This document shows positions 1 through 64,000 of a DNA stretch of 64,000 nucleotides, one piece after another. A program made the position numbers and the translations under genes. The DNA lies in assembly GCA_944385935.1 (NCBI GenBank), contig CALWZC010000004.1:75426-139425 (forward strand), written 5' to 3'. The notes under the pieces are model-generated. The model was not told the origin of the DNA and did no database searches. It was given only the letters and a program-made list of their open reading frames with translations. Origin of the DNA: an uncultured Anaerofilum sp. (lineage in GTDB: Bacteria > Bacillota > Clostridia > Oscillospirales > Ruminococcaceae). Position 1 is the first letter of the stretch, and every line of letters begins with the position of its first letter.

Positions 1-142
1 CTACTAGAAAAGATTCCACCGTACTGGGCCATGCCACAAAAAAGGCTTTTTTCCATAGCTCTTTGGTGGTGGGAAGGTCTCCTTTTGGGGGATATTTTCC
101 CAAAAGGGCGGGGGCAGAAATAAACTTGCTTGCAACAGACAT
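1..142 (-). CDS. MATE-family efflux transporter, N-terminal fragment (gene runs off the left edge)
   Basis: Absent from the ORF track because no stop lies in the window. Reverse-strand ATG at 142-140 is preceded by GGGAGG (160-155). The translation MSVASKFISAPALLGKYPPKGDLPTTKELWKKAFFVAWPSTVESFLV resembles the pre-TM1 N-terminus of MATE/NorM transporters. Only 47 codons are visible. Confidence 0.45.
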   Translation of the reverse strand, partial: MSVASKFISAPALLGKYPPKGDLPTTKELWKKAFFVAWPSTVESFLV

Positions 143-161
143 GGTATTTTTTCGCCTCCCC

Positions 162-635
162 TTACAGAACTACAAATCCATCCCATAAGGGCAAGGCAGA
201 CAAAATGGCGGCGCATTGCTCCAGACCTTCCTTATCTTCTGGAGAAAAGCGGTTTTTGATGGGGCTGTCAATATCCAATACCCCAACAACAGAGCCATTT
301 ACAACCAGTGGTACCACAATTTCACTTTCGCTGGCAGCGTCACAAGCAATATGCCCGGCAAAGGTATGTACATCTTCTACCACCACTGTGGAGCGGCTTT
401 GTGCTGCATGACCGCATACACCACGGCCAAAGGGAATTTGCAAGCAAGCAGGTTTTCCGCCAAAAGGCCCCAAAATAAGTTGTTCCCCCTTAGTAAGGTA
501 AAATCCTGCCCAGTTAATTTGGGGTAGGCTGTGGTAAAGCAATGCCGCAGCATTGGACAAAGCAGACACCAGAGAAGGGCAATTTTGGGTGAGCCCCTGT
601 AGCTGTTGGCATATCTCTTTGTAAGATGGTTCCAT
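162..635 (-). CDS. GAF-domain protein (free methionine-R-sulfoxide reductase / YebR family)
   Basis: ORF 162-701. I chose the internal ATG at 635 because AGGAGG lies 8 nt upstream (MEPSYKEICQQL...). The sequence matches single-GAF proteins: NWAGFYL, LILGPFGGKPACLQIPFGRGVCG, VVEDVHTFAGHIACDAASESEIVVPL. Confidence 0.8.
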   Translation of the reverse strand: MEPSYKEICQQLQGLTQNCPSLVSALSNAAALLYHSLPQINWAGFYLTKGEQLILGPFGGKPACLQIPFGRGVCGHAAQSRSTVVVEDVHTFAGHIACDAASESEIVVPLVVNGSVVGVLDIDSPIKNRFSPEDKEGLEQCAAILSALPLWDGFVVL

Positions 636-812
636 GATACAATTCCTCCTTAGGGATTTTTGCCAGTATAAAAATGCAAGGAATGGCAAAAATTCTTTCA
701 TAATTTTACAAATATATTACTTATAATACTATGTTTCCCATAAAGTGTAAAGAGCAGCCCCCACAGAATTCAATCTGGAAGAGCTGCCCCAAAATCTAAT
801 ATTTTTTATATT

Positions 813-1427
813 TCATTCAGAAAGAATGGTAATGGATTCAATGACAGGTTGTTGTTCGGCTGAAATGGTTCCATTGGAGTCCTCAGGTTGTGCATCTTTG
901 CAGATGGCATCCACAATGTCCATACCTTCTGTTACATGACCAAAGCCAGCATAGCTGCCGTCGAGATAGGTAGAATCCTGCTGCACAATGAAAAACTGGG
1001 AGCTAGCACTGTCCATATCTTGCGCACGAGCCATGGAAATGGTTCCACGAGTGTGAGAAATGGGGTTTTCTATTCCGTTTTTAGAAAATTCCCCCTGAAT
1101 GGTGCTATCAGAACCGCCAGTGCCATCGCCTTTTGGGTCGCCTCCTTGTATCATAAAACCGTCAATAATGCGATGGAAAGTTAGCCCATCATAAAAACCA
1201 TCTTTGGCAAGGGTTACAAAATTTGTTACTGAAATAGGGGCAGTGTCTGCATCCAGTTCCACCGAGATGGTGCCATAGTCTTTTACTACAATTTCAGCTT
1301 CATATTTTCCCGAAAGTAGGTCTTGTTGTTGGGAGGAAGAAGCAGAAGAGGAGGCAGACTGTCCACAAGCAGAACACACAGCACATATAACCACTGCCAT
1401 CAAAAAGCCAACGAATCTTTTCGCCAT
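813..1427 (-). CDS. Cyclophilin-type peptidyl-prolyl cis-trans isomerase, probable lipoprotein
   Basis: ORF 813-1532 with internal start MAKRFVGFLMAVVICAVCSACGQ, a signal peptide with a lipobox-like Cys. Cyclophilin motifs are present: FHRIIDGFMIQGGDP, SMARAQDMDSASSQFFI. Confidence 0.85.
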   Translation of the reverse strand: MAKRFVGFLMAVVICAVCSACGQSASSSASSSQQQDLLSGKYEAEIVVKDYGTISVELDADTAPISVTNFVTLAKDGFYDGLTFHRIIDGFMIQGGDPKGDGTGGSDSTIQGEFSKNGIENPISHTRGTISMARAQDMDSASSQFFIVQQDSTYLDGSYAGFGHVTEGMDIVDAICKDAQPEDSNGTISAEQQPVIESITILSE

Positions 1428-1449
1428 ATACAACCTCACTTTTATACTA

Positions 1450-1463
1450 GGGCAAAATTGCCC
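1450..1463. promoter_or_regulatory. Candidate operator palindrome GGGCAA-AA-TTGCCC in the divergent PPIase/TetR intergenic region
   Basis: 6-bp perfect arms. The half-site TAGGGCAA recurs at about 1554-1561, just after the tetR -10 element. Assignment to the TetR protein is inference. Confidence 0.3.
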
Positions 1464-1524
1464 GAATTTGTTTTCCAGTATACCATTCTTATGGGCAGGG
1501 TGCAACGTGTTAAAATACAAAGAA

Positions 1525-1553
1525 TTTGACACAACTGTACCAGCTAGATATAC
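1525..1553 (+). promoter_or_regulatory. Sigma-A-type promoter for the TetR gene
   Basis: TTGACA (1525-1530), 17-nt spacer, TATACT (1548-1553), about 25 nt upstream of the start codon. Confidence 0.5.
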
Positions 1554-1577
1554 TTAGGGCAATTATTTTATAAGAAA

Positions 1578-2186
1578 ATGGGGGATTGTGTGAAACGTAC
1601 TAGCACTACCAAAAAACGGATTGTCACTGCTGCATGGAAGCTGTTTTATGAACAGGGGTATGACAACACCACAGTAGAGGAAATTATTTTTGAATCGGGA
1701 ACCTCAAAGGGTTCTTTTTATCATTATTTTGAGGGAAAGGACGCCTTGCTTAGTTCTCTATCCTATTTGTTCGATGAAAAATATGAGGAGCTGGTACATC
1801 AGCTCACACCAGAACAAGATGCTTATGAAAAATTGATTTTTTTAAATCGCAATTTATTTGAAATGATTGACAATGGAATTTCACCAGAGCTGTTGACCCG
1901 ATTGTATTCCACCCAGCTTACCACAAGGGGAGAAAAACACCTATTGAACCGCAGCCGATTCTATTACAAGTTGCTGCATAAAATTATGTTGGAAGGGCAA
2001 CAGGCAGACCAGTTGTGTCATGATATGACAGTGGGGGAATTGGTAAAATATTATGCCATGTGTGAAAGGGCATTGATTTATGAATGGTGTATGATAGGTG
2101 GAGAATATTCCTTGAGAGAATATTCGGCAAAAATTTTACCTAAAATGCTCCAAAGTATCCGTAGCCCACAATCAAATATTGAATAA
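1578..2186 (+). CDS. TetR/AcrR-family transcriptional regulator
   Basis: N-terminal TetR HTH: KKRIVTAAWKLFYEQGYDNTTVEEIIFESGTSKGSFYHYFEGKDALL. 202 aa, a typical size. Confidence 0.85.
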   Translation: MGDCVKRTSTTKKRIVTAAWKLFYEQGYDNTTVEEIIFESGTSKGSFYHYFEGKDALLSSLSYLFDEKYEELVHQLTPEQDAYEKLIFLNRNLFEMIDNGISPELLTRLYSTQLTTRGEKHLLNRSRFYYKLLHKIMLEGQQADQLCHDMTVGELVKYYAMCERALIYEWCMIGGEYSLREYSAKILPKMLQSIRSPQSNIE

Positions 2187-2412
2187 AAAATTTTTGTCTG
2201 TATTATTATCTGATAGTTTCTCTAAAAAGAGTATAGAAATAAAAAACGTATTATCAATAAAAAACTGTAATTATTGCAAAAATGAACAGAATATAGTCTA
2301 TACTTTGTTCTGTATTGTAGTCTAATTTTGCTTATGATATGATACCCCCAATACAAGCAAAGCAGCAGAAAGACAGCAATGGAACTGTTGCCGAGAATAG
2401 GGGGAATTTGCT

Positions 2413-3951
2413 ATGACCAGTGAGCACATTATCATGAGTATCACAATTTTGGTTTACTTGGCAGGAATGTTATGGGTGGGGGTACTTTGCTCCAAACAGA
2501 ACAAAGATACCACAGATTTTTATTTAGGAGGAAGAAAGCTAGGGCCTTTGGTAACTGCTATGAGTGCAGAGGCCTCAGATATGAGTTCTTGGCTGCTAAT
2601 GGGATTGCCGGGATTGGCCTACCTAACAGGGGTGGCAGATGCTGGATGGACTGCCATTGGTCTTGCCATTGGAACCTATATCAACTGGTTCCTGGTGGCA
2701 AAACGGTTGCGGGTGTATACGCATATTGCAGGAAATGCCATCACCTTGCCGGATTTTTTCCACAACCGCTATCGGGATAAAAGCCGGTTGTTGATGTTGT
2801 TTTCCAGCTTAATGATAGTGTTGTTTTTTATTCCATACACAGCTTCAGGGTTTGCTGCTTGTGGCAAGTTGTTTTCTTCTCTATTTGGTGTGGACTACAC
2901 AACAGCTATGGTGGTTAGTGCCATAGTAATTGTGGGATACACAGCAACAGGTGGTTTTTTGGCAGCCTCCACCACCGATTTTATTCAGTCCTTAGTGATG
3001 TCGGTAGCCTTAGTTTTGGTGTTGCTGTTTGGAGTACACACAGCAGGGGGATGGTCTGTTGTAATGGAACGTGCAGCACAACTTCCCGGTTATTTGGGAA
3101 TGTTCCAAACCCATCAGCCAGAAACAGGCACCGCTGTGGCATATCCCGCTTTGAGTATGTTTTCTACCATTGCATGGGGACTAGGATATTTTGGAATGCC
3201 TCACATTTTATTGCGGTTTATGGCCATTGAGGACAAAGAAAAACTAACATTGTCCCGCCGCATTGCGACCATCTGGGTGGTAATTTCCTTGGCAGTGGGT
3301 GTGACCATTGGCATTGTGGGCATGGCTATGACAAAAACAGGTGTGTTGCCTGTGTTACAAGGAGCCTCTAGCGAAACAATTTTGGTGGTAATTGCGGATT
3401 TAATGAGTAAAAATGGATGGTTACTGGCGATTTTTGCAGGACTAATTTTAGCTGGAATCCTTGCCTCTACCATGTCCACAGCAGATTCTCAGCTATTGGC
3501 AGCCTCTAGTTCTGTTTCGCAAAACCTTTTGCAAGGAGTATTTCAGGTTCCCATCAACAAAAAAGCAGAAATGCTTTGTGCAAGAGGAACTTTAATTGCT
3601 ATTGCATTGTTGGGAATGTGGATTGCAAAAGACCCCAATAGCTCTATTTTTGGTATCGTTTCTTTTGCGTGGGCTGGTTTTGGTGCTTGTTTTGGCCCTG
3701 TCGTTATTATGGCTCTATTTTGGAAACGTTCCAACCGATGGGGGGCTTTGGCAGGAATGCTGGTGGGAGGAACTATGGTATTTGTGTGGAAATACCTTGT
3801 AATACCTTTGGGAGGTTTTTGGAATATTTATGAGCTTCTGCCGGCCTTTGTAGCTGCTTGCGTGGCTATCGTAGTAGTAAGCCTGTTGACAGCTCCACCG
3901 GAGAAAGAAATCTGCGTGGAATTTGACAAAGTTTGCAAAGAATGCCGCTGA
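2413..3951 (+). CDS. putP: Sodium/proline symporter (SSS family)
   Basis: 512 aa, multi-TM. N-terminal DFYLGGRKLGPLVTAMSAEASDMSSWLLMGLPGLAY and overall similarity to PutP-type solute:sodium symporters. Confidence 0.85.
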   Translation: MTSEHIIMSITILVYLAGMLWVGVLCSKQNKDTTDFYLGGRKLGPLVTAMSAEASDMSSWLLMGLPGLAYLTGVADAGWTAIGLAIGTYINWFLVAKRLRVYTHIAGNAITLPDFFHNRYRDKSRLLMLFSSLMIVLFFIPYTASGFAACGKLFSSLFGVDYTTAMVVSAIVIVGYTATGGFLAASTTDFIQSLVMSVALVLVLLFGVHTAGGWSVVMERAAQLPGYLGMFQTHQPETGTAVAYPALSMFSTIAWGLGYFGMPHILLRFMAIEDKEKLTLSRRIATIWVVISLAVGVTIGIVGMAMTKTGVLPVLQGASSETILVVIADLMSKNGWLLAIFAGLILAGILASTMSTADSQLLAASSSVSQNLLQGVFQVPINKKAEMLCARGTLIAIALLGMWIAKDPNSSIFGIVSFAWAGFGACFGPVVIMALFWKRSNRWGALAGMLVGGTMVFVWKYLVIPLGGFWNIYELLPAFVAACVAIVVVSLLTAPPEKEICVEFDKVCKECR

Positions 3952-3961
3952 AAAGTGCCAA

Positions 3962-4009
3962 AAAACTCTGGATTTTGAGCTAAATTGACATCAAAGTCCA
4001 GAGTTTTTT
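3962..4009 (+). terminator. Rho-independent terminator after putP
   Basis: CTCTGGA (3966-3972) pairs with TCCAGAG (3997-4003). Inner pairing TTTGA/TCAAA, followed by a T6 run. Confidence 0.6.
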
Positions 4010-4150
4010 GTTGAATTTTTCATGAATAAATTATTAAATTTTACAAAAAATGGTACAAAATATTCCAAAAACACCAAAAATATACATGCAAAATGATATT
4101 TTTCTCACAAATAAAGGGGCAATTTGCGGGTTTGCGTGGAATTTCGTGTA

Positions 4151-4180
4151 TTGAAGGCACAGTGGAATCTATCGTATAAT
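4151..4180 (+). promoter_or_regulatory. Sigma-A-type promoter for the small ORF / Spo0A-like / kinase-like module
   Basis: TTGAAG (4151-4156), 18-nt spacer, TATAAT (4175-4180). It would give a 5' UTR of about 120 nt before the ATG at 4309. Confidence 0.45.
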
Positions 4181-4308
4181 GATGATGTTCCGAAATGCAA
4201 AGGAATAGTAAAAACTACACTACACCATGCAAGGTTGTATTTGTGGAAAAAGATGGATTTGCCTGCATGATGTAGAGATACTGTGTAAGAGTGGGCGGAG
4301 GATTTTTT

Positions 4309-4584
4309 ATGGAAACAAATTGCACTTTGATGTTGGAGAAAAGCTTTTCTCAGTTGGGCAAACTGCAAGACGAAATGCAGTTGCAGTACGCCATGAGTGT
4401 GCAACCCAATGGTGTAGAGTTTTGCGTTAGAAAAATACAAAACCACAACCAACAGTGGGAAAATAGCATGGTGGATGGATTGTCTTCAGAACAAGGAGAA
4501 CTGATTATAAACTTTATGCACCAAAATGCAGTTCCCTTTGAAAACTGGAGAGATATTCTGGAAGATTTGTTGTGCATTGTATAA
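4309..4584 (+). CDS. Hypothetical 91-aa protein (no family recognised)
   Basis: ORF 4291-4584. I chose the ATG at 4309 because GGCGGAGG lies 7 nt upstream. Product METNCTLMLEKSFSQLGKLQDEMQLQ... is soluble and acidic at the C-terminus. Coding status is supported only by ORF length, RBS and position. Confidence 0.5.
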   Translation: METNCTLMLEKSFSQLGKLQDEMQLQYAMSVQPNGVEFCVRKIQNHNQQWENSMVDGLSSEQGELIINFMHQNAVPFENWRDILEDLLCIV

Positions 4585-4725
4585 GGCAGCGGACCGGACT
4601 TTGAAAAAGGGCAACAGTAATATGTTTTGTCAGCAAGGGCTGCCCGTTTGGGTGGCTCTTTTTGCGTAGTAGCTCTTATGGGGCTGCTGGTGTAAAATGC
4701 CCATAGTAAAGGAGAGTAGAGTTTC

Positions 4726-5505
4726 ATGGCACAGGGCATTCGGGTACTTTTGGTGGAAGATAATTTGAATTTGGCAACTTTACAAGCACAAATGCTGAAA
4801 CTTCAACCCGAAAATTATCAGGTGCAGATAGCCTATACAGGGCAACAGGCAAAAGCTGCCTTGCAAGACTCTCTGCCAGATATTATTTTACTGGATTTAA
4901 CATTGCCTGCGCCAGATGGTCTTTCAATTTTGCGTTGGATGCAAACTCAGAAAAAGCCCATGCCACCAGTGATTGTCACTACCAGTTGCACCGAGGAAAG
5001 TGTTCAATGGGAGGCGTTGCGGCTGGGAGCAAAATATTTTATGATTAAGCCTTATCATTTGGATGATTTGTTAGGAAATATCCGAATGTTGCTACGAAAA
5101 CCTGCCAATGGATTTTTTGAATCTGGTATTCATCCAGAGAAAGTAGAATATCTACACCGTGTCAAAATGCTATTAAACCAGATGACCAGCCAAGTGGAAA
5201 GTGAAGGTTATCGCTATGTGTTGATGGCTATGGATAATTATTTTGACCATGGCAGACAGGGAATTTCCATCAAGGCATTAAGTGAAAAGGCAGGGCAACC
5301 TATAAACAACACCGGTGGAAATAATCTTATTGAGGCGGCAATTTATCGTTTGGTCTATCAAATTTGGAGAAAAAACTCTCCTGCATACCAACAGCTTTGC
5401 AGTTTTTGTGGATTGCCCAACGGAAGCCGAATGCCTGTCCGAAGATTTTTGTCTGCACTGGCACAGGTGGCACAAAGAGAACACACTTTGCCAAAGGAGA
5501 GGTAA
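4726..5505 (+). CDS. Response regulator with divergent Spo0A-like C-terminal DNA-binding domain
   Basis: REC domain: IRVLLVEDN, DIILLDLTLPAPDG, KYFMIKP. The C-terminal half aligns with the Spo0A effector domain: SEGYRYVLMAMDNY, NLIEAAIYRLVYQIW, PVRRFLSALAQVAQRE. RBS AAAGGAG upstream. Confidence 0.75.
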   Translation: MAQGIRVLLVEDNLNLATLQAQMLKLQPENYQVQIAYTGQQAKAALQDSLPDIILLDLTLPAPDGLSILRWMQTQKKPMPPVIVTTSCTEESVQWEALRLGAKYFMIKPYHLDDLLGNIRMLLRKPANGFFESGIHPEKVEYLHRVKMLLNQMTSQVESEGYRYVLMAMDNYFDHGRQGISIKALSEKAGQPINNTGGNNLIEAAIYRLVYQIWRKNSPAYQQLCSFCGLPNGSRMPVRRFLSALAQVAQREHTLPKER

Positions 5506-5506
5506 A

Positions 5507-6301
5507 ATGAAGGCTGAGCAAAACAAAGAATTGTACCATCAAATGAAAATGGTGACTGCTGTTGCCTATGACCTGCGAGACCCTGCAACGGTAATTTTAA
5601 TGGCCAAAGATGCTCTGGAAAAGTTGGTCATTGCCCAGCTGCCAGAGAAGGATCAAAAAAAGGCACAGGGGCCTTTGCGATATATCGAAAAAAGTGTAAA
5701 CCGATTGGAAAGAATCAGCATGAATCTGTTGGATATTTCCCGCAGTTCCACAGGAGAACTAAAACCCCACTGGGAGTCGGTTTGTATTTCAGCAGCATGT
5801 AAAGAACTATGTGAAGAAGCCAGAGCTATGCGCCAAGGGAAAAATATTGTTTGCAGTGTTCCAAAACATCCTGTTGTTATACAAACAGATTGCTATTTTT
5901 TTGACCGCATTTTACTAAATCTCCTTAGCAATGCTATGACAGCTTGTCCAGAGGGCAAAATTTGGGTGGAATTGAAGGAATACTCCAATGAAGTGGTTTT
6001 AGTGGTAAAGGACAGCGGGCCGGGCTTGGATGCCCACCGCTTGCAAAGCCCTTTTGCACCAGTCTACCGCACCGAGGATTCTTCCATGCGTTTGGGGCTG
6101 TATATTTCAGATTTGTTGGCAAAGCAAATGTACGCAACCCTTAGCGCAGAAAATATGCCTAAAGGTGGAGCAAGGTTTGTGTTACGTATTCCTGTGGAAG
6201 AGCAAGGTGGACAACAAGCCTTTTGTGCTCCTGTTCGACAGGAACAACAAACCCGAAAGCGATATGTTGAAGCAGAGTTTTCTCTATTTGACCCAATGTA
6301 A
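5507..6301 (+). CDS. Sensor-less histidine-kinase homologue (DHp+CA only) with Tyr at the phospho-His position
   Basis: ORF 5315-6301. Internal ATG at 5507 follows AAGGAGAGG and lies 1 nt after the regulator stop. N box LLNLLSNAM, G1 VKDSGPGLD, G2 RLGLYIS. H-box reads AVAYDLRDPATV, with TAT at 5567-5569. No TM or sensor domain. Confidence 0.75.
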   Translation: MKAEQNKELYHQMKMVTAVAYDLRDPATVILMAKDALEKLVIAQLPEKDQKKAQGPLRYIEKSVNRLERISMNLLDISRSSTGELKPHWESVCISAACKELCEEARAMRQGKNIVCSVPKHPVVIQTDCYFFDRILLNLLSNAMTACPEGKIWVELKEYSNEVVLVVKDSGPGLDAHRLQSPFAPVYRTEDSSMRLGLYISDLLAKQMYATLSAENMPKGGARFVLRIPVEEQGGQQAFCAPVRQEQQTRKRYVEAEFSLFDPM

Positions 6302-6330
6302 GGGTAAAGTCAGCAAAATATATCTTTTTC

Positions 6331-6370
6331 AAAAAGCCTTTGCCAGTAGTTTTGGTACAAGGGCTTTTTG
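6331..6370 (+). terminator. Rho-independent terminator after the kinase-like gene
   Basis: AAAAAGCCTTTG (6331-6342) pairs with CAAGGGCTTTTT (6358-6369) with one G-U pair. T-run follows. Confidence 0.55.
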
Positions 6371-6476
6371 CGGTTGTCGTAATTCCTGCATACAGTACCT
6401 TGTAAAACCATCAGGATTGTAGTATACTAAAACAGTATAGTCCAAATACACACAGGAATTTTATGAGGTATACAGA

Positions 6477-7859
6477 TTGAACCGGATTGATTTTACACAC
6501 AATACACAAGCGGCAGAGGTAATTGCTGCCCATTACGACAGCCCACCTTTGGCCTTTGTCCATTCTTATGGCTGTCAGCAAAATGTAAACGATGGAGAAA
6601 AAATCAAAGGTGTGCTGGTGGATGCTGGTTACGGCCTTTGTGACAAGTTTGAGGATGCAGACCTGATTTTGTTTAATACCTGCGCTGTGCGAGAGCATGC
6701 TGAGGAGCGTGTTTTTGGCAATGTGGGAGCACTCAAACAGCTAAAAGCTAAAAATCCCCGTCTGATTATTGGCATTTGTGGTTGCATGACCCAACAAGAA
6801 GGCGTGGTAGAGCGTTTGCGCAAAAGCTACCCCTTTGTAGATTTGGTCTTTGGGGTAAATGGCATTGACACACTGCCCCAACTGTTGGCGGAGAAAATGG
6901 GGGCAGGAAAGCGACTGCTAAAAACCCCAACCCAGCGATATGATGTGGTAGAGCAGATTCCCATTCAACGAGATTCTACCTTCCGAGCATGGTTGCCTAT
7001 CATGTATGGATGTGACAACTTTTGCTCTTACTGTATTGTTCCCTATGTACGAGGCAGAGAGCGCAGCCGGAAGAGCCAAGATATTTTGGCAGAGTTTCGC
7101 CAGCTGATAGAGCAGGGATACAAGGAAATTACCCTTTTGGGGCAAAATGTAAACTCTTACGGAAAAGGATTGGAGGAAACAATAGACTTTGCCGACCTGC
7201 TGGAGCAGCTCTGCCAGCAACCGGGGGATTACCATATCCGCTTTATGACCAGCCATCCTAAGGATGCTACCAAAAAGCTCATTGACACTATGGCAAAATA
7301 TCCCCAGCTTTGCAATCATCTGCATTTGCCAGTGCAAAGCGGCAGCAACCGAATCCTAAAGGAAATGAACCGCCACTATACTGTGGAGCAGTATATGGAG
7401 CTAATCAACTATGCAAAGGAGAAAATTCCTGGCATTACCTTCTCCAGTGATATTATTGTAGGATTTCCCGGGGAAACGGAAGAGGAATTTGAACAAACAC
7501 TAGACCTTATTTCCAAAGTGGAATATATGCAGTTGTTTACCTTCATTTATTCCAAAAGAACCGGAACCCGTGCCGCAGAAATGCCCGACCCCTTTACCCA
7601 CAAAGATAAAACCAACCGAATGGCAAGACTGTTGAAAACACAGGAGGAGATTGCCAGCCGTTTGGCAAAGGGAATGATAGGCAAGCAATGCCGTGTGCTG
7701 GTGGAGGGACATTCCCGACAACCGGGTACCCTTGCAGGTAGATTGGATAACAATCTTGTAGTGGAATTTGCAGGGGATGCTGCTCTCATTGGTAGCTATA
7801 CTACTGTAAACATTGAAGATGCTCGTGTAACCATGCTGAAAGGCAGCTTGCAAGCTTGA
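6477..7859 (+). CDS. miaB: tRNA-2-methylthio-N6-dimethylallyladenosine synthase (radical SAM methylthiotransferase)
   Basis: UPF0004 N-domain (SYGCQQNVNDGE, FNTCAVREHAE), radical SAM CDNFCSYCIVP, C-terminal TRAM. TTG start at 6477 with GAGG 8 nt upstream. Confidence 0.9.
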   Translation: MNRIDFTHNTQAAEVIAAHYDSPPLAFVHSYGCQQNVNDGEKIKGVLVDAGYGLCDKFEDADLILFNTCAVREHAEERVFGNVGALKQLKAKNPRLIIGICGCMTQQEGVVERLRKSYPFVDLVFGVNGIDTLPQLLAEKMGAGKRLLKTPTQRYDVVEQIPIQRDSTFRAWLPIMYGCDNFCSYCIVPYVRGRERSRKSQDILAEFRQLIEQGYKEITLLGQNVNSYGKGLEETIDFADLLEQLCQQPGDYHIRFMTSHPKDATKKLIDTMAKYPQLCNHLHLPVQSGSNRILKEMNRHYTVEQYMELINYAKEKIPGITFSSDIIVGFPGETEEEFEQTLDLISKVEYMQLFTFIYSKRTGTRAAEMPDPFTHKDKTNRMARLLKTQEEIASRLAKGMIGKQCRVLVEGHSRQPGTLAGRLDNNLVVEFAGDAALIGSYTTVNIEDARVTMLKGSLQA

Positions 7860-7966
7860 TAAATTGGATTTTGCTGGTACAAATTTGTACTTTCAAAATA
7901 AATACTTTTCCGCTTTTAAAAAACGGAAAGAATCCCTTCAAATAAAAGCAAAAGGAGATATACAAA

Positions 7967-8374
7967 ATGGATTGCATTGAACTGTTTAAAAAAGCCGCTG
8001 CCGCTATGCAGGCAGACCCTCGCTGTGTAGCTTTGAACACCACACAAAAAGCCTGCGACGAAGATGAAACCTTGCAGGATTTAATTGGTCAGTTTAACCT
8101 TGCTCGTATCGACATGAACGAGGAAGTGGGCAAACCAGAGCGCAACAACCAGCGCATTGCTGAGCTCAACGAGAAGGTTGGCAAAATCTACAACGAAATT
8201 ATGGAAAATCCCAAAATGGTAGCATACAACGAAGCTAAAAAAGAGGTTGAAGGTATGATTAACCATATCAATGCCATTGTAAACACCGCTGTAGAGGGTG
8301 GCGACCCCATGCTGGTGGAGCAACCTGCTGAGGCTTGCACTGGAAGCTGCTCCAGTTGCAGCGGATGCCATTAA
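7967..8374 (+). CDS. ylbF: YlbF/YmcA-family protein with Cys-rich C-terminal tail
   Basis: 135 aa, helical. Shows a YlbF-like pattern (LIGQFNLARIDMNEE..., NENPKMVAYNEAKKEV) and the conserved position between miaB and mutS. Tail is CTGSCSSCSGCH. Confidence 0.65.
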   Translation: MDCIELFKKAAAAMQADPRCVALNTTQKACDEDETLQDLIGQFNLARIDMNEEVGKPERNNQRIAELNEKVGKIYNEIMENPKMVAYNEAKKEVEGMINHINAIVNTAVEGGDPMLVEQPAEACTGSCSSCSGCH

Positions 8375-8394
8375 AAGCAACCAGCAAGCCCATT

Positions 8395-8434
8395 GCACAC
8401 CGACCGGCACCATTTCCGGTCGGTGTGCCTTTTT
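8395..8434 (+). terminator. Rho-independent terminator after ylbF
   Basis: 13-bp perfect stem GCACACCGACCGG / CCGGTCGGTGTGC, followed by CTTTTT. Confidence 0.85.
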
Positions 8435-8526
8435 GCAAGATTGGGTTTGTGCTGTGGAATACCCGAAGGATAAACCCAATTTTACAAGGATACTGTTGAA
8501 GATGATATACAAGGAGGCGACTTTCA

Positions 8527-11124
8527 GTGGCAAAACTGTCCCCTATGATGCAACAATATTTCCAGTTGAAGGAAGATTATAAAGACGAAATTCTGTTCTT
8601 TCGCTTGGGCGATTTTTATGAAATGTTTTATGATGATGCTCTTTTAGCGTCTAAAGAGTTGGAACTCACCCTCACAGGAAGGGACTGCGGACAAGAGGAG
8701 CGTGCCCCTATGTGTGGGGTGCCCTTTCATAGCAGCGAAAGCTATATTGCCCGACTGATTGCAAAAGGGTATAAAGTTGCCATCTGTGAACAGGTGGAAG
8801 ACCCTGCCTCTGCAAAAGGACTGGTAAAACGGGATGTCATTCGTGTGGTTACTCCCGGCACAGTCATTGAAAGTAGCATGCTGCCAGAAGACCGCAACAA
8901 TTACATTGCCAGCATTGCGGTACAAAAGGGAAGGGCTGGAATCTGCTTTGCAGATGTTTCCACAGGAGAAGCACAAGTTACCCTGTTGGAAGGAGAAAAC
9001 TTGGCAGACCAGATTCTTTCGGAACTATGCCGCTTTTCTCCCAGTGAGGTGTTAATGAATCCCACTTTACTGGACTATAAACAGGTAACAGATTACATAA
9101 AAAATAAACTTTCCTGTTCTGTGGAAATGATGGAAGAAAAAGACTATAAACCCACTGTGGTGGATGCTGTTATGCAGAGGCAGTTTGGCAAGGAATATGC
9201 CACACAGTTGGATATGGATAGCAGCGACTTAGAATGTTCCGCTTTGGCGGTGCTGTTGGAATATATTCTCCATACCCAGAAAAAAGGCTTGGAGCGAATG
9301 AAAACCGTTCACCGCTATGCAGAAAAGCAATTTATGCACCTTTCTCCCACAACACGCAACAATTTGGAATTGACCCAAACCATGCGAGGCAAGGAGAAAA
9401 AAGGAACCTTGCTGTGGGTGCTGGACAAAACAGCCACTCCTATGGGTAGGCGACTTCTGCGGAAATGGGTAGAACAACCACTGGTTTCTGCGGTGGCTAT
9501 CAACCATCGGTTGGAAGCAGTGGAACAACTGGTACAGGATACTGTAGGGCGTGGAGATATTTTTCAGGTATTGGATTGTATCTTTGATATGGAAAGGTTG
9601 ACCACTCGCACGGTATATGGTTCTGCAAGCCCCAAAGAGGTATATGCTTTGTCCGTCGCCTGTCAACAAATGCCCCAACTAAAGCAATTTGCAGCCAAAT
9701 ACACAGGGCAGGAATTGCAGCAAATCAGCAAGGACATTGACCCCCTAGAAGATATTTGCCAATGTATTCGGGATGCACTGGAAGAAACAGCCCCTGCCAC
9801 TCTAAAGGATGGCAATGTAATTCGGGCAGGATACAACGCTGAAGTGGACGAGCTGCGAGAAATTATGCACGGGGGCAAGGGATATCTTGCTACATTGGAA
9901 GCAAAGCTAAAAGAAGAAACAGGCATCCGTACCCTAAAGGTGGGCTATAATCGGGTATTTGGCTATTATATCGAGGTAAGCCGCAGTTTTTCCAGTCAAG
10001 TTCCCGAAACCTTTATCCGAAAACAAACCCTTGCCAATGCAGAGCGATACATCACCGACGAGCTAAAACAACTGGAATCCAAGATTTTGGGTGCCAGCGA
10101 GCGACTGTTGAACTTGGAAAAGGAATTGTTTGACCAGCTTTTACAAAAGATTGCTCAGCAGCTTGTACGGATTCAGCAAACCGCCACAGCCGTGGCAAAA
10201 CTGGATGTTCTGTGCTCTTTGGCGCAAGTGGCAGTGGAAAACAACTATACTCGTCCCATTGTGGAGGAAAACAATCTATTGAATATCCAGCAGGGGCGGC
10301 ATCCTGTCATTGAAAAAATTATGACAGGAGGGCTGTTTGTTCCCAATGATACGGTGATGGATTGCGATAGAAACCGGATGTTAATGATTACCGGCCCCAA
10401 TATGGCGGGAAAATCCACCTATATGCGGCAAAATGCCCTAATTGTGCTGATGGCACAGATTGGCAGCTTTGTTCCTGCACAGCATTGCAGAGTGGGAGTA
10501 GTAGACGCAATTTTCACCCGTGTAGGTGCCGCTGATGATTTGGCGGCAGGTCAATCTACATTTATGGTAGAAATGAACGAGGTTGCCGAAATTTTGCAGC
10601 ATGCAACCCATAAAAGTTTGGTGATTTTGGACGAAATTGGCAGAGGTACTTCTACCTTTGATGGTATGAGCATTGCCCGTGCTGTGGTGGAATACATTGC
10701 AGACAAAACAGGGCATTTGGGTTGTAAGACCCTATTTGCTACCCATTACCATGAGTTGACCGAAATGGAACATACCACAGATGGCGTGAAAAACTATTCC
10801 ATTGCTGTAAAAAAGAGGGGAGATGACATCACATTCCTGCGCAGAATTATTGCAGGCCCCGCAGATGATAGCTATGGAATCCAAGTGGCAAAATTGGCAG
10901 GTTTACCAGAAGCAGTGATTGACCGTGCAAAAGAAGTGTTGCAACAGTTGGAAACCTCTATGCCCAGCCCAGACAAAGCAATTCAGATGGATTGGAGCCA
11001 GATGGAAGAAAAGCCACAAGAATTGCCCCAACAAATGGTGGAAAAACTGCAAAAGGTGGACTTGGAAACCGTAACACCTTTGGAAGCCTTAAACCTCCTA
11101 TACCAACTCAAACAAATGGTGTAA
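8527..11124 (+). CDS. mutS: DNA mismatch repair protein MutS
   Basis: 865 aa. PMMQQYFQLKEDY...FFRLGDFYEMF, Walker A GPNMAGKST, DEIGRGTSTFDG. GTG start after AAGGAGG. Confidence 0.97.
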   Translation: MAKLSPMMQQYFQLKEDYKDEILFFRLGDFYEMFYDDALLASKELELTLTGRDCGQEERAPMCGVPFHSSESYIARLIAKGYKVAICEQVEDPASAKGLVKRDVIRVVTPGTVIESSMLPEDRNNYIASIAVQKGRAGICFADVSTGEAQVTLLEGENLADQILSELCRFSPSEVLMNPTLLDYKQVTDYIKNKLSCSVEMMEEKDYKPTVVDAVMQRQFGKEYATQLDMDSSDLECSALAVLLEYILHTQKKGLERMKTVHRYAEKQFMHLSPTTRNNLELTQTMRGKEKKGTLLWVLDKTATPMGRRLLRKWVEQPLVSAVAINHRLEAVEQLVQDTVGRGDIFQVLDCIFDMERLTTRTVYGSASPKEVYALSVACQQMPQLKQFAAKYTGQELQQISKDIDPLEDICQCIRDALEETAPATLKDGNVIRAGYNAEVDELREIMHGGKGYLATLEAKLKEETGIRTLKVGYNRVFGYYIEVSRSFSSQVPETFIRKQTLANAERYITDELKQLESKILGASERLLNLEKELFDQLLQKIAQQLVRIQQTATAVAKLDVLCSLAQVAVENNYTRPIVEENNLLNIQQGRHPVIEKIMTGGLFVPNDTVMDCDRNRMLMITGPNMAGKSTYMRQNALIVLMAQIGSFVPAQHCRVGVVDAIFTRVGAADDLAAGQSTFMVEMNEVAEILQHATHKSLVILDEIGRGTSTFDGMSIARAVVEYIADKTGHLGCKTLFATHYHELTEMEHTTDGVKNYSIAVKKRGDDITFLRRIIAGPADDSYGIQVAKLAGLPEAVIDRAKEVLQQLETSMPSPDKAIQMDWSQMEEKPQELPQQMVEKLQKVDLETVTPLEALNLLYQLKQMV

Positions 11125-11163
11125 GGATAGGTATTCCATAGAACGAGAAAAGGAGGAGATTGC

Positions 11164-13140
11164 ATGGCAGTCATTCATGTATTGGACAAGCATACCGCCG
11201 AATTGATTGCGGCAGGGGAGGTAGTGGAGCGTCCGGCATCGGTAGTAAAGGAATTGCTGGAAAATTCCATTGATGCTGGAGCCAAACAGATAACAGTTTC
11301 CATTGTCCGTGGTGGTGTGGCGCAAATTGAAGTGTCTGACAATGGAAGTGGTATTGAAGTAGAGTATATTGCCACCGCTTTTATTCGCCATGCTACTAGT
11401 AAAATCTCCTGCCAACAAGATTTGGAATCCATTGGAACCTTGGGATTCCGTGGAGAAGCTCTAGCCTCCATTGCCAGCGTTGCCCGAATACAGCTTGTCA
11501 CCTGCACCCCTCAAGATGAGTTTGCTTACTGCTACCGCATAGAGGGAGGCGAGGAAATAGGCATAGAGCCGGCGGCCCGTCCAGTGGGAACAACTATCAC
11601 TGTTTCGGACTTGTTTTACAATACTCCAGCCCGCATGAAGTTTTTGAAAAAGGATTCTAGTGAAGGAACCTTTGTGGCAGAAACCATACAAAGGATTGCT
11701 CTTTCTCATCCAGAAGTAAGCATTGCTTTTATTCGTGAGGGAAAGCAGCAATTTCGTACCCCCGGCACAGGAAAGTTGATGGATACTATTTACACTGTGC
11801 TAGGTAGGGAATTTTCAAAGGAATTGCTGTCTGTAGAAAGCCAGAGTGGAGCCTATCAGGTAAAAGGATGGATTACCCCGCCTCGTTGCTGTCGTGCCAG
11901 TCGAGCAATGCAATATTTCTATATCAATGGGCGTTTTGTAAAAAATAAAACCATGATGGCAGCCCTAGAAACGGCCTACAAGGGAACAGTTATGCAAGGG
12001 AAATTTCCCGGGTGTGTGTTGGAATTGCAGTTGCCCCCGGAATTGGTGGATGTAAATGTGCATCCAGCAAAAATTGAGGTGCGCTTTGCTCATGAACAGG
12101 ATGTTTTTGATGCTGTGTACAAAGGAGTAAAATTGGCTTTGTCGGTGCCACAAGCCTCCCAAAAGCAGTTGGAGTTTTCTACAAAGCCACAGCCAGAGCA
12201 TAAACAAATGCAAATGCCTTCCATTTCTGTGCCACCACAAACCTCTGTAATTCCCAAGCAGGAAACAATCATTTTGGCAAAACAGCAACCTACACTATCA
12301 CAAATTACACCAAACGTTTCTACAAAAGAGGAAATACGGCAAGAAAAATATGTGATTACCACGCGAAATCCAAAAGCATTTTCTGGGCTGTGTTCTTCCA
12401 GTTTGCCCTATACTGTGCACCACAAAGAACCAGACCTTGATGTTATGGTAGAGGAAGATGATTCTTTTCCTGTTGTGGAGCAGCCAGCAGCAGAAACAGA
12501 ATTACCTACCCAAGAGGAAGTAGTACCTTCTCAGATGGAACTGGTTTCCCAAGAGGAGGAGAACAAAGGTTCAGCCCCTTTGCAAATTGTAGGGGAGATG
12601 TTTGGAACCTATATCCTTGCCCAGCGAGGACAGGAAATGTGCTTTATTGATAAACATGCAGCCCATGAGCGTATTTTGTATGAAAAGTTAAAGAATCAGC
12701 AAATGGCAGATGGACAGCTGTTGATGGAGCCTGTAAGCGTGCAGCTTTCCGCAGAACAAAAAAATGCTGTGCTGCAACAGGCGGATTTGCTGGAACAGCA
12801 AGGAATCCAGTTGGAGGACTTTGGTGGGTCTACGGTGTTGGTGCGAACGGTTCCTTTGGATATTTCCCCCAGTGAAGTGGAACCTTTGGTTGAGGAATTG
12901 GCATCCAACTTGGTGCTAAACAATCGCCAAAGCCGAACAGAAAAAGCGGAATGGGTGTTGCATTCCATTGCTTGCCGTGCTGCGGTAAAAGCTGGTGACC
13001 ACAACAGCACAGAAGAACTGTTGCACTTGGCACAACAAATTTTAGAGGGGGAAATTCCCCTATTCTGTCCCCATGGCAGACCGGTGATTTTAAAATTGAC
13101 ACAAAAGGAGCTGGAAAAACAGTTTGGTAGACAAGGATAA
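11164..13140 (+). CDS. mutL: DNA mismatch repair protein MutL
   Basis: GHKL ATPase N-terminus (IAAGEVVERPASVVKELLENSIDAG, DNGSGI, GFRGEAL). C-terminal dimerisation domain with CPHGRP. Confidence 0.95.
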   Translation: MAVIHVLDKHTAELIAAGEVVERPASVVKELLENSIDAGAKQITVSIVRGGVAQIEVSDNGSGIEVEYIATAFIRHATSKISCQQDLESIGTLGFRGEALASIASVARIQLVTCTPQDEFAYCYRIEGGEEIGIEPAARPVGTTITVSDLFYNTPARMKFLKKDSSEGTFVAETIQRIALSHPEVSIAFIREGKQQFRTPGTGKLMDTIYTVLGREFSKELLSVESQSGAYQVKGWITPPRCCRASRAMQYFYINGRFVKNKTMMAALETAYKGTVMQGKFPGCVLELQLPPELVDVNVHPAKIEVRFAHEQDVFDAVYKGVKLALSVPQASQKQLEFSTKPQPEHKQMQMPSISVPPQTSVIPKQETIILAKQQPTLSQITPNVSTKEEIRQEKYVITTRNPKAFSGLCSSSLPYTVHHKEPDLDVMVEEDDSFPVVEQPAAETELPTQEEVVPSQMELVSQEEENKGSAPLQIVGEMFGTYILAQRGQEMCFIDKHAAHERILYEKLKNQQMADGQLLMEPVSVQLSAEQKNAVLQQADLLEQQGIQLEDFGGSTVLVRTVPLDISPSEVEPLVEELASNLVLNNRQSRTEKAEWVLHSIACRAAVKAGDHNSTEELLHLAQQILEGEIPLFCPHGRPVILKLTQKELEKQFGRQG

Positions 13141-14104
13141 AACTACAATCATTGCCATTGGCGGCCCCACTGCCAGCGGAAAAACCAGCCTTTCGGTGGA
13201 ATTGGCAAAGGCATGGAATGGGGAGATTATTTCAGCGGATTCCATGCAGATTTACAAAGGGCTAGATATTGGCACCGCCAAAGCAACCCCAGAGGAACAG
13301 CAGGGAATCCCTCATCATCTGGTAGATATTCTATCCCCTGAACAACGGTTTAGTGCGGCAGATTTTGTGGAAAGGGCACAGCAATGTATTGAGGAAATTG
13401 TACAGCGTGGAAAATTGCCCATTGTGGTGGGGGGCACAGGGCTATATATAGAAAGTTTGTTGAAAGGGGTACAATTTACCAAAGAAGAATTTGACCCCAA
13501 TCTTCGCAATAAGCTGGAGCAGGAAGCCGCTTTGTATGGTGCAGAAGAAATGCACCGCCGGTTACAACAAATCGACCCAGAGTATGCAGCTACCTTACAC
13601 CCCAACAATCAGGGCCGTGTCCTTCGTGCTATAGAGCTGTATTTACAAACAGGAACCACCATGACCGAGCAGCGAAAAAACTCTTTGCCTCCACAGCAAC
13701 CATACAACAGCTTGCTGTTGGTTTTGGGTTGTGAAAATCGGCAAACGTTATATGACCGAATCAATCTTCGGGTAGACCAAATGGTACAGCAGGGCCTAGA
13801 ACAAGAGGCACGCTATGTATACCAACACAAACACACCTTTGCTACCGCTGCACAAGCCATCGGCTACAAGGAGTTTTTTCCATATTTTGAGCAACAGCAA
13901 ACCTTGGAAGAATCGGTGGAGCAGTTGAAACAGGCCACACGAAAATATGCAAAGCGACAACTTACATGGTTCCGACGGATGGAAGGGGTACATTGGTTGC
14001 AACTAGACCAAAATCCCTTGCAGGAGGCAATGTCCTTGGTAGAACAACACTTGCAAAAGGTTGAAGGGAACTGTGGAAAGGAAAAATTGCTATGGGACAA
14101 GTAA
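13124..14104 (+). CDS. miaA: tRNA dimethylallyltransferase
   Basis: P-loop GPTASGKTS, SADSMQIYKGLDIGTAK, PHHL. TTG start overlaps the mutL stop, and the exact start is uncertain. Confidence 0.92.
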   Translation: MVDKDKTTIIAIGGPTASGKTSLSVELAKAWNGEIISADSMQIYKGLDIGTAKATPEEQQGIPHHLVDILSPEQRFSAADFVERAQQCIEEIVQRGKLPIVVGGTGLYIESLLKGVQFTKEEFDPNLRNKLEQEAALYGAEEMHRRLQQIDPEYAATLHPNNQGRVLRAIELYLQTGTTMTEQRKNSLPPQQPYNSLLLVLGCENRQTLYDRINLRVDQMVQQGLEQEARYVYQHKHTFATAAQAIGYKEFFPYFEQQQTLEESVEQLKQATRKYAKRQLTWFRRMEGVHWLQLDQNPLQEAMSLVEQHLQKVEGNCGKEKLLWDK

Positions 14105-15330
14105 AACGATATCTGGGTATTACTGCCATGTTGCTATTAGGGGCAGCAGTTTTATACTTAGTTATGCAAATTTATGCAATTATGAACCCCAGCTACCGCA
14201 CCGAAACAGCCATCTACTATGAAATGTCGGAAAACATCGAAATGAAAGCAGCGGCTGTATTTCAACGGCAAACCATAGAAGGTGGAGGTACATTGGGCTA
14301 CTTGGTGGAGGATGGTGAGCGAGTGCACCCCGGGCAGGTGATAGCAGAGCGATATTCTAGCCCACAACAGGCACAAGCACAGGCACAATACCGCCAGCTT
14401 CAAAGGCAAGTAGAGATGTTGCAAAGCTCTAGCAAGGTGCAAGGAGTGGATGTAGGTGCCATTACAAGGCAGTTGCAAGATGGCCTATATTCACTTGTGG
14501 CAGACTTAGGACAGAGCAATTATTACGATTCAACGGAATATTTTAATAGTTATTTGGTAGCGGCAAATAAGGTACAATGTTTGACTGGAAAGACCAGTGG
14601 ATTTGACCAACGAATCGCCCAAATTCAGGGGCAAATGGAGGCACTGTCTGCCACAGTAGGAACCCCAGAAACCATAGGTTCTCCTGCCAGTGGCTATTTT
14701 GTGCGCAGCGAGCAAGCAGGAGTGCAGCCCTTTTCCCAAGAACAGTTGGAACAGATGACACCCCAGCAACTGCTGGAGGAATTGGATAAAACCTTCCCCG
14801 ACAATTCTCAGGGAGTGGGGGAAATTATTACAGACTATCGTTGGAGTTTGTATGGCACAACAGATTCATCATTAGCACAACAGCTAAAAGCGGGACAAAG
14901 TGTCACTTTGCGCCTTCCAGAACGGGGTGGGCTGGAATTTCCAGTAAAGGTGGAGCAGGTTCAGGCAGATAGAGAAAATGGGTTATACAAAATAAAACTC
15001 AGCTGTCAAAACATTACGCCACAAGCCTTGGGATTAGGTGTGGAACGGGTAGAAGTTGTGGTAAATGAATACGAAGGAATCCGTGTTCCCCGCAGTGCAG
15101 AACACATTCATATTTCCACCGATGAAAATGGGAAAGAAGTGGAAGAATATGGTGTATATGTAAAATTGGGAACCTTGATGTATTTCCGTAAAATTACAAA
15201 TAAGCTCTACCAAAATGAGGAATACATGTTGTTGCCTTTGAATCCAAGTGAAGAAGATGGCGACGAAGTGCGGTTGTATGATGAAGTAATTGTAGAGGGC
15301 ACAGATTTGGACAATGGAAAGCTGATTTAA
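14092..15330 (+). CDS. Membrane-anchored HlyD-like (barrel-sandwich/coiled-coil) protein
   Basis: 412 aa. One N-terminal TM (ITAMLLLGAAVLYLVMQIYAI), a lipoyl-like motif (VEDGERVHPGQVIAE) and coiled-coil Q-rich segments. Functional assignment is weak. Confidence 0.5.
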   Translation: MGQVKRYLGITAMLLLGAAVLYLVMQIYAIMNPSYRTETAIYYEMSENIEMKAAAVFQRQTIEGGGTLGYLVEDGERVHPGQVIAERYSSPQQAQAQAQYRQLQRQVEMLQSSSKVQGVDVGAITRQLQDGLYSLVADLGQSNYYDSTEYFNSYLVAANKVQCLTGKTSGFDQRIAQIQGQMEALSATVGTPETIGSPASGYFVRSEQAGVQPFSQEQLEQMTPQQLLEELDKTFPDNSQGVGEIITDYRWSLYGTTDSSLAQQLKAGQSVTLRLPERGGLEFPVKVEQVQADRENGLYKIKLSCQNITPQALGLGVERVEVVVNEYEGIRVPRSAEHIHISTDENGKEVEEYGVYVKLGTLMYFRKITNKLYQNEEYMLLPLNPSEEDGDEVRLYDEVIVEGTDLDNGKLI

Positions 15331-15369
15331 GGTGTTTTTGTCGAAACAACAGAAAGTTTGCCGGAGTTG

Positions 15370-15398
15370 TTGACATTGCAAACAAAAAAAGAGATAAT
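15370..15398 (+). promoter_or_regulatory. Sigma-A-type promoter upstream of sepF
   Basis: TTGACA (15370-15375), 17-nt spacer, GATAAT (15393-15398). Confidence 0.45.
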
Positions 15399-15486
15399 TA
15401 AAAAAACATCTCAACATGCTTCATGAAAAGAAAATGGAAATATGAACATGTGCCGTTTACAAATCGCATAAAAGGAGAAAACGGGT

Positions 15487-15939
15487 ATGTCTTTTTTAGG
15501 AAATATCAAAGGCTTTCTAAAGGGAGAGTCTGATGACGATTATGAGTACGAAGATTATGAAGAGGAAGAAATGGAAGAGCAGCCAGCCCCCGAACTGCCT
15601 GCATCTGTCCCTTCCGAGCAGGAAAATCGCCGTGGAAAAGTAGTTGCTATGGGTTCTGCTGCACCTTTGCAAGTGGTGTTAGTAAAACCAGAAAAGTTTG
15701 ATGATGCCAGCAGCATAGCCAACCACCTAAACCAGAAAAGAACAGTGGTATTAAACTTAGAGTCCACCAATAAAGAAATTTCTAAACGGTTGGTGGATTT
15801 TCTAACCGGTGTTGCCTATGCAAACAAAGCAAATATCAACCGTGTGGCTACCAATACATTCATTATTACCCCTCAAAATGTAGATTTGATGGGTGGTGAC
15901 ATTTTAGGAGATATGGAAAACAATGGCTCCTTCTTCTGA
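15487..15939 (+). CDS. sepF: Cell division protein SepF
   Basis: 150 aa. Acidic linker, then the conserved SepF core (VVLVKPEKFDDASSIANHLNQKRTVVLNLE, RLVDFLTGVAYA). AAGGAG RBS. Confidence 0.85.
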   Translation: MSFLGNIKGFLKGESDDDYEYEDYEEEEMEEQPAPELPASVPSEQENRRGKVVAMGSAAPLQVVLVKPEKFDDASSIANHLNQKRTVVLNLESTNKEISKRLVDFLTGVAYANKANINRVATNTFIITPQNVDLMGGDILGDMENNGSFF

Positions 15940-16720
15940 GAAACAGCCGGCAGCAAAGCGGGGGTTTATCCCCCCGCAAAATGCCGAGGAACAAATGTTG
16001 ATGCGTCGTGTGGAGGAGTTGTGCAAGCGAGTGCAGTATGGCCAGCGTCCTCGCAACACCGATTTCCTCAGCGACCGCCAACAGCAGTTGGCACAGGCAG
16101 CCATGAACCGTTGTGGCAGCGATTGCAGGATTCTATGGGATGGTGGATATGATGGCGCAGAGCGGAAAATGCTCACACTGTTGCCAGAAGGTATGGAATA
16201 TCAACAGCCCTTTTGTGGATTGCGTTTGTGCCCTATCGCCTCCAATGCCCATTTGCAACATAGAGATTGCTTGGGAGCAATTCTAGGGTTGGGATTGGAC
16301 AGAAAGAGCATAGGGGACATTTTGCTGCAAGAAGACGGCAGCAGTGTGGTGTTTTGTACATTTCCAGCAGCTGACCTTATTACACAAGAATTGGCCCAAA
16401 TTGGCAAAGAAACAGTGACTGTGGAACCCTATGAACAACTGCAAACACTTGCATTGCAAGCAACCTTGCAAACTGCCACTGTTGCTTCTTTGCGAGTGGA
16501 TGCCGTATTAGCAGCCATGCTCCATACCAGCAGAGAAAAGGCTGTCCAGCTCATTCGAGCAGGAAAGCTGGAAATAAACCATCTCCCTGTAACTGCCGCA
16601 CATATGCAGGTATATGAACAGGATGTGTTTACTGTTCGAGGTGTTGGGCGGTTTCGGTTGGAGCAAATTGGGGGGAAAAGTCGAAAAGACCGCATATTTA
16701 TTCAATATTACCAATATTAA
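15923..16720 (+). CDS. ylmH: YlmH-family RNA-binding (S4 domain) protein
   Basis: TDFLSDRQQQL near the N-terminus and a C-terminal S4-like domain (RVDAVLAAMLHTSREKAVQLIRAGKLEINH). Conserved position between sepF and divIVA. Start is uncertain. Confidence 0.8.
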   Translation: MAPSSEKQPAAKRGFIPPQNAEEQMLMRRVEELCKRVQYGQRPRNTDFLSDRQQQLAQAAMNRCGSDCRILWDGGYDGAERKMLTLLPEGMEYQQPFCGLRLCPIASNAHLQHRDCLGAILGLGLDRKSIGDILLQEDGSSVVFCTFPAADLITQELAQIGKETVTVEPYEQLQTLALQATLQTATVASLRVDAVLAAMLHTSREKAVQLIRAGKLEINHLPVTAAHMQVYEQDVFTVRGVGRFRLEQIGGKSRKDRIFIQYYQY

Positions 16721-16756
16721 GATAACCTTAGGTAAATAGGGAAAGGGGAATACTTT

Positions 16757-17311
16757 GTGTTAAAGAGTAGCGAAATTCGTGCTGTAACCTTTGATAAAAC
16801 AATGCGTGGCTATCGCTGTGAAGATGTGGATGCCTTCCTGCGAAAGGTTGCAGACCAAGTAGACGACCAAGATGCCACAATCGCAGATTTGGAGAAAAAG
16901 CTGCAAATTTTGGCCCAGCGTATTGAAGGATATCGAGCTGATGAAGATACCCTAAAAACCGCTTTGCTCAATGCTCAGCGTTTGGGTGAAAATGTTATCC
17001 ATGAGGCAAAGCAGAAAGCCGAAAGCATTCTGCGGGAAGCTTCCTTGAAGGCAGAAAGCCTTACTGAACAGGCAAAAGGACAAGTTCTAGAACAGAAGAT
17101 GGAACTGGAGAGAGTGCAAAGCGAAGTGGCACACTTTAAAGCCAGTGTTCTTAGCTTGTACAAAAGCCATATTGAATCCCTAAGCACTTTGCCTGGAAAT
17201 GAGCCAGAGCAACCAGAGGAAGAGGAGCAACCAGAGGAAACAGAGCAAGCCCAAGAGGAAATTGCACTGGAGGAGTTGGGAGAAGAATCCCAAGAGGGTT
17301 TGGAAGAGTAA
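16757..17311 (+). CDS. divIVA: DivIVA-domain protein
   Basis: GTG start. IRAVTFDKTMRGYRCEDVDAFLRKV is the DivIVA N-terminal lipid-binding motif. Coiled coil and an acidic E/Q-rich tail follow. Confidence 0.85.
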   Translation: MLKSSEIRAVTFDKTMRGYRCEDVDAFLRKVADQVDDQDATIADLEKKLQILAQRIEGYRADEDTLKTALLNAQRLGENVIHEAKQKAESILREASLKAESLTEQAKGQVLEQKMELERVQSEVAHFKASVLSLYKSHIESLSTLPGNEPEQPEEEEQPEETEQAQEEIALEELGEESQEGLEE

Positions 17312-17318
17312 AATGCAC

Positions 17319-17360
17319 AGGCGGTGTAGCCCCAAGGACACACCGCCTGCCCTTTTGTTT
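17319..17360 (+). terminator. Rho-independent terminator after divIVA
   Basis: 10-bp perfect stem CAGGCGGTGT / ACACCGCCTG, followed by CCCTTTTGTTT. Confidence 0.8.
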
Positions 17361-17397
17361 GTGGCTGTATGCAATATCCACTTTGTGGAAAGGATGA

Positions 17398-17901
17398 TTG
17401 TGTTTGAAAGATAAAAAAACATTGTTGTTTGTACTATTTTCTGTGGTAATGATTGCAGTAGACCAAGTGTTGAAAGTATGGGCAACTGCCGCCCTTGCCC
17501 CCATTGGACAGGCGGATTTAATTCCCGGATTTTTGGGGTTGCAGTATGTTCTGAATGACGGAATGGCTTTTAGTATGTTTGCAGGTGCCCGGTGGTTGTT
17601 GGTGGTTGTTACCTCCATTGCATTAGTGCTTTTGGTTGGTTATGTGGTAGTAAAAAAGCCCACAGGTTTGTTCTTTTGGGCCTGTGCCTGTTTATTTGCT
17701 GGTGGTGTAGGAAACTTGATAGACCGTATCCGCACCGGTTTGGTGGTGGATTATCTAGCATTCCAGTTTGTTTCTTTTCCTGTGTTTAACTTTGCGGATA
17801 TTTTGGTCACCACCGGAGCAGGACTGCTATTGCTTTGGGCGGTCTTAGATACCATACAGGAAAGAAAAAAGGCCAAGGAGCAACCCAATGGAACAGCTTG
17901 A
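17398..17901 (+). CDS. lspA: Lipoprotein signal peptidase (signal peptidase II)
   Basis: 167 aa, 4 TM. DQVLKVW, NDGMAFSM, GGVGNLIDR, VVDYL, FNFAD motifs. TTG start assumed. Confidence 0.85.
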   Translation: MCLKDKKTLLFVLFSVVMIAVDQVLKVWATAALAPIGQADLIPGFLGLQYVLNDGMAFSMFAGARWLLVVVTSIALVLLVGYVVVKKPTGLFFWACACLFAGGVGNLIDRIRTGLVVDYLAFQFVSFPVFNFADILVTTGAGLLLLWAVLDTIQERKKAKEQPNGTA

Positions 17902-18802
17902 GTTTATATGTGAGGAACAGCAACCAACCAGACTGGACAAGCTACTGACGGAATTTTTGCCGGATTACAGCCGCAGCGCATTGAGCCAACTTATTGCAGA
18001 TGGAATGGTGCAGCTCAATGGCAAACAAGCCGCAAAAAGTGCAAAACCGAAAAAAGGAGATATTTTACTTGTTTCCTTGCCTGACCCAGTAGAGCCGGAT
18101 GCACAACCAGAGGATATCCCTCTAAATATTGTCTATGAAGATAACAGTTTGTTGGTAGTGAATAAACCCAAAGGAATGGTAGTGCACCCAGCAGCAGGAA
18201 ACTACAATGGAACATTGGTAAATGGCTTGTTGTATCATTGCAAAGGCAGCCTTTCTGGAATTGGGGGGCAACTACGGCCAGGTATCGTCCATCGCATTGA
18301 TAAAAATACCAGTGGACTTTTGGTGGTGGCAAAAACGGACACTGCCCATAGCTTTTTGTCCCAGCAGATGGCAGAACACACTGTACAGCGTACATACCAT
18401 GCAGTTGCCTATGGGAGATTTCGGGAGCAAGAGGGCTTTGTAGAAGGAAATATTGGTCGTCATCCCCAAGACAGAAAGAAGATGGCTGTGGTGAGCACAG
18501 GGGGCAAATATGCTTATACCGGATGGAAGGTATTGGAGCAATTTCAAGGATTTGCCTATTTACAGTTGCAGCTAAAGACCGGAAGAACCCATCAGATTCG
18601 AGTACATATGGCCAGCATAGGGCACCCTTTGGCAGGGGATGATGTATATGGCCCCAAAGCTGTGATTCAAAAATTACAGGGACAGTGCCTTCATGCAAAA
18701 ACACTGGGCTTTGTCCATCCCGAAAGCCGCCAGTGGATGCAGTTTGATTCCCCCTTGCCAGAATATTTCGAGCAATTTTTGCAAACGCTGAAAAAGGAAT
18801 GA
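17888..18802 (+). CDS. rluD: 23S rRNA pseudouridine synthase, RluA/RluD family
   Basis: N-terminal S4 domain, HRIDKNTSGLLVVAK catalytic motif, GRTHQIRVH. Confidence 0.9.
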   Translation: MEQLEFICEEQQPTRLDKLLTEFLPDYSRSALSQLIADGMVQLNGKQAAKSAKPKKGDILLVSLPDPVEPDAQPEDIPLNIVYEDNSLLVVNKPKGMVVHPAAGNYNGTLVNGLLYHCKGSLSGIGGQLRPGIVHRIDKNTSGLLVVAKTDTAHSFLSQQMAEHTVQRTYHAVAYGRFREQEGFVEGNIGRHPQDRKKMAVVSTGGKYAYTGWKVLEQFQGFAYLQLQLKTGRTHQIRVHMASIGHPLAGDDVYGPKAVIQKLQGQCLHAKTLGFVHPESRQWMQFDSPLPEYFEQFLQTLKKE

Positions 18803-18806
18803 GCCA

Positions 18807-19625
18807 ATGAAAAAAACATTGAAAGATGTATTGGTGATATGCAATTTAGATAATGCACTGATGACACCAGCACAAGAAATTCTTTCTTGCAATGTGGAAA
18901 TGGTGCGTTTGTTTTGCACGTTGGGGGGAAGGTTTACCATTGCCACTGCAAGAACTCTTTCCTCAACCAAAGAAGTAGTGAAAGACTTGTGTATCAATGC
19001 ACCAGTGGCAGTGTGTGGCGGGGGAATGGTAGTAGATTGGGAAAGTGAACAGGTGTTGCAAAAACACTGTTTAGACAGTCAAACAGCACTGCAACTGATA
19101 CAAGATGTACAGAGCAGATTTCCTGATACAGGCATTGAAATTGTGGACGATATGGGAAAAGTATTGGTATTACAGTCCTCAGCCTATACCAACGAGCATA
19201 TTATTCGTGAAAATCTGGAGTGTATTTATCAACCTCTAGAGGATATGCAATCCCCATGGACAAAAATTGTATTTACAGATTCTTCCAAAATGTTGCAGCG
19301 GATTTCTGCTTTTGTAGCAGATAGAAATTATTTCCAGTTACAGCCAGTGTTTACCAACCATATCTATTATGAAATAATGCCAGAAAAAGCAACAAAAGGC
19401 AATGCTTTAAAGACAATCTGCCAAAAAATTGATTTCCCTCTTGAAAACACTGTCGCAATCGGCGATTATTATAATGATATGGAGTTGTTAAAAACAGCCG
19501 GTTACGCTGTTGCAATGGGCAATGCCCCTTCGGAGGTAAAGCTCATCGCAGACCAAGTAACTGACGATTGCCAAGATGGGGGCGTCGCATCCTATTTATA
19601 CCATCTAATTAAACATTATGCGTGA
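18807..19625 (+). CDS. Cof-type HAD-IIB family protein with non-canonical motif I
   Basis: Cof-like cap and motif IV (AIGDYYNDMELL), motif II region FTIATAR. Motif I reads CNLDNAL instead of DxDGTL, with AAT at 18843-18845. Confidence 0.75.
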   Translation: MKKTLKDVLVICNLDNALMTPAQEILSCNVEMVRLFCTLGGRFTIATARTLSSTKEVVKDLCINAPVAVCGGGMVVDWESEQVLQKHCLDSQTALQLIQDVQSRFPDTGIEIVDDMGKVLVLQSSAYTNEHIIRENLECIYQPLEDMQSPWTKIVFTDSSKMLQRISAFVADRNYFQLQPVFTNHIYYEIMPEKATKGNALKTICQKIDFPLENTVAIGDYYNDMELLKTAGYAVAMGNAPSEVKLIADQVTDDCQDGGVASYLYHLIKHYA

Positions 19626-19638
19626 GGTGTTAAAACAC

Positions 19639-20484
19639 ATGGAGCAAACTCGCAAAAGAGAGCTGCAAAAAATAGCCAACCGGATTCGTCAAGGCGTTCT
19701 GGAAGCCACTTTTTCCGCACAAAGCGGTCATCCCGGTGGTTCCTTGTCAATCTCTGACACATTGGCATACTTGTATTTTGAGCAGATGAACCTTGACCCT
19801 TCCAACCCCAAATGGGAAGAGCGTGACCGTTTGGTTTTGTCAAAGGGACATTGCTGCCCAGCCTTGTACACAGCATTGGCAGAGAAAGGATACTTTGACA
19901 AAAGTGAGTTGAAGGGATTCCGCCGTATTGGTGCAATGCTGCAAGGCCATCCTGATATGAAAAATATCCCTGGTGTGGACATGAGCTCTGGTAGCTTGGG
20001 ACAGGGTATTTCTGCTGCCTGTGGTATGGCATTGGCTGCAAAGCTGTCTGGAAAGAACTGGAAGGTATACACCATTTTGGGTGATGGCGAATTGCAAGAA
20101 GGTCAGGTGTGGGAGGCTGCTATGTTTGCAGGTTTCCGCAAGCTGGATAACCTCATCGCCATTGTGGACAATAACAATTTGCAGATTGATGGCAAGGTAA
20201 GCGATGTTTGCTCGGTCTACCCCATTGAAGATAAGTTTGCAGCATTTGGATGGCATACAATTTCTGTGGATGCCCACGATTTTGACAGTCTGGATGCAGG
20301 ATTTAAAGAGGCATTGACCATCACTGGAAAACCCGTTGTACTGGTACAAAAGTCTGTAAAGGGCAAGGGCGTTTCCTTCATGGAGAACAATGCTGGCTGG
20401 CATGGTAAAGCTACCAATGCACAAGAATATGAGCAGGCAATGGGCGAGTTAAAGGCCGCTTATGCAGAACTGGAGGTAGAATAA
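19639..20484 (+). CDS. Transketolase, N-terminal (TPP-binding) subunit
   Basis: SGHPGGSLS, LSKGHCCPALY, GSLGQGIS, GDGELQEG. I chose the ATG at 19639 (GAGGTG 9 nt upstream). The alternative is ATG 19618. Confidence 0.9.
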   Translation: MEQTRKRELQKIANRIRQGVLEATFSAQSGHPGGSLSISDTLAYLYFEQMNLDPSNPKWEERDRLVLSKGHCCPALYTALAEKGYFDKSELKGFRRIGAMLQGHPDMKNIPGVDMSSGSLGQGISAACGMALAAKLSGKNWKVYTILGDGELQEGQVWEAAMFAGFRKLDNLIAIVDNNNLQIDGKVSDVCSVYPIEDKFAAFGWHTISVDAHDFDSLDAGFKEALTITGKPVVLVQKSVKGKGVSFMENNAGWHGKATNAQEYEQAMGELKAAYAELEVE

Positions 20485-20486
20485 CC

Positions 20487-21428
20487 ATGGCAGAAACCAA
20501 AAGAATTGCAACTCGTGACAGCTATGGCAAAGCATTGGCAGAGCTGGGCCGAGAAAACGAAAATATTGTGGTACTGGATGCAGACTTAGCAGACTCCACC
20601 CGAACTTCCGTGTTCCGCAAGGAATTCCCTGATAGACATATTGACTGCGGTATTGCAGAATCTAACATGATGAGCATTGCAGCAGGTTTGGCTGCCGCAG
20701 GAAAGATTCCCTTTGCTTCCAGCTTTGCCATGTTTGCCGCAGGTCGTGCCTATGAGCAGATTCGTAACTCCATTGGTTATCCTCACTTGAATGTGAAGAT
20801 TTGTGCAAGCCATGCAGGCATTTCTGTAGGTGAGGATGGTGCTACCCATCAATGCAATGAGGATATGTTATTGATGCGCAGCATTCCCGGAATGGTGGTT
20901 ATTAACCCCGCTGATGATGTGGAAGCTCGTGCTGCGGTAAAGGCTGCCGCTGCTTATGAAGGCCCCGTTTACATCCGTTTGGGCCGTTTGGCTGTACCTG
21001 TGGTAAATGACGAGGAAAGCTTTACCTTCCAGATTGGCAAGGCTGTTACATTGCGTGAAGGCAATGACATTACCATTATTGCCACTGGCTTGATGGTAGA
21101 ACGTGCATTGCAGGCCGCCGACCAATTGGAAAGCCAAGGCATTCATGCTCGTGTAATTGATATGCATACCATCAAACCCATTGACCGTGAGGCTATTCTG
21201 TCCGCTGCACGGGAAACCAAGGGTATTGTTACCGCTGAGGAACACAGTGTTATTGGTGGTTTGTATAGTGCAGTATGCGAGGTGGTGTGTGCTGAAGCAC
21301 CCTGCGAGGTCGCACCTGTTGCAGTAATGGATGAGTTTGGTTGTTCTGGAGCAGCATTGGACTTGTTGGAGCTGTACAACCTAAATGCCAAAACCATCGT
21401 GGAAAAAGCAAAAGAAATTTTGGCATAA
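20487..21428 (+). CDS. Transketolase, C-terminal (pyrimidine-binding) subunit
   Basis: FPDRHIDCGIAESNMMSIAAGLA, HAGISVGEDGATHQ, C-terminal domain. Lies immediately downstream of the N-terminal subunit. Confidence 0.9.
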   Translation: MAETKRIATRDSYGKALAELGRENENIVVLDADLADSTRTSVFRKEFPDRHIDCGIAESNMMSIAAGLAAAGKIPFASSFAMFAAGRAYEQIRNSIGYPHLNVKICASHAGISVGEDGATHQCNEDMLLMRSIPGMVVINPADDVEARAAVKAAAAYEGPVYIRLGRLAVPVVNDEESFTFQIGKAVTLREGNDITIIATGLMVERALQAADQLESQGIHARVIDMHTIKPIDREAILSAARETKGIVTAEEHSVIGGLYSAVCEVVCAEAPCEVAPVAVMDEFGCSGAALDLLELYNLNAKTIVEKAKEILA

Positions 21429-21448
21429 ATTTATAACAAAATAGGATA

Positions 21449-21489
21449 AAAACTACCCTGTACGGCTTTTTGTGCAGGGTAGTTTTTTG
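21449..21489 (+). terminator. Rho-independent terminator after the transketolase genes
   Basis: 12-bp stem AAAACTACCCTG / CAGGGTAGTTTT, followed by a T-run. Confidence 0.85.
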
Positions 21490-21528
21490 TAACCCTAGTA
21501 AATGATACTATATATTTATAGATATTAC

Positions 21529-21557
21529 TTGACAAAAATGTAATTGCAGAGTACAAT
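21529..21557 (+). promoter_or_regulatory. Sigma-A-type promoter for the DUF2871 gene
   Basis: TTGACA (21529-21534), 17-nt spacer, TACAAT (21552-21557). Confidence 0.6.
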
Positions 21558-21597
21558 GAACATTGTTCAATTTCTGTTTACTTAAGGAGGAAGATGT

Positions 21598-22017
21598 ATG
21601 AAAATGAAAAGGTATTTTATGAACAGCAGTCTATTGTATACTGTACTGGCTATGGTTTTTGGTGTGTTTTATCGTGAGTTTACAAAATTCAATAGCTTTA
21701 TGGCTCCCACAAAATTATCCTTTATTCACCCTCATTATTTTGTGTTAGGAATGGTATTCTTTTTGCTGTTGTTGATTCTGGAAAAGCAATTTTCTTTTTC
21801 CACAGAAAAAACAAAAAAGATTTTGGTTGCATATCATGTTGGTTTGAATATTGCGGTAGCAGGATTTTTGGCAAGAGGAATTATGCAGGTGTGGGATATT
21901 GTGCCCTCTAAAGCACTGGATGCTTCTCTGTCTGGTATTGCAGGTATTGGCCATGTGTTGCTGGGCGTTTCTATGATTTTGATTTCTCTGCAAATTCGCA
22001 AGAGTGTAGCAGAATAA
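21598..22017 (+). CDS. Small integral membrane protein (DUF2871-like)
   Basis: 139 aa, 4 predicted TM helices. N-terminus LLYTVLAMVFGVFYREFTKF resembles DUF2871. AAGGAGG RBS. Family call is from memory only. Confidence 0.55.
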   Translation: MKMKRYFMNSSLLYTVLAMVFGVFYREFTKFNSFMAPTKLSFIHPHYFVLGMVFFLLLLILEKQFSFSTEKTKKILVAYHVGLNIAVAGFLARGIMQVWDIVPSKALDASLSGIAGIGHVLLGVSMILISLQIRKSVAE

Positions 22018-22040
22018 AACCTAATTTCGTGAAAATTTTC

Positions 22041-22069
22041 TTGTCAAAAGCAGAAAATTTTTGTACAAT
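22041..22069 (+). promoter_or_regulatory. Sigma-A-type promoter for the NERD gene
   Basis: TTGTCA (22041-22046), 17-nt spacer, TACAAT (22064-22069). Confidence 0.5.
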
Positions 22070-22105
22070 GTTTTTGACGAAAAATAGCGAAAAGAGGAGA
22101 AAAAT

Positions 22106-22846
22106 ATGGGATTATGGGCAATGCTAAAAGGGGAGGAGCCGAGTTTCTTTCAACAGAAGTCTTTGCCACGAGATACCGGACAACGAGGGGAATATCTGAT
22201 TGCCTATGCACTGAAACATGGCAGACTCAAAGGAAAATACCGAATTTTTCAAAATTTGTATATCCCCACTGCAAATGGCACCACCGAAATTGATATTTTG
22301 CTTTTACATGAAAAAGGGCTTTTTGTGATAGAGAGCAAAAACTATCAGGGAAGTATTTTTGCTGACCCTCAAAATCGAAATTGGATGCAGGTTATCAAAA
22401 AGCAACCCTATGGATTTTTTAACCCCATCCGACAAAATCAAATCCATATTCATGCTTTGGCACAGTATTTGAATATCCCTACTGAGCATTGTACCTCCCT
22501 TGTGGTATTTTCCAACAAAAGTAGAGTAACAATTTTGCCACATACCTATCCACAAACTTTTGTTATCCGCCGAAAACAGCTTTTGTCTCTCCTTCGCAGA
22601 CAACTTAGACAGATGCAAAAATTGTATTTTTCTAGGCAGATAGATGATTTTTCTTTCTTGTTGGAAAGGACAATCAATGTGACATCGCAACAGAAGCAAC
22701 AGCATATTCATCAAGTGCAAAATCGTGTAGAGCCTCCCTGTTGCCCTATATGTTATAGCCCTATGGTAAGAAGAAAAGGACCCTATGGAGAGTTTTGGAG
22801 TTGCAGTAGCTACCCACATTGCCAATATACTTCAAAATTGCAATAA
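22106..22846 (+). CDS. NERD-domain nuclease-like protein with C-terminal topoisomerase-type C4 zinc finger
   Basis: GQRGEYLIAYAL, TEIDILLLHEKGLFVIESKNYQG (NERD core). C-terminal CPICYSPMVRRKGPYGEFWSCSSYPHCQY (zf-C4_Topoisom-like). Confidence 0.75.
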   Translation: MGLWAMLKGEEPSFFQQKSLPRDTGQRGEYLIAYALKHGRLKGKYRIFQNLYIPTANGTTEIDILLLHEKGLFVIESKNYQGSIFADPQNRNWMQVIKKQPYGFFNPIRQNQIHIHALAQYLNIPTEHCTSLVVFSNKSRVTILPHTYPQTFVIRRKQLLSLLRRQLRQMQKLYFSRQIDDFSFLLERTINVTSQQKQQHIHQVQNRVEPPCCPICYSPMVRRKGPYGEFWSCSSYPHCQYTSKLQ

Positions 22847-22915
22847 AACCTCGTTTTGTAACCCATAATTTTTTAGTGACTGCGTAAAAAAGCGACAAAT
22901 TTCCCAAAAGGAAGA

Positions 22916-22944
22916 TTGACAAGCGGCAGGGAATACACTATCAT
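22916..22944 (+). promoter_or_regulatory. Sigma-A-type promoter for guaA
   Basis: TTGACA (22916-22921), 17-nt spacer, TATCAT (22939-22944). The leader is short and has no room for a purine riboswitch. Confidence 0.55.
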
Positions 22945-22985
22945 GTAAATAATTATACTTGCTTTTGTATTGCAGGAGGAATAGA

Positions 22986-24527
22986 ATGTCACAGAGTGTA
23001 TTAGTAGTGGATTTTGGTGGCCAATACAATCAGCTGATTGCAAGGCGTGTGCGTGAGTGCAATGTATACAGTGAAATTGTACCGTATACCAAAGCACTAG
23101 AGGCAGCCAAAGAGAAAAAGCCCATGGGTATTATCTTCACCGGTGGCCCCAATAGCGTGTATGAGGACAATGCACCTACCATCAACACTGAGATTTTTGA
23201 GCTGGGAATTCCTGTTTTGGGCATTTGCTATGGCTCTCAGTTGATGATGCATTTACTGGGTGGTCATGTATGCAAGGCTCCTGAACGGGAATATGGAAAA
23301 ACAGAGGTAATGGTAGATACTTCTAGCAAGATGTTCCAAGGAGTAAGCCCCACTACTATCTGTTGGATGAGCCATAACGACTACATCGAAACCGCTGCGC
23401 CGGGCTTTGCAATTTCTGCCCATACTGCCAACTGTCCCGTGGCAGCAGTAGAAATGCCCGAAAAGAATTTGTATGCAGTACAGTTCCATCCAGAGGTATT
23501 GCATACACAAGAAGGCAAAAAGATGTTGGCCAACTTTGTGTATAATGTATGTGGCTGTGCCGGCGATTGGAAGATGGATTCTTTTGTGGAGCAGTCTGTA
23601 GCAACCCTGCGAGAGAAAATCGGCAGTGGCAAGGTGCTTTGTGCTCTTTCTGGTGGTGTAGATTCCTCTGTAGCTGCTGTTATGTTGGCAAAAGCTGTTG
23701 GCAAACAGTTAACTTGTGTGTTTGTAGACCACGGTTTGTTGCGTAAAAATGAGAGTGAAGAAGTAGAGGCAGTGTTTGGGCCAAACGGGCCTTATGACCT
23801 GAACTTTATCCGTGTGGATGCTCGCCAGCGGTTCTATTCCAAGTTGAAGGGCGTAGAAGACCCTGAAACCAAACGCAAGATTATTGGCGAAGAGTTTATC
23901 CGTGTGTTTGAAGAAGAAGCCAAAAAGATTGGTACAGTAGACTTTTTGGTTCAAGGAACCATCTATCCCGATGTTGTAGAAAGTGGTTTTGGTGGAGAAT
24001 CTACTGTAATTAAAAGTCATCATAATGTAGGCGGTCTGCCAGATTATGTAGACTTCAAGGAGATTGTAGAGCCTTTGCGTGACCTGTTCAAGGACGAAGT
24101 TCGTCAGGCAGGCCGTGAAATGGGAATCCCAGAATATCTGGTAAGCCGTCAGCCTTTCCCCGGCCCCGGTTTGGCAATCCGTATCATTGGAGAGGTAACA
24201 GAGGAAAAAATTAAGATGGTGCAAGATGCAGATGCTATCTGGCGTGAGGAAATTGCTGCCAGCGGCGAGGATAAGCATTTAGGTCAGTATTTTGCAGCAC
24301 TTACCAATATGCGTAGCGTAGGTGTTATGGGTGATGAGCGCACCTATGATTATGCCATTGCTTTGCGTGCAGTAACCACCACTGATTTTATGACCGCAGA
24401 GCCAGCCTACCTACCTTGGGATTTGATTGCAAAAGTTACCAGTCGTATTGTAAACGAAGTGCCCCATATTAACCGTGTCATGTACGATTGCACAGGAAAA
24501 CCTCCCGCAACCATCGAATTTGAATAA
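22986..24527 (+). CDS. guaA: GMP synthase (glutamine-hydrolysing)
   Basis: Internal ATG at 22986 after AGGAGG ([21 protein letters not shown]). GATase GICYG, ATP-PPase SGGVDSSV, C-terminal PPATIEFE. Confidence 0.96.
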
Positions 24528-24534
24528 ATAATAC

Positions 24535-24577
24535 AACCCCGGAAATCCCGTATTTATGCGGGTTTCCGGGGTTTTTA
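24535..24577 (+). terminator. Rho-independent terminator after guaA
   Basis: AACCCCGGAAATCCCG / CGGGTTTCCGGGGTT stem with 8-nt loop, followed by TTTTT. Confidence 0.88.
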
Positions 24578-24641
24578 TGCCTTGTTTGAAAGACATATTT
24601 CTCAAAGAAATATGTGTAAATAAAGAAAAGAGGATAGTGGT

Positions 24642-27299
24642 ATGGCAAAAAAGAACGTTGTAGAGGAAGCAAAAAAATCTGCTTATCAAACAGTAGAACA
24701 ACTGTGTCAACAACTAGAAATCACACCAAATGGTTTAAAAGAATCGCAAATAGAAACAATGCGACAAGGATATGGAGCAAATGTTTTTTACCAGAAAAAA
24801 AGAATGCGAGTTGTAAACGCTCTGGCAAAAGCATTTATCACTCCTTTTCATGGTATTCTGTTTTTATTGGCTGTAATATCTGTGACAACAGATGTGTTTG
24901 TAGGCCAGAATTTTGCGAGAAACACCAGTACGGCGTTTATTATTTTTGCAATGATTATCATTAGTGGTACAATCCGCTTGGTGCAAGAGTTACGGGCAAA
25001 GTATGCCGCAGACCAACTAGACAAGCTATTACATGGGAATGTTTTAGTAAAGCGAGATAACATCTGGAAAGAAATTCCCGCAGAAAAACTGGTTGTAGGG
25101 GATTTGGTTTCCTTTGCCGCAGGGGATAGAATCCCCGCAGATATACGCTTGACCCAGACAACAGACCTATTTATTTCTCAAGCTGCCATTACAGGGGAAA
25201 GTGCCATATTAGAAAAAAATAGTGATGTGGTGCCTCCTTTAGACAAAGGAGCTTTAACGGAAAAAAGCAATCTTGCCTTTACAGCCACAGTGGTGATAAG
25301 TGGAAAAGGGCAAGGCATTGTAGTAGCTGTGGGAGAAAATACCCTATATGGTAGTGCTGCAAAAACACAAGGAGCAAGAAAAAATTCCTTTCAAAAAGGA
25401 GCAAACTCCATTGCTTGGGTTATGCTGCGATTTATGGCTGTTTTAATACCTATTGTATTTGTTGTAATTGGTATTACAGGAGGAAAATGGGCAGAATCTC
25501 TTGCCTTTGCCCTTTCGGTGTCGGTGGTGCTAATTCCCGAAATGCTCCCTATGGTCATTACTGCCTGCCTCGACAAAGGTAGCCTTTCTATGAGCAAAAA
25601 GCAAACCATTGTAAAAAATATCAATGCCATGCAGAGCTTTGGCAGTATGGATGTACTTTGCATGGATAAGACGGGAACCTTGACCAATGAAAGCATTTTG
25701 CTGGAGTACTATATGGATGTGTTGGGCAACGAAAAGCCCAAGGTGCTGGATTTTGCCTATCTAAACAGTAGTTATCATTCTGGTGTGCGCAATCCCATTG
25801 ATAACGCCATTCTTGCTTGTCATACAATGCCCAATAAACAACAGCATTTTTGCAACCTAACAAAGCAGTATCACAAAATGGATGAAATCCCTTTTGATTA
25901 TACCCGAAAAATAGCAAGTGTTCTTGTACAAGATAATACAGGTAGCTGTGAAATGATTGTAAAAGGGGATATTGAGGAGGTAGTTCGACGCTGTACGTCC
26001 ATTGAGTATCAGGGGCAAGTATTGCCAATGGAAAACCAAAGCATGGAAAATGTATGGTCTGTGGTGGAAGAAATGCTGCAAGATGGAATGAAAGTAATTG
26101 CAGTAGCCAGCAAGCCTATCTGTGGTCAAACCATTTGCCAAAAGGATGAACAAGAATTGACCTTGATGGGGTACATTGCATTTTTTGATGCACCAAAAGC
26201 CACAGCCAAAGAATCTATAAAAGCATTGCAAAAGTTGCAGGTTGCCCCCAAAATACTTACAGGAGATAAAGCACAGGTTGCAATGTCCATCTGTCGGCGT
26301 GTGGGAATTTCTCCACAGGGACTGCTAACAGGAGCACAACTGGAAGAATTAACAGAACAACAGCTCGTTGACGCCGTGCAGAGAGTGAATGTATTTGCCG
26401 AGCTTACCCCCAGCCAAAAGGTGAGCTTGGTTGCCGCTTTGCAAAAAAACAATCACACGGTGGGATTTTTGGGGGATGGAATCAATGATATTCCTGCTAT
26501 GAATCAAGCTGATGTGGGAATTTCGGTGGATACCGCAGTGGATGCCGCAAAAGAGGCGGCAGATGTGGTGTTGCTGCAAAAGGATTTGAATGTTTTGGAA
26601 CAGGGAATTTTGGAGGGCCGCAGGATTTTTACCAACATGCTAAAGTACATAAAAATTACTGCCAGTTCCAATTTTGGAAACATTTTGTCCATTGTTTGTG
26701 CCAGTGCCTTTTTGCCTTTTTTGCCCATGACATCCATTCAGATTCTCTTACTCAACCTGTTGTATGACACTCTATGTATTGTTTTACCTTGGGATGCAGT
26801 AGATGATGAGGCTATTGCTTGCCCAAAGGAATGGAATGGAAAAACACTGGGACGTTTTATGAGATGGTTTGGCCCAATTAGCTCTTTGTTTGATATTGGA
26901 ACATTTGTGTTTTTATACTATATTATTTGCCCTATGTTGTGTGGGGGACAGCTATACCACACCATTTCAGACAGAGCATTGCAAATGCAATACATTGCTG
27001 TTTTTCAAACAGGGTGGTTTTTGGAATCCATGTGGACACAGATTTTGATTTTACACTTTTTGCGAACACCTAAAATTCCTTTTATCCAAAGTAGACCTTC
27101 TATTCCTGTTGTCTGTATCACCTTTGTTGGGCTTCTTGTCTTGACAGCACTTCCCTTTGTGGCAACAGGGGCATTGTTTGGGTTTACAAAACTTCCTTTT
27201 TGGTATTTTGGATTTTTGGCAGTGACAGCATTGTGTTATATGATATTAAGTACATTATGTAAATCCCGCTATCAAAAAAAATATCAGGAGCTTATCTAA
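24642..27299 (+). CDS. mgtA: Magnesium-translocating P-type ATPase
   Basis: 885 aa. TGES, phosphorylation site CMDKTGTLT, GDGINDIPAM, and an MgtA-type C-terminus (FQTGWFLESMWTQILILHFLRTPKIPFIQSR). Confidence 0.9.
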   Translation: MAKKNVVEEAKKSAYQTVEQLCQQLEITPNGLKESQIETMRQGYGANVFYQKKRMRVVNALAKAFITPFHGILFLLAVISVTTDVFVGQNFARNTSTAFIIFAMIIISGTIRLVQELRAKYAADQLDKLLHGNVLVKRDNIWKEIPAEKLVVGDLVSFAAGDRIPADIRLTQTTDLFISQAAITGESAILEKNSDVVPPLDKGALTEKSNLAFTATVVISGKGQGIVVAVGENTLYGSAAKTQGARKNSFQKGANSIAWVMLRFMAVLIPIVFVVIGITGGKWAESLAFALSVSVVLIPEMLPMVITACLDKGSLSMSKKQTIVKNINAMQSFGSMDVLCMDKTGTLTNESILLEYYMDVLGNEKPKVLDFAYLNSSYHSGVRNPIDNAILACHTMPNKQQHFCNLTKQYHKMDEIPFDYTRKIASVLVQDNTGSCEMIVKGDIEEVVRRCTSIEYQGQVLPMENQSMENVWSVVEEMLQDGMKVIAVASKPICGQTICQKDEQELTLMGYIAFFDAPKATAKESIKALQKLQVAPKILTGDKAQVAMSICRRVGISPQGLLTGAQLEELTEQQLVDAVQRVNVFAELTPSQKVSLVAALQKNNHTVGFLGDGINDIPAMNQADVGISVDTAVDAAKEAADVVLLQKDLNVLEQGILEGRRIFTNMLKYIKITASSNFGNILSIVCASAFLPFLPMTSIQILLLNLLYDTLCIVLPWDAVDDEAIACPKEWNGKTLGRFMRWFGPISSLFDIGTFVFLYYIICPMLCGGQLYHTISDRALQMQYIAVFQTGWFLESMWTQILILHFLRTPKIPFIQSRPSIPVVCITFVGLLVLTALPFVATGALFGFTKLPFWYFGFLAVTALCYMILSTLCKSRYQKKYQELI

Positions 27300-27315
27300 A
27301 AGGGGGTGTTGTGGA

Positions 27316-28014
27316 TTGAAACAGAAAATCAGCTTTGTTCCTTTGGATGCAGACTTGCAACTTTGGCTATTGGAAAAATTGTTAAAGGAGCCACCCCAAA
27401 GCCCCTACACAGCAGAGTTTTTGCAAGGGGTTCGCAATCTAATTTGTGGACAAACGAGCTCGCTACTTCTAGGAAGTCCTGAACAAAAGGGAGTAGTGGA
27501 ACAGGGATTGTCCGAAAGCATTGTAGTGGGAGAGTTGGAAATATCCCCTAAAAATAGAAAGGTCATCCTACAAGGGAAAGAGATAAGCCTCACCCCAAAA
27601 GAATTTGATATTTTGTATTTTTTGGTGGAAAATAGGGGAGGAGTGTTATTCAACGACTTGCCTGCCCATTTTAGTGGAGCAGAGTTGGCAGCGGTACAAG
27701 CAAAATATATCGGGCTATTTCAAGCCGGCTGGTTTGTAGAATCCATGTGGAGCCAAACATTGGTGATTCACATGATTCGTACCCCAAAATTGCCTTTCTT
27801 GCAAAGCCGAGCTTCTGCACCTGTCACACTGCTTACCATGGCGGGAATTGTGGTGCTTACTATCATTCCTTTCACTGGTTTTGGTGCTATGCTAGGATTT
27901 ACTTCTTTGCCCATTGTTTATTTTGCTTATCTCATTCCTTGCATTGTGCTGTATATGGCTTTGGCAACCAGCTTGAAAAAAGCCTACGTTCGCCACTATG
28001 GAGAATTGCTATAA
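27316..28014 (+). pseudogene. Chimeric remnant ORF joining a truncated OmpR-type winged-helix fragment to a diverged second copy of the MgtA C-terminus (last 2 TM)
   Basis: Residues about 69-110 (VVGELEISPKNRKVILQGKEISLTPKEFDILYFLVENRGGV) are the first two-thirds of a Trans_reg_C domain. Residues about 128-232 (AKYIGLFQAGWFVESMWSQTLVIHMIRTPKLPFLQSRAS...YVRHYGELL) are collinear with the last ~105 aa of the upstream MgtA. TTG start 9 nt after GGGGG. Confidence 0.6.
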
Positions 28015-28028
28015 AGGGGGGTACCTGC

Positions 28029-28184
28029 ATGAATTGGAAAGCTGTATGGATGACCCTATTTCATACCACCAATTGGATGGGCATTGATGTAGGATTTTGG
28101 GTTGTATTCACTGCTGTGCTGCTGATTGTAGTGGCAATGAACCTTGTATTTTGGAGTATGAAGCCAAGACAATCGAAAAAATAA
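28029..28184 (+). CDS. Small single-TM membrane protein (51 aa), unknown function
   Basis: ATG at 28029 follows AAAGGGGGG. Product is MNWKAVWMTLFHTTNWMGIDVGFWVVFTAVLLIVVAMNLVFWSMKPRQSKK, one TM helix with a basic tail. A strong terminator follows directly. Confidence 0.5.
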   Translation: MNWKAVWMTLFHTTNWMGIDVGFWVVFTAVLLIVVAMNLVFWSMKPRQSKK

Positions 28185-28190
28185 AAAACG

Positions 28191-28240
28191 AAAAATCCTT
28201 CAAAGGTCTTATTTCAAAGGCCCTTGAAGGATTTTTTTGT
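28191..28240 (+). terminator. Rho-independent terminator
   Basis: AAATCCTTCAAAGG / CCCTTGAAGGATTT stem, followed by a T7 run. Confidence 0.75.
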
Positions 28241-28300
28241 TTACCTGTTGACAAGACTGTGCTATCTGTATATACTGTATATATACAGATAAGAGGTGAT

Positions 28301-28681
28301 ATGGTGCATATCTTTATAGATAATAAAAGTGGTGCTCCCATCTATGACCAAATCTATACCCAGATTAAAAATCAAATTATTAGCGGAGAGCTGGAGGAAA
28401 ATCAGCCTTTGCCTTCTATTCGTAATTTGGCGAAGGATTTGCGGGTGAGTGTAATCACAACAAAGCGAGCCTATGATGAATTGGAACGGGAGGGATTTAT
28501 TTACACATTGCCAGCAAAGGGGTGCTTTATTGCTCCCAAAAATGTGGAGCTTTTAAAGGAAGAAACCTTGAAAAAAATAGAACAACATATACAAGAAATT
28601 ATGCAGTTGGGTGCAGTTTGCAACCTTACAAACGAAGAACTATTAGAAATGGTTCGAGTGAATTTGGAGGAATTACCATGA
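28301..28681 (+). CDS. GntR-family transcriptional regulator (YtrA subfamily size)
   Basis: ATG at 28301 after AGAGGTG. PIYDQIYTQIKNQIISGELEENQPLPSIRNLAKDLRVSVITTKRAYDELEREGFIY is a GntR wHTH. 126 aa with a short C-terminal helix, as in YtrA. Confidence 0.85.
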   Translation: MVHIFIDNKSGAPIYDQIYTQIKNQIISGELEENQPLPSIRNLAKDLRVSVITTKRAYDELEREGFIYTLPAKGCFIAPKNVELLKEETLKKIEQHIQEIMQLGAVCNLTNEELLEMVRVNLEELP

Positions 28682-29520
28682 ATGCTTTGGAAATTACCAA
28701 CCTAACAAAGAAATACAAGGATTTTCAACTGGATAATCTCAATCTTACATTACCAAGTGGCTGCATTTTGGGGTTGATTGGGGAAAATGGTGCAGGCAAA
28801 AGCACAACCATCAAATTGATTTTAGATATGATAAAAAAGGACAGTGGAACCATCACAATTTTTGGCAAAGACAATCAAACAGATATACACCTTACCAAAC
28901 AGGATATTGGCGTAGTTTTGGATGATGTGGGCATTCCTGAACAGTTTACCCCAAAGCAAGTGGGAAAAATTATGGAACATACTTTTGCTAATTGGGACAA
29001 TGCCTTGTATGAAAGATACATCAATCAATTACAAATTCCAAAGGAAAAAATCTTTAAAGAGTTTTCTCGTGGTATGAAGATGAAGCTGGGCATTGCAGTG
29101 GCAATGGCACATCATCCCAAATTGTTGATTTTAGACGAGGCAACTTCTGGGCTAGACCCTGTGGTTCGAGATGAAGTAGTGGAGATGTTTGGGGAGTTTA
29201 CTCGTGATGAAAGCCATTCTGTGTTGATTTCCTCCCACATTGTTAGCGATTTGGAAAAAATTTGTGATTATATCGCCTTTTTACACAAGGGAAAATTGCT
29301 TTTGATGGAAGAAAAAGATATACTTCTGGAGCAATACGGAATTTTGCAGTGCACACAGGAGCAACTTGCTCAGTTGCCCCAGCAGGCAATCAAGGGGAAA
29401 AAGGTGCTTCCCTATGGAGTGCAAGCACTGGTGCAAAAAGAATTTATTCCAGATGGAATGGATGTTCTTCCAGTAACCATAGAAGAACTGTTTATTTTTA
29501 TGGTAAAGGAGTGTGCTTGA
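28678..29520 (+). CDS. ABC transporter ATP-binding protein
   Basis: Walker A GENGAGKST, signature LSRGMKMKL-type, Walker B LLILDEATSGLD. Start overlaps the gntR stop (ATGA). Confidence 0.9.
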   Translation: MNALEITNLTKKYKDFQLDNLNLTLPSGCILGLIGENGAGKSTTIKLILDMIKKDSGTITIFGKDNQTDIHLTKQDIGVVLDDVGIPEQFTPKQVGKIMEHTFANWDNALYERYINQLQIPKEKIFKEFSRGMKMKLGIAVAMAHHPKLLILDEATSGLDPVVRDEVVEMFGEFTRDESHSVLISSHIVSDLEKICDYIAFLHKGKLLLMEEKDILLEQYGILQCTQEQLAQLPQQAIKGKKVLPYGVQALVQKEFIPDGMDVLPVTIEELFIFMVKECA

Positions 29521-29521
29521 T

Positions 29522-30145
29522 ATGAAAGGGCTATTGCTAAAAGATTTTTACATGACAATCAAATATGGTAAAACTTTGTTTCTGGTGGTCTTGGTTTTTT
29601 GGGCAATTTCTTGTTTTGATGATGGGGGAAGTTTTTTCCTGGTATACCCTATGATTTTAGCCGGAGTGCTTCCAATGTCCCTGATTTCTTTGGATGAACG
29701 GGAAAAATGGGTACAATACAGCGGAACATTGCCGTATACCAGAGCACAGTTAGTATCTTCAAAATATATCATAGGGCTTTTGTTGGGCGTTGGAGCATTT
29801 ATTCTTTCTATGGCGACTACTGCTGGCCGTATGTGGATGAATGGATATTTTTCTTTGTTAGAGTTTGGAACAATAGCCTCTCTTCTTCTTGTGTTGGGGT
29901 TGTTGCCGCCCACCATTTTACTGCCCTTTGTTTTCAAATTTGGAGCAGAAAAAGGCAGAATCATGTTTTATGTGGTGATTGGCTTGGCAACTGCTATTGG
30001 TACTTTATTGGCAGGGTTTGGATTTCAAATGCAGATGCAGACCAATGAATTTGCAATACTATTTGTAATGTGCACTGTGGCAGTATTGTTATATCTTGGC
30101 TCTTGGTGCCTTTCCGTTGCTTTTTATAAAAAACGAGAATTATAA
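29522..30145 (+). CDS. ABC-2-type transporter permease
   Basis: 207 aa, about 6 TM. N-terminal MKGLLLKDFY is typical of ABC-2 permeases in GntR/ABC modules. ATG lies 10 nt after AAGGAG. Confidence 0.7.
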   Translation: MKGLLLKDFYMTIKYGKTLFLVVLVFWAISCFDDGGSFFLVYPMILAGVLPMSLISLDEREKWVQYSGTLPYTRAQLVSSKYIIGLLLGVGAFILSMATTAGRMWMNGYFSLLEFGTIASLLLVLGLLPPTILLPFVFKFGAEKGRIMFYVVIGLATAIGTLLAGFGFQMQMQTNEFAILFVMCTVAVLLYLGSWCLSVAFYKKREL

Positions 30146-30150
30146 TGTAC

Positions 30151-30196
30151 AAAAAGGTTTTGTTTTTTCAAAAAGAGAACAGAACCTTTTTCTTTT
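30151..30196 (+). terminator. Rho-independent terminator after the ABC module
   Basis: AAAAAGGTTTTGTT / AACAGAACCTTTTT stem with one mismatch, followed by a T-rich tract. Confidence 0.6.
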
Positions 30197-30235
30197 GGTG
30201 TATTTTTCTGACAAAATGCCCTCTTTTTGCTAAAG

Positions 30236-30269
30236 TTCTGTTCACAAGTGAACAGAAATATGGTAGAAT
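30236..30269 (+). promoter_or_regulatory. Perfect 10+10 palindrome overlapping a predicted promoter of the Zn-ribbon/SPFH pair
   Basis: TTCTGTTCAC-AA-GTGAACAGAA (30236-30257). The -35-like TTCACA (30241-30246), 17-nt spacer and extended -10 TGgTAGAAT (30261-30269) follow. Confidence 0.5.
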
Positions 30270-30309
30270 TACAAAAACATCTATCCATGACAAAGGAGGG
30301 AAAGCATCA

Positions 30310-31506
30310 ATGGACTTGACACAAGAAAAAGTGGAAAATTTTGTGTGCGAGAATTGCGGCGGAACATTAAAATGGAATATAGCAAAAAAGCAATTGGAGT
30401 GTGGGTCTTGTCACACTCCCTATACTCTGCAACAGGAATCTGTTATACAAGAGCATCCCTTTGAGGAATATCATCAGCGTGAGCAGCGAACAGAAGCATT
30501 TCCTGATGAAACAGTGGTAAAGTGTAACTCTTGTGGTGCAGAAGTAGTGTTTGATAGAGATGACACGGCAAAGGTCTGCCCTATGTGTGGGGCAACTCAG
30601 ATTTTGCCACAAAAGCAGGTGCAAGGTGTTCCACCAGATGGAGTTTTGCCCTTTGAAATAGATAAACAGGCAGCCCAGCAAAAATTTAAAAAATGGGTAA
30701 GAAGTCGTTGGTTTGCCCCCAATAAGCTAAAAACCGTTTACCAAGAGGGAAAACTGAATGGGGTGTATATTCCTTTCTGGACCTTTGACACACAAGCAAA
30801 TGGCGAGTACCATGGTAGAGGTGGCAAGGAGCATGTTCGAGAGGACAAAGACGGCAACAGACGTGTGGAAGTTCGTTGGATACCTGTAAGCGGGCATGTG
30901 GGAAAATTTTTTGATGATATCCAAATTTCTGCCTCCATGGGACAGGTGAATGAGGTTGTAGATAAGGTTTTACCCTATTCTACACAAACAAAGCTACATG
31001 GATATTCTCCTATGTATCTTTCGGGATTTTCGGCAGAACGATATGCCATTCCAGCAACACAGGCCGCCGAAACCATGAAAGAGAAAGTTCGGCGAGAGTT
31101 GAAACGGATGGCAGAGGAGGATATTCGGTCAAGAGGGTTTGACCGAGCAGATGTACAACACTTGAAACTGGATTTAGAAGATACTACCTATAAGCAAGTG
31201 TTGTTACCTGCATGGTTTTCTTCCTATGCCTACGGAAAAAAGCAGTATATGTACATTATCAATGGTGAGACCGGCGAAGTAGGAGGACAGAGGCCTTATA
31301 GCATCCCCAAAATTGCAGCGGCTGTTGTGGCTGCACTTGCGTTGGTGGGGCTAATTGTTTGGGGCTCTTCCGAAAAAACAGAGGCAGCCGTTTTTGCCAC
31401 ACCAACCACAGAGGTGGTTTATCAGCAGGAACAACCTGCAAATACAATTTTGATGAAAGAAGGAAATGCAAATGGCTTGGTTTGGACAAGGAAAGGACAC
31501 AATTGA
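30310..31506 (+). CDS. Double zinc-ribbon protein with C-terminal TM anchor (YdjG-like)
   Basis: ATG at 30310 after AAAGGAGGG. Two CxxC...CxxC ribbons (CENCGG...CGSC; CNSCGA...CPMCG). C-terminal TM IPKIAAAVVAALALVGLIVWG. Confidence 0.7.
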   Translation: MDLTQEKVENFVCENCGGTLKWNIAKKQLECGSCHTPYTLQQESVIQEHPFEEYHQREQRTEAFPDETVVKCNSCGAEVVFDRDDTAKVCPMCGATQILPQKQVQGVPPDGVLPFEIDKQAAQQKFKKWVRSRWFAPNKLKTVYQEGKLNGVYIPFWTFDTQANGEYHGRGGKEHVREDKDGNRRVEVRWIPVSGHVGKFFDDIQISASMGQVNEVVDKVLPYSTQTKLHGYSPMYLSGFSAERYAIPATQAAETMKEKVRRELKRMAEEDIRSRGFDRADVQHLKLDLEDTTYKQVLLPAWFSSYAYGKKQYMYIINGETGEVGGQRPYSIPKIAAAVVAALALVGLIVWGSSEKTEAAVFATPTTEVVYQQEQPANTILMKEGNANGLVWTRKGHN

Positions 31507-32530
31507 GTGGGAAGAATTTCGAGATGATGTGCTATTTTACAAATGGCCCGGAAAGGAGATTAAAAAGGGTGCTCATCTAATTTTGCGCCCCGGACAAAAG
31601 GCAATCTTCTATGCAGATGGAGAAGTGGGAGCAGTATTTGAACGAGAGGGCAACTTTGATATTGCGTCGGAAATTGTACCCTTCTTTTCTACTCTAAAGG
31701 GATGGTTTAGCCTGCGAGGGGACAGCGGTATGCGGGCAGAGGTCTATTTTGTAAATGCAAAACAGCTTTTGCTCAACTGGGGAACCCGTCAGCGTGTAAT
31801 GATTCCTACCCCACAGGTTCCCGCAGGAATTCCAGTAGGTTGCAATGGTAATCTGGTGGTTGCTTTCCGAGATTATCAGCGGTTTATTCAAACAGTAGCT
31901 GGAGTACGCAGTACATATAGCCTAGAGGATATTTCTGAGCGAATTATGGGAGAACTAAGCCCCATTCTTTCTGAGGCAATTCTAGGCAAACAACAAATGA
32001 TAGGTGTCAATGCTTTGACAGGCCTCCAGCAAAACAGTAGAACCATTAGCAAGTTTATCTGTGAGGAATTGGACAAAGAGCTTTCTGATTTTGGTTTAGG
32101 TGTACAGGATGTCAATATTTTGGCATTCAATTACCCACCAGAAGTAGAAGCAATGGCTGCCAAAGTTGCTGGGCAAGCATTTGTAGGGGATGTAGGACGA
32201 TATGCCACCATCAGCATGGCAGATAGCTTTTCCACACCCAATGCAGCAGGTTCTGCAGCGGCTGGTGGCATGGGCTTAGCAATGGGTATGCAGATGGCAG
32301 GGCAGATGATGGGTACAATGGCAGGACAACAAAACCAGCAACCCCAACAACCCGCACAAACCTGTACAGCCTGTGGAATGAGTATACCCCAAGGGGCTAA
32401 ATTCTGCCCGGGATGTGGTGCAGCTGTGACCGCCGCACCCCAACAAACAGAAGGAGACCGCTTCTGTCCCAATTGCCGCAAAATGGTTTCTGGTAATTTC
32501 TGCCCAGATTGTGGAACAAAAACAGTATAA
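31472..32530 (+). CDS. SPFH/band-7-like protein with C-terminal double zinc ribbon (COG4260 / YdjI-like)
   Basis: N-terminus MAWFGQGKDTIEWEE...ILRPGQKAIFYADGEV..., a Gly/Met/Gln-rich linker, then CTACG...CPGCG and CPNC...CPDCG. Start overlaps the upstream gene. Confidence 0.75.
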   Translation: MAWFGQGKDTIEWEEFRDDVLFYKWPGKEIKKGAHLILRPGQKAIFYADGEVGAVFEREGNFDIASEIVPFFSTLKGWFSLRGDSGMRAEVYFVNAKQLLLNWGTRQRVMIPTPQVPAGIPVGCNGNLVVAFRDYQRFIQTVAGVRSTYSLEDISERIMGELSPILSEAILGKQQMIGVNALTGLQQNSRTISKFICEELDKELSDFGLGVQDVNILAFNYPPEVEAMAAKVAGQAFVGDVGRYATISMADSFSTPNAAGSAAAGGMGLAMGMQMAGQMMGTMAGQQNQQPQQPAQTCTACGMSIPQGAKFCPGCGAAVTAAPQQTEGDRFCPNCRKMVSGNFCPDCGTKTV

Positions 32531-32592
32531 AACGTAACTGACCTTATAGTTTATTGAAATATCTTGTTCTATCTGGACTATTGTTGCTTTTT

Positions 32593-32636
32593 AGCCGCAA
32601 AAACATGGATTTTTTCATGTTTTGCGGCTTTTTTTA
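32593..32636 (+). terminator. Rho-independent terminator
   Basis: AGCCGCAAAACATG / CATGTTTTGCGGCT stem, followed by a T7 run. Confidence 0.88.
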
Positions 32637-32786
32637 ATTGAATTTTTAGGGGAAATAGCTTTTTTTATTTGCTTTTTGTTACTAAATAACAAGAAAAATG
32701 AAGCATTTTTGTAACAGAAAGTTATTTTCTGTAAAATATGCCTGATTTTATTTGCAGTATGGGAAAAAAGTTTGTTTTTTTAACAC

Positions 32787-32814
32787 TTGCTTTCCTGTTA
32801 AGATGTGATATAAT
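32787..32814 (+). promoter_or_regulatory. Promoter of the V-type ATPase operon
   Basis: TTGCTT (32787-32792), 16-nt spacer, extended -10 TGaTATAAT (32806-32814), in a 350-nt AT-rich intergenic region. Confidence 0.5.
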
Positions 32815-32882
32815 TCTAACAGGTAATCTTTATATTAGAAAAATCTAATGAATTGTTTTGTGTTAGAAAGGGGTGCCTAAAA

Positions 32883-33206
32883 ATGAGTAATGAAACAAAT
32901 GTTTTGTTACAGTCGGTGTTGGAAATGGACCGGCAAGAACGGCTACGCACACAGGAGGCGGAGGACTACCGTGGAAAGGCCATGGCTCAGCTGGAGGACA
33001 GCCGTAAGGACATTCACCAAAAACACCAGCAGTTGGCACAGCAAAAAATAGAAGCATATACCCAACAGGAAAATGAACGTATGCAACAAACCTTGCAGAC
33101 CTTACAACAAAAAAGTGCAGCAGTAAAGCAAACACTAAACGCCACAAAGTCTGCCAAACAGGAACAATGGGTAGAAACAATTTTTGAGCGTGTTTTGGAA
33201 AGGTGA
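32883..33206 (+). CDS. V/A-type ATPase small coiled-coil subunit (G/H-like peripheral stalk candidate)
   Basis: 107 aa, almost entirely helical and charged (QERLRTQEAEDYRGKAMAQLEDSRKDIHQKHQQLAQQKIEAY...). It is the first gene of the operon. Assignment rests on position and composition only. Confidence 0.5.
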   Translation: MSNETNVLLQSVLEMDRQERLRTQEAEDYRGKAMAQLEDSRKDIHQKHQQLAQQKIEAYTQQENERMQQTLQTLQQKSAAVKQTLNATKSAKQEQWVETIFERVLER

Positions 33207-33214
33207 GGCGTTTT

Positions 33215-34273
33215 ATGGCAATTCCTTCCTTTGGTTCAAATGCAGTGTTGGCAAAGTGCCGTGCAATGTATGGCAAAAGCCTGACTGCTCGCAATTATAC
33301 AGAGTTGCTTGCCTGCCATACTGTGCCGGAAGTAGCAGCTTACTTGAAAACAAAAACCCATTATGCTTCTTGTTTGTCGGGGGTTACTCCTCAAGTAATT
33401 CACCGTGAACAGTTGGAAATTTTATTAAAGCGGTATCTGTTTGGACAATATGCTGCCCTTAGTCGATATGAAATTAGCTTAGGGCAGGATTTTTATTCCT
33501 ATTTTGTGGTAAAAAGCGAACTGGAAATGGTTTTAGCACAACTGCATAAAATCAATGCACAGGAACATATCCCTGTTATGGGCGCAGAGCCTGATTTTGT
33601 AAAAAAGTTTTCTCAGCTAAATGAAAGCAAAATTTCCTCTGCAAATAATCTCATGCAGTTGGCACACGCTTTGGATGGCACTCCCTATGGCAAAATTATT
33701 CATTCCTTTGTGGAAAAAACAACTTTTGATTTGCAAAGAGATGGCACATTGGAAATTGAAGCAGCCTTGATGGACTACGAGTATAGTGTCATGGAGGAGC
33801 TTTCCCAGAAACATCTAAAAGGAAAACAGTTGCAAGAAGTACTGGAAATTTTGAAACGTCAAAGCGATGTACAGGCAATTATCAATATGTTCCGTATGAA
33901 GAAGATGTTGCAATCTCCCAGTATGTATGTACGGCGCAGAGTTTCCATGCAACACACACAGCTTTCTTCTCAAAAAATCAATCAGCTTTTGGATGCGGAA
34001 AATGAGGAAGATTTTGTACGGGTGCTAAAAACTACCAGCTATGGAAAAGAACTGGCAAAGGTGGCATACGACTATATTGAAGAGGGAATGCAAAAGGTGC
34101 AGTACCATTTTCATTTAAAAAAATTCCGTTTTTCCACCAATCCCAGTGCAGTTATGCTGTGCTATTTGTTTTTGGCAGAAAATGAATTGACCAATGTTAC
34201 CCACATTATAGAGGGCATTCGATATGGAATGTCGCCAGAAGAAATTGAACGTCTTTTGGTAGGAATCCAGTGA
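33215..34273 (+). CDS. ntpC: V/A-type ATPase subunit C (V0 d / AC39 family)
   Basis: About 352 aa. AC39-like repeats (LTARNYTELLACHTVPEVAAYLKTKTHY...; NELTNVTHIIEGIRYG). The alternative start is GTG 33203. Confidence 0.85.
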   Translation: MAIPSFGSNAVLAKCRAMYGKSLTARNYTELLACHTVPEVAAYLKTKTHYASCLSGVTPQVIHREQLEILLKRYLFGQYAALSRYEISLGQDFYSYFVVKSELEMVLAQLHKINAQEHIPVMGAEPDFVKKFSQLNESKISSANNLMQLAHALDGTPYGKIIHSFVEKTTFDLQRDGTLEIEAALMDYEYSVMEELSQKHLKGKQLQEVLEILKRQSDVQAIINMFRMKKMLQSPSMYVRRRVSMQHTQLSSQKINQLLDAENEEDFVRVLKTTSYGKELAKVAYDYIEEGMQKVQYHFHLKKFRFSTNPSAVMLCYLFLAENELTNVTHIIEGIRYGMSPEEIERLLVGIQ

Positions 34274-34290
34274 GGAAGGAGAGGTAAACC

Positions 34291-35253
34291 GTGTTTTTTG
34301 ATGAAAAAATACAGTTGGTATGGGTGGATGGCTCGGTGCAGCTTTTGGAAAGTTTTGTACAGAAGTGTTGCATGGGGGATGAACGTGTACATCCTACCAC
34401 AGCCAGCGATAAAATGAGCGCAGGCATGGGCTTTGCCCCCCCAGAAATAGAAAATAATTGGGCGCAGCGCATTGAGGAAATGGAACAGATGGCCCAAGGG
34501 CTGGAACTTCCAGTGGTAGAGCCTGCTTTTGAGGATGCTCGTTCTCCCAAATTGGATGGATATTTGCAGCGAGTCAAAACCGCTTTGGATGAGAAACGGA
34601 ATATTCTGAAAGATTTGGAGGCACAACAGGTTTTGTGTCAGCAGGGCATAGAGCAATTTTCCCATTTTGAAGAACTGGATGTGGATTTGAGCAAAGCTCT
34701 TGAATGTGAATACATTTCCATCCGTTTTGGAAAACTGCCCAAAGCTGGGTTTGAAACTCTGTTGAGGGAACACGGCGATGACCCTTATGTGTTCTTTATT
34801 CGGTGCAGCGAAGACAAGGATTTTTACTGGGGAATGTATTTTGCTCCCCGTGAAAAACGAGCTTTGGTAGATGGTATCTTTGCAGGCTTGTACTTTGAAC
34901 GAGTACGGTTGCCCGGTGCAGGGGGAACCCCAAAAGAAATTGTAGAAAATCTTCAACACAATGTAGAGATTTTGCGCAGCCAAATTTTGCAAGCACAAGA
35001 CCAACTACAACAGGTATGGGGAGCAGAAAAATGGCGTTGCGCTGGTATTTATGCCTCTTTTTGCAGTTTGGCCCGTGTAGCAGAGTTGTGCAAGTGTGCT
35101 GCTGTGCGGGGAGAGCATTTCTTCTATGCAGTATGGGTGGAACAAACTGCTATGGAAGCCTTTGTATCTCGCTGCGAATCTGTGGGCAAACTGCATATGG
35201 CAATGGATATGACCCTTCCCAGAAAGAAATGGAAACAGCTCCATCAGCAATAA
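34291..35253 (+). CDS. Stand-alone paralogue of the cytoplasmic N-terminal domain of V-ATPase subunit I (no membrane domain)
   Basis: 320 aa, GTG start after GAAGGAGAGG. Collinear with residues 1 to about 320 of the next gene: EKIQLVWVDGSVQLLESFVQKCCMGDE vs EKMKLVRVDGLLSQLDDFILRCCINGD; DDPYVFFIRCSEDKDFYWGMYF vs DDPYVFFVPCSQENGGYWGLYF; GIFAGLYFERV vs GIFSMLYFERI. Confidence 0.7.
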   Translation: MFFDEKIQLVWVDGSVQLLESFVQKCCMGDERVHPTTASDKMSAGMGFAPPEIENNWAQRIEEMEQMAQGLELPVVEPAFEDARSPKLDGYLQRVKTALDEKRNILKDLEAQQVLCQQGIEQFSHFEELDVDLSKALECEYISIRFGKLPKAGFETLLREHGDDPYVFFIRCSEDKDFYWGMYFAPREKRALVDGIFAGLYFERVRLPGAGGTPKEIVENLQHNVEILRSQILQAQDQLQQVWGAEKWRCAGIYASFCSLARVAELCKCAAVRGEHFFYAVWVEQTAMEAFVSRCESVGKLHMAMDMTLPRKKWKQLHQQ

Positions 35254-35294
35254 CGGCGGCTTATACCGCATGAGAAAGGACGATGAACTGATTC

Positions 35295-37226
35295 GTGGCC
35301 ATTGAAAAAATGAAGCTCGTCCGAGTGGATGGGCTGCTCAGTCAGTTGGATGATTTTATCCTGCGATGTTGCATTAATGGTGATTTTCAACCTGAACCTG
35401 CTATCCAGTATATGTCTGCTTCCAGTAAAAACATGTCCTTGGTGGAGGAAAACCCCTATCCACCTATGGTGCAGGCAGTAGAAGAATTGTTTGCTCTGGC
35501 AGAATATACCCCCCAAGAGGATAATAAAACCGAAAAAGAACGTACCATAGACCCCAAAGCCTTGGAAGCAGTGCAAACTGTAAAAGAAGAGTTGAAAGTT
35601 TTACAGCAACAGCAAAAAACACAACAGCGAGAACTGGCACAGCTTCAAGAGCGCAGCAACCAATATTCCCACTTTGAGTCGTTGGAAACTCCCCTAGAGG
35701 AACTGGAGGCGACAAAGTATATCAATATCCGTTTTGGATTTTTGCCGGGAGAGAGCTATCAAAAAATGCAGACCAGTTATGCAGATGACCCTTATGTATT
35801 TTTTGTGCCTTGCAGTCAGGAAAATGGCGGATATTGGGGATTATACTTTACCCCTCATCGGGTAGCAGATGAGATTGATGGCATTTTTTCCATGCTGTAC
35901 TTTGAGAGAATTTCTTTGGAAAACGATACTGGTACAGTAAAAGAAATTATGCAAAAGCTGCAAACACAAATCGACCAGTTGCAGCAAGAACTGGACAAAA
36001 CCAATGCAGCCATACAAAAGTTGTGGGAAGAAAATAAAGAATATTGCATTGGTGTGTACAGCCAGTTGAAATGGTTAGACCAAGTGTTTGAACTGCGGCA
36101 TTATGCAGCTTATCGGGATAACTATTTCTTCTATGTGGGATGGATTCCTGAAAGAGCTGTGCCAGAGTTTAGCAAGCAGGTAAAATCTCTGCGCAATATG
36201 AAAATTACCGTTACCGACCCCAGCAAACAGGACAAAATTGCTCCGCCGGTAAAGTTAAGGAACCTTTTACCCTTCCGGCCCTTTGAGATGTTTGTTGGAA
36301 TGTATGGCCTTCCCAGTTATGGAGAAATGGACATCACCGAATTTGTTGCCATTACATTTACTTTATTGTTTGGCATTATGTTTGGTGATATGGGACAGGG
36401 AGCTGTGCTTGCCATTGGTGCCTTTATCCTGTATAAGTGGAAGGGTATTGCTTTGGCGAAACTGGTTATTCCTTGTGGAATTTCTTCCATGTTCTTTGGG
36501 TTCATTTTCGGTTCGGTATTTGGATTTGAACATTTGCTAGACCCGGTATACCACGCCTTAGGCTGGAAAGGAAAGCCACTGGAAGTAATGGAATCCATCA
36601 ACACAGTGCTATTGGTTGCCATTGGTATTGGTGTTTCCTTGGTAATTGCTTCTATGTTGCTAAATGTTGTCGCTTCTGCACGAAAAGGACATTGGGGAGA
36701 GGCTATCTTCTCCAACAATGGTTTGGTAGGATTGGCAGTGTATATTTCTGGTGTAAACCTAGTAAGTGGATTTATGGGCGGCCCCAGCCCCATCCCTGCG
36801 CAAGTGGGACAATTCCTCATTGGTGCTGGTCTGGTTTTGCTGTTCTTTAAAGAGGTGCTGGTAGGTAAATTTGACGGGCACCCCGACTGGAAACCAGAAA
36901 GCTGGAGCGACTATGCTATGCAGAACTTGTTTGAACTACTGGAATATGTGCTTTCTTATTTTTCAAACACTGTTTCCTTCTTGCGTGTAGGTGCTTTCGT
37001 AATTGTCCATGCTGCTATGATGATGGTGGTATTTAGTCTGGCAGGAGACCCTGCAAACCCTGTGGTTGTGGTATTGGGCAATGCTTTGGTAATCTGTTTG
37101 GAAGGTTTGCTGTCTGGTATTCAGGGATTGCGTTTGGAATTCTATGAAATGTTTAGCCGCTGCTATGAGGGCGGTGGACGTCCTTTCCGGGGAGTTCGTC
37201 TTGCACCGGAAAAACAAAAGCACTAA
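35295..37226 (+). CDS. ntpI: V/A-type ATPase subunit I (a-subunit, 116-kDa family)
   Basis: 643 aa. N-terminal cytoplasmic domain plus a C-terminal multi-TM domain with the conserved LSYFSNTVSFLRVGAFVIVH arginine helix. Start is GTG 35295 or ATG 35310. Confidence 0.9.
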   Translation: MAIEKMKLVRVDGLLSQLDDFILRCCINGDFQPEPAIQYMSASSKNMSLVEENPYPPMVQAVEELFALAEYTPQEDNKTEKERTIDPKALEAVQTVKEELKVLQQQQKTQQRELAQLQERSNQYSHFESLETPLEELEATKYINIRFGFLPGESYQKMQTSYADDPYVFFVPCSQENGGYWGLYFTPHRVADEIDGIFSMLYFERISLENDTGTVKEIMQKLQTQIDQLQQELDKTNAAIQKLWEENKEYCIGVYSQLKWLDQVFELRHYAAYRDNYFFYVGWIPERAVPEFSKQVKSLRNMKITVTDPSKQDKIAPPVKLRNLLPFRPFEMFVGMYGLPSYGEMDITEFVAITFTLLFGIMFGDMGQGAVLAIGAFILYKWKGIALAKLVIPCGISSMFFGFIFGSVFGFEHLLDPVYHALGWKGKPLEVMESINTVLLVAIGIGVSLVIASMLLNVVASARKGHWGEAIFSNNGLVGLAVYISGVNLVSGFMGGPSPIPAQVGQFLIGAGLVLLFFKEVLVGKFDGHPDWKPESWSDYAMQNLFELLEYVLSYFSNTVSFLRVGAFVIVHAAMMMVVFSLAGDPANPVVVVLGNALVICLEGLLSGIQGLRLEFYEMFSRCYEGGGRPFRGVRLAPEKQKH

Positions 37227-37320
37227 GTGCTACTAAATGTTTGCCATGTTTCGCACATTGTGCGATATGGAAAGTGAAAATCACTTTTATAAAATCTTTT
37301 ATCATTTGGAGGAAGAATCT

Positions 37321-37773
37321 ATGAATACTCTGTTTCAACTGTTGTTTGCACTGGCTCCCGTAGCCATTTTGATGGGAGCAACCGCTCTGATTGCTCGCAA
37401 GGTAAGCGCAGGCAAAATTAGTGTGAAGAAGTCCTTTGGTATGAACTTGGCTGTCTTTGGTGTGATTATGGTAGTAGGCTGCATGATGGCTATGACTGTA
37501 TTTGCTGCTGATGGTGCCGCTGCAATGACCGCCGCAGAGCGTGCAGCAAGCAACCAGAGCATGGGTCTGGGTCTGTTGGCTGCTGCATTGGTAACCGGTT
37601 TGGCAGGTATCGGCGGTGGTATCGCTGTTGCCGCAGGTGCTCCTGCTGCTATCGCAGCTGCAAGCGAAGACCCCAAGAGCTTTGGTAAGTCCTTGATTTT
37701 CGTTGCTTTGGGCGAGTCTATTGCATTGTATGGTGTTGTTATCTCCATCTTGATTCTGAACAAGTTGGTATAA
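37321..37773 (+). CDS. ntpK: V/A-type ATPase proteolipid subunit K (c)
   Basis: ATG at 37321 after GGAGGAAG. C-terminal hairpin GLAGIGGGIAVAAGAPAAIAAASEDPKSFGKSLIFVALGESIALYGVVISILIL carries the essential Glu. The N-terminal ~75 aa form two further hydrophobic helices. Confidence 0.85.
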   Translation: MNTLFQLLFALAPVAILMGATALIARKVSAGKISVKKSFGMNLAVFGVIMVVGCMMAMTVFAADGAAAMTAAERAASNQSMGLGLLAAALVTGLAGIGGGIAVAAGAPAAIAAASEDPKSFGKSLIFVALGESIALYGVVISILILNKLV

Positions 37774-37795
37774 GCCGGAAGGAAGGCGAAATCCA

Positions 37796-38104
37796 ATGCG
37801 TTTTTATCTAATCAGTGATAATGTAGATACATTGGTGGGCATGCGTTTGGCAGGCATTGAGGGAGTAGTAGCCCACGAAGATGCCGAGGTACAGCAAGCT
37901 CTGGATGAGGTGCTGAAAGCCGATGATATCGGCATGATTTTGGTTACTGAAAAGTTGATGCGCCAATTTGGTGAGCATTTTGACCAAGTGCGCCAAACCA
38001 TGACAAAGCCCCTAATTGTGGAAATTCCCGACCGGCATGGTGCCGTAAACGGAAAAGACCGCATTACCAAATATGTGCGTGATGCCATTGGCGTCAAGAT
38101 TTGA
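37796..38104 (+). CDS. ntpF: V/A-type ATPase subunit F
   Basis: 102 aa. MRFYLISDNVDTLVGMRLAGIEGV...DIGMILVTEKL is typical of subunit F. Confidence 0.85.
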   Translation: MRFYLISDNVDTLVGMRLAGIEGVVAHEDAEVQQALDEVLKADDIGMILVTEKLMRQFGEHFDQVRQTMTKPLIVEIPDRHGAVNGKDRITKYVRDAIGVKI

Positions 38105-38114
38105 GGTGTAAAGG

Positions 38115-38708
38115 ATGATTCAGCAACAAGAGCGTGCAGAAAAGTTTTTTCGGGCAATTCGCAGAGATGCTGAACGGCGGCGTAAGCAGATTATCAGCCA
38201 AATTGATGAATATATCGCCGCAGAAACCGAAAAAATAGAGCAGGCGGAATTGCAATCTGCCAATGAACGGGTACAATATGAAACCCAACGTATACAATCC
38301 CAAACCAACAGCCAGTTGGCAAAGGAAACCACCGAAATCAGTGCAGAGTTGGCTGCCTACCGTAGCGCAATTACCAAAGAGGTATTTGAACAAGTGGCAC
38401 AGAAGCTGGCAGTATTTGTGAAAAGCCAACAGTATCAGCAATGGTTGTCTGATGGATTGGGCCAAATGGAAAAACTTCTTGGTGCGGGGATGACAGTGTA
38501 TGCTGCCCCTGCTCAGGTGGAACAGGTAGAAAAAGCTGTTGCAATGGCAAAGGTAGACTGTACAGTCAAAGCAGACGAAAACATCCATTTGGGTGGTGTT
38601 CGTGCAGAAAAAGGCAGCAAAAAGGTGGATGACACACTGGACAGCCGCCTGAAAAGTCAAGAGGATTGGTTCTACCAGAACTCTGGTCTTTCCATTGCAA
38701 TTCAGTGA
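38115..38708 (+). CDS. ntpE: V/A-type ATPase subunit E
   Basis: 197 aa. Long N-terminal coiled coil, globular C-terminus (GGVRAEKGSKKVDDTLDSRL), operon position. Confidence 0.8.
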   Translation: MIQQQERAEKFFRAIRRDAERRRKQIISQIDEYIAAETEKIEQAELQSANERVQYETQRIQSQTNSQLAKETTEISAELAAYRSAITKEVFEQVAQKLAVFVKSQQYQQWLSDGLGQMEKLLGAGMTVYAAPAQVEQVEKAVAMAKVDCTVKADENIHLGGVRAEKGSKKVDDTLDSRLKSQEDWFYQNSGLSIAIQ

Positions 38709-38723
38709 AACGAGGTGTAAGCG

Positions 38724-40502
38724 GTGAGTGAACCGATTCGGATTCATGGCATCAATGGCCCAGTTGTTACCATTCAGGGAAAAACTGGCCTTGGCATGAT
38801 GGAAATGGTGTATGTAGGCGACCAGCGACTGGTGGGTGAAGTCATCGGGCTGGATAGCAATAAAACCACCATTCAGGTATATGAGGAAACAGGCGGCCTT
38901 CGTCCCGGTCAGCCAGTATTCTCTACTGGTGGCCCCATGTGTGTAACATTGGGCCCCGGCATTTTAAAAAATATTTACGATGGTATTCAGCGGCCGCTGC
39001 CTGCCATTGAGAAACAATCAGGGGCATTTATTGGCAAGGGTGCCGATGTTCCTGCTCTAGACCCCGATGCAGTATGGGATGTAACTTTGACTGTAAAAGA
39101 GGGGGATACTCTCTCTGCTGGTCAAGTGTACGCCACTTGTCCCGAAACTCCCATCATTCTACATAAATGTATGTTGGCTCCGGGCAAAAGTGGAACCATT
39201 GTATGGGTTGCTCCAAACGGAAGCTACCGAGTCAATGATGTTGTGGCAAAATTGCAACGGCAGGACGGAACCATTGAGGAGTTGACCTTGTGCCAAAAAT
39301 GGCCCATCCGTACTCCTCGCCCAGTAACCAACCGCATGGGTGCAACCCGCCCCTTGATTACTGGTCAGCGTGTAATTGATACCATGTTCCCCATTGCAAA
39401 GGGCGGTGCAGCCGCCATCCCTGGTGGATTTGGTACCGGTAAAACTATGACCCAGCACCAGTTGGCAAAATGGTGTGACGCAGATATTATTATTTACGTG
39501 GGCTGTGGCGAACGTGGTAATGAGATGACACAGGCTTTGACCGAGTTCGGTGAGATTACCGACCCCAAGTCTGGCCGTCCCCTAACAGATAGAACCGTGT
39601 TGATTGCCAATACTTCCAATATGCCTGTGGCTGCCCGTGAGGCTTCCATCTACACAGGCGTTACCTTGGCAGAATATTACCGTGATATGGGCTATCATAC
39701 TGCTATGATGGCAGACTCTACCAGCCGTTGGGCGGAGGCATTGCGTGAAATTAGCGGACGTTTGGAAGAAATGCCTGCGGATGAAGGCTTCCCCGCATAT
39801 CTGCCCAGCCGTTTGGCAGAGTTTTACGAGCGTGCAGGTTATGTGTCTACCTTGAACGGGCAAGAAGGTTCTGTCACCTTGATTGGTGCAGTTAGCCCAC
39901 AGGGTTCCGACTTTTCCGAGCCTGTTACCCAGAATACAAAGCGGTTTACCCGTTGTTTCTGGGCATTGGATAAGGCATTGGCTTATGCTCGTCACTATCC
40001 GGCCATCAACTGGAACGACAGCTACTCAGAGTATACCAGCGATTTGGCACATTGGTACTATGACCATGTAGGCCCTGACTTTATGGCTTACCGTGAGGAA
40101 TTGGCAGGAATTTTGTTGCAGGAAAACAGCTTGATGGAGATTGTAAAGCTGATTGGTTCCGATGTATTGCCCGATGACCAAAAACTGGTTATTGAGATTG
40201 CTCGTGTGGTTCGGGTAGGATTCTTGCAGCAAAATGCTTTCCACAAGGATGACACCTTTGTACCTATGGAAAAGCAATTAAAAATGATGCAGGTAATTTT
40301 GCACCTGTATCACAAATGCCAAGATATTGTGGCACGACAGGTGCCCCTTTCCCAGATTATTAAATTGGGATTGTTTGATAAAGTGATTAAGATTAAATAT
40401 GATGTACCCAATGACCAACTAGATTTGCTGGATGGGTATATCACAGAAATCAATCAGGCGTTGGGGCAGTTCCTCAACACCGATTACAGAAAGGGGGAAT
40501 AA
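38724..40502 (+). CDS. ntpA: V/A-type ATPase catalytic subunit A
   Basis: 592 aa, GTG start. P-loop PGGFGTGKT, non-homologous insert region, [27 protein letters not shown]. Confidence 0.97.
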
Positions 40503-40505
40503 GGG

Positions 40506-41882
40506 ATGATTCTGGAGCATATTGGTCTTTCTCAGATTAACGGTTCTCTGGTAGTTCTAGATGATGTGGAAGATGCCAGCTATGATGAAATGGTGGAAAT
40601 GCACCTAGACGACGGCAGCCACCGTGTAGGCCGTGTGGTTATGATTGAAGGTAGTCGTATTGTTGTTCAGGTGTTTGAGGGAACCCGTGGTCTTTCTTTG
40701 GATAATACCCGCACCGTACTTACCGGCCATCCCATGGAAATTGACCTTTCCCCGGAAATTTTGGGCCGTACCTTTGATGGATTGGGTCGCCCCATTGATG
40801 GCATGGGAGCCATCTTCCCACAGGTTCGCCGGGATGTAAATGGTTCGCCCATCAACCCCGTTTCCCGTGTCTATCCCCGAAACTACATTCGTACTGGTAT
40901 TTCCAGTATTGACTGCTTAGCCACCTTGATTCGTGGTCAAAAACTGCCCATTTTCTCTGGTTCCGGTATGAAACACAACGAATTGGCAGTACAGATTGTA
41001 CAGCAGGCAAATGTATCGGATGGAAGTGAATTTGCCATCGTATTTGCGGCAATGGGTGTAAAAAACGATGTAGCGGAGTACTTTAAGTCCAGTTTTGAAA
41101 AAGCCAATGTTATGGACAGGGTTGTTATGCTGCTAAATTTGGCAAATGACCCCATCATTGAACGTATTTTGACCCCCCGTTGTGCATTGACTATTGCAGA
41201 GTATCTTGCCTTTGATTTGGGCATGAATATTCTGGTGGTTATGACCGATATGAGTAGTTATTGTGAGGCGTTGCGTGAGTTCTCCTCCTCCAAAGGAGAG
41301 ATTCCAGGAAGAAAAGGCTTCCCCGGCTACCTCTACTCCGACCTTGCCAGCTTGTATGAACGTGCCGGCATTGTGCAGGGCAAAAAGGGTTCTGTGACTC
41401 AGATTCCCATTTTGACTATGCCTGGTGATGATATTACTCACCCTATTCCTGACTTGACCGGATATATCACCGAAGGCCAGATTGTTTTGGATAGAAGTCT
41501 GGATGCTACTGGTGTATATCCTCCTGTTAGTGTGTTGCCTAGCTTGTCCCGTCTGATGAAGGACGGCATTGGCGCAGGCTATACCCGCGATGACCATTCG
41601 GCATTGTCTAACCAGTTGTTTGCATTGTATGCCCGTGTGCAGGATGCAAAGGCATTGGCCAGTGTTATTGGTGAAGATGAGCTTAGTCCGGCTGACAAGC
41701 GAGTATTGCAATTTGGTAAAGCCTTTGAACAGCGTTTTGTAGGGCAAGGCTTTACCAACCGAACCATGGAAGAAACCCTAGATTTGGGCTGGGAGCTGTT
41801 GGGTATGCTTGACCGCAGCGAGCTTGACCGTGTGGATGATGCTATCCTAGACCAGCACTACAAGCCCTATCAGGCGGAATAA
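40506..41882 (+). CDS. ntpB: V/A-type ATPase subunit B
   Basis: 458 aa. [53 protein letters not shown]. Confidence 0.97.
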
Positions 41883-41915
41883 TGCCTTTAGGCTGGGGCA
41901 AGGAGGGAAAGCAAC

Positions 41916-42542
41916 ATGGCACAACAGGTATTTCCTACAAAAAGCAATCTAATGGCAACCAAAAAAAGCCTTGCTCTGTCCAAACAGGGCTATGAACTCA
42001 TGGACCGCAAACGAAACATTTTGGTGCGGGAAATGATGCAGTTGATTGACCGTGCTGCTGAGATTCAAACAAAAATCGAGGTAGCATATTCCAGTGCATA
42101 CCGCGCTTTGCAGCGAGCCAATGTAACACTGGGAATGGTTGGCAAATTTGCCAACAGTGTGCCCCAAGAGGAAGGCTTACAACTGGAGTTTCGCAGTGTA
42201 ATGGGTGTGGAATTGCCCATCGTAAAGCTGGAAAGCCAGCAGCCAACACAGTTTTACTATGGATTGTACTCCACCAACAGCCAGCTTGATGATGTATATG
42301 AGCAGTTTGAGGAAGTAAAGCGGTTGACTGTGGAATTGGCAGAAGTAGAGGGAAGTGTTTATCGTCTTGCGGTAGCCATCAAAAAGACCCAAAAACGAGC
42401 CAATGCCTTAAATAACATTATGATTCCGAAATTCACTGCCACTATCAAGTTTATTACAGAGGCTTTGGAGGAAAAGGAGAGAGAGGAATTTTCTCGCCTA
42501 AAGGTTATTAAAAGCCAAAAGGACAAGGCCGAACAACAGTAA
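41916..42542 (+). CDS. ntpD: V/A-type ATPase subunit D
   Basis: 208 aa. VFPTKSNLMATKKSLALSKQGYELMDRKRNILVREMM and C-terminal ALEEKEREEFSRLK. Confidence 0.93.
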   Translation: MAQQVFPTKSNLMATKKSLALSKQGYELMDRKRNILVREMMQLIDRAAEIQTKIEVAYSSAYRALQRANVTLGMVGKFANSVPQEEGLQLEFRSVMGVELPIVKLESQQPTQFYYGLYSTNSQLDDVYEQFEEVKRLTVELAEVEGSVYRLAVAIKKTQKRANALNNIMIPKFTATIKFITEALEEKEREEFSRLKVIKSQKDKAEQQ

Positions 42543-42561
42543 TTTGTTGCCATAAAAACAG

Positions 42562-42605
42562 CACCTTATTTTTTGCCACTGTAGCAAAGAATAGGGTGTT
42601 TTTTG
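42562..42605 (+). terminator. Rho-independent terminator after the V-ATPase operon
   Basis: CACCTTATT / AATAGGGTG outer stem with one G-U pair, inner TTGC...GCAA pairing, followed by a T7 run. Confidence 0.65.
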
Positions 42606-42674
42606 TATTGCAATTACCTGTGGAAAAAATAGGGTGTGTATGATACAATAGACAAAAATCAAAGGAGGACAAGA

Positions 42675-43421
42675 ATGCATAAAGAACGATTTGGAATGCT
42701 GGACGGATTGCGAGGGTTTGCCCTTGCCAATATGATTATTTATCATACATTGTATGATATTGTGTATATCTTTGGTCATCCTATGGCATGGTATCAAGGC
42801 ACAGCAGGATATTTATGGCAACAAAGCATTTGTTGGTGCTTTATTTTGCTTTCTGGCTTTTGTTTTTCTATGGGCAGTCGTCCTCTCAAGCGGGGAGCAA
42901 TGATTTTCGCTTTTGGGTGTGCCATTAGTTTGATAACTGCTGTGATGATGCCAGAACAACAGGTATGCTTTGGAATTTTAAGCCTTGTGGGAAGCAGTAT
43001 GATGATTACCTATCTTACAGAACCTTTTTTGAAGGGTGTAAAACCACTGTTGGGCTTGTTTATTTGCTTTGGTGTGTTTTTGATAACAAAGTCTGTTCCA
43101 ATGGGTGGCATTGGTGTAGGAGATAACATAGTATCAACCTTGCCCCATGTTCTTTACCAGTGGGAGTGGGGCTATCCATTGGGGTTCCCCAGTGCAGGCT
43201 TTTTCTCCAGCGATTATTTTCCCTTGTTGCCATGGCTGTTTTTGTATTGGACTGGATGGTATGGAAAAAGAGTGGTGGGGGATTTATCCAGATTTTCGTG
43301 GTTAAAGCCCACACCGCCAATACTGGGATGGATGGGGAAAAATAGCATTTGGTTGTATCTTGTCCATCAACCGGTGGTTTACATCATTCTATTTCTACTA
43401 AACCAATGGAAGATTGTATAA
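42675..43421 (+). CDS. DUF1624 / heparan-alpha-glucosaminide N-acetyltransferase-like membrane protein
   Basis: ATG at 42675 after AAAGGAGG. N-terminus RFGMLDGLRGFALANMIIYH is typical of DUF1624 acyltransferase-like proteins. Multi-TM. Confidence 0.7.
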   Translation: MHKERFGMLDGLRGFALANMIIYHTLYDIVYIFGHPMAWYQGTAGYLWQQSICWCFILLSGFCFSMGSRPLKRGAMIFAFGCAISLITAVMMPEQQVCFGILSLVGSSMMITYLTEPFLKGVKPLLGLFICFGVFLITKSVPMGGIGVGDNIVSTLPHVLYQWEWGYPLGFPSAGFFSSDYFPLLPWLFLYWTGWYGKRVVGDLSRFSWLKPTPPILGWMGKNSIWLYLVHQPVVYIILFLLNQWKIV

Positions 43422-43549
43422 AAGACATGTGGCAAAATATCTGATTTTTTTTGTCCAATTGTGGAACAAAATAGTTACTCTTTGCAAAAAGAAAGTTTGC
43501 GCAGTATAATGAGGGCAAAGAAAAGATAATTTTGCAAGGAGGGTTATTT

Positions 43550-44959
43550 TTGCAGAAGAAAAATATTTTGTGGATTATGACCGACCAACACCGCTTTGAT
43601 GGTCTTTCCTGCATGGGAGGGCTTTCGGGGCTAACACCACACTTGGATGCACTGGCAGCAGATGGCATTGTTTTTGAAAATTGCTATACACCGTCCCCAG
43701 TGTGTGGACCTGCCCGCACTGCGCTAAAAAGTGGCCGCTTTCCAGCCGCTTGTGGGGCAGTAAAAAACTGGGTTCCCAGCCATTCTCCCGACTGGCTTCC
43801 TGAACGGTTGCAAAAGGTTGGATACCACACAGGCATGGCAGGAAAACTCCATATTTGCCCTTGTGAGGAAAATTATGGCTTTGATTGGAAAGTCCTCAGC
43901 GATGCGCCCTATTCGGTATATGCCAACGATGACAAACATTCCAAATACATAGAGTGGTTGCGTGAAAAATGGAATGGAAAAGACCCAGTTCCTCTCTTTG
44001 ATAAGGACGAGTCCTCCTATGACAATGATTTCTACCATTTTTGTGCCGGAAGCGGATTCCGCACTGTAGAAGAGCATGAAACAGGCTGGACTACAGACCA
44101 ATTTTTCCGCTATTTAGAGGAACGAGATAAGCAAAAGCCATTTTTCTTTTTCCTGTCCTACTTTGGGCCCCATCATCCTTATTTGCCGCCGGCTCCCTAT
44201 GATAGCTGGATTGCTGCGGAGGATGTTCAGCTTCCCCAAAGCTACTATGATGACCTGATGAAAGACCATCCTGTTTTTGAACGGACAGCCCGTGTACTAC
44301 GAGAAAAAGTAAAGGCAGAGTTGACAGAAGAACAGGTAAAACAGTTGGTAGCCCAATATTATGGTCAAATTAAAATGCTGGATGATTCCATCGGGCAAGC
44401 AATCGAAACCCTAAAACAGCAAGGACTATATGAGGATACCACAATCATTTTCACCTCTGACCACGGCGACCATATGGCACAATATGGTCTATTTTTCAAA
44501 AGCCAAATGTATGACTCCTGCTGCAAGGTTCCCTTGATTATCAAGCCGGCTGGAGGTTGCGTTCCCTTCCGCACAAAACAGGTGGTAAGTAGTTTGGATT
44601 TGTATGGAACCATTTTGGATTTGGCAGAGGACAAAGACTGGAGAAAACCAGATGTGGAGGCAGGTTCTCTGGTTCCCTTGACACAGGAAAACTTTGAACA
44701 AGAAGGAGAGGCGTACTCCATCTATGGCCCCAATCATGACAAAGCACTGGCAATGCTGCGGCAAGGGCCTTGGAAATTGATTCGTTTGGCAGATGGCAGC
44801 AAAACACAAGCCGTTTATGAACTGTACAACATGGAGCAAGACCCACAAGAAACAAAGGATTTATACCCCAACCAAAAAGATACAGAACTTTGCAAACAAC
44901 TGCAAAACAAGCTAGATGATTGGTTCTATGCACAATATGACCGGTATCCCAAACTGTAA
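43550..44959 (+). CDS. Cys-type sulfatase (arylsulfatase family), no signal peptide
   Basis: NILWIMTDQHR, sulfatase signature SPVCGPARTALKSGRFP (C-x-P-x-R), TSDHGDH. I chose the TTG at 43550, 7 nt after AAGGAGGG. The ORF track begins at 43532. Confidence 0.85.
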   Translation: MQKKNILWIMTDQHRFDGLSCMGGLSGLTPHLDALAADGIVFENCYTPSPVCGPARTALKSGRFPAACGAVKNWVPSHSPDWLPERLQKVGYHTGMAGKLHICPCEENYGFDWKVLSDAPYSVYANDDKHSKYIEWLREKWNGKDPVPLFDKDESSYDNDFYHFCAGSGFRTVEEHETGWTTDQFFRYLEERDKQKPFFFFLSYFGPHHPYLPPAPYDSWIAAEDVQLPQSYYDDLMKDHPVFERTARVLREKVKAELTEEQVKQLVAQYYGQIKMLDDSIGQAIETLKQQGLYEDTTIIFTSDHGDHMAQYGLFFKSQMYDSCCKVPLIIKPAGGCVPFRTKQVVSSLDLYGTILDLAEDKDWRKPDVEAGSLVPLTQENFEQEGEAYSIYGPNHDKALAMLRQGPWKLIRLADGSKTQAVYELYNMEQDPQETKDLYPNQKDTELCKQLQNKLDDWFYAQYDRYPKL

Positions 44960-44996
44960 CAACTTGCAGAAAAAACGGATTTTTTTATAAAATCCC

Positions 44997-45146
44997 TTGC
45001 ATTTTATTGGGAATTATGATATCCTATTAGGGCGTTAGTGTCCGCTGGCTCCACCAGTGGGGTTAATGTAAATCATTAAACGGATGGTCCTCTGACGGCA
45101 GAATTGTCGGGTATGAACATCTTATAAAAAATGGAGGATGAATAGA
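44997..45146 (+). promoter_or_regulatory. rplS promoter plus ~115-nt structured leader (possible L19 autoregulatory leader)
   Basis: TTGCAT (44997-45002), 17-nt spacer, extended -10 TGaTATCCT (45017-45025). Hairpin CCGCTGG-CTCCA-CCAGTGG at 45042-45060. No homology search was possible. Confidence 0.3.
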
Positions 45147-45491
45147 ATGGACGCAATGAAGATTATCACCGAAGGCATGATTAAAGAGAACCGCCCCGAG
45201 TTTAACGTAGGTGACACTGTTCGTGTTTCTGTACGTATTAAGGAAGGCGAGCGTGAGCGTATTCAGGCTTTCGAAGGAACCGTTATCGCAAAGAAACATG
45301 GCGGTGTTGCTGAGACCTTTACCGTTCGCCGCACCTCTTATGGCGTTGGCGTAGAGCGTGTATTCCCTGTAAACTCTCCCTTTGTTGAGAAGGTTGAAGT
45401 AGTTCGTAAGGGTAAAGTTCGCCGTGCAAAATTGTTCTACCTGCGCAGCCGTACTGGTAAGGCAGCTAAGGTTAAAGAGCAGATTCGATAA
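45147..45491 (+). CDS. rplS: 50S ribosomal protein L19
   Basis: [37 protein letters not shown]...TFTVRR...[10 protein letters not shown] chose the ATG at 45147, 9 nt after GGAGG. The ORF track starts at 45138. Confidence 0.95.
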
Positions 45492-45579
45492 TCAAGGCGC
45501 AAAAAGGGGGAGCAGCCACAGGTTGTTCCCCCTGTTTTTGTTTTTTATGGAAAACAGGAAGGATAAAGGAGGAAATGCC

Positions 45580-46491
45580 ATGGCACAGGAATTTGTAAAT
45601 CGCCGTAATATTCAGTGGTTCCCCGGCCATATGATGAAAACCCTTCGATTGATTGAAAAGGATGTAAAAAATGTGGATGCGGTGTTGCAACTTTTGGATG
45701 CTCGTATCCCTTACAGCAGCTTGAACCCAGAAATTCAACGATTGGTAAAACATAAACCCCGTTTATATGTATTAAACAAAGCTGACCTTGCTGACCCAGC
45801 GGTAACAACTCGATGGACAAACTGGTTTAAACAACAGGGGGCTGGATGTGTTTCTATTAGCAGCAAAACCAAGGGTGCCGCTGCCGCTGTTCGCACACAG
45901 ATTGAAAAAGAACTGGCAGAGTTGATTGCCCGCCGTGAGGAAAAAGGTACCCAAGGTGCCGCCATTCGTGTAATGGTGTTGGGCATTCCCAATGTAGGCA
46001 AGTCCACTTTTATTAACTGTTGGGCAGGAGCTGCCAAGGCAAAGGCTGCCGACCGTCCCGGTGTTACCCGTGGTAAACAGTGGATTAGTGTACCGGGATA
46101 TGAATTGCTGGATATGCCAGGTGTCCTTTGGAAAAAATTCGACTCGTTGGAAATTGCCACCAATTTGGCTTTTATTGGCTCCATCAAGGATAACATTCTT
46201 GATATTGAGGAGTTAGCAATGGGCTTGTTGGCACAGGTGAAAGAAATGTACCCCCAACGGCTTTTGGAACGATACAAGCTAAAGGAAGAAGATTTGCAGC
46301 TAGACCCATGGGAGCTACTAGAGGCCATTGGTCGCCGTCGAGGGATGCTGATTTCTGGCGGAGAGGTAAACACCGAACGGGCAGCCATTATGGTGGTGGA
46401 CGAGTTCCGTGCCAGCAAATGGGGAAGAATTTCTTTGGAACAACCCCCTGCAAAAAGTGAGGAAGAAACCAATGAAACCAGAGCTTTATGA
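45580..46491 (+). CDS. rbgA: Ribosome biogenesis GTPase A (YlqF/RbgA)
   Basis: [11 protein letters not shown], circularly permuted GTPase (LNKADL...[12 protein letters not shown]...DMPGV). ATG at 45580 after AAAGGAGG. Confidence 0.9.
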
Positions 46492-47077
46492 GTTTGACCG
46501 CAAACTAACAGAAACATGGGGCACAATTTGTGGTGTAGATGAAGCAGGGCGAGGGCCTTTGTGTGGCCCAGTTGCAGTGGCCGCTGTAATTTTAGACCCA
46601 CAAGCCCCTATTTTAGGTGTAGATGATTCAAAAAAGCTGTCCGAGAAAAAGAGAGAAGCCCTCTACCAACAGATTATGGAAAAAGCATTCGATGTGTCTG
46701 TGGTACTGGTACAGCCAGAGGAAATTGACAAGCTGAATATCTTACACGCCACCATGAAGGGCATGGCGCAGGCTATTTCTAATCTTAAGGAAGTGCCCGC
46801 TTTGGCGTTGATTGATGGAAACCGCTGCCCTCCCACAGATGTGAAGTGTCAAGCTGTAGTAAAGGGAGATGCCAACAGTGCAGCCATTGCCGCCGCTTCC
46901 ATTGTGGCAAAGGTAACCCGTGACCATTATATGATAGAGCTAGACAAGGAATACCCACAATATCAACTTGCAAAGCATAAAGGATACCCCACTAAATTGC
47001 ACTATGAATTGCTGGATGCTTATGGAGTGGCACCCTTTTACCGCAAGAGCTTTTTGAAAAAACGGGGCTATGTGTGA
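46472..47077 (+). CDS. rnhB: Ribonuclease HII
   Basis: [60 protein letters not shown]. Confidence 0.92.
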
Positions 47078-47453
47078 TATGGAAAAACGCTCTTTGTCTA
47101 ATATTGTAGGGGCCAAAGGGGAGGAAATTGCTGCAAAGTGGTATAAAAAGAAAGGCTTTCGAGTATTGCAACAAAACTACCGCACACCATTGGGAGAAAT
47201 TGACCTGATTGTGGAAAAAAGGGGCAGGTGGTTGGTATTTGTGGAGGTAAAAACCCGCACAGGAACCCCTCTGGCTCGCCCTTGTGAAGCTGTAGATGCT
47301 CGCAAACAGCGAAAACTCATTGCCGCCGCCCAACAGTATCTTTGTGACATACCTCAAACAGAAGAAAATATCCGCTTTGATGTCATGGAAATATGGCTTG
47401 ACGAAAAAGGGCATCCAACCATTTCTTGCATTGAAAACGCCTTTTGGTTGTAG
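47070..47453 (+). CDS. yraN: YraN-family endonuclease (UPF0102)
   Basis: [37 protein letters not shown]...VFVEVKTR...RFDV. Confidence 0.85.
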
Positions 47454-47614
47454 TAAGTGTATTTGTATAGAATACAACTGTAACTTTAATAGAAAAACAC
47501 TGTACAAAAACATCTGATTTTTGGTTACAGTATCACTGTGAATTTTTTCTTAGGTATGGTATGATTTTAAGTAGAAATTTCGCCAATACCAAAACAGAGA
47601 GGAACGAAAAAATT

Positions 47615-49087
47615 ATGATGTTTACCAGTACACGAAACAACAACCTTTCGGTTTCGGCAGCACAAGCCATTTTGCAGGGGCTTTCCACAGAGGGCGGTCT
47701 GTTTGTGCCCCAGCAGTTTCCTCAACTTTCCGTAGAAACAGTATACCAAATGGACTACTGCCAAATGGCAGAAAAAGTATTAGGTAGTTTTCTTACAGAT
47801 TATGACCCACAGTTTTTACAGCAGGCAGTAAAACAGGTGTATGGTTCTGCTTTTGGTACAAAGGCTGGTTATGTACAGCAGGTAAATAAAAACACTTGGT
47901 CTTTGGAATTGTGGCATGGACCTACCTGTGCCTTTAAGGATTATGCCTTGCAGATGATGCCTAAATTGTTGGTACAAGCAAGAACGATGTTGAGCAGCAC
48001 AGATACCACCGTAATTTTGGTGGCAACCTCTGGTGATACAGGAAAAGCTGCTTTGGAGGGGTATCGGGATTTAGAGGGAATCCGAATAAAGGTATTTTAT
48101 CCCACCGGAGGAACCAGCGAAATTCAGCGGTTGCAAATGGCAACCCAGCAGGGCAACAATGTAGAGGTGTATGCTGTAGAAGGCAATTTTGATGCAGCAC
48201 AAACGGGGGTAAAAAAAGTATTTGCTGACCAAGCCATTGGACAGCTTTTGAAAGAAAAGGGTGTGTCCCTATCCAGTGCCAATTCTATCAACTGGGGCAG
48301 ATTGGTGCCACAGATTGTCTACTACTTTTACAGCTATTCTCAACTGGTAAAACAGGGAGTGATAGCCTTGGGCAATCCAGTGGATTTTTGTGTGCCCACT
48401 GGAAACTTTGGAGATATTTTAGCCGGCTGGTATGCCAAACAAATGGGTCTGCCTGTTGGCAAACTGATTTGTGCTTCCAATAAAAACAATGTTCTCAGCG
48501 AGTTCTTTGCAACTGGTGTCTACAATGCAAAGCGGGAATTTTTCAAAACTACATCTCCTTCTATGGACATCTTGATTTCTTCCAACTTGGAACGGCTTCT
48601 TTACCATGTGAGTGGAGGAAATGATACATTAGTGGCAGAGTTGATGGACAGCCTTTCAAAAACTGGAAGCTATACTTTGCCAAAAGATTTATTGGAAAAA
48701 ATTCAGCAGGATTTTGCAGCAGGTTGGGCAGATGACCAACAGGCCGCCGACGAAATAAAACATAGATGGGATACAGATGGGTATTTGTGTGACCCCCACA
48801 CAGCAGTTGCATTCCGAGTGGCAGAGCAAACCGCCCATACCAAGGATGCGCCTTGTGTGGTGCTTTCCACAGCCAGCCCTTACAAATTCCCTATGGCTGT
48901 TTTGCAGGCTTTGGGTTGCCCTGTGCCACAGCAGGATTTTGAGGCATTGCGCCAGTTGGAAACCTTTAGTGGTGTGCAAGCACCAACCCAACTAAAAGAA
49001 CTGGAGCAAAAGCCCCAACGATTTAGCAAAGTGATTTTGCCTTCTGACATTGTGAAGGCAGCAACAGAGGAAATTTCTGCGCTATAA
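47615..49087 (+). CDS. thrC: Threonine synthase (long form)
   Basis: MMFTSTRNNN...GLSTEGGLFVP, PTCAFKDYALQ (PLP lysine), ATSGDTGKAA. Internal ATG at 47615 chosen. Confidence 0.92.
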   Translation: MMFTSTRNNNLSVSAAQAILQGLSTEGGLFVPQQFPQLSVETVYQMDYCQMAEKVLGSFLTDYDPQFLQQAVKQVYGSAFGTKAGYVQQVNKNTWSLELWHGPTCAFKDYALQMMPKLLVQARTMLSSTDTTVILVATSGDTGKAALEGYRDLEGIRIKVFYPTGGTSEIQRLQMATQQGNNVEVYAVEGNFDAAQTGVKKVFADQAIGQLLKEKGVSLSSANSINWGRLVPQIVYYFYSYSQLVKQGVIALGNPVDFCVPTGNFGDILAGWYAKQMGLPVGKLICASNKNNVLSEFFATGVYNAKREFFKTTSPSMDILISSNLERLLYHVSGGNDTLVAELMDSLSKTGSYTLPKDLLEKIQQDFAAGWADDQQAADEIKHRWDTDGYLCDPHTAVAFRVAEQTAHTKDAPCVVLSTASPYKFPMAVLQALGCPVPQQDFEALRQLETFSGVQAPTQLKELEQKPQRFSKVILPSDIVKAATEEISAL

Positions 49088-49110
49088 AGATGAATTTTTA
49101 CAGATAACAA

Positions 49111-49148
49111 AAAGCCGGAACCGCCCTTTTGAGGCTGTTCCGGCTTTG
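49111..49148. terminator. Bidirectional terminator between convergent thrC and the DUF1540 gene
   Basis: AAAGCCGGAAC / GTTCCGGCTTT stem flanked by an A-run and a T-run. Confidence 0.75.
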
Positions 49149-49173
49149 GTGAGCGCAAAGGAATAGATGGGGA

Positions 49174-49323
49174 TTATTCTGCACAGAAGGTGCTGCACAT
49201 GGTGGTTTTGGGGGAACCACAACAGTTTACTTCAATTTGTGCGGCATTGCAGCCATTGCCGCCATCGTGGTAAATGCACCGTTCTACAGTGCAGTGTACT
49301 CCATTGGTGGGACGCTTGTTCAT
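49174..49323 (-). CDS. DUF1540-domain small Cys-rich protein
   Basis: Internal ATG at 49323 after GGAGG. MNKRPTNGVHCTVERCIYHDGGNGCNAAQIEVNCCG matches the DUF1540 pattern (C..C.yh....C.A..I.V). Confidence 0.7.
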   Translation of the reverse strand: MNKRPTNGVHCTVERCIYHDGGNGCNAAQIEVNCCGSPKTTMCSTFCAE

Positions 49324-49434
49324 TGTAAAAACTCCTTCCATCATTGGGTTTGTATCCGCTGCGGCAGGTCTTTGTAAGAACTTGCCGTACACAAAGAGTA
49401 TCCCCATAAAAGTAACTTTTAAACGGAGGGATTT

Positions 49435-50136
49435 ATGGCAATTTTTGTAATTGCAGATTTACATCTTTCTTTGGGGTGTGAAAAGCCTATGGATATTTTT
49501 GCTGGCTGGGAAAATTATCAGCAGCGACTAGAAACAAACTGGAGAAATCTGGTTCAACCACAGGATACTGTAGTAATTGCTGGGGACATTTCATGGTCTA
49601 TGCGACTGGAGGAGTGCAAAGCAGATTTTGCTTTTTTGCACAGTTTGCCAGGTAAAAAAATATTACTCAAAGGAAACCATGACTACTGGTGGAGCACCAA
49701 AGCAAAAATGGATAAATTTTTGCAGCAAGAGGGCTTTGACACTTTGCAAATTTTGCACAACAACAGCTTTTTTGTGGAAGGTATGTGGATTTGTGGAAGC
49801 CGAAGCTGGATGTTTGACCTGCAAGAAGAAGCAGATGAAAAAGTAATGGCACGAGAGCTGGGTAGGCTTGCCGCCAGTCTTTCCAGTGCAGGAGAGGGAG
49901 AAAAGCTGGTGTTTTTGCATTATCCTCCTGTTTACCCCGGTGCAAGTTCTCAAGGTGTAGTAGAACTGTTGCATCAATTTGAAGTGAAAAAGTGCTTTTA
50001 TGGGCACTTGCATGGAGCAGCTACCCGTTTTGCTGTGCAAGGGGAGAGAGACGGCATTCAATACAAGCTGGTTTCTGCGGATGCTTTGGAGTTTTGTCCA
50101 TATAAAATTTATTCAGGAACAGTACTGGAAATTTGA
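49435..50136 (+). CDS. Metallophosphoesterase-family protein
   Basis: IADLHL, AGDISW, LKGNHDYWW, HYPP, YGHLHG are calcineurin-like phosphoesterase motifs. Confidence 0.78.
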   Translation: MAIFVIADLHLSLGCEKPMDIFAGWENYQQRLETNWRNLVQPQDTVVIAGDISWSMRLEECKADFAFLHSLPGKKILLKGNHDYWWSTKAKMDKFLQQEGFDTLQILHNNSFFVEGMWICGSRSWMFDLQEEADEKVMARELGRLAASLSSAGEGEKLVFLHYPPVYPGASSQGVVELLHQFEVKKCFYGHLHGAATRFAVQGERDGIQYKLVSADALEFCPYKIYSGTVLEI

Positions 50137-50362
50137 AAAAGAATGTGATATAATACTCGGCAGGTGTTTATTATACTGGTGTTTGCAAAACAGATACGGC
50201 AACCTTGCATTGATAGCAAAGGGCTGTTTTGGCAAAGGATACAACCGGGCTTGTTGTCCGGCAAGAGTTCTGCATATTTTGCAGAAGATTTACCACAAAC
50301 CTATTGTTTTTTTGGGGTTTATGGTATAATAAACCAAAATTCGTTTATCTGGAGGAAATACA

Positions 50363-51715
50363 ATGAGTCTGGTAAAATGTGAAAAACTGGAAAACAGCAT
50401 GGTAGAGTTGGAGTTCTCTGCAACTGCAGAGGAGTTTAAGGCTGCTGTTGATAAGGTTGCAAAGCGTGAGGCAAAGAAATACACTCTGCCCGGTTTCCGT
50501 AAAGGTAAGGCACCCCGCCACCTGATTGAGAAAATGTATGGTGCAGATATTTTCCATTATGATGCAATCAACGACCTGTTCCCTGCTGCATACGCTGCTG
50601 CTGTGGAAGAGGCTAATGTAGAGCCTGTAAGCCGCCCCGAAGCAGATGTTGTTTCTTCTTCTTTGCAAGATGGCGTTGTTTTGAAGGCTAAGGTATATGT
50701 AAAGCCTGAAATCACTGTTGGTGAATATAAGGGTTTGAAAGCTACTAAATCTGTCAATCCTGTAGAGGAGAGCCGTGTAGACGAGGAAATCAGCCGTATG
50801 CAGCAGCGCAATGGCCGTGTAGTTACTCGTGAGGGCAAAGCTGAAAAGGGCGACGTTGCAAAGTTTGACTTTGAGGGCTTTGTAGATGGTGTTGCTTTTG
50901 AAGGCGGCAAGGCTGAAAACTACACCTTGGAGCTGGGCAGCGGTCAGTTTATCCCTGGCTTTGAAGACCAGATGATTGGCCACGAGGCTGGCGATGAATT
51001 TGATGTAAATGTAACCTTCCCCGAGGAGTACCATGCAAAAGAGTTGGCAGGTAAGCCCGCTGTATTCAAAATTAAGCTCCATGAGGTTACCACCAAAGAG
51101 CTGCCCGCTTTGGATGACGAGTTTGCAAAAGACGTTAGTGAGTACGACACTCTGGACGAGCTGAAAGCAAGCATTCGCAAGGGTATGGAGGAGCAAGCTG
51201 AGAAACAGGCTGAGCTGGAAGTAGAAAATGCTTTGGTTGACCAAGTAATTGAAACCATGCAGGGCGACATTCCTCAGGTAATGTTTGACAATCGTTTGGA
51301 CGAGATGGTAAACGATTATCGTTTCCGTTTGGAGCAGCAGGGCTTGAAGTTGGAGATGTATCTGCAATATTTGGGCCAGACTGTAGAGGAGTTCCGTGAG
51401 GGCTTTAAGGAGCAGGCTGAAAAGCAGGTAAAGATTCGTCTGGCTTTGGAGGCTATCGCTGCACAAGAGAAGATTGAGGCAACCGAAGAGGAGTTCGAGG
51501 CTGAAATCAACCGCATTGCAGAGATGTACAAGATGGAAGCAGACAAGGTAAAATCTTTGGTAAATGAAACCGAAGTAAAGAAAGACTTGGCTGTAAATAA
51601 GGTAATTGATTTCATCAAAGAAAACGCCAAAATTACCCAAAAAGCTGCCCGCAAAACCGCAGGCCGCAAAAAAGCAGCAAAAACCGAGGAAGCAGCAGAG
51701 GAAACCGCTGAATAA
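50363..51715 (+). CDS. tig: Trigger factor
   Basis: N-terminal ribosome-binding GFRKGKAP, FKBP domain (FDFEGFVDGVAFEGG...FIPGFEDQ), long C-terminal domain and a basic tail. Confidence 0.95.
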   Translation: MSLVKCEKLENSMVELEFSATAEEFKAAVDKVAKREAKKYTLPGFRKGKAPRHLIEKMYGADIFHYDAINDLFPAAYAAAVEEANVEPVSRPEADVVSSSLQDGVVLKAKVYVKPEITVGEYKGLKATKSVNPVEESRVDEEISRMQQRNGRVVTREGKAEKGDVAKFDFEGFVDGVAFEGGKAENYTLELGSGQFIPGFEDQMIGHEAGDEFDVNVTFPEEYHAKELAGKPAVFKIKLHEVTTKELPALDDEFAKDVSEYDTLDELKASIRKGMEEQAEKQAELEVENALVDQVIETMQGDIPQVMFDNRLDEMVNDYRFRLEQQGLKLEMYLQYLGQTVEEFREGFKEQAEKQVKIRLALEAIAAQEKIEATEEEFEAEINRIAEMYKMEADKVKSLVNETEVKKDLAVNKVIDFIKENAKITQKAARKTAGRKKAAKTEEAAEETAE

Positions 51716-51836
51716 GCCACTGCTGTTTACATAAGCCGGCTTTTGGATAAGGATGACCGATACGGCGTGTGTTCGTATCGGTCATTTATACATCGGCAGG
51801 TTTAGACATTTTTTTACAAAAGGAGTGACAACTACA

Positions 51837-52421
51837 ATGAGTTTGGTACCTTACGTTGTGGAGCAAACTGCTCGTGGAGAGCGTTCCTATGATATTTTCT
51901 CTCGTCTGTTGAACGACCGCATTATTATGCTGTCGGATGAGGTAAATGATGCCACTGCTAGTTTGGTGGTAGCACAGCTTTTGTACTTGGAAGGACAAGA
52001 CCCCGAAAAGGACATCAGCCTATATATCAACAGCCCCGGCGGTTCCATCAGTGCAGGTTTGGCAATTCATGACACAATGAAATATATTAAGTGTGATGTT
52101 TCTACCATCTGCATGGGTATGGCTGCCTCTATGGGTGCATTTTTGCTGGCAAGTGGAACCAAAGGCAAAAGAATGGCTTTGCCCAATAGCGAGATTATGA
52201 TTCATCAGCCTTTGATGGGAGGCTTGAAGGGACAAGCAACCGATATCAAAATTCATGCTGACCATATTGTACGCACCAAAGAGCGTTTAAATAAGATGTT
52301 GGCAGAGTATACCGGACAGTCTATTGAACAGATTTGTCTGGATACCGAGCGTGACAATTTCCTCACCGCACAACAGGCTTTGGAATATGGTCTGATTGAC
52401 ACAGTAATTGAGAAGCGATAA
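51837..52421 (+). CDS. clpP: ATP-dependent Clp protease proteolytic subunit
   Basis: [27 protein letters not shown] (Ser), IMIHQP (His). Internal ATG at 51837 chosen. Confidence 0.97.
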
Positions 52422-52434
52422 AAGGTGGAAGCAA

Positions 52435-53742
52435 ATGGCAAATACAACACAAAAAGGTGGCAAAGATAAGCCACTGATTTGCAGTTTTTGCGGAAAGAGC
52501 CAAGATGATGTAGAACGCATGATTATAGGCCCTGGTGTGAATATCTGCAACGAATGTATTGAACTTTGCTCCTCTTTGCTGGATGAGGAGACACCTGCTG
52601 CCCCCAAACAGCGCAGAGGACAAAAGCAGCCTTCTCCATCGGAGGAGGGAATCAATATCCTTACTCCTAAAGAGATTAAGGAAGGATTAGACCAATATGT
52701 CATTGGGCAGGATGAAGCAAAAACTGTTCTGGCAGTATCGGTTTACAACCATTACAAGCGTATTTTTAATGGCCAAGATAATAATGTTGACCTGCAAAAG
52801 AGCAATGTGCTGTTGCTGGGTCCCTCTGGTGTAGGAAAAACCCTGTTGGCACAAACTTTGGCAAAGATGTTAAACGTTCCCTTTGCCATTGCAGATGCAA
52901 CTACTCTCACAGAAGCTGGCTATGTAGGCGAAGATGTGGAAAACATTTTGCTGAAGTTGATTCAAGCTGCTGATTTTGACATCGCCCGTGCAGAAACTGG
53001 TATTATCTATGTGGATGAGATTGATAAGATTACCCGTAAAAGTGAGAATCCCTCTATTACTCGTGATGTAGGTGGCGAGGGTGTACAGCAGGCACTGCTG
53101 AAAATCATTGAGGGTACCGTCAGCAATGTACCTCCACAGGGTGGACGTAAACATCCGCAACAGGAGTTTATTCAGATTAACACCAAAAATATTTTGTTTA
53201 TTTGTGGTGGTGCCTTTGATGGTTTGGAAAAACATATCCAAAGGCGTACCGATACCTCTGCTTTGGGCTTTGGCAGTAAGTTGAAAGAAGACCACGAAAA
53301 AATCAAGGAAAACCTTTTGAAAAAGGTAGAACCAGATGATTTGGTCAAATTTGGACTAATTCCAGAGTTGATTGGTCGGTTGCCCATTGTAACTGTACTC
53401 AATCAACTGGATGAAGAGGCACTGATTCGGGTATTGAAAGAGCCTAAAAACAGCCTGTTGCGCCAATACCAAGCATTGTTCCAGATGGATAATGTGGAAA
53501 TTGAATTTACAGATGAGGCATTGCATGAGATTGCATCCAAAGCACTGAGCCAAAAGAGTGGTGCTCGTGGATTGCGTAGAATTATGGAACATATTCTCAT
53601 CCCCATTATGTATGAGATTCCCAGTGATAATACCATCATAAAAGTGACCATTGACAAGGATACAGTGGATGGTGGTCAGCCTATTTTGGAACATGGAGCA
53701 AAGCAGCAAAGGTATACAGGGGAAACTTTTCCCATTGGATAA
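52435..53742 (+). CDS. clpX: ATP-dependent Clp protease ATP-binding subunit ClpX
   Basis: Zn finger CSFCGKSQ...ICNECI, Walker [25 protein letters not shown]. Confidence 0.97.
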
Positions 53743-53753
53743 TAGCTAAAAAT

Positions 53754-53799
53754 ACGGCGGAAGTAGCTTTTTATAGTTTACTTCTGCCGTAAATTTTTT
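53754..53799 (+). terminator. Probable terminator after clpX
   Basis: ACGGCGGAAGTA / TACTTCTGCCGT stem with one G-U pair. T6 follows after a 3-nt spacer. Confidence 0.6.
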
Positions 53800-54120
53800 G
53801 TAAAATATAACGTGAATGAGAACAAAAACTTTACAAATAAAATATTTGTAAAGAATTTGATAATTATGTAACAATTTGTAGAAATCGGTATTGAAGTAGG
53901 TAACTATTTATGTTAAAATTATGTTAATAAAATGAAGGTGGAAAAATTTGCATTTTAAATTTGTTACCGGACTATGTTGATTAAAGGAGGCAATGTAGAG
54001 ATAAGTATGAAGGGCAGATTTTGTCTATGACTTCATAGAGTTGTGTCTGTAGGAATGAAAGAACTCTCTTACAGAATAAAATGTTGGTGTAAGACCTGTA
54101 TGGAAAGAGGGATATTACAA

Positions 54121-55914
54121 ATGAAAAACTTAAAATTGTTCCACAAGTTTTTGCTTTCTTTTGGAATTATTTTGTTGTTAATTGTAACAATTGGCGTTGC
54201 ATATTTGCTTTCTGCTAACCGATTGAGCGGTGTAACAGATGTATATGCTACTCAATCCATTCCAGCAGTAAAAGAGATGTGGGCTTTGCGCAGGAATGTT
54301 CTTTCCACCCAAAGATACGCTCTGGAAACAATTGTTGCCGATAATATGGATGACTTTTCTACCACCCAGAATGATTTGGAAACAGAACGACAAAAAATAA
54401 ATGAGGGAATTGATAAATTATTGGTATTAACACCTCCCTACAAGGAGGAGCTGGAAGAAATCAAGACCCTATTAGGCGATGCTGGACAATATCGAGAGCA
54501 GATTGTTGCAGAAGCACAAAAACTTACAGACGAAGGAAAAGCCAAGGCATACGACATTTATCAAAACAGCTATGAACCCGCTTTTGTCAAAGCAGCAGAT
54601 GCAATAGTTGCTTTACAAGCACAGCTGGATACTGCCATTGAAAATCAATATACAAGGTCTGTAAATACACAAAATACTGCTATTGTAATTGTAATTGTTT
54701 TGGTATCAGCTACACTGGCGGTTTCTGCGTTTATCACAGTTTCTCTGACTAAATCTATTATTCATCCTGTCAAAGAAATTAAAGATGCTATGAATGCCTT
54801 CTCTAAAGGTGAGTTTTCTAAGGCAAAAATTACATACGAATCCAAGGATGAGATGGGCGATGTGTGCAATTCTGCACGAGAATTGGTACAGCATATTGAA
54901 CGTATGGTAGACGATTTGTCCGATGGCTTGCAGGGAATTTCTAAAGGTAACTTCACCGTACAAAGCTCCGATGATAATATGTATGTAGGCAATTTTGCTC
55001 CTTTGGCAGTTTCTACTTATAAAATTTTGGATAGCTTGAGTGAAACCATTCGTAAAATTGGTATGGCTGCCGACCAGGTGGCTAGTGGTGCTGACCAAGT
55101 TTCTGGCGGTGCACAAGCACTAAGTCAAGGTGCAACAGAACAGGCTAGCAGTGTACAAGAGCTATCTGCAACTCTGTCTGAGATTTCCAACCAAGTCAAC
55201 CAGAATGCAGAAAATGCACTGAAAGCCCGGAAAGAAGCAGAAAAAGTCAACGAAGAAGTGCAGACAAGCAATGAACAAATGCGCGACATGATTGCTGCCA
55301 TGGGCGATATTAGCGGAAAATCCAACGAGATTGGAAAGATTATCAAAGCTATTGAGGATATTGCCTTCCAAACCAATATTTTGGCATTGAATGCAGCTGT
55401 AGAGGCGGCTCGTGCTGGTGTAGCGGGCAAAGGCTTTGCTGTGGTTGCAGATGAAGTACGTAACCTTGCACAAAAATCCAGTGAGGCTGCAAGTAACACT
55501 ACTTTGCTGATTGAAGAAACTGTGCAGGCTGTAAATCGTGGTGTATCCATTGCAAACAATACTGCTGAATCTATGCAAAATGTAGTAAAAGATGTTGCTC
55601 AAGCGGTAGCATTGATTGATGAGATTGCACAGGCTTCGGAAGACCAAGCAGTGGCAGTTACACAGGTAACTACTGGTATTGAACAAATTTCTAGTGTTGT
55701 ACAGACAAACAGCGCAACGGCAGAGCAGAGCGCAGCTGCTAGTGAGGAATTGTCTGGTCAAGCAGCACTTATGAAAGAGCTGGTAAGTGTATTTAAGTTG
55801 GTAGATAACGGATATGAAACATCTCTGGTAGATTCCAACAGTATGGGTGCATATCCTTCCTCGGCACAAAGTGTGTCCAACGAGTTTGATACCATGGGTA
55901 GTGGAAAATATTAA
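54121..55914 (+). CDS. Methyl-accepting chemotaxis protein
   Basis: Internal ATG at 54121. N-terminal TM, four-helix-bundle sensor, second TM, HAMP, and the conserved signalling hairpin ([39 protein letters not shown]). Confidence 0.9.
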
Positions 55915-55935
55915 AAATATTTGCTTTGTCACAAT

Positions 55936-55969
55936 AGGAGAGGTAGTTTATAAGCTACTTCTCCTTTTT
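55936..55969 (+). terminator. Rho-independent terminator after the MCP gene
   Basis: AGGAGAGGTAG / CTACTTCTCCT stem with one G-U pair, followed by TTTTT. Confidence 0.7.
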
Positions 55970-56172
55970 GAGTCTAGTTCATGGATTTGAATGAAGTCAA
56001 AAGGATATATTTGCAGAAAATACAGCAATGGGATAAGGTTGGGTTGTTGCAATCCATTGAAAAATCAGGTAAAATGATAACTGTATCATTTTGGGCAAAG
56101 ATTATGTGAATTGTTAGCACAACTTTGCTCTACCATATTTCCAAACAATTTGTTTGGACAGGAGGAACCTGA

Positions 56173-58032
56173 ATGTTTAACGAAACGTTGAAAGCTGCTC
56201 TTGCTGCTGTGCAAAAACCGGGCAGATACACTGGCGGTGAGCCGGGCTGTGTATACAAAGACAAAACCCAGTTGGATTTGCGCTTTGCCTTTTGCTTTCC
56301 AGACACCTATGAGGTTGGAATGTCCTTTTTGGGAATGAAAATTCTGTATGAGGAACTGAACAAAAATCCTCGTTGGTGGTGCGAAAGAGCCTTTATGCCT
56401 TGGGTGGATATGAAGGAAGAAATGGAGAAACGGAATATTCCCTTGTACTGCCTAGAAAGCAAAGACCCCTTAACCGATTTTGATATTGTGGGCTTTACCT
56501 TGCAGTATGAGCTTTCCTATACCAATATTTTGGCTATGCTGGATATGGCTGGAATCCCTTTGCGCGCTGCTGACCGTGGAGAGGACATGCCTCTGATTGT
56601 GGCAGGTGGCCCCTGTGTTTGCAATGCTGAACCTTTGGCAGATTTTTTTGACATGATGATGTTAGGCGAAGGGGAAGAGCAGCTTCCTGCTGTATGTGAA
56701 TTGACTGTAAAGGCAAAAAAAGAGGGATGGAGCAAGAAAAAACTGTTGCGAGCCATGGCAGATATTCCTGGCTGCTATGTCCCTAGTTTGTATCAGGTTA
56801 ATTATTTTGAGGACGGGCGAGTAAAAGAAATTTTGCCCTTGGATGGTGTGCCGGCTGTTGTGACAAAGGCAATTATTAAGGATATGAACACCCAGCCCAT
56901 TCCTACCAATTTTATTGTGCCAATGGTAGGGGCTGTCCATGACCGTGGTCAAATTGAGGTATTGCGTGGTTGTGTTCGTGGCTGCCGTTTCTGTCAAGCT
57001 GGATTCTTGTACCGTCCCATGAGAGAGCGTAACGCTGATATGCTCAACAAGGGCGCACAAGATTTGTGTGGCAGCACTGGTTATGATGAGGTAAGTTTGA
57101 CCAGTTTGTCCACCTCTGACCATAGCCAACTGGAAACTTTGCTGGATGAAATGCTGGAATGGACTCCCGAACAACATGTAAATATCGCTTTGCCTAGCTT
57201 GCGTATTGATAATTTTAGTGAAAGTTTGATTGAAAAGACCACAAAGGTTCGCAAAAGTGGCTTGACCTTTGCTCCTGAAGCAGGCACCCAACGACTGCGT
57301 GATGTTATCAACAAAAATATCACGTGGGAAGAGATTGAAAAAAGCTGTCGTATTGCCTTTGAAGCAGGCTATACCGGCGTAAAGCTGTATTTTATGATGG
57401 GCTTACCCACCGAAACCATGGAAGATATCGAGGGCATTGCAGAAACTGCCCAGAAAATTGTGGATTTGTACTATCAAAATCCCAACAAGCCAAAGGGCAG
57501 GGGAGTACAAGTAACAATTAGTGTTTCCTGTTTTGTGCCAAAACCACACACGCCATTCCAATTTTGTCCACAAGACACCAAAGAAATGCTGGAGGCAAAA
57601 CAAAAACATCTGGTAAGCAGTGTGAAAAGCAAAAAAATTACTGTCCGTTATCATGACAGCAAAACCAGCTTTTTGGAGGCAGTCTTTGCCAAAGGTGACC
57701 GACGTTTGGGGGCTGTTTTGGAGGAAGCATACCGCCGTGGTTGTTATTTTGATGGCTGGGATGACCAGTTTAAGTATGACACATGGCTGGAAGTATTCCG
57801 AGATTTAGGGGTAGATATGGAATTCTATGCCAACCGCTTTATCCCTACCGATGAAGTAACTCCTTGGGAGCATTTACACTATGGTGTCACAAAGCGGTAC
57901 TTGATTTCCGAGTACGAAAATGCTTTGAAAGCTCAAACAACTCCTCCCTGTAACCGTCATTGTGCAGGATGTGGAGCCAATAAACTGCTGGGAGGTGCCT
58001 GTTTTGAATACAATACGAGCATGGTTCACTAA
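56173..58032 (+). CDS. Radical SAM protein, B12-binding-like N-domain (TIGR03960-like, function unknown)
   Basis: 619 aa. N-terminal PGRYTGGE, radical SAM cluster RGCVRGCRFCQAG, C-terminal Cys-rich CNRHCAGCG. Confidence 0.85.
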   Translation: MFNETLKAALAAVQKPGRYTGGEPGCVYKDKTQLDLRFAFCFPDTYEVGMSFLGMKILYEELNKNPRWWCERAFMPWVDMKEEMEKRNIPLYCLESKDPLTDFDIVGFTLQYELSYTNILAMLDMAGIPLRAADRGEDMPLIVAGGPCVCNAEPLADFFDMMMLGEGEEQLPAVCELTVKAKKEGWSKKKLLRAMADIPGCYVPSLYQVNYFEDGRVKEILPLDGVPAVVTKAIIKDMNTQPIPTNFIVPMVGAVHDRGQIEVLRGCVRGCRFCQAGFLYRPMRERNADMLNKGAQDLCGSTGYDEVSLTSLSTSDHSQLETLLDEMLEWTPEQHVNIALPSLRIDNFSESLIEKTTKVRKSGLTFAPEAGTQRLRDVINKNITWEEIEKSCRIAFEAGYTGVKLYFMMGLPTETMEDIEGIAETAQKIVDLYYQNPNKPKGRGVQVTISVSCFVPKPHTPFQFCPQDTKEMLEAKQKHLVSSVKSKKITVRYHDSKTSFLEAVFAKGDRRLGAVLEEAYRRGCYFDGWDDQFKYDTWLEVFRDLGVDMEFYANRFIPTDEVTPWEHLHYGVTKRYLISEYENALKAQTTPPCNRHCAGCGANKLLGGACFEYNTSMVH

Positions 58033-58657
58033 GACAGGGGAGGCATCCTATATCTCCCATTTGGATTTGCAGCGAGTAATGGGTCGTGCCATGCGGCGGG
58101 CAAAGTTGCCAGTGTGGTATTCCAAAGGCTTTAATCCCCATATTTATATGACCTTTGCCCTTCCTCTCCCACTGGGACAAGAAAGCCTTGTAGAGAGTGT
58201 GGATTTCCGCAGTGAGGAAGAAAATTTAGACTTTGAAGCCATGGCAAAAGCCCTTAGTGAGGCCCTGCCTCGTGGTATTGATGTAAAAAAAATGTACCTT
58301 GCAGATACTGATGCTGCTAAAATTGCATCTGCAAAATATCAAGTGCGGGTTCCCGGGGATTGGACAAAAGCAATAGAGCAATACAATGCACTGTCTGAAG
58401 CAATCGTTGAGAAAAAGACCAAACGAGGCACAAAACCATTGAACCTGAAAGAGCAAATTCCTTCTGTGGAGAGTTGGCTGCGGGATGGTCAAACCTGTTT
58501 CACCTTGACTTTGCCAGCAGGCAGCAGCGGACTGAATTTGAATCCCACCTTGTTGCTGCAATATTTGCAAGAGCAATATGGTTTGCCTGTTTCCACAGCG
58601 GAGATTTTGCGGGTAGCAATTTATACCGAAGATGGTAATAAATTTTTGGGTGAATAA
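58004..58657 (+). CDS. Radical-SAM-associated protein (DUF2344 / TIGR03936-like)
   Basis: RAWFTKTGEASYISHLDLQRVMGRAMRRAKLPVWYSKGFNPHIYMTFALPLPLG is typical of DUF2344. I chose the TTG at 58004, 8 nt after GGAGG. The ORF track starts at GTG 57962, so the start is uncertain. Confidence 0.72.
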   Translation: MNTIRAWFTKTGEASYISHLDLQRVMGRAMRRAKLPVWYSKGFNPHIYMTFALPLPLGQESLVESVDFRSEEENLDFEAMAKALSEALPRGIDVKKMYLADTDAAKIASAKYQVRVPGDWTKAIEQYNALSEAIVEKKTKRGTKPLNLKEQIPSVESWLRDGQTCFTLTLPAGSSGLNLNPTLLLQYLQEQYGLPVSTAEILRVAIYTEDGNKFLGE

Positions 58658-58716
58658 AAAAGCAATACCCCAATAGAATCCTTATATCGTTTATTGAAAA
58701 TAAGAGTTTTATTGTA

Positions 58717-58762
58717 TAAAAAAGCACCAAACCCAGCCAAATGGTTGGATTTGGTGCTTTTT
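58717..58762. terminator. Bidirectional terminator between convergent genes
   Basis: AGCACCAAACCCA / TGGATTTGGTGCT stem with one mismatch and inner CCAA/TTGG pairing, flanked by an A7 run and a T5 run. Confidence 0.78.
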
Positions 58763-58774
58763 CTATATTCTAGA

Positions 58775-61246
58775 TTAAATAAACAGGTTTACATTGGATT
58801 CTTCGGCATCCCCCAGATAGGCACCTACACCACCCAATTCTACACCATCAATCAATTCTTCCTTGCGGATACCCATAACCTCCATACTCATGGTGCAAGC
58901 AACAATTTTTACACCGGCAGCCATTGCCTTTTTGATGAGGGTTTCCAGAGAGTCCACATTTTTATCTGCCATAATTTTTTTCATCATAGCAGTGCCCATA
59001 CCACCCATATTCATCTTAGACAGCTTTAATTTGCTGCTGCCTCGGGGCATCATAGCACCAAACATAGACTCCATAAAGGTCTTTTTGATGGGCTGTTTCT
59101 GGGATTTTCTCAGGGCGTTTAATCCCCAGAAGGTAAAGAACATAGTAACAGGACGCCCTAAAGCAGCGGCACCATTGGCAATGATGAAGCTGGCAAGAAC
59201 TCGGTCAAGGTCGCCTGAAAATACCACCAAGGTTTTTCCCTCGGGGGTATCTTTTATAACAGGAGCCGCTGCACCGCCCTTTTGCAGCAGTGCTGTATAG
59301 TCGCTTCCATTGCGGCCGGTGGAAAGAAGTTGGTTTCCAGTTCGGCGGCACCATGCCCCTACATCTCGCAAAAAGCCGGGGTCAGATGCGGACACTTCTA
59401 CCACGTCCCCATCTTTCATTTCCTTCATGGTTTCAAATACCTTCATGATGGGGCCGGGGCATTGCATTCCACTGCAATTTAGACGGATAGAAGTGGCAGG
59501 AGCAGACTTAGAAGGGCAAGGGGTTACATCTCCATTATCCGAAACTGTGCCACAGTTTCCACTGGGAGAAGCGGGGGAAAGGGGCTGTGGTTTGGTGTGT
59601 AAAGACTGATAAAAACGGCTGCCACCGGGATACACTTTCACATTGGAAAATCCATTTTGCATAAGGATTCGAGCACCATTATAAGCCCGCACACCAATGG
59701 CACAAAATACAATGATTTCACGGTTTTTGTCCAACTCCTTCCAGCGGTTGCGCAACTGCCCCAAAGGAATGTGTATCGCATTGGGGATGGAAAATGCCAT
59801 TACTTCCATATCCTCTCGCACATCCAAAAGCAGGGCACCGGGATGTTGATGATGGACATCCCAATGAGCAAAGCGAACCAATCCCGTCAAAATATTTTCT
59901 GCCACAAAACCAGCCATATTTACAGGGTCTTTTGCAGAAGAATAGGGAGGTGCATAAGCAAGCTCTAATTCCTTCAACTGCACAACATCAGCCCCCAGCC
60001 GCATAGCAACAGCAAGGGTATCAATGCGCTTGTCAACACCATCTAAGCCCACAATTTGCGCTCCCAAAATGGTGGAACCATCCGTAGTAAACAGCACCTT
60101 TATGGTCATGGGTTGAGCACCGGGGTAGTAGCCTGCATGGGAATTTTGGGTAATGATAAGGGTTTCGTAATCTTTGCCTTTTTCCAAGCCTTTTTTCTGC
60201 AAAGCCTTTTCATTGGCACCAGTGGATGCAGCGGTAAGGTCAAATATTTTTGCTACAGAGGTACCCTGTGTGCCTTTGTATGTTTGATTTCTGCCAGCAA
60301 TATTGTCAGCAGCAATGCGCCCTTGTTTGTTGGCAGGCCCTGCCAAAGGAATCATAGTGGGGGATTTTAGTACAAAATCTTCCACCTCAATTACATCGCC
60401 CACGGCATAAATATCAGGCTGAGAGGTGCGCAAATATTCATCCACAACAATGCCGCCACGTTCATTAACAGCAAGCCCAGCTTCTTTCGCCAGCTCTCCA
60501 TTGGGGCGCACTCCAATGGAAAGAATCACTAGGTCTACCTTGATAATTTCACCGCTGTTTAAGTGAACATCCACACCATTGCCGTTATCTACAAAGGAGC
60601 TTACCCCATTTTTTAGATATAAGTGAACGCCGTTTTGCACCAGATGTTCATGGAGAAGCTGTGCCATCTCAAAGTCCAACGGTGCCATTACCTGTTCAAC
60701 GGCTTCAATCAAGGAAACTTCCAGTCCTGCATGACGAAGATTTTCTGCCATTTCCAAACCGATAAAACCGCCACCAATAACCGCTGCAGTTTTTACATTT
60801 TCCTGTTGTACCATTTTGCGGATACGGTCAGTGTCGGGGACAGTCCAAAGGGTTTGAATACGGGGAGAGTCAATGCCGGGAATGGGAGGGCGCACAGGAG
60901 AAGAACCGGTAGAAATAACCAAAGAATCATAGCTTTCCTCATAGGTTTCGCCAGTGGCCAACCGTTTCACAGTAATAGTTTTGCCAGTAGGATGGATGGA
61001 CAACACCTGATTTTGTACACGAACATCAATGTTAAATTTCTTTTGCATGGCTTCTGGTGTTTGCAACAGCAAAGCATCACGGGAAGAAATTACATCTCCC
61101 ACATGATAGGGCAAACCACAGTTGGCATAGGAGATATACTCTCCACGTTCCAAAAGAATGATTTCTGCTTCTGCATCCAATCGACGCAAACGGGCAGCAC
61201 AGCTTGCACCACCAGCTACACCACCAATAATAACAACTTTACTCAT
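58775..61246 (-). CDS. CoA-disulfide/persulfide reductase fused to rhodanese, TusA-like and DsrE-like domains
   Basis: FAD/NAD fold GGVAGGASCAARL, redox Cys SYANCGLPYH, rhodanese FCAIGVRAYNG, TusA motif MQCPGPIMK, DsrE/F-like tail (LVVFSGDLDRVLASFIIANGAAA). ATG at 61246 lies 9 nt after GGAGG. Confidence 0.85.
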   Translation of the reverse strand: MSKVVIIGGVAGGASCAARLRRLDAEAEIILLERGEYISYANCGLPYHVGDVISSRDALLLQTPEAMQKKFNIDVRVQNQVLSIHPTGKTITVKRLATGETYEESYDSLVISTGSSPVRPPIPGIDSPRIQTLWTVPDTDRIRKMVQQENVKTAAVIGGGFIGLEMAENLRHAGLEVSLIEAVEQVMAPLDFEMAQLLHEHLVQNGVHLYLKNGVSSFVDNGNGVDVHLNSGEIIKVDLVILSIGVRPNGELAKEAGLAVNERGGIVVDEYLRTSQPDIYAVGDVIEVEDFVLKSPTMIPLAGPANKQGRIAADNIAGRNQTYKGTQGTSVAKIFDLTAASTGANEKALQKKGLEKGKDYETLIITQNSHAGYYPGAQPMTIKVLFTTDGSTILGAQIVGLDGVDKRIDTLAVAMRLGADVVQLKELELAYAPPYSSAKDPVNMAGFVAENILTGLVRFAHWDVHHQHPGALLLDVREDMEVMAFSIPNAIHIPLGQLRNRWKELDKNREIIVFCAIGVRAYNGARILMQNGFSNVKVYPGGSRFYQSLHTKPQPLSPASPSGNCGTVSDNGDVTPCPSKSAPATSIRLNCSGMQCPGPIMKVFETMKEMKDGDVVEVSASDPGFLRDVGAWCRRTGNQLLSTGRNGSDYTALLQKGGAAAPVIKDTPEGKTLVVFSGDLDRVLASFIIANGAAALGRPVTMFFTFWGLNALRKSQKQPIKKTFMESMFGAMMPRGSSKLKLSKMNMGGMGTAMMKKIMADKNVDSLETLIKKAMAAGVKIVACTMSMEVMGIRKEELIDGVELGGVGAYLGDAEESNVNLFI

Positions 61247-61381
61247 ATACATTTACCTCCCCAATACAGGAACTGGAATTATATCTGTTTACATTGGTAT
61301 AGTATCAGTTTATGCAGCTTTTTTCTGTGACAAACTCACATAAAAGAGTTTTTTTGAAGGGTAAGTACAAAATAAATGGAA

Positions 61382-62206
61382 TTACAATAGTTTTCGGTAC
61401 TGGGTGGGAGAAATGCCGAAACAGTTTTTAAAAGCAGATGAAAAATGATAGGGGGTGCTATACCCCAAAATCTCACTTACCTGACCAATGGAATAGTCTT
61501 TATTGCCTAGGAGAGAACAGGCTCGCCTTAGTCGTACTTGTTGTAAATACTCCATAAGGGTATGACCTGTATATTGGCGAAATAGTCGAATAAAGTAATA
61601 TTTGGAAATGCCTAATTTTTCGGCTAAAAAATCCAGTGATATGGTGTAGTCGGTGGTAGTTTCTATGTATTGTACTGCCATACGAATGAGGTTTGTCTGC
61701 TGACTTGATAAAGCAGAGGTTTGTACATAATCCACCAAGCTACACAAAATTTGGGTAAGGAGAGATTCCGCAAACAAAACATCTGCAAACCCTCTGGCAG
61801 TCCGCAATTTTTCAAGCAACTGCTGAAAAAGTCCTATAATGCCTGAGGCAGGCAAAGGGAGTATTTCTGAGGGGTAAATTTGCTCACAAAGAGCATGCAA
61901 TGTTTCTCCTGTACAATGAAGCCATAATAGACTCCATCCATTTTCTGCGTTGCCATAGGAGTGGGGAACTTCTGGGGGTAGCAGAATAATTTCCCCTGCT
62001 TTTACTGGGATTTTTTCTTTTTTGTCCAGTTGAACCCATCCACTTCCTCCCACACACAGCAAAATAACCCACTCACAGATGGTGCGGGGAGCCAAAAAGT
62101 GGTGGTGCATATCTTGATAATTTCCAGCCAAAAGGATACGCATATCTCGCTCCGCAATAGAGGCAGTTTGATACATTGGTACAGAGATAGATTCAATGGT
62201 TTCCAT
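61382..62206 (-). CDS. AraC-family transcriptional regulator (cupin sensor + HTH)
   Basis: N-terminal cupin-like (WVILLCVGGSGWVQL...GEIILLPP..PHSY). C-terminal AraC HTH (LAEKLGISKYYFIRLFRQYTG...ILGYSTPYHFSSAFKNCFGISPTQYR). Confidence 0.85.
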   Translation of the reverse strand: METIESISVPMYQTASIAERDMRILLAGNYQDMHHHFLAPRTICEWVILLCVGGSGWVQLDKKEKIPVKAGEIILLPPEVPHSYGNAENGWSLLWLHCTGETLHALCEQIYPSEILPLPASGIIGLFQQLLEKLRTARGFADVLFAESLLTQILCSLVDYVQTSALSSQQTNLIRMAVQYIETTTDYTISLDFLAEKLGISKYYFIRLFRQYTGHTLMEYLQQVRLRRACSLLGNKDYSIGQVSEILGYSTPYHFSSAFKNCFGISPTQYRKLL

Positions 62207-62386
62207 AAGAAAAAACACTCCTAAGGGATGGATAAAAGTGAAGTAAAACAAAAGAAAAACGAAAGAGCAATTTTTTGTATTTTTTAGACAATGTGGCGCA
62301 TTTTGATGAACCTTTCACCGTGCTATAATCGATGGTGATAATATTGGTAATTCCTGAAAGGATGAACCAAAAGGAGAGAAGAAGCA

Positions 62387-63478
62387 ATGATGACCCAAAC
62401 CGAACTGGAAAGGCTGCGTATGTTGGCCCAAAAACAGTTGGAGGTATATCACAGCCCTGTAAATCAGGAACGCATTCAACAATGGTTCCGCCACAATGCC
62501 TGCCAGCCGGGTCGCCCCATGGTGCATGTGGAAATGGATACTTTTGAGGAAGAAGTATTGATGTCAAAGCTGCAATGTGAAAGCCCCATTGCACGGCGAC
62601 TGGAGGCGGATTTGTACCGCAATTTTATGAATATCACAGAGTTTGATGACGACTGGGTAACACCAAACTTCTTTGGTATTCGCTGGGAAAGCTGGTTCCA
62701 TCCTCTGGGCCATGAAATTACCGCCCATTCTGCCACAGATACCAGCGGCAGAACTGTTGGACATCAGTTCGATTTTATCATTGAGGACTTGGAGGACGAC
62801 TGGGACAAGCTGGGGGAAACAAAGTTTGGTGTAAACAAAGAAAGCACCGAAAAATACTTCCAAGCTGCACAGGAAGCCTTTGGGGATATTTTGCCTGCAA
62901 AGATGATTATGCAAAGCCCGGGAGCAGTTCCCACACAGCAGGTTGTCCACCTGATGGGCATGGAAAACATGTGCTTTGCCATGTATGATTATCCCGATTT
63001 ATTTAAAGAACTGATGGACCGCATTGCAGATGGCTATTTAGCATATTTCAATTATTTGACCAAAGAGGGCTTTTTGTTGCCCACTGCTGGCTTTGAGCTG
63101 TTGAATCAGGGCAGCAAGTGCTTTACAAAGGATTTGCCTGCTGACCATGTAACAGACATGAAGCAGATGTGGGGCTTTATGGATTCTCAGGAAACTGTAA
63201 GCATTTCGCCAGAAATGTTCCACGAATTTATCTTCCCTTGCTACCAAAAAATTGGTGCACGGTATGGAAAACTTTCCTATGGTTGCTGTGAGCCTGTAAG
63301 GGCAGTGTGGGATGACATCAAAACCTTCCCCAACTTGTGCAAGGTAAGTATCTCTCCTTGGTGTGATGAGGAGTTTATGGGACAACAACTCAAGGGAAGC
63401 AAAATTATTTATCATCGTAAGCCAAGCCCCAACTATCTGGGTGTTGGAGAAACAATGGATGAAGAAAGGTCTGCGTAA
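62387..63478 (+). CDS. Conserved hypothetical enzyme (tentatively URO-D/methyltransferase-fold), apparently frameshifted near its 3' end
   Basis: 363-aa ORF, divergent from the AraC gene. The reading frame continues sensibly in the +1 frame to 63626 (see findings). The family call is tentative and from memory. Confidence 0.55.
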   Translation: MMTQTELERLRMLAQKQLEVYHSPVNQERIQQWFRHNACQPGRPMVHVEMDTFEEEVLMSKLQCESPIARRLEADLYRNFMNITEFDDDWVTPNFFGIRWESWFHPLGHEITAHSATDTSGRTVGHQFDFIIEDLEDDWDKLGETKFGVNKESTEKYFQAAQEAFGDILPAKMIMQSPGAVPTQQVVHLMGMENMCFAMYDYPDLFKELMDRIADGYLAYFNYLTKEGFLLPTAGFELLNQGSKCFTKDLPADHVTDMKQMWGFMDSQETVSISPEMFHEFIFPCYQKIGARYGKLSYGCCEPVRAVWDDIKTFPNLCKVSISPWCDEEFMGQQLKGSKIIYHRKPSPNYLGVGETMDEERSA

Positions 63479-63637
63479 ACACATTCAAAAGACACTGAAA
63501 GCCGCTGAAGGCTGTACCTTGGAATTTACCCAGCGTGATGTATACACAGTAGCAAACAACCCCCAAAAGGTTCGCCGCTACATTGAAATTCTTCGACAGG
63601 AAATTGAAACTCACTGGAAGGGATAACACCACAAGGG

Positions 63638-64000
63638 CTATTTTTTCCAGCAGTGAAAATACTCGGCAGGGGGCACACCAAACCGCTCTTTAAAGGCACG
63701 GGAAAAGTGTGCCAAACTGCTGAAACCGGTGTCCAACGCCACATGGCTTAAGGGGTAGTTTCCTTTGTGGGCAGACATCAATTCCACCGCTTTGCTAAGC
63801 CTAAAATACACAAGATAGGAAGCAAAAGAAATATTTAGATATTGCTTAAACAGTTTGGAAAGCTGACGACAGGAAATTCCACATTCCAATGAAATATTTT
63901 CAAGAGAGATTGTTTCGCTGTAGTGGTTTTGTATGTAGGTCAAGACCAACAAAAGGTGACGATTTTGGAAAAAGGTAAAGCGGGAACAATCGTGGTAAAC
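63638..64000 (-). CDS. AraC-family transcriptional regulator, C-terminal part (gene continues beyond the right edge)
   Basis: AraC HTH: ISLECGISCRQLSKLFKQYLNISFASYLVYFRLSKA...ALDTGFSSLAHFSRAFKERFGVPPAEY. The reverse frame stays open from 63952 to position 64000. Confidence 0.8.
   Translation of the reverse strand, partial: VYHDCSRFTFFQNRHLLLVLTYIQNHYSETISLENISLECGISCRQLSKLFKQYLNISFASYLVYFRLSKAVELMSAHKGNYPLSHVALDTGFSSLAHFSRAFKERFGVPPAEYFHCWKK

Follow-up and report, generated by a model that had tools for sequence, protein, structure and literature searches.

A conserved three-gene operon in Anaerofilum encodes a histidine-kinase homologue without the acceptor histidine and a divergent response regulator of Spo0A-type fold

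The analyzed window, a 64-kb stretch of DNA from an uncultured Anaerofilum sp., harbors three co-directional genes on the plus strand, located between a promoter (4151–4180) and a hairpin terminator (6330–6370). They encode a small protein (4309–4584, 91 aa), a response regulator (4726–5505, 259 aa), and a sensor-less histidine-kinase homologue (5507–6301, 264 aa). The ORF coordinates given in the first-pass annotation were verified, as was the junction of the last two genes, in which the TAA stop codon of the regulator (5503–5505) is separated by 1 nt from the ATG of the kinase-like gene at 5507. The ribosome-binding site of the latter (AAGGAGAGG) lies within the 3' end of the regulator gene. 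The ORF of an SSF transporter ends upstream at 3951 and is followed by its own terminator (3959–4010), a hairpin formed by a 20-nt inverted repeat with 95% complementarity and the T-run TTTTTT, which sets the cassette apart as its own transcription unit. The hairpin and T-run at 6330–6370, proposed at the outset as the terminator of the cassette, folds as RNA with −19.2 kcal/mol (z −2.1), in agreement with that proposal, though it was absent from the list of the strict terminator scan. The cassette is a chromosomal operon that is complete in itself, from promoter to terminator. Its neighbors are the SSF transporter gene and miaB in the window, and pyrH in other loci. Horizontal transfer was not indicated by composition, the GC content of the cassette (42.5%) not being distinct from that of the window (43.8%), and Rfam gave no match anywhere in the window.

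The promoter scan ranked TTGAAG-18-TATAAT (−35 at 4151–4156, −10 at 4175–4180) as the top-scoring promoter-like site of the region (10/12), and this site, initially assigned from the sequence alone, was found to be kept across all orthologous loci. It forms part of a longer element with an operator-like tandem motif abutting the −35 (4131–4180, TTTGCGTGGAATTTCGTGTATTGAAG-18-TATAAT), of which a third, partial copy (GTGGAATCTATCGTAT) is present at 4162–4177 and a distal one at 3913–3924. Six loci at which synonymous sites are saturated have all kept the −10, the ATTG core of the −35, and, at 10-bp spacing, the units (C)GTnGAAnnn/(C)GTrTATTG. No canonical 0A box (TGTCGAA/TGNCGAA) was found in the promoter region of the cassette. 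The tandem motif is probably bound by the co-encoded regulator, which would make the operon autoregulated. Another terminator-like hairpin with a T-run (GGGCTGCCC/GGGTGGCTC, 4637–4663) occupies part of the spacer that separates the small ORF from the regulator gene and shows an 11-bp stem in the minimum-free-energy fold. It may be an attenuator, and it is not conserved, the other loci having overlapping genes or different spacers.

The small upstream ORF proved to be a real and conserved third gene of the cassette, as had been suspected. It precedes the regulator in each of the seven loci that reach far enough upstream, a count that leaves out L086, L087–L090, and L091–L092, whose contigs end too early, and it has a dN/dS of 0.13. 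The encoded protein carries the C-terminal motif FLYENAVPxENWxDILxEL; Y27 is invariant, and S14 in the motif FSxLGxLQ is near-invariant (6/6 sequences covering the position). No significant match to the small protein was obtained in Pfam, NCBIfam, or PDB, and the word-based homologue search returned chance-level matches or the protein itself. The identities BTB, NblA, and gp7 were considered and rejected, as their matches in the Pfam, NCBIfam, PDB profile, and word-based searches were at chance level. The gene order and the tight regulator/kinase junction with its internal ribosome-binding site are kept in all loci; the three-gene architecture is hence a conserved one.

The second gene encodes a regulator with a receiver domain (residues 5–123, nt 4738–5094; Pfam Response_reg, 7.6e-20) whose best matches are the receivers of Spo0A. 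The receiver residues D12, D57 (4894–4896), T86, and K108 are present, and D12, D57, Thr or Ser at 86, and K108 are retained in the regulator of every lineage, whether the kinase-like partner has the His or not. The LxLAxL stretch of receiver helix α1 is likewise conserved across the whole family. From these residues, the receiver is predicted to be phosphorylation-competent.

The C-terminal domain of the regulator (residues 137–251, nt 5134–5478) had been likened to the Spo0A effector domain in the first-pass annotation, with the absence of a Spo0A_C hit named as the observation that would speak against it. The Spo0A_C profile gave a sub-threshold match (13 bits against a cut-off of 25, E 0.11), yet the alignment runs end to end, pairing residues 147–246 with profile positions 2–101 of 104. 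The isolated C-terminal domain reached 15.4 bits, and any match at all was obtained in only two of the nine family members. TIGR02875 scored 80 bits (threshold 200), confined to the receiver part, and a family profile searched against PDB sequences retrieved no Spo0A C-terminal domain. Since fold searches with the full-length regulator were dominated by receiver matches, the C-terminal domain was modeled separately; searches with this model returned Spo0A only, and the predicted structure is the six-helix Spo0A effector fold behind a Spo0A-type receiver. A likeness to phycobilisome linkers was discarded, since it consisted of an ApcE match with E 1.4 in the search of the family profile against PDB, and the fold searches gave only Spo0A. 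Alignment with B. subtilis Spo0A also extends end to end at 25% identity. The regulator reads NLIEAAIYRLVYQIW at the position of the Spo0A recognition-helix signature, which we take to be SRVERAIRHAIEVAW. The C-terminal domain is therefore modeled as a domain of the DNA-binding type that combines the Spo0A effector fold with a different recognition helix, and the label "Spo0A-type" is valid at the level of the predicted fold only; the original assignment stands for the fold and the Spo0A-like receiver and fails at both curated thresholds. The strong divergence of the regulator from Spo0A and its location away from spoIVB, both remarked upon earlier, were upheld. The regulator further differs from Spo0A (PF08769, TIGR02875) in having a dedicated co-transcribed kinase-like partner and its own promoter without a 0A box. 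No second spo0A is present within the 64-kb window.

The third gene encodes a DHp and CA histidine-kinase homologue without a sensor domain, in agreement with its initial description. Pfam analysis identified HATPase_c (1.6e-17) and, below the cut-off of 26.9 bits, HisKA (21.9 bits, 1.9e-4). Only 13 residues precede the DHp helix (DHp approximately residues 14–86), leaving no room for an input domain, and no PAS domain was found in it with Pfam. The N box (5894–5947; N138 and N142) and the G1 box (6005–6031; D169, G171, and G173) are intact, and these five residues are invariant in the family. The G2 box, which had been listed as present along with them, is just an LGL remnant (6092–6100) that lacks the GxG part, and some six residues are wanting from the ATP lid. 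A conserved C-terminal tail, QxRxKRxxAEF (residues 248–258), lies at 6248–6280. The acceptor position of the H-box is occupied by Y21 (TAT, 5567–5569), which pairs with the phospho-His of KdpD, a bacteriophytochrome kinase, and CpxA in PDB alignments and falls in the column of the outgroup-kinase His in the multiple alignment. An alternative acceptor, for which H11 had been put forward as an example, was rejected: H11, H88, H121, and H177 are unconserved, and it is Y21 that occupies the acceptor column in the pairwise as well as the multiple alignments.

Comparison of the orthologues did not support Tyr as a fixed hallmark of the family. Among the eight His-less lineages, the acceptor column contains Tyr (TAT) in five and Cys (TGC), Gly (GGC), and Lys (AAG) in one each; the Lys and Gly alleles are each known from a single contig, and the Cys-type orthologue represents a protein cluster of 37 member sequences. 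A sister clade with 47–51% identity, monophyletic with 100% bootstrap, has His (CAC) in this column. Orthologues with a His codon had been regarded as a possible sign of a strain-specific mutation or base-call error. His was indeed encountered, in the distant sister clade only, and the artefact reading did not survive: Y21 is present in 13/13 full-length near-identical variants, and the exact kinase-like protein is indexed in 52 blocks of a public assembly collection. The retention of His in a clade so distant indicates that the loss is old and lineage-wide. The alignments thus point to a phospho-acceptor His lost long ago in the His-less lineages, at a position that now varies. Bootstrap support for the root of the tree is low (36–53), which leaves the number of independent losses uncertain.

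The substitution pattern shows that the His-less copies are under purifying selection, above all in the N and G1 boxes. The dN/dS of the kinase-like gene is 0.07–0.13; for the pair of Tyr- and Cys-type genes, it is 0.134 (dS 0.56), with similar values for DHp (0.134) and CA (0.136). When deeply diverged His-less sequences are paired, no block is better conserved than the N-box (84% identical), DxGxG is intact in all, and the DHp α1 stretch AVILAAxD is conserved family-wide. These data bear on whether the operon is a non-functional relic, i.e., a decaying two-component system in a lineage shedding sporulation-type signaling. The lost His, the eroded G2, and a dN/dS about twofold above that of the His clade (0.134 vs. 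0.076) would agree with decay, as would the reportedly incomplete sporulation gene set of Anaerofilum (PMC6069880). This reading is nevertheless very improbable, as no lineage has a broken reading frame, dN/dS is 0.07–0.21 over all three genes, conservation extends to the promoter, the ribosome-binding-site coupling, and the N-box, and the exact allele recurs in the 52 assembly-collection blocks.

Tyr at the His site is known from DivL of Caulobacter and other alpha-proteobacteria, a protein without kinase or phosphatase activity that binds DivK~P by the normal docking surface (PMC4211667). In both proteins, the fold is that of HisKA-type DHp and CA domains, the phospho-His column holds a Tyr, and the N and G1 boxes are retained along with other residues of the H-box. 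Orthologues with neither His nor Tyr occur in both, i.e., Ala in Magnetospirillum in the case of DivL (PMC4211667) and Cys, Gly, or Lys in the cassette, and both presumably act on a response regulator via the normal docking surface without phosphotransfer. The kinase-like protein shows no specific sequence affinity to DivL, the DivL structure 4q20 (7.7e-7) being its 18th PDB match, behind 17 ordinary kinases (KdpD, 3.5e-13). It has neither the PAS domains nor a membrane or polar anchor, and it is paired with a DNA-binding, Spo0A-like regulator from its own operon, the partner of DivL being the single-domain DivK, which acts on CckA. No part of the cassette protein is more conserved than the CA pocket, which is dispensable in DivL (PMC4211667), and the sister clade of the cassette still has His. 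The DivL likeness first drawn is thus valid for the Tyr column and not for kinship: judged from its sequence, with no special affinity to DivL and no PAS domains, the kinase-like protein is a convergent analogue rather than a member of the DivL family.

It could be asked whether Tyr21 is itself the phospho-acceptor, becoming autophosphorylated and then passing the phosphate on, a mechanism that was the first to be proposed for DivL. Tyr, always encoded by TAT, persists in five of the eight lineages over deep divergence; the H-box keeps its acidic residue at +1 and its Arg at +3, and a 1999 study reported that DivL autophosphorylates on Tyr (reference 17 in PMC4211667). Orthologues with Cys, Gly, or Lys are under the same purifying selection, however, and in DivL the phosphorylated DHp is dispensable in vivo and no kinase activity was detected in vitro (PMC4211667), which renders this explanation quite unlikely.

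The reading that we favor, and to which we give about an even chance, is that of a pseudo-histidine kinase controlling a still phosphorylatable Spo0A-like regulator by binding. The kinase-like protein would no longer hand phosphate to the regulator but would still dimerize via DHp, dock the co-encoded regulator, and bind nucleotide. Control could be exerted by sequestering or stabilizing the regulator or by sensing its phosphorylated form, comparable to DivL with DivK~P, and the phosphate on Asp57 would hypothetically come from another donor, such as an orphan kinase or acetyl phosphate. As the kinase-like protein has no sensor domain, the conserved small protein would be our guess for the input or adaptor. 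In the His-containing sister clade, the same cassette is probably still an ordinary kinase-regulator pair. The persistence of Tyr in five of the eight His-less lineages, although synonymous sites are saturated, counts against control by binding, as the residue may not be functionally indifferent. The conservation of the CA nucleotide pocket above all other parts also counts against it, as it hints at a role of ATP beyond simple docking.

Such a role would be accounted for if the protein were a dedicated phosphatase, its kinase activity gone, that dephosphorylates the Spo0A-like regulator and acts as a purely negative regulator. In HisKA kinases, a CA domain with bound nucleotide stimulates the phosphatase activity, and this would account for the conservation of the N and G1 boxes; both the docking helices and the phospho-site of the regulator are preserved. 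The HisKA phosphatase motif is reported to require Thr or Asn at His+4 (Willett and Kirby, 2012), a position at which the cassette proteins carry Asp, Glu, or Ser (YDLRD, HDLRE, and YDLRS). The orphan kinase-type proteins PtpA/B/C of C. difficile, which act as Spo0A phosphatases, provide a parallel in that proteins of kinase fold exert a negative effect on a Spo0A-type regulator instead of activating it by phosphotransfer; they differ in keeping the conserved His, which PtpB needed, in having sensor regions, and in being unlinked to spo0A (bioRxiv 10.1101/2021.11.18.469199). DivL, the closest precedent, has no phosphatase activity (PMC4211667), and the phosphatase explanation is doubtful on balance.

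A different use of ATP would be that a repurposed ATP domain phosphorylates a Ser, Thr, or Tyr residue of the small protein (S14 and Y27 being candidates) or of the regulator, comparable to SpoIIAB and RsbW, anti-sigma kinases of the GHKL type whose substrate is their partner protein. The strong conservation of the N-box and the intact G1 in every His-less lineage are hard to explain if ATP is irrelevant, and a small conserved partner with a near-invariant Ser is always co-encoded. The G2 box is degenerate and the lid short, DHp is kept and conserved as opposed to SpoIIAB-type kinases, which have none, and the small protein has no similarity to STAS/SpoIIAA; such a redirection of the ATP domain, which we purely infer, is unlikely. 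The phosphotransferases Spo0B and ChpT are, like the cassette protein, histidine-kinase descendants that have lost half of the kinase function and kept receiver docking. The loss is the opposite one: in Spo0B and ChpT the His is retained and the ATP pocket dead, the cassette protein having lost the His and kept the ATP pocket.

Returning to the pseudo-histidine kinase acting by binding, a wider form of it can be offered tentatively. The cassette could possibly represent a second, independent DivL-style "reverse" two-component signaling in Firmicutes, in which the transmitter would serve as a nucleotide-dependent reader or regulator of its own response regulator, joined to a hitherto unrecognized, highly divergent Spo0A branch and a new small partner, and caught in transition with sisters that still have His. 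Should its strictly conserved ATP pocket be in use, phosphorylation of a substrate other than His may even be within the reach of the module. In the DivL structure paper, DivL was described as "uniquely" having Tyr at the His site (PMC4211667), and the cassette would be an independent Gram-positive case. Moreover, orthologues with H, Y, C, G, and K in otherwise identical operons would constitute a natural series for following the passage from kinase to pseudokinase and the purpose of the retained ATP pocket.

The cassette is very rare, comprising about a dozen protein clusters, and the named records are all Anaerofilum MAGs; this narrow distribution limits its wider impact unless the mechanism is general. 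An exhaustive HMMER search of 1.84 billion representatives with the C-terminal domain of the regulator yielded three related clusters only, and the further hits P0191–P0193 were dismissed as repeat-protein artefacts. A search for viral relatives found none, and a metagenome scan added one locus, which belongs to the His clade. In the literature, no paper was found that mentions both Anaerofilum and spo0A, and no report of a Spo0A paralogue coupled to a His-less kinase. Additional Spo0A-type regulators have been described in Clostridia, where ten genomes have two and Anaerostipes hadrus has three (bioRxiv 10.1101/2022.02.25.481979), and the non-sporulating Faecalibacterium duncaniae has three proteins annotated as "Spo0A homolog" (PMC13020158). 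These spo0A paralogues of Clostridiales and Ruminococcaceae are recognized by the standard models, unlike the regulator family of the cassette. The Spo0A effector fold reaches beyond Pfam/TIGRFAM detection, which matters for the spo0A-based inference of sporulation capacity in gut Clostridia.

The cassette comprises three genes on the forward strand, which code for the small protein (4309–4584, 91 aa), the response regulator (4726–5505, 259 aa) and the kinase-like protein (5507–6301, 264 aa), as described in the first-pass annotation. The regulator stop codon (TAA, 5503–5505) and the kinase-like start codon (ATG, 5507) are separated by 1 nt as reported, and the ribosome-binding site AAGGAGAGG serving this junction is located within the regulator gene. 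Upstream, the last nucleotide of an SSF-transporter gene is at 3951, with a strong hairpin and T-run just behind it (3959–4010, forward strand). The sigma-A-like promoter proposed earlier, TTGAAG-18-TATAAT (4151–4180, forward strand), proved to be the top promoter-like site of the region (10/12), and the proposed terminator corresponds to a forward-strand hairpin with a T-run at 6330–6370, which folds at −19.2 kcal/mol (z −2.1), though it was missing from the strict terminator scan output. Another terminator-like hairpin and T-run is present at 4637–4663, in the spacer that separates the regulator from the small ORF, and might reduce the transcription that reaches the regulator and kinase-like genes; the other loci, with overlapping genes or different spacers, lack it. 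The GC content of the cassette (42.5%) is close to that of the window (43.8%) and hence gives no hint of recent import. The remaining window is ordinary chromosome with miaB, ylbF, mutS, mutL, miaA, divIVA, transketolase, guaA and V-ATPase genes.

Pfam analysis of the kinase-like protein showed HATPase_c (1.6e-17), a sub-threshold HisKA match (1.9e-4, 21.9 bits; cut-off 26.9) and no other domain. As the protein starts ∼13 residues ahead of the DHp helix, it is without a sensor domain, in agreement with the earlier description of DHp and CA domains only. In phmmer alignments with PDB sequences, AVAYDLRDPATV lay opposite aLSHDLRTPLTV (KdpD) and vSHDLRNPMTV (a bacteriophytochrome kinase), so that Y21 (TAT, 5567–5569) falls on the phospho-His, as had been claimed; a multiple alignment with outgroup kinases concurred. 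DivL, the Caulobacter pseudo-histidine kinase with Tyr at the His site, was matched (4q20) at 7.7e-7, weaker than many ordinary kinases, and hence no specific kinship to DivL is indicated. The residues N138, N142, D169, G171 and G173 are invariant across the family; thus, the N and G1 boxes noted earlier stand, but the G2 box is cut down to an LGL remnant. Compared with CpxA or KdpD, the ATP lid lacks about six residues. The phosphatase determinant of HisKA proteins is Thr or Asn at His+4, a position occupied in this family by Asp, Glu or Ser, which weakens the possibility that the protein is a His-independent phosphatase. Past the CA domain, a family-specific C-terminal tail, QxRxKRxxAEF (6248–6280, residues 248–258; Q248, R250, A256, E257 and F258 invariant), is absent from ordinary kinases and could serve to bind a partner.

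The acceptor residue varied among orthologous proteins (P) and loci (L). Tyr (TAT) was found in five lineages (the window species, P0002/L001, P0003/L005, P0004/L002 and L085), Cys (TGC) in P0006/L006 (37 sequences in the cluster, including a named MAG), Gly (GGC) in P0005/L086, Lys (AAG) in L007 and His (CAC) in a sister clade (P0007–P0010, P0012, L004 and L093). The Tyr codon, whose conservation had been raised as a check, is therefore kept in only part of the family. The neighbor-joining tree unites the His-bearing sequences in one monophyletic clade (bootstrap 100), makes the Lys lineage sister to the Tyr clade of window, P0002 and P0003 (bootstrap 91), and nests the Gly and Cys lineages with P0004, which has Tyr (bootstrap 100); support for its deep branches is weak (bootstrap 36–53). 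The loss of His is old and the site has drifted since, the simplest reading being a single CAT-to-TAT loss, after which Tyr was exchanged in three lineages. The Cys, Gly and Lys orthologues weaken the alternative that Tyr itself serves as the acceptor. Sequencing error or strain mutation at Y21 was ruled out since 52 blocks of the assembly collection contain the exact window protein, and 13/13 near-identical full-length variants carried Y21.

For the Tyr/Cys pair L002/L006 (88% identity; dS 0.56, unsaturated), dN/dS was 0.134, alike in DHp (0.134) and CA (0.136), as compared to 0.076 in the His clade and 0.016–0.019 for the neighboring pyrH. The N-box was the best-conserved block when deeply diverged His-less lineages were compared (84% identity vs. 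32–58% elsewhere). Constraint on the His-less copies is thus relaxed about twofold yet still strong, and this purifying selection bears chiefly on the nucleotide pocket and leaves the acceptor residue free to vary. These data contradict a decaying relic. The very conserved N-box suggests another possibility, a repurposed CA domain that phosphorylates a partner on Ser, Thr or Tyr.

The receiver of the regulator is intact as claimed earlier, with D12, D57 (4894–4896), T86 and K108 invariant in every lineage, both with and without His in the partner; the regulator is therefore phosphorylation-competent. Its nearest solved relatives are Spo0A receivers (1dz3, 8.4e-25 vs. 9e-19 for the next family), with which Foldseek agreed. 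The C-terminal domain scored only 13–15 bits against Spo0A_C (cut-off 25), any match to which was seen in 2/9 family members; the TIGR02875 match was confined to the receiver, and the family profile of this domain did not find Spo0A among PDB sequences. However, when the domain was modeled alone from an 8-sequence alignment (pLDDT 88, pTM 0.82), the top seven Foldseek matches were all 1fc3 or 1lq1 (probability 0.99–1.0). The Spo0A effector domain proposed in the first-pass annotation thus holds for the fold but not for the sequence models. Bacillus subtilis Spo0A was collinear with the regulator over residues 2–264 at 25% identity, in keeping with the divergence noted before. Little is left of the Spo0A recognition-helix signature, and the cassette promoter region contains no 0A box. 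Hence, the regulator is Spo0A-like in fold and descent but not a recognizable Spo0A orthologue. The extra spo0A paralogues of Clostridiales and Faecalibacterium, unlike this regulator, are detectable by standard models. No second spo0A is present in the 64-kb window, and only three related clusters turned up when 1.84 billion representatives were searched exhaustively with HMMER.

The 91-aa protein is conserved (FLYENAVPxENWxDILxEL, near-invariant FSxLGxLQ; dN/dS 0.13) and, as first noted, without family assignment; it has no detectable relatives either. The promoter is likewise conserved: TTTGCGTnGAATTTCGTGTATTGAAG-17-TATAAT is common to six loci (window 4131–4180, L001, L002, L004, L006 and L007), even though the synonymous sites of these loci are saturated. 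It contains two (C)GT-containing units 10 bp apart that abut the −35 element. A third, partial copy GTGGAATCTATCGTAT (75%, 4162–4177) overlaps the −10 element, and an exact 12-mer copy TGCGTGGAATTT lies 220 bp upstream at 3913–3924, within the 3′ end of the SSF-transporter gene; the chance expectation of an exact 11-mer recurring in 64 kb was estimated by us at ∼0.03. The Spo0A-like regulator probably uses the tandem motif as its operator.

Among 5.8 billion proteins, only about a dozen related clusters exceeded 45% identity, the next being generic kinases at ≤30%. In 185,579 species genomes, members of the family were confined to three records, each labeled Anaerofilum, and a metagenome scan and the exhaustive HMMER search added two loci. 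Conservation of the three-gene architecture in related genomes, an earlier question, was borne out, as the order small protein–regulator–kinase-like protein was kept in 7/7 loci reaching far enough upstream, and the operon is thus conserved. Two chromosomal contexts were observed, SSF transporter…miaB-ylbF-mutS-mutL (window 1–8400, L001) and upstream of pyrH-frr-uppS-cdsA-dxr (L002, L004, L006, L007 and L093). The PPIase gene that adjoins the cassette in L007 is found in the window too, 2.8 kb upstream. In L001, the locus of the closest relative, the small ORF and the regulator are set apart by an extra 152-aa ORF (4728–5186) with no Pfam match, where the window spacer is only 141 nt.

DivL is described as uniquely carrying Tyr at the His site, with one Ala exception among orthologues, and as reading DivK∼P (PMC4211667). 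The likeness to DivL drawn in the first-pass annotation holds for the position of Tyr but not for kinship or for the orthologues with Cys, Gly, Lys or His. The kinase-like protein is not a DivL-family member, and the regulator is not a Spo0A orthologue by curated criteria; the family is an independent Gram-positive parallel. By analogy, the cassette would work most like DivL, built from a Spo0A-like regulator. The kinase-like protein would be a pseudo-histidine kinase that controls the regulator by docking, possibly nucleotide-dependent in the manner of DivL with DivK∼P, Asp57 would receive its phosphate from a different donor, and the small protein may be an input or adaptor. The natural allelic series H, Y, C, G and K is unusually informative; the finding would gain weight if the ATP pocket has a non-canonical use, and the narrow taxonomic range limits it.

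Elsewhere in the window, ORFs of 453 aa (30145–31506, after an ABC-2 transporter pair) and 320 aa (34291–35253, within the V-type ATPase cluster) matched no Pfam family at E ≤ 1e-5. At 24642–28014, an 885-aa P-type ATPase gene is directly followed by a 232-aa ORF that matches only Cation_ATPase_C and may be a duplicated fragment or part of a split gene.

Follow-up and report, generated by a model that had tools for sequence, protein, structure and literature searches.

A free-standing paralogue of the subunit I cytoplasmic arm in a clostridial V/A-ATPase operon, a candidate accessory stator subunit

The membrane domain of subunit I of the V/A-type ATPases, about 330 aa in length, consists of eight transmembrane helices, carries the essential arginine and forms the ion half-channels. 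In the eukaryotic enzyme, a further subunit, C, contacts the stalk EG3 through its head and both EG2 and the N-terminal arm of subunit a (aNT) through its foot, and it is released on regulated disassembly. The number of peripheral stalks differs between classes of rotary ATPases: the F-type has one, the prokaryotic A/V-type has two, both resting on the single arm of subunit I, and the eukaryotic V-type has three (PMC3639240, PMC6131620). Eukaryotic subunit C, which adjoins the arm of subunit a and docks E-G stalks 2 and 3 (PMC6131620), is an additional collar subunit said to occur in eukaryotes only and to be without a homologue in A-type enzymes (PMC3639240, PMC6131620). In the Thermus enzyme, a-sol binds the proximal and the distal E-G stalks with its two lobes, the distal lobe contacting both the distal E-G and subunit d (PMC7367684). 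A full-text literature search returned no account of a free-standing gene for the subunit I N-domain, or of a three-stalk prokaryotic enzyme.

We analysed a window of 64,000 nucleotides from an uncultured Anaerofilum sp. (contig CALWZC010000004.1, positions 75,426 to 139,425). The initial annotation had assumed that a subunit I-like gene found there, here called IN, belongs to an ntp operon, and the surrounding genes (G-like, C, IN, I, K, F, E, A, B, D) agree with this. The features of the operon are as follows.

32709..32737, + strand: promoter-like site TTGTAA-17-TAAAAT, 5' of the first operon gene (weak; consensus scan alone, 9/12 matches)
32853..33206, + strand: G-like small coiled-coil gene, 117 aa, the first ntp gene (assigned by position and size; presumed peripheral-stalk partner of E)
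33203..34273, + strand: subunit C (AC39; d in Thermus/eukaryotic nomenclature), 356 aa (Pfam vATP-synt_AC39, E 1.8e-56)
34291..35253, + strand: IN, free-standing paralogue of the subunit I N-terminal cytoplasmic domain, 320 aa, GTG start, TAA stop
35276..35282, + strand: Shine-Dalgarno GAAAGGA of subunit I, separate from that of IN (read from the sequence)
35295..37226, + strand: subunit I, canonical and full-length, 643 aa, with its own N-domain (residues 1-316) and membrane domain
37237..37773, + strand: subunit K proteolipid (Pfam ATP-synt_C)
37796..38104, + strand: subunit F (Pfam ATP-synt_F, E 1.1e-24)
38115..38708, + strand: subunit E, peripheral stalk (Pfam vATP-synt_E, E 9.2e-9), presumed partner of the IN lobes
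38724..40502, + strand: subunit A (ORF; A/B are 64-96% identical to A/B genes of related operons that bear ATP-synt_ab Pfam domains)
40506..41882, + strand: subunit B (ORF; same basis as A, 64-96% identity and ATP-synt_ab in relatives)
41916..42542, + strand: subunit D (Pfam ATP-synt_D, E 8.8e-56)
42560..42600, + strand: intrinsic-terminator-like hairpin after D, the operon end (17-bp stem followed by a T-run)

The G-like protein matched no Pfam or NCBIfam family; related operons carry a gene for 102-118 aa in the same place. Translation of K probably begins at the ATG at 37321, for a product of 150 aa, and K orthologues are 150-156 aa long. No strong terminator-like site was found before 42560, and nothing comparable lies between C, IN and I. 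IN is thus embedded in the operon, co-oriented with its neighbours and in conserved synteny with them in 12/12 orthologous loci, and it has the ribosome-binding site and intact frame ascribed to it at the outset: a complete 320-aa ORF, preceded by the Shine-Dalgarno sequence GGAAGGAGAGG located 6-16 nt 5' of the start.

Both sequence and fold identify IN as a free-standing, membrane-less paralogue of the cytoplasmic N-domain of subunit I, as the initial annotation had read the ORF at 34291-35253. BLASTP against the adjoining I (35295-37226) gave 33% identity and 53% positives over 314 residues with 6 gaps (E 4e-50), pairing residues 5-315 of IN with residues 4-314 of I, and all four motif pairs that had been quoted in favour of the relationship fall within this alignment. 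The remark that IN halts before the PPVKLRN motif was also correct; the motif starts at I residue 317, and the IN terminus coincides with the domain boundary. The membrane domain is absent from IN, whose 320 residues run only as far as the start of the PPxKLxN linker in I, and a membrane-domain HMM gave zero matches among all IN-family members. The downstream 643-aa gene, taken from the beginning for a normal a/I subunit, passes the Pfam V_ATPase_I check with 83.8 bits against a cut-off of 30.7, and matches NCBIfam subunit-I models down to 1e-58. The same Pfam check on IN yielded zero matches at E <= 0.1, and NCBIfam returned subunit-I models below threshold only (best 8e-10, 37.5 bits against a cut-off of 766), which leaves IN under the curated family thresholds of subunit I/a (Pfam PF01496 V_ATPase_I; NCBIfam PRK05771 equivalogs). 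When the PDB sequences were searched with the IN-family profile, no V-ATPase chain was found, the sole match being a chance hit to coatomer at E 0.68. The homology of IN is visible by direct comparison, sub-threshold NCBIfam matches and fold alone. The IN-family profile retrieved 735 proteins at E <= 1e-3; those examined were mostly 630-660-aa I subunits. The protein is currently labelled "hypothetical" in databases.

The AF2 model of IN (pLDDT 86.4) predicts the arm fold, that is, two alpha/beta lobes and an antiparallel coiled coil built of two long helices (residues 88-124 and 214-267). When this model was used as a Foldseek query, it matched 6r0z_N with E 6.8e-13 and TM 0.62, and 3rrk with E 3.4e-9. 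The parts of IN can be delimited as follows.

34291..34458, + strand: proximal lobe, N-terminal half, residues 1-56 (model secondary structure; invariant MFFD..QLVWVDG start and C26/C27 in the alignment)
34552..34662, + strand: coiled-coil helix 1, residues 88-124 (AF2 model)
34663..34929, + strand: distal alpha/beta lobe, residues 125-213 (motifs RFGKLP, DDPYVFF, WGxYFAP, DGIFxxLYFER)
34930..35091, + strand: coiled-coil helix 2, residues 214-267 (AF2 model; holds the IN-specific invariant C258)
35092..35205, + strand: proximal lobe, C-terminal half, residues 268-305 (IN-specific C269 and C295; I-conserved G281 and P284 replaced)
35206..35250, + strand: basic C-terminal tail DMTLPRKKWKQLHQQ (W314 invariant; aligns with the PPVKLRN linker region of I)

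Judged by its residues, IN retains the distal-lobe signature of subunit I: of the 38 positions of this lobe that are conserved among 62 solo I subunits, it keeps 26 and the adjoining I keeps 28. The distal lobe was the identity peak in 7/7 paralogue pairs examined. At the proximal-lobe positions conserved in solo I subunits, retention in IN is only 9/17, against 15/17 in the clade's own I; G281, present in 100% of I, is replaced by V, and P284 by A. The IN-specific invariant cysteines are C258, C269 and C295 only. A larger family-specific cysteine cluster or metal site was considered and rejected, since C26, C139 and C172 are widespread in I subunits. C27, found in 30% of all I, is invariant in the clade's own I as well; C116 occurs in 16% of all I and in 71% of the other free-standing copies. 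The C-terminal tails of these other copies are basic too, but heterogeneous. The idea that the basic, Trp-containing tail of IN is a membrane anchor was abandoned, and the tail is kept as an observation.

The claim that IN is a maintained gene and not a recent truncation was upheld in a sample of 12 orthologous loci from Anaerofilum, Allofournierella and "Gemmiger" MAGs, which span two genera. The gene order G-C-IN-I-K-F-E-A-B-D is retained in all of them, with a gap of 12-17 nt between C and IN, and IN (313-322 aa) is conserved in length over ~50% sequence divergence. By the NG86 method, dN/dS ranged over 0.02-0.29 for IN, compared with 0.04-0.21 in the I N-domain, 0.04-0.26 in E and 0.02-0.27 in G; identity between genera was 49.4% for IN, 46.0% for the I N-domain, 46% for C, 45% for E and 33% for G. 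IN is under purifying selection as strong as that acting on the genuine I arm. Absence or variable truncation in close relatives, the outcome foreseen for a decaying duplicate, was not what we found; the sole exception is one MAG (L008), in which TGG>TGA at W314 removes the last 7 residues of IN, and which also carries C26R. True split I genes or frameshift errors do happen in MAGs (L016), and a split of one longer gene had been named as the other way in which the annotation could fail; this candidate was rejected because the I gene that follows is complete and possesses an N-domain of its own. Moreover, the frame offset from IN to I takes values of 0, 1 and 2 among the loci, stops and a separate Shine-Dalgarno sequence are present in every locus, and the GAAAGGA element between IN and I is kept in 12/12, which together rule out a programmed frameshift fusion. 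IN is therefore a maintained gene, neither split, decaying nor artefactual.

The survey of relatives for the duplicated arrangement was extended beyond the orthologous loci, and the layout of C, an N-only gene and a full I was encountered in at least eight other lineages. Nine more N-only genes were found (P0013, P0015, P0035, P0041, P0077, P0093, P0123, P0131, P0155), all directly 5' of an I with its own N-domain, and 3' of C wherever the contig reaches that far. The free-standing copies were monophyletic in 0/100 NJ bootstraps, and several paired with their own adjoining I (bootstrap 100 in L084, 77 in L090 and 72 in L089), which indicates that the duplication is recurrent. One ancient duplication common to all free-standing copies was accordingly rejected. 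The placement of the IN clade itself is weak, with IN and its own I forming a clade in only 2/100 bootstraps, so that IN may stem either from a local duplication or from transfer. Pairing of copies with their neighbours could also result from gene conversion; however, a search for conversion tracts in such pairs found none that were near-identical (the top 30-residue window reached 77%), and identity along all paralogue pairs follows the same lobe pattern, both of which argue against concerted evolution as the cause.

The extra module also exists in covalently attached form. P0043 (939 aa, in an otherwise canonical operon) and P0089 (946 aa) combine in one chain the membrane domain with one complete and one partial N-domain. 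An internal N-domain duplication was seen in 13 more representatives, one of which, P0120, is probably an insertion only, and in three subunit I variants (P0066, P0084, P0136) a distal-lobe module is inserted in the membrane domain. Altogether, double-N I subunits of other Clostridia span 750-946 aa (750-905 aa for P0014, P0017, P0021 and others). The cis-fused and free-standing forms are independent events in the tree. No literature description of the cis-fused variants was found either. This recurrence across lineages, together with the cis-fused forms, goes beyond what the initial annotation had noticed.

The favoured explanation of these findings, to which we assign a probability of roughly one half, is that IN is an accessory collar/stator subunit which provides extra docking for E-G and is loosely analogous to eukaryotic subunit C. 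Among the roles first suggested for it, namely a second stator foot, an assembly factor or a competitor for the E/G stalks, the evidence leans towards the second stator foot. IN would be co-transcribed with the other nine ntp genes, translated separately, and soluble. The E-G heterodimers, at their N-terminal ends, and/or subunit C(d) would be bound by its conserved distal lobe and perhaps also by the remodelled proximal lobe. Located next to the arm of subunit I, where the membrane ring faces the cytoplasm, IN would extend the collar and might hold a stalk beyond the two known in prokaryotic enzymes. Since the same module is fused in cis to I and free-standing copies have arisen repeatedly and independently, the extra arm presumably works inside the complex, instead of in some unrelated moonlighting function.

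Several observations count against this role. The cis-fused and the other free-standing forms are independent of IN and their function may differ from its own; the diverged proximal lobe and C258, C269 and C295 could mean a new partner or a new mode of regulation; and the solved prokaryotic A/V-ATPases are all two-stalk enzymes without such a subunit (PMC3639240, PMC6131620). The more far-reaching proposal that some clostridial V/A-ATPases have an expanded collar with three peripheral stalks, by means of a free-standing or cis-duplicated arm whose lobes offer further docking sites for E-G, we regard as unlikely. If it were true, bacteria would have repeatedly re-invented the solution embodied in eukaryotic subunit C, and these enzymes would offer a living model for a possible origin of subunit C and of the third stalk from a duplicated a-subunit arm.

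The main competing reading, that of a regulator, brake or assembly factor and not of a stoichiometric structural subunit, is possible, if somewhat unlikely. IN could act as a decoy arm that binds C(d) and stops rotation in trans, in the way that a-sol stops isolated Vo, or it could cap the N-termini of E-G on free V1. Unassembled sectors would thereby be silenced, or their assembly chaperoned, in a manner that recalls the releasable subunit C of eukaryotes. It is known that a-sol of Thermus touches subunit d and mechanically inhibits isolated Vo (PMC7367684), and IN retains the distal lobe that makes part of this contact; in all loci its gene comes directly after C(d), and C258, C269 and C295, together with the remodelled proximal lobe, could be a sensing feature. 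On the other hand, permanent fusion of the extra N module to I, as in P0043, P0089 and the partial duplications, suits a fixed structural element better, the tight operon spacing suggests expression near the levels of structural subunits, and bacterial V/A-ATPases have not been reported to disassemble in a regulated manner (PMC7367684).

Subfunctionalisation, in which IN and the I N-domain would have divided two ancestral stalk-docking jobs between them, so that there would still be two stalks, one of them on IN, appears quite improbable. In its favour, of the positions conserved in solo I, 5 are retained in IN only (e.g. C139, P214), 15 in the clade's own I only, and 11 are lost from both. 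Nevertheless, with the distal and proximal retention described above for the clade's own I, neither of its lobes looks degenerate, and a soluble IN without an evident membrane anchor would have to resist torque alone. Finally, a neutral or decaying duplicate, or a frameshift-split artefact, in favour of which only L008 and L016 could be cited, is effectively refuted by the complete downstream I, by an intact, length-conserved IN in 12/12 loci with dN/dS of at most 0.29, and by conservation of IN slightly better than that of the genuine I N-domain.

If IN is indeed an accessory stator subunit that docks stalks, the prokaryotic two-stalk rule would be broken, and how the eukaryotic collar and its third stalk originated would become open to experiment in bacteria. 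A conserved, operon-encoded second arm that is recurrent and also occurs fused in cis would amount to a new accessory subunit in an enzyme of the textbooks. As a brake or assembly factor, IN would represent the first case of a bacterial V/A-ATPase with a dedicated regulator acting in trans. On both readings, a family of "hypothetical proteins" in abundant gut Oscillospiraceae becomes annotatable.

Among known systems, the closest to IN is a-sol of subunit I/a (Meiothermus ruber 3RRK; Thermus thermophilus 6R0Z/6QUM/6LY9), with which it shares the order lobe, antiparallel coiled coil, lobe, as well as the distal-lobe motifs. Unlike a-sol, IN is a separate chain with no membrane domain and no proton/sodium channel, has a remodelled proximal lobe, three family-specific invariant cysteines and a basic KKWK tail, and lies under the Pfam and NCBIfam family cut-offs. 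The clostridial cis variants of I share with IN the extra N-domain or distal-lobe module, and the type of operon as well, but there the module is covalently attached to I. Isoforms of subunit a (Vph1/Stv1 in yeast, four in human) likewise represent paralogy within the same subunit that diversifies the N-terminal arm (PMC10313074); these, however, are complete alternative subunits in different complexes, whereas IN is an arm only, encoded beside a complete I in the same operon. A precedent for multiplied stator elements in bacteria is the F1Fo of Chloroflexus aurantiacus, which is reported to have two peripheral stalks and two a-subunits, and which differs from the present case in being of the F-type, with unrelated subunits and membrane-embedded additions (PMC12002316).

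The comparison with eukaryotic subunit C is of another kind. Foldseek placed the IN model near subunit C chains with E 8.5e-9 (7uzf_G) and 1.2e-7 (1u7l), ranging to 1e-5, at TM of only 0.30-0.38. IN has no match to the subunit C family (Pfam V-ATPase_C) and no detectable sequence relationship to it, so that the likeness is architectural and positional only. Subunit C (Vma5p/ATP6V1C; 1U7L) is a soluble collar protein in which a coiled coil connects two globular alpha/beta domains, a build that IN may share, and we put forward, as a hypothesis, that the two may be functional analogues.

The gene encoding IN, a free-standing 320-aa paralogue of the N-terminal cytoplasmic domain (the arm) of V-ATPase subunit I, lies within an ntp (V/A-type ATPase) operon of ten genes.

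Genes of the ntp operon in the window, all in one orientation
32853-33206, G-like gene
33203-34273, C/d (AC39)
34291-35253, IN, 320-aa ORF
35295-37226, I, 643 aa
37237-37773, K (proteolipid)
37796-38104, F
38115-38708, E
38724-40502, A
40506-41882, B
41916-42542, D

The IN frame starts with GTG, and GGAAGGAGAGG lies 5' of this codon, in agreement with the ribosome-binding site initially ascribed to it. The sole strong terminator-like hairpin of the operon was found 3' of D (42560-42600). The mechanically called K frame has 178 aa, as compared to 150-156 aa in orthologues, and the true start probably lies at 37321 (ATG; MNTLFQLL...). Two genes lie directly 5' of the operon. The product of one (30145-31506; 453 aa) has several zinc-ribbon-like CxxC motifs and a hydrophobic stretch at the C-terminus, and that of the other (31466-32530; 354 aa) closes with a Q/P-rich linker plus three CxxC pairs.

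The initial annotation, which described IN as a copy of the I N-domain ending before the PPVKLRN motif, proved accurate in every detail checked. In BLASTP, IN and the 643-aa I were 33% identical over 314 residues with 6 gaps (E 4e-50); IN residues 5-315 matched I residues 4-314, and the linker motif begins at residue 317. Pfam recognized V_ATPase_I in the 643-aa protein and returned zero matches for IN, for which NCBIfam gave subunit-I matches only, all below threshold. An AF2 model based on the 10-sequence IN family alignment (mean pLDDT 86.4) consists of a beta/alpha lobe formed by the N- and C-termini, a long antiparallel helix pair (88-124 and 214-267) and a second beta/alpha lobe (residues about 125-213). 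Its top PDB matches in Foldseek were V-ATPase a/I subunits, including those of Thermus (6r0z_N; E 6.8e-13, TM 0.62), the I N-domain crystal structure 3rrk (E 3.4e-9) and mammalian and yeast a subunits (E 1e-13 to 1e-8). At the nucleotide level the IN/I duplication is now visible only as short direct repeats (34302-34331 vs 35303-35332 and 34932-34956 vs 35939-35963), which are 77-80% identical and lie 1001-1007 nt from each other.

Our results confirm that IN is a real, maintained gene, as had been proposed. A word-indexed protein search gave 10 IN family clusters of 319-321 aa, 49-100% identical, whose sole source names were "hypothetical protein" (NCBI) and an uncharacterised-protein entry (UniRef). 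When 80 loci from a genome scan were sorted by ORF and BLASTP parsing, the window's order G-C-IN-I-K-F-E-A-B-D was shared by 11, from Anaerofilum, Allofournierella and "Gemmiger"/Oscillospiraceae MAGs, while 68, from other Oscillospirales, had C-I-K... without IN. At the remaining locus (L016; JAHZIE010000076.1, HRGM_Genome_3390, ~6616-7494), which unlike the window has no further full-length I, the I gene is divided in two, one part (322 aa) coding for N and the other (344 aa) for the membrane region; either the gene is genuinely split or the MAG contains a frameshift or an assembly error.

The possibility that IN is a decaying duplicate, absent or variably truncated in relatives, was rejected: the gene is present at 12 of 12 orthologous loci, always beginning with MFFD and encoding 313-322 aa. 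The single short version (L008; JAHZHS010000050.1) lost 7 residues by TGG>TGA at the invariant W314. This orthologue also carries C26R, and K and F each appear twice in the ORF parse of its locus; these oddities probably reflect MAG assembly or consensus problems. Among Allofournierella species, NG86 dN/dS was 0.02-0.29 for IN, compared with 0.04-0.21 and 0.015-0.14 for the N-domain and membrane domain of I, respectively, and 0.04-0.26 for E. Between genera, where dS was saturated, IN was 49.4% identical and the I N-domain 46.0% (C 46%, E 45%, G 33%); within Anaerofilum the respective values were 74.9% and 72.2%. A frameshift artefact or a programmed fusion with I was likewise rejected. The 41-106-nt spacer contains stops and a conserved GAAAGGA SD, and the IN/I frame offset differs among loci (0, 1 or 2), thus the two are always separate cistrons.

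Similar arrangements were found outside the IN family. An exhaustive profile search gave 735 matches at E <= 1e-3 among 1.84 billion representatives, and separate N-domain and membrane-domain HMMs divided the 149 listed proteins outside the family into 65 canonical N+TM subunits, 15 multi-N subunits (675-946 aa), 15 N-only proteins (306-335 aa, with their own C-termini), 51 fragments and 3 subunit I proteins of 786-812 aa (P0066, P0084, P0136). In these three, the membrane domain is interrupted between its HMM positions 217 and 218 by a distal-lobe-like segment (about 104-224 of the N-domain HMM); this is a third route to an extra lobe on the cytoplasmic face. Among multi-N proteins, P0043 (939 aa) and P0089 (946 aa) have a complete N-domain, a partial one and then the membrane domain, and the others have N 1-~200 followed by N ~45/80-312; P0120 is probably an insertion only. 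The arm is duplicated in tandem, partly or wholly, in P0014, P0017, P0021, P0037, P0043, P0055, P0062, P0080, P0081, P0092, P0097, P0134 and P0139 (749-946 aa), and the gene for P0043 (L085:5913-8732) lies in an otherwise canonical G-C-I-K-F-E-A-B-D operon. The survey of ntp operons revealed the window's duplicated layout at nine further N-only representatives, those with readable genomic context.

N-only representatives and their loci
P0041, L081
P0035, L083
P0015, L084
P0077, L086 and L087 (NCBI assemblies)
P0093, L088
P0123, L089
P0155, L090 and L091
P0013, L092
P0131, L093

In 9/9 contexts an I gene with its own N-domain follows next downstream, and the C (AC39) gene lies upstream wherever the contig reaches. 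The P0077 family comprises 6 clusters (310-318 aa, identity down to 32%) labelled "hypothetical".

A single shared origin of the free-standing copies (FS) was rejected, as their monophyly occurred in 0/100 bootstraps of a neighbour-joining tree (Kimura distances, 314 columns, 68 taxa). Several copies paired with their own neighbouring I (FS_L084 in 100, FS_L090 in 77 and FS_L089 in 72 of 100 replicates), FS_L083 adjoined I_L083 and I_L086, and FS_L086, FS_L088 and P0158 formed their own clade (bootstrap 100). The window's IN clade (100) and its own I clade (99) came together in only 2/100 replicates. Copy-to-neighbour identity was 56% at L084, 48% at L083, 42% at L090, 35% at L089, 33% at L081 and 31-35% in the window family; across lineages the copies were 19-33% identical, with the L086/L088 clade (32% within) set apart. 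Identity peaked in the distal lobe in all seven copy/neighbour pairs compared, and no conversion-like tracts were seen in them. The data are explained most simply if the segment coding for the arm was repeatedly duplicated in tandem and the copy kept each time as a gene of its own.

Of 63 positions conserved at >=75% in 62 "solo" I N-domains, 38 fall in the distal lobe, where IN keeps 26 and the neighbouring I 28; in the proximal lobe the numbers are 9/17 vs 15/17. Both G281 (100% in I) and P284 are replaced in IN. C258, C269 and C295, invariant or nearly so in the IN family, are virtually absent from all I and other free-standing copies, and might build a disulfide or a site for metal binding or redox sensing. 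The C-terminal tails of free-standing arms (window 35206-35250; P0015, P0130, P0131 and P0035) are short and basic and often contain Trp or Phe (LPRKKWKQ, KRRWWLPPF, PPKKLDFNWKK). They align with the PPxKLxN linker, which in I lies on the surface of the membrane, and may represent a remnant of a membrane interface or of a contact with the ring.

IN is a soluble, operon-integrated arm paralogue under purifying selection with a retained distal lobe. As for its function, we infer that it works within the ATPase. The favoured reading is that IN would be an accessory collar or stator subunit, offering extra docking to E-G, the peripheral-stalk heterodimer, and/or touching C(d), since other lineages carry this module as a covalent part of I, and since it has arisen repeatedly at one and the same place in the operon. 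The chief competing reading would make IN a brake, decoy or assembly factor acting in trans; in isolated Thermus Vo the arm, largely via its distal lobe, touches subunit d and stops rotation (PMC7367684). A third possibility is that IN and I share out the two docking sites (subfunctionalisation); in Thermus, the two a-sol lobes hold the proximal and distal E-G stalks (PMC7367684).

According to reviews, prokaryotic A/V-ATPases have two stalks, both on the single arm of subunit a/I, and eukaryotic V-ATPases have three, on a collar composed of aNT, C and H; A- and F-type enzymes lack a homologue of eukaryotic subunit C (PMC6131620, PMC3639240). Full-text searches of the literature turned up neither a free-standing arm gene nor I subunits with a duplicated arm, and IN belongs to a wider, recurrent and apparently undescribed multiplication of the stator arm in Clostridial V/A-ATPases. 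Although a paralogue of the I N-domain, IN falls outside the subunit I family proper, because it lacks the membrane domain and scores below thresholds; it is also outside the eukaryotic subunit C family, to which it bears no sequence relation, but it may work like subunit C.
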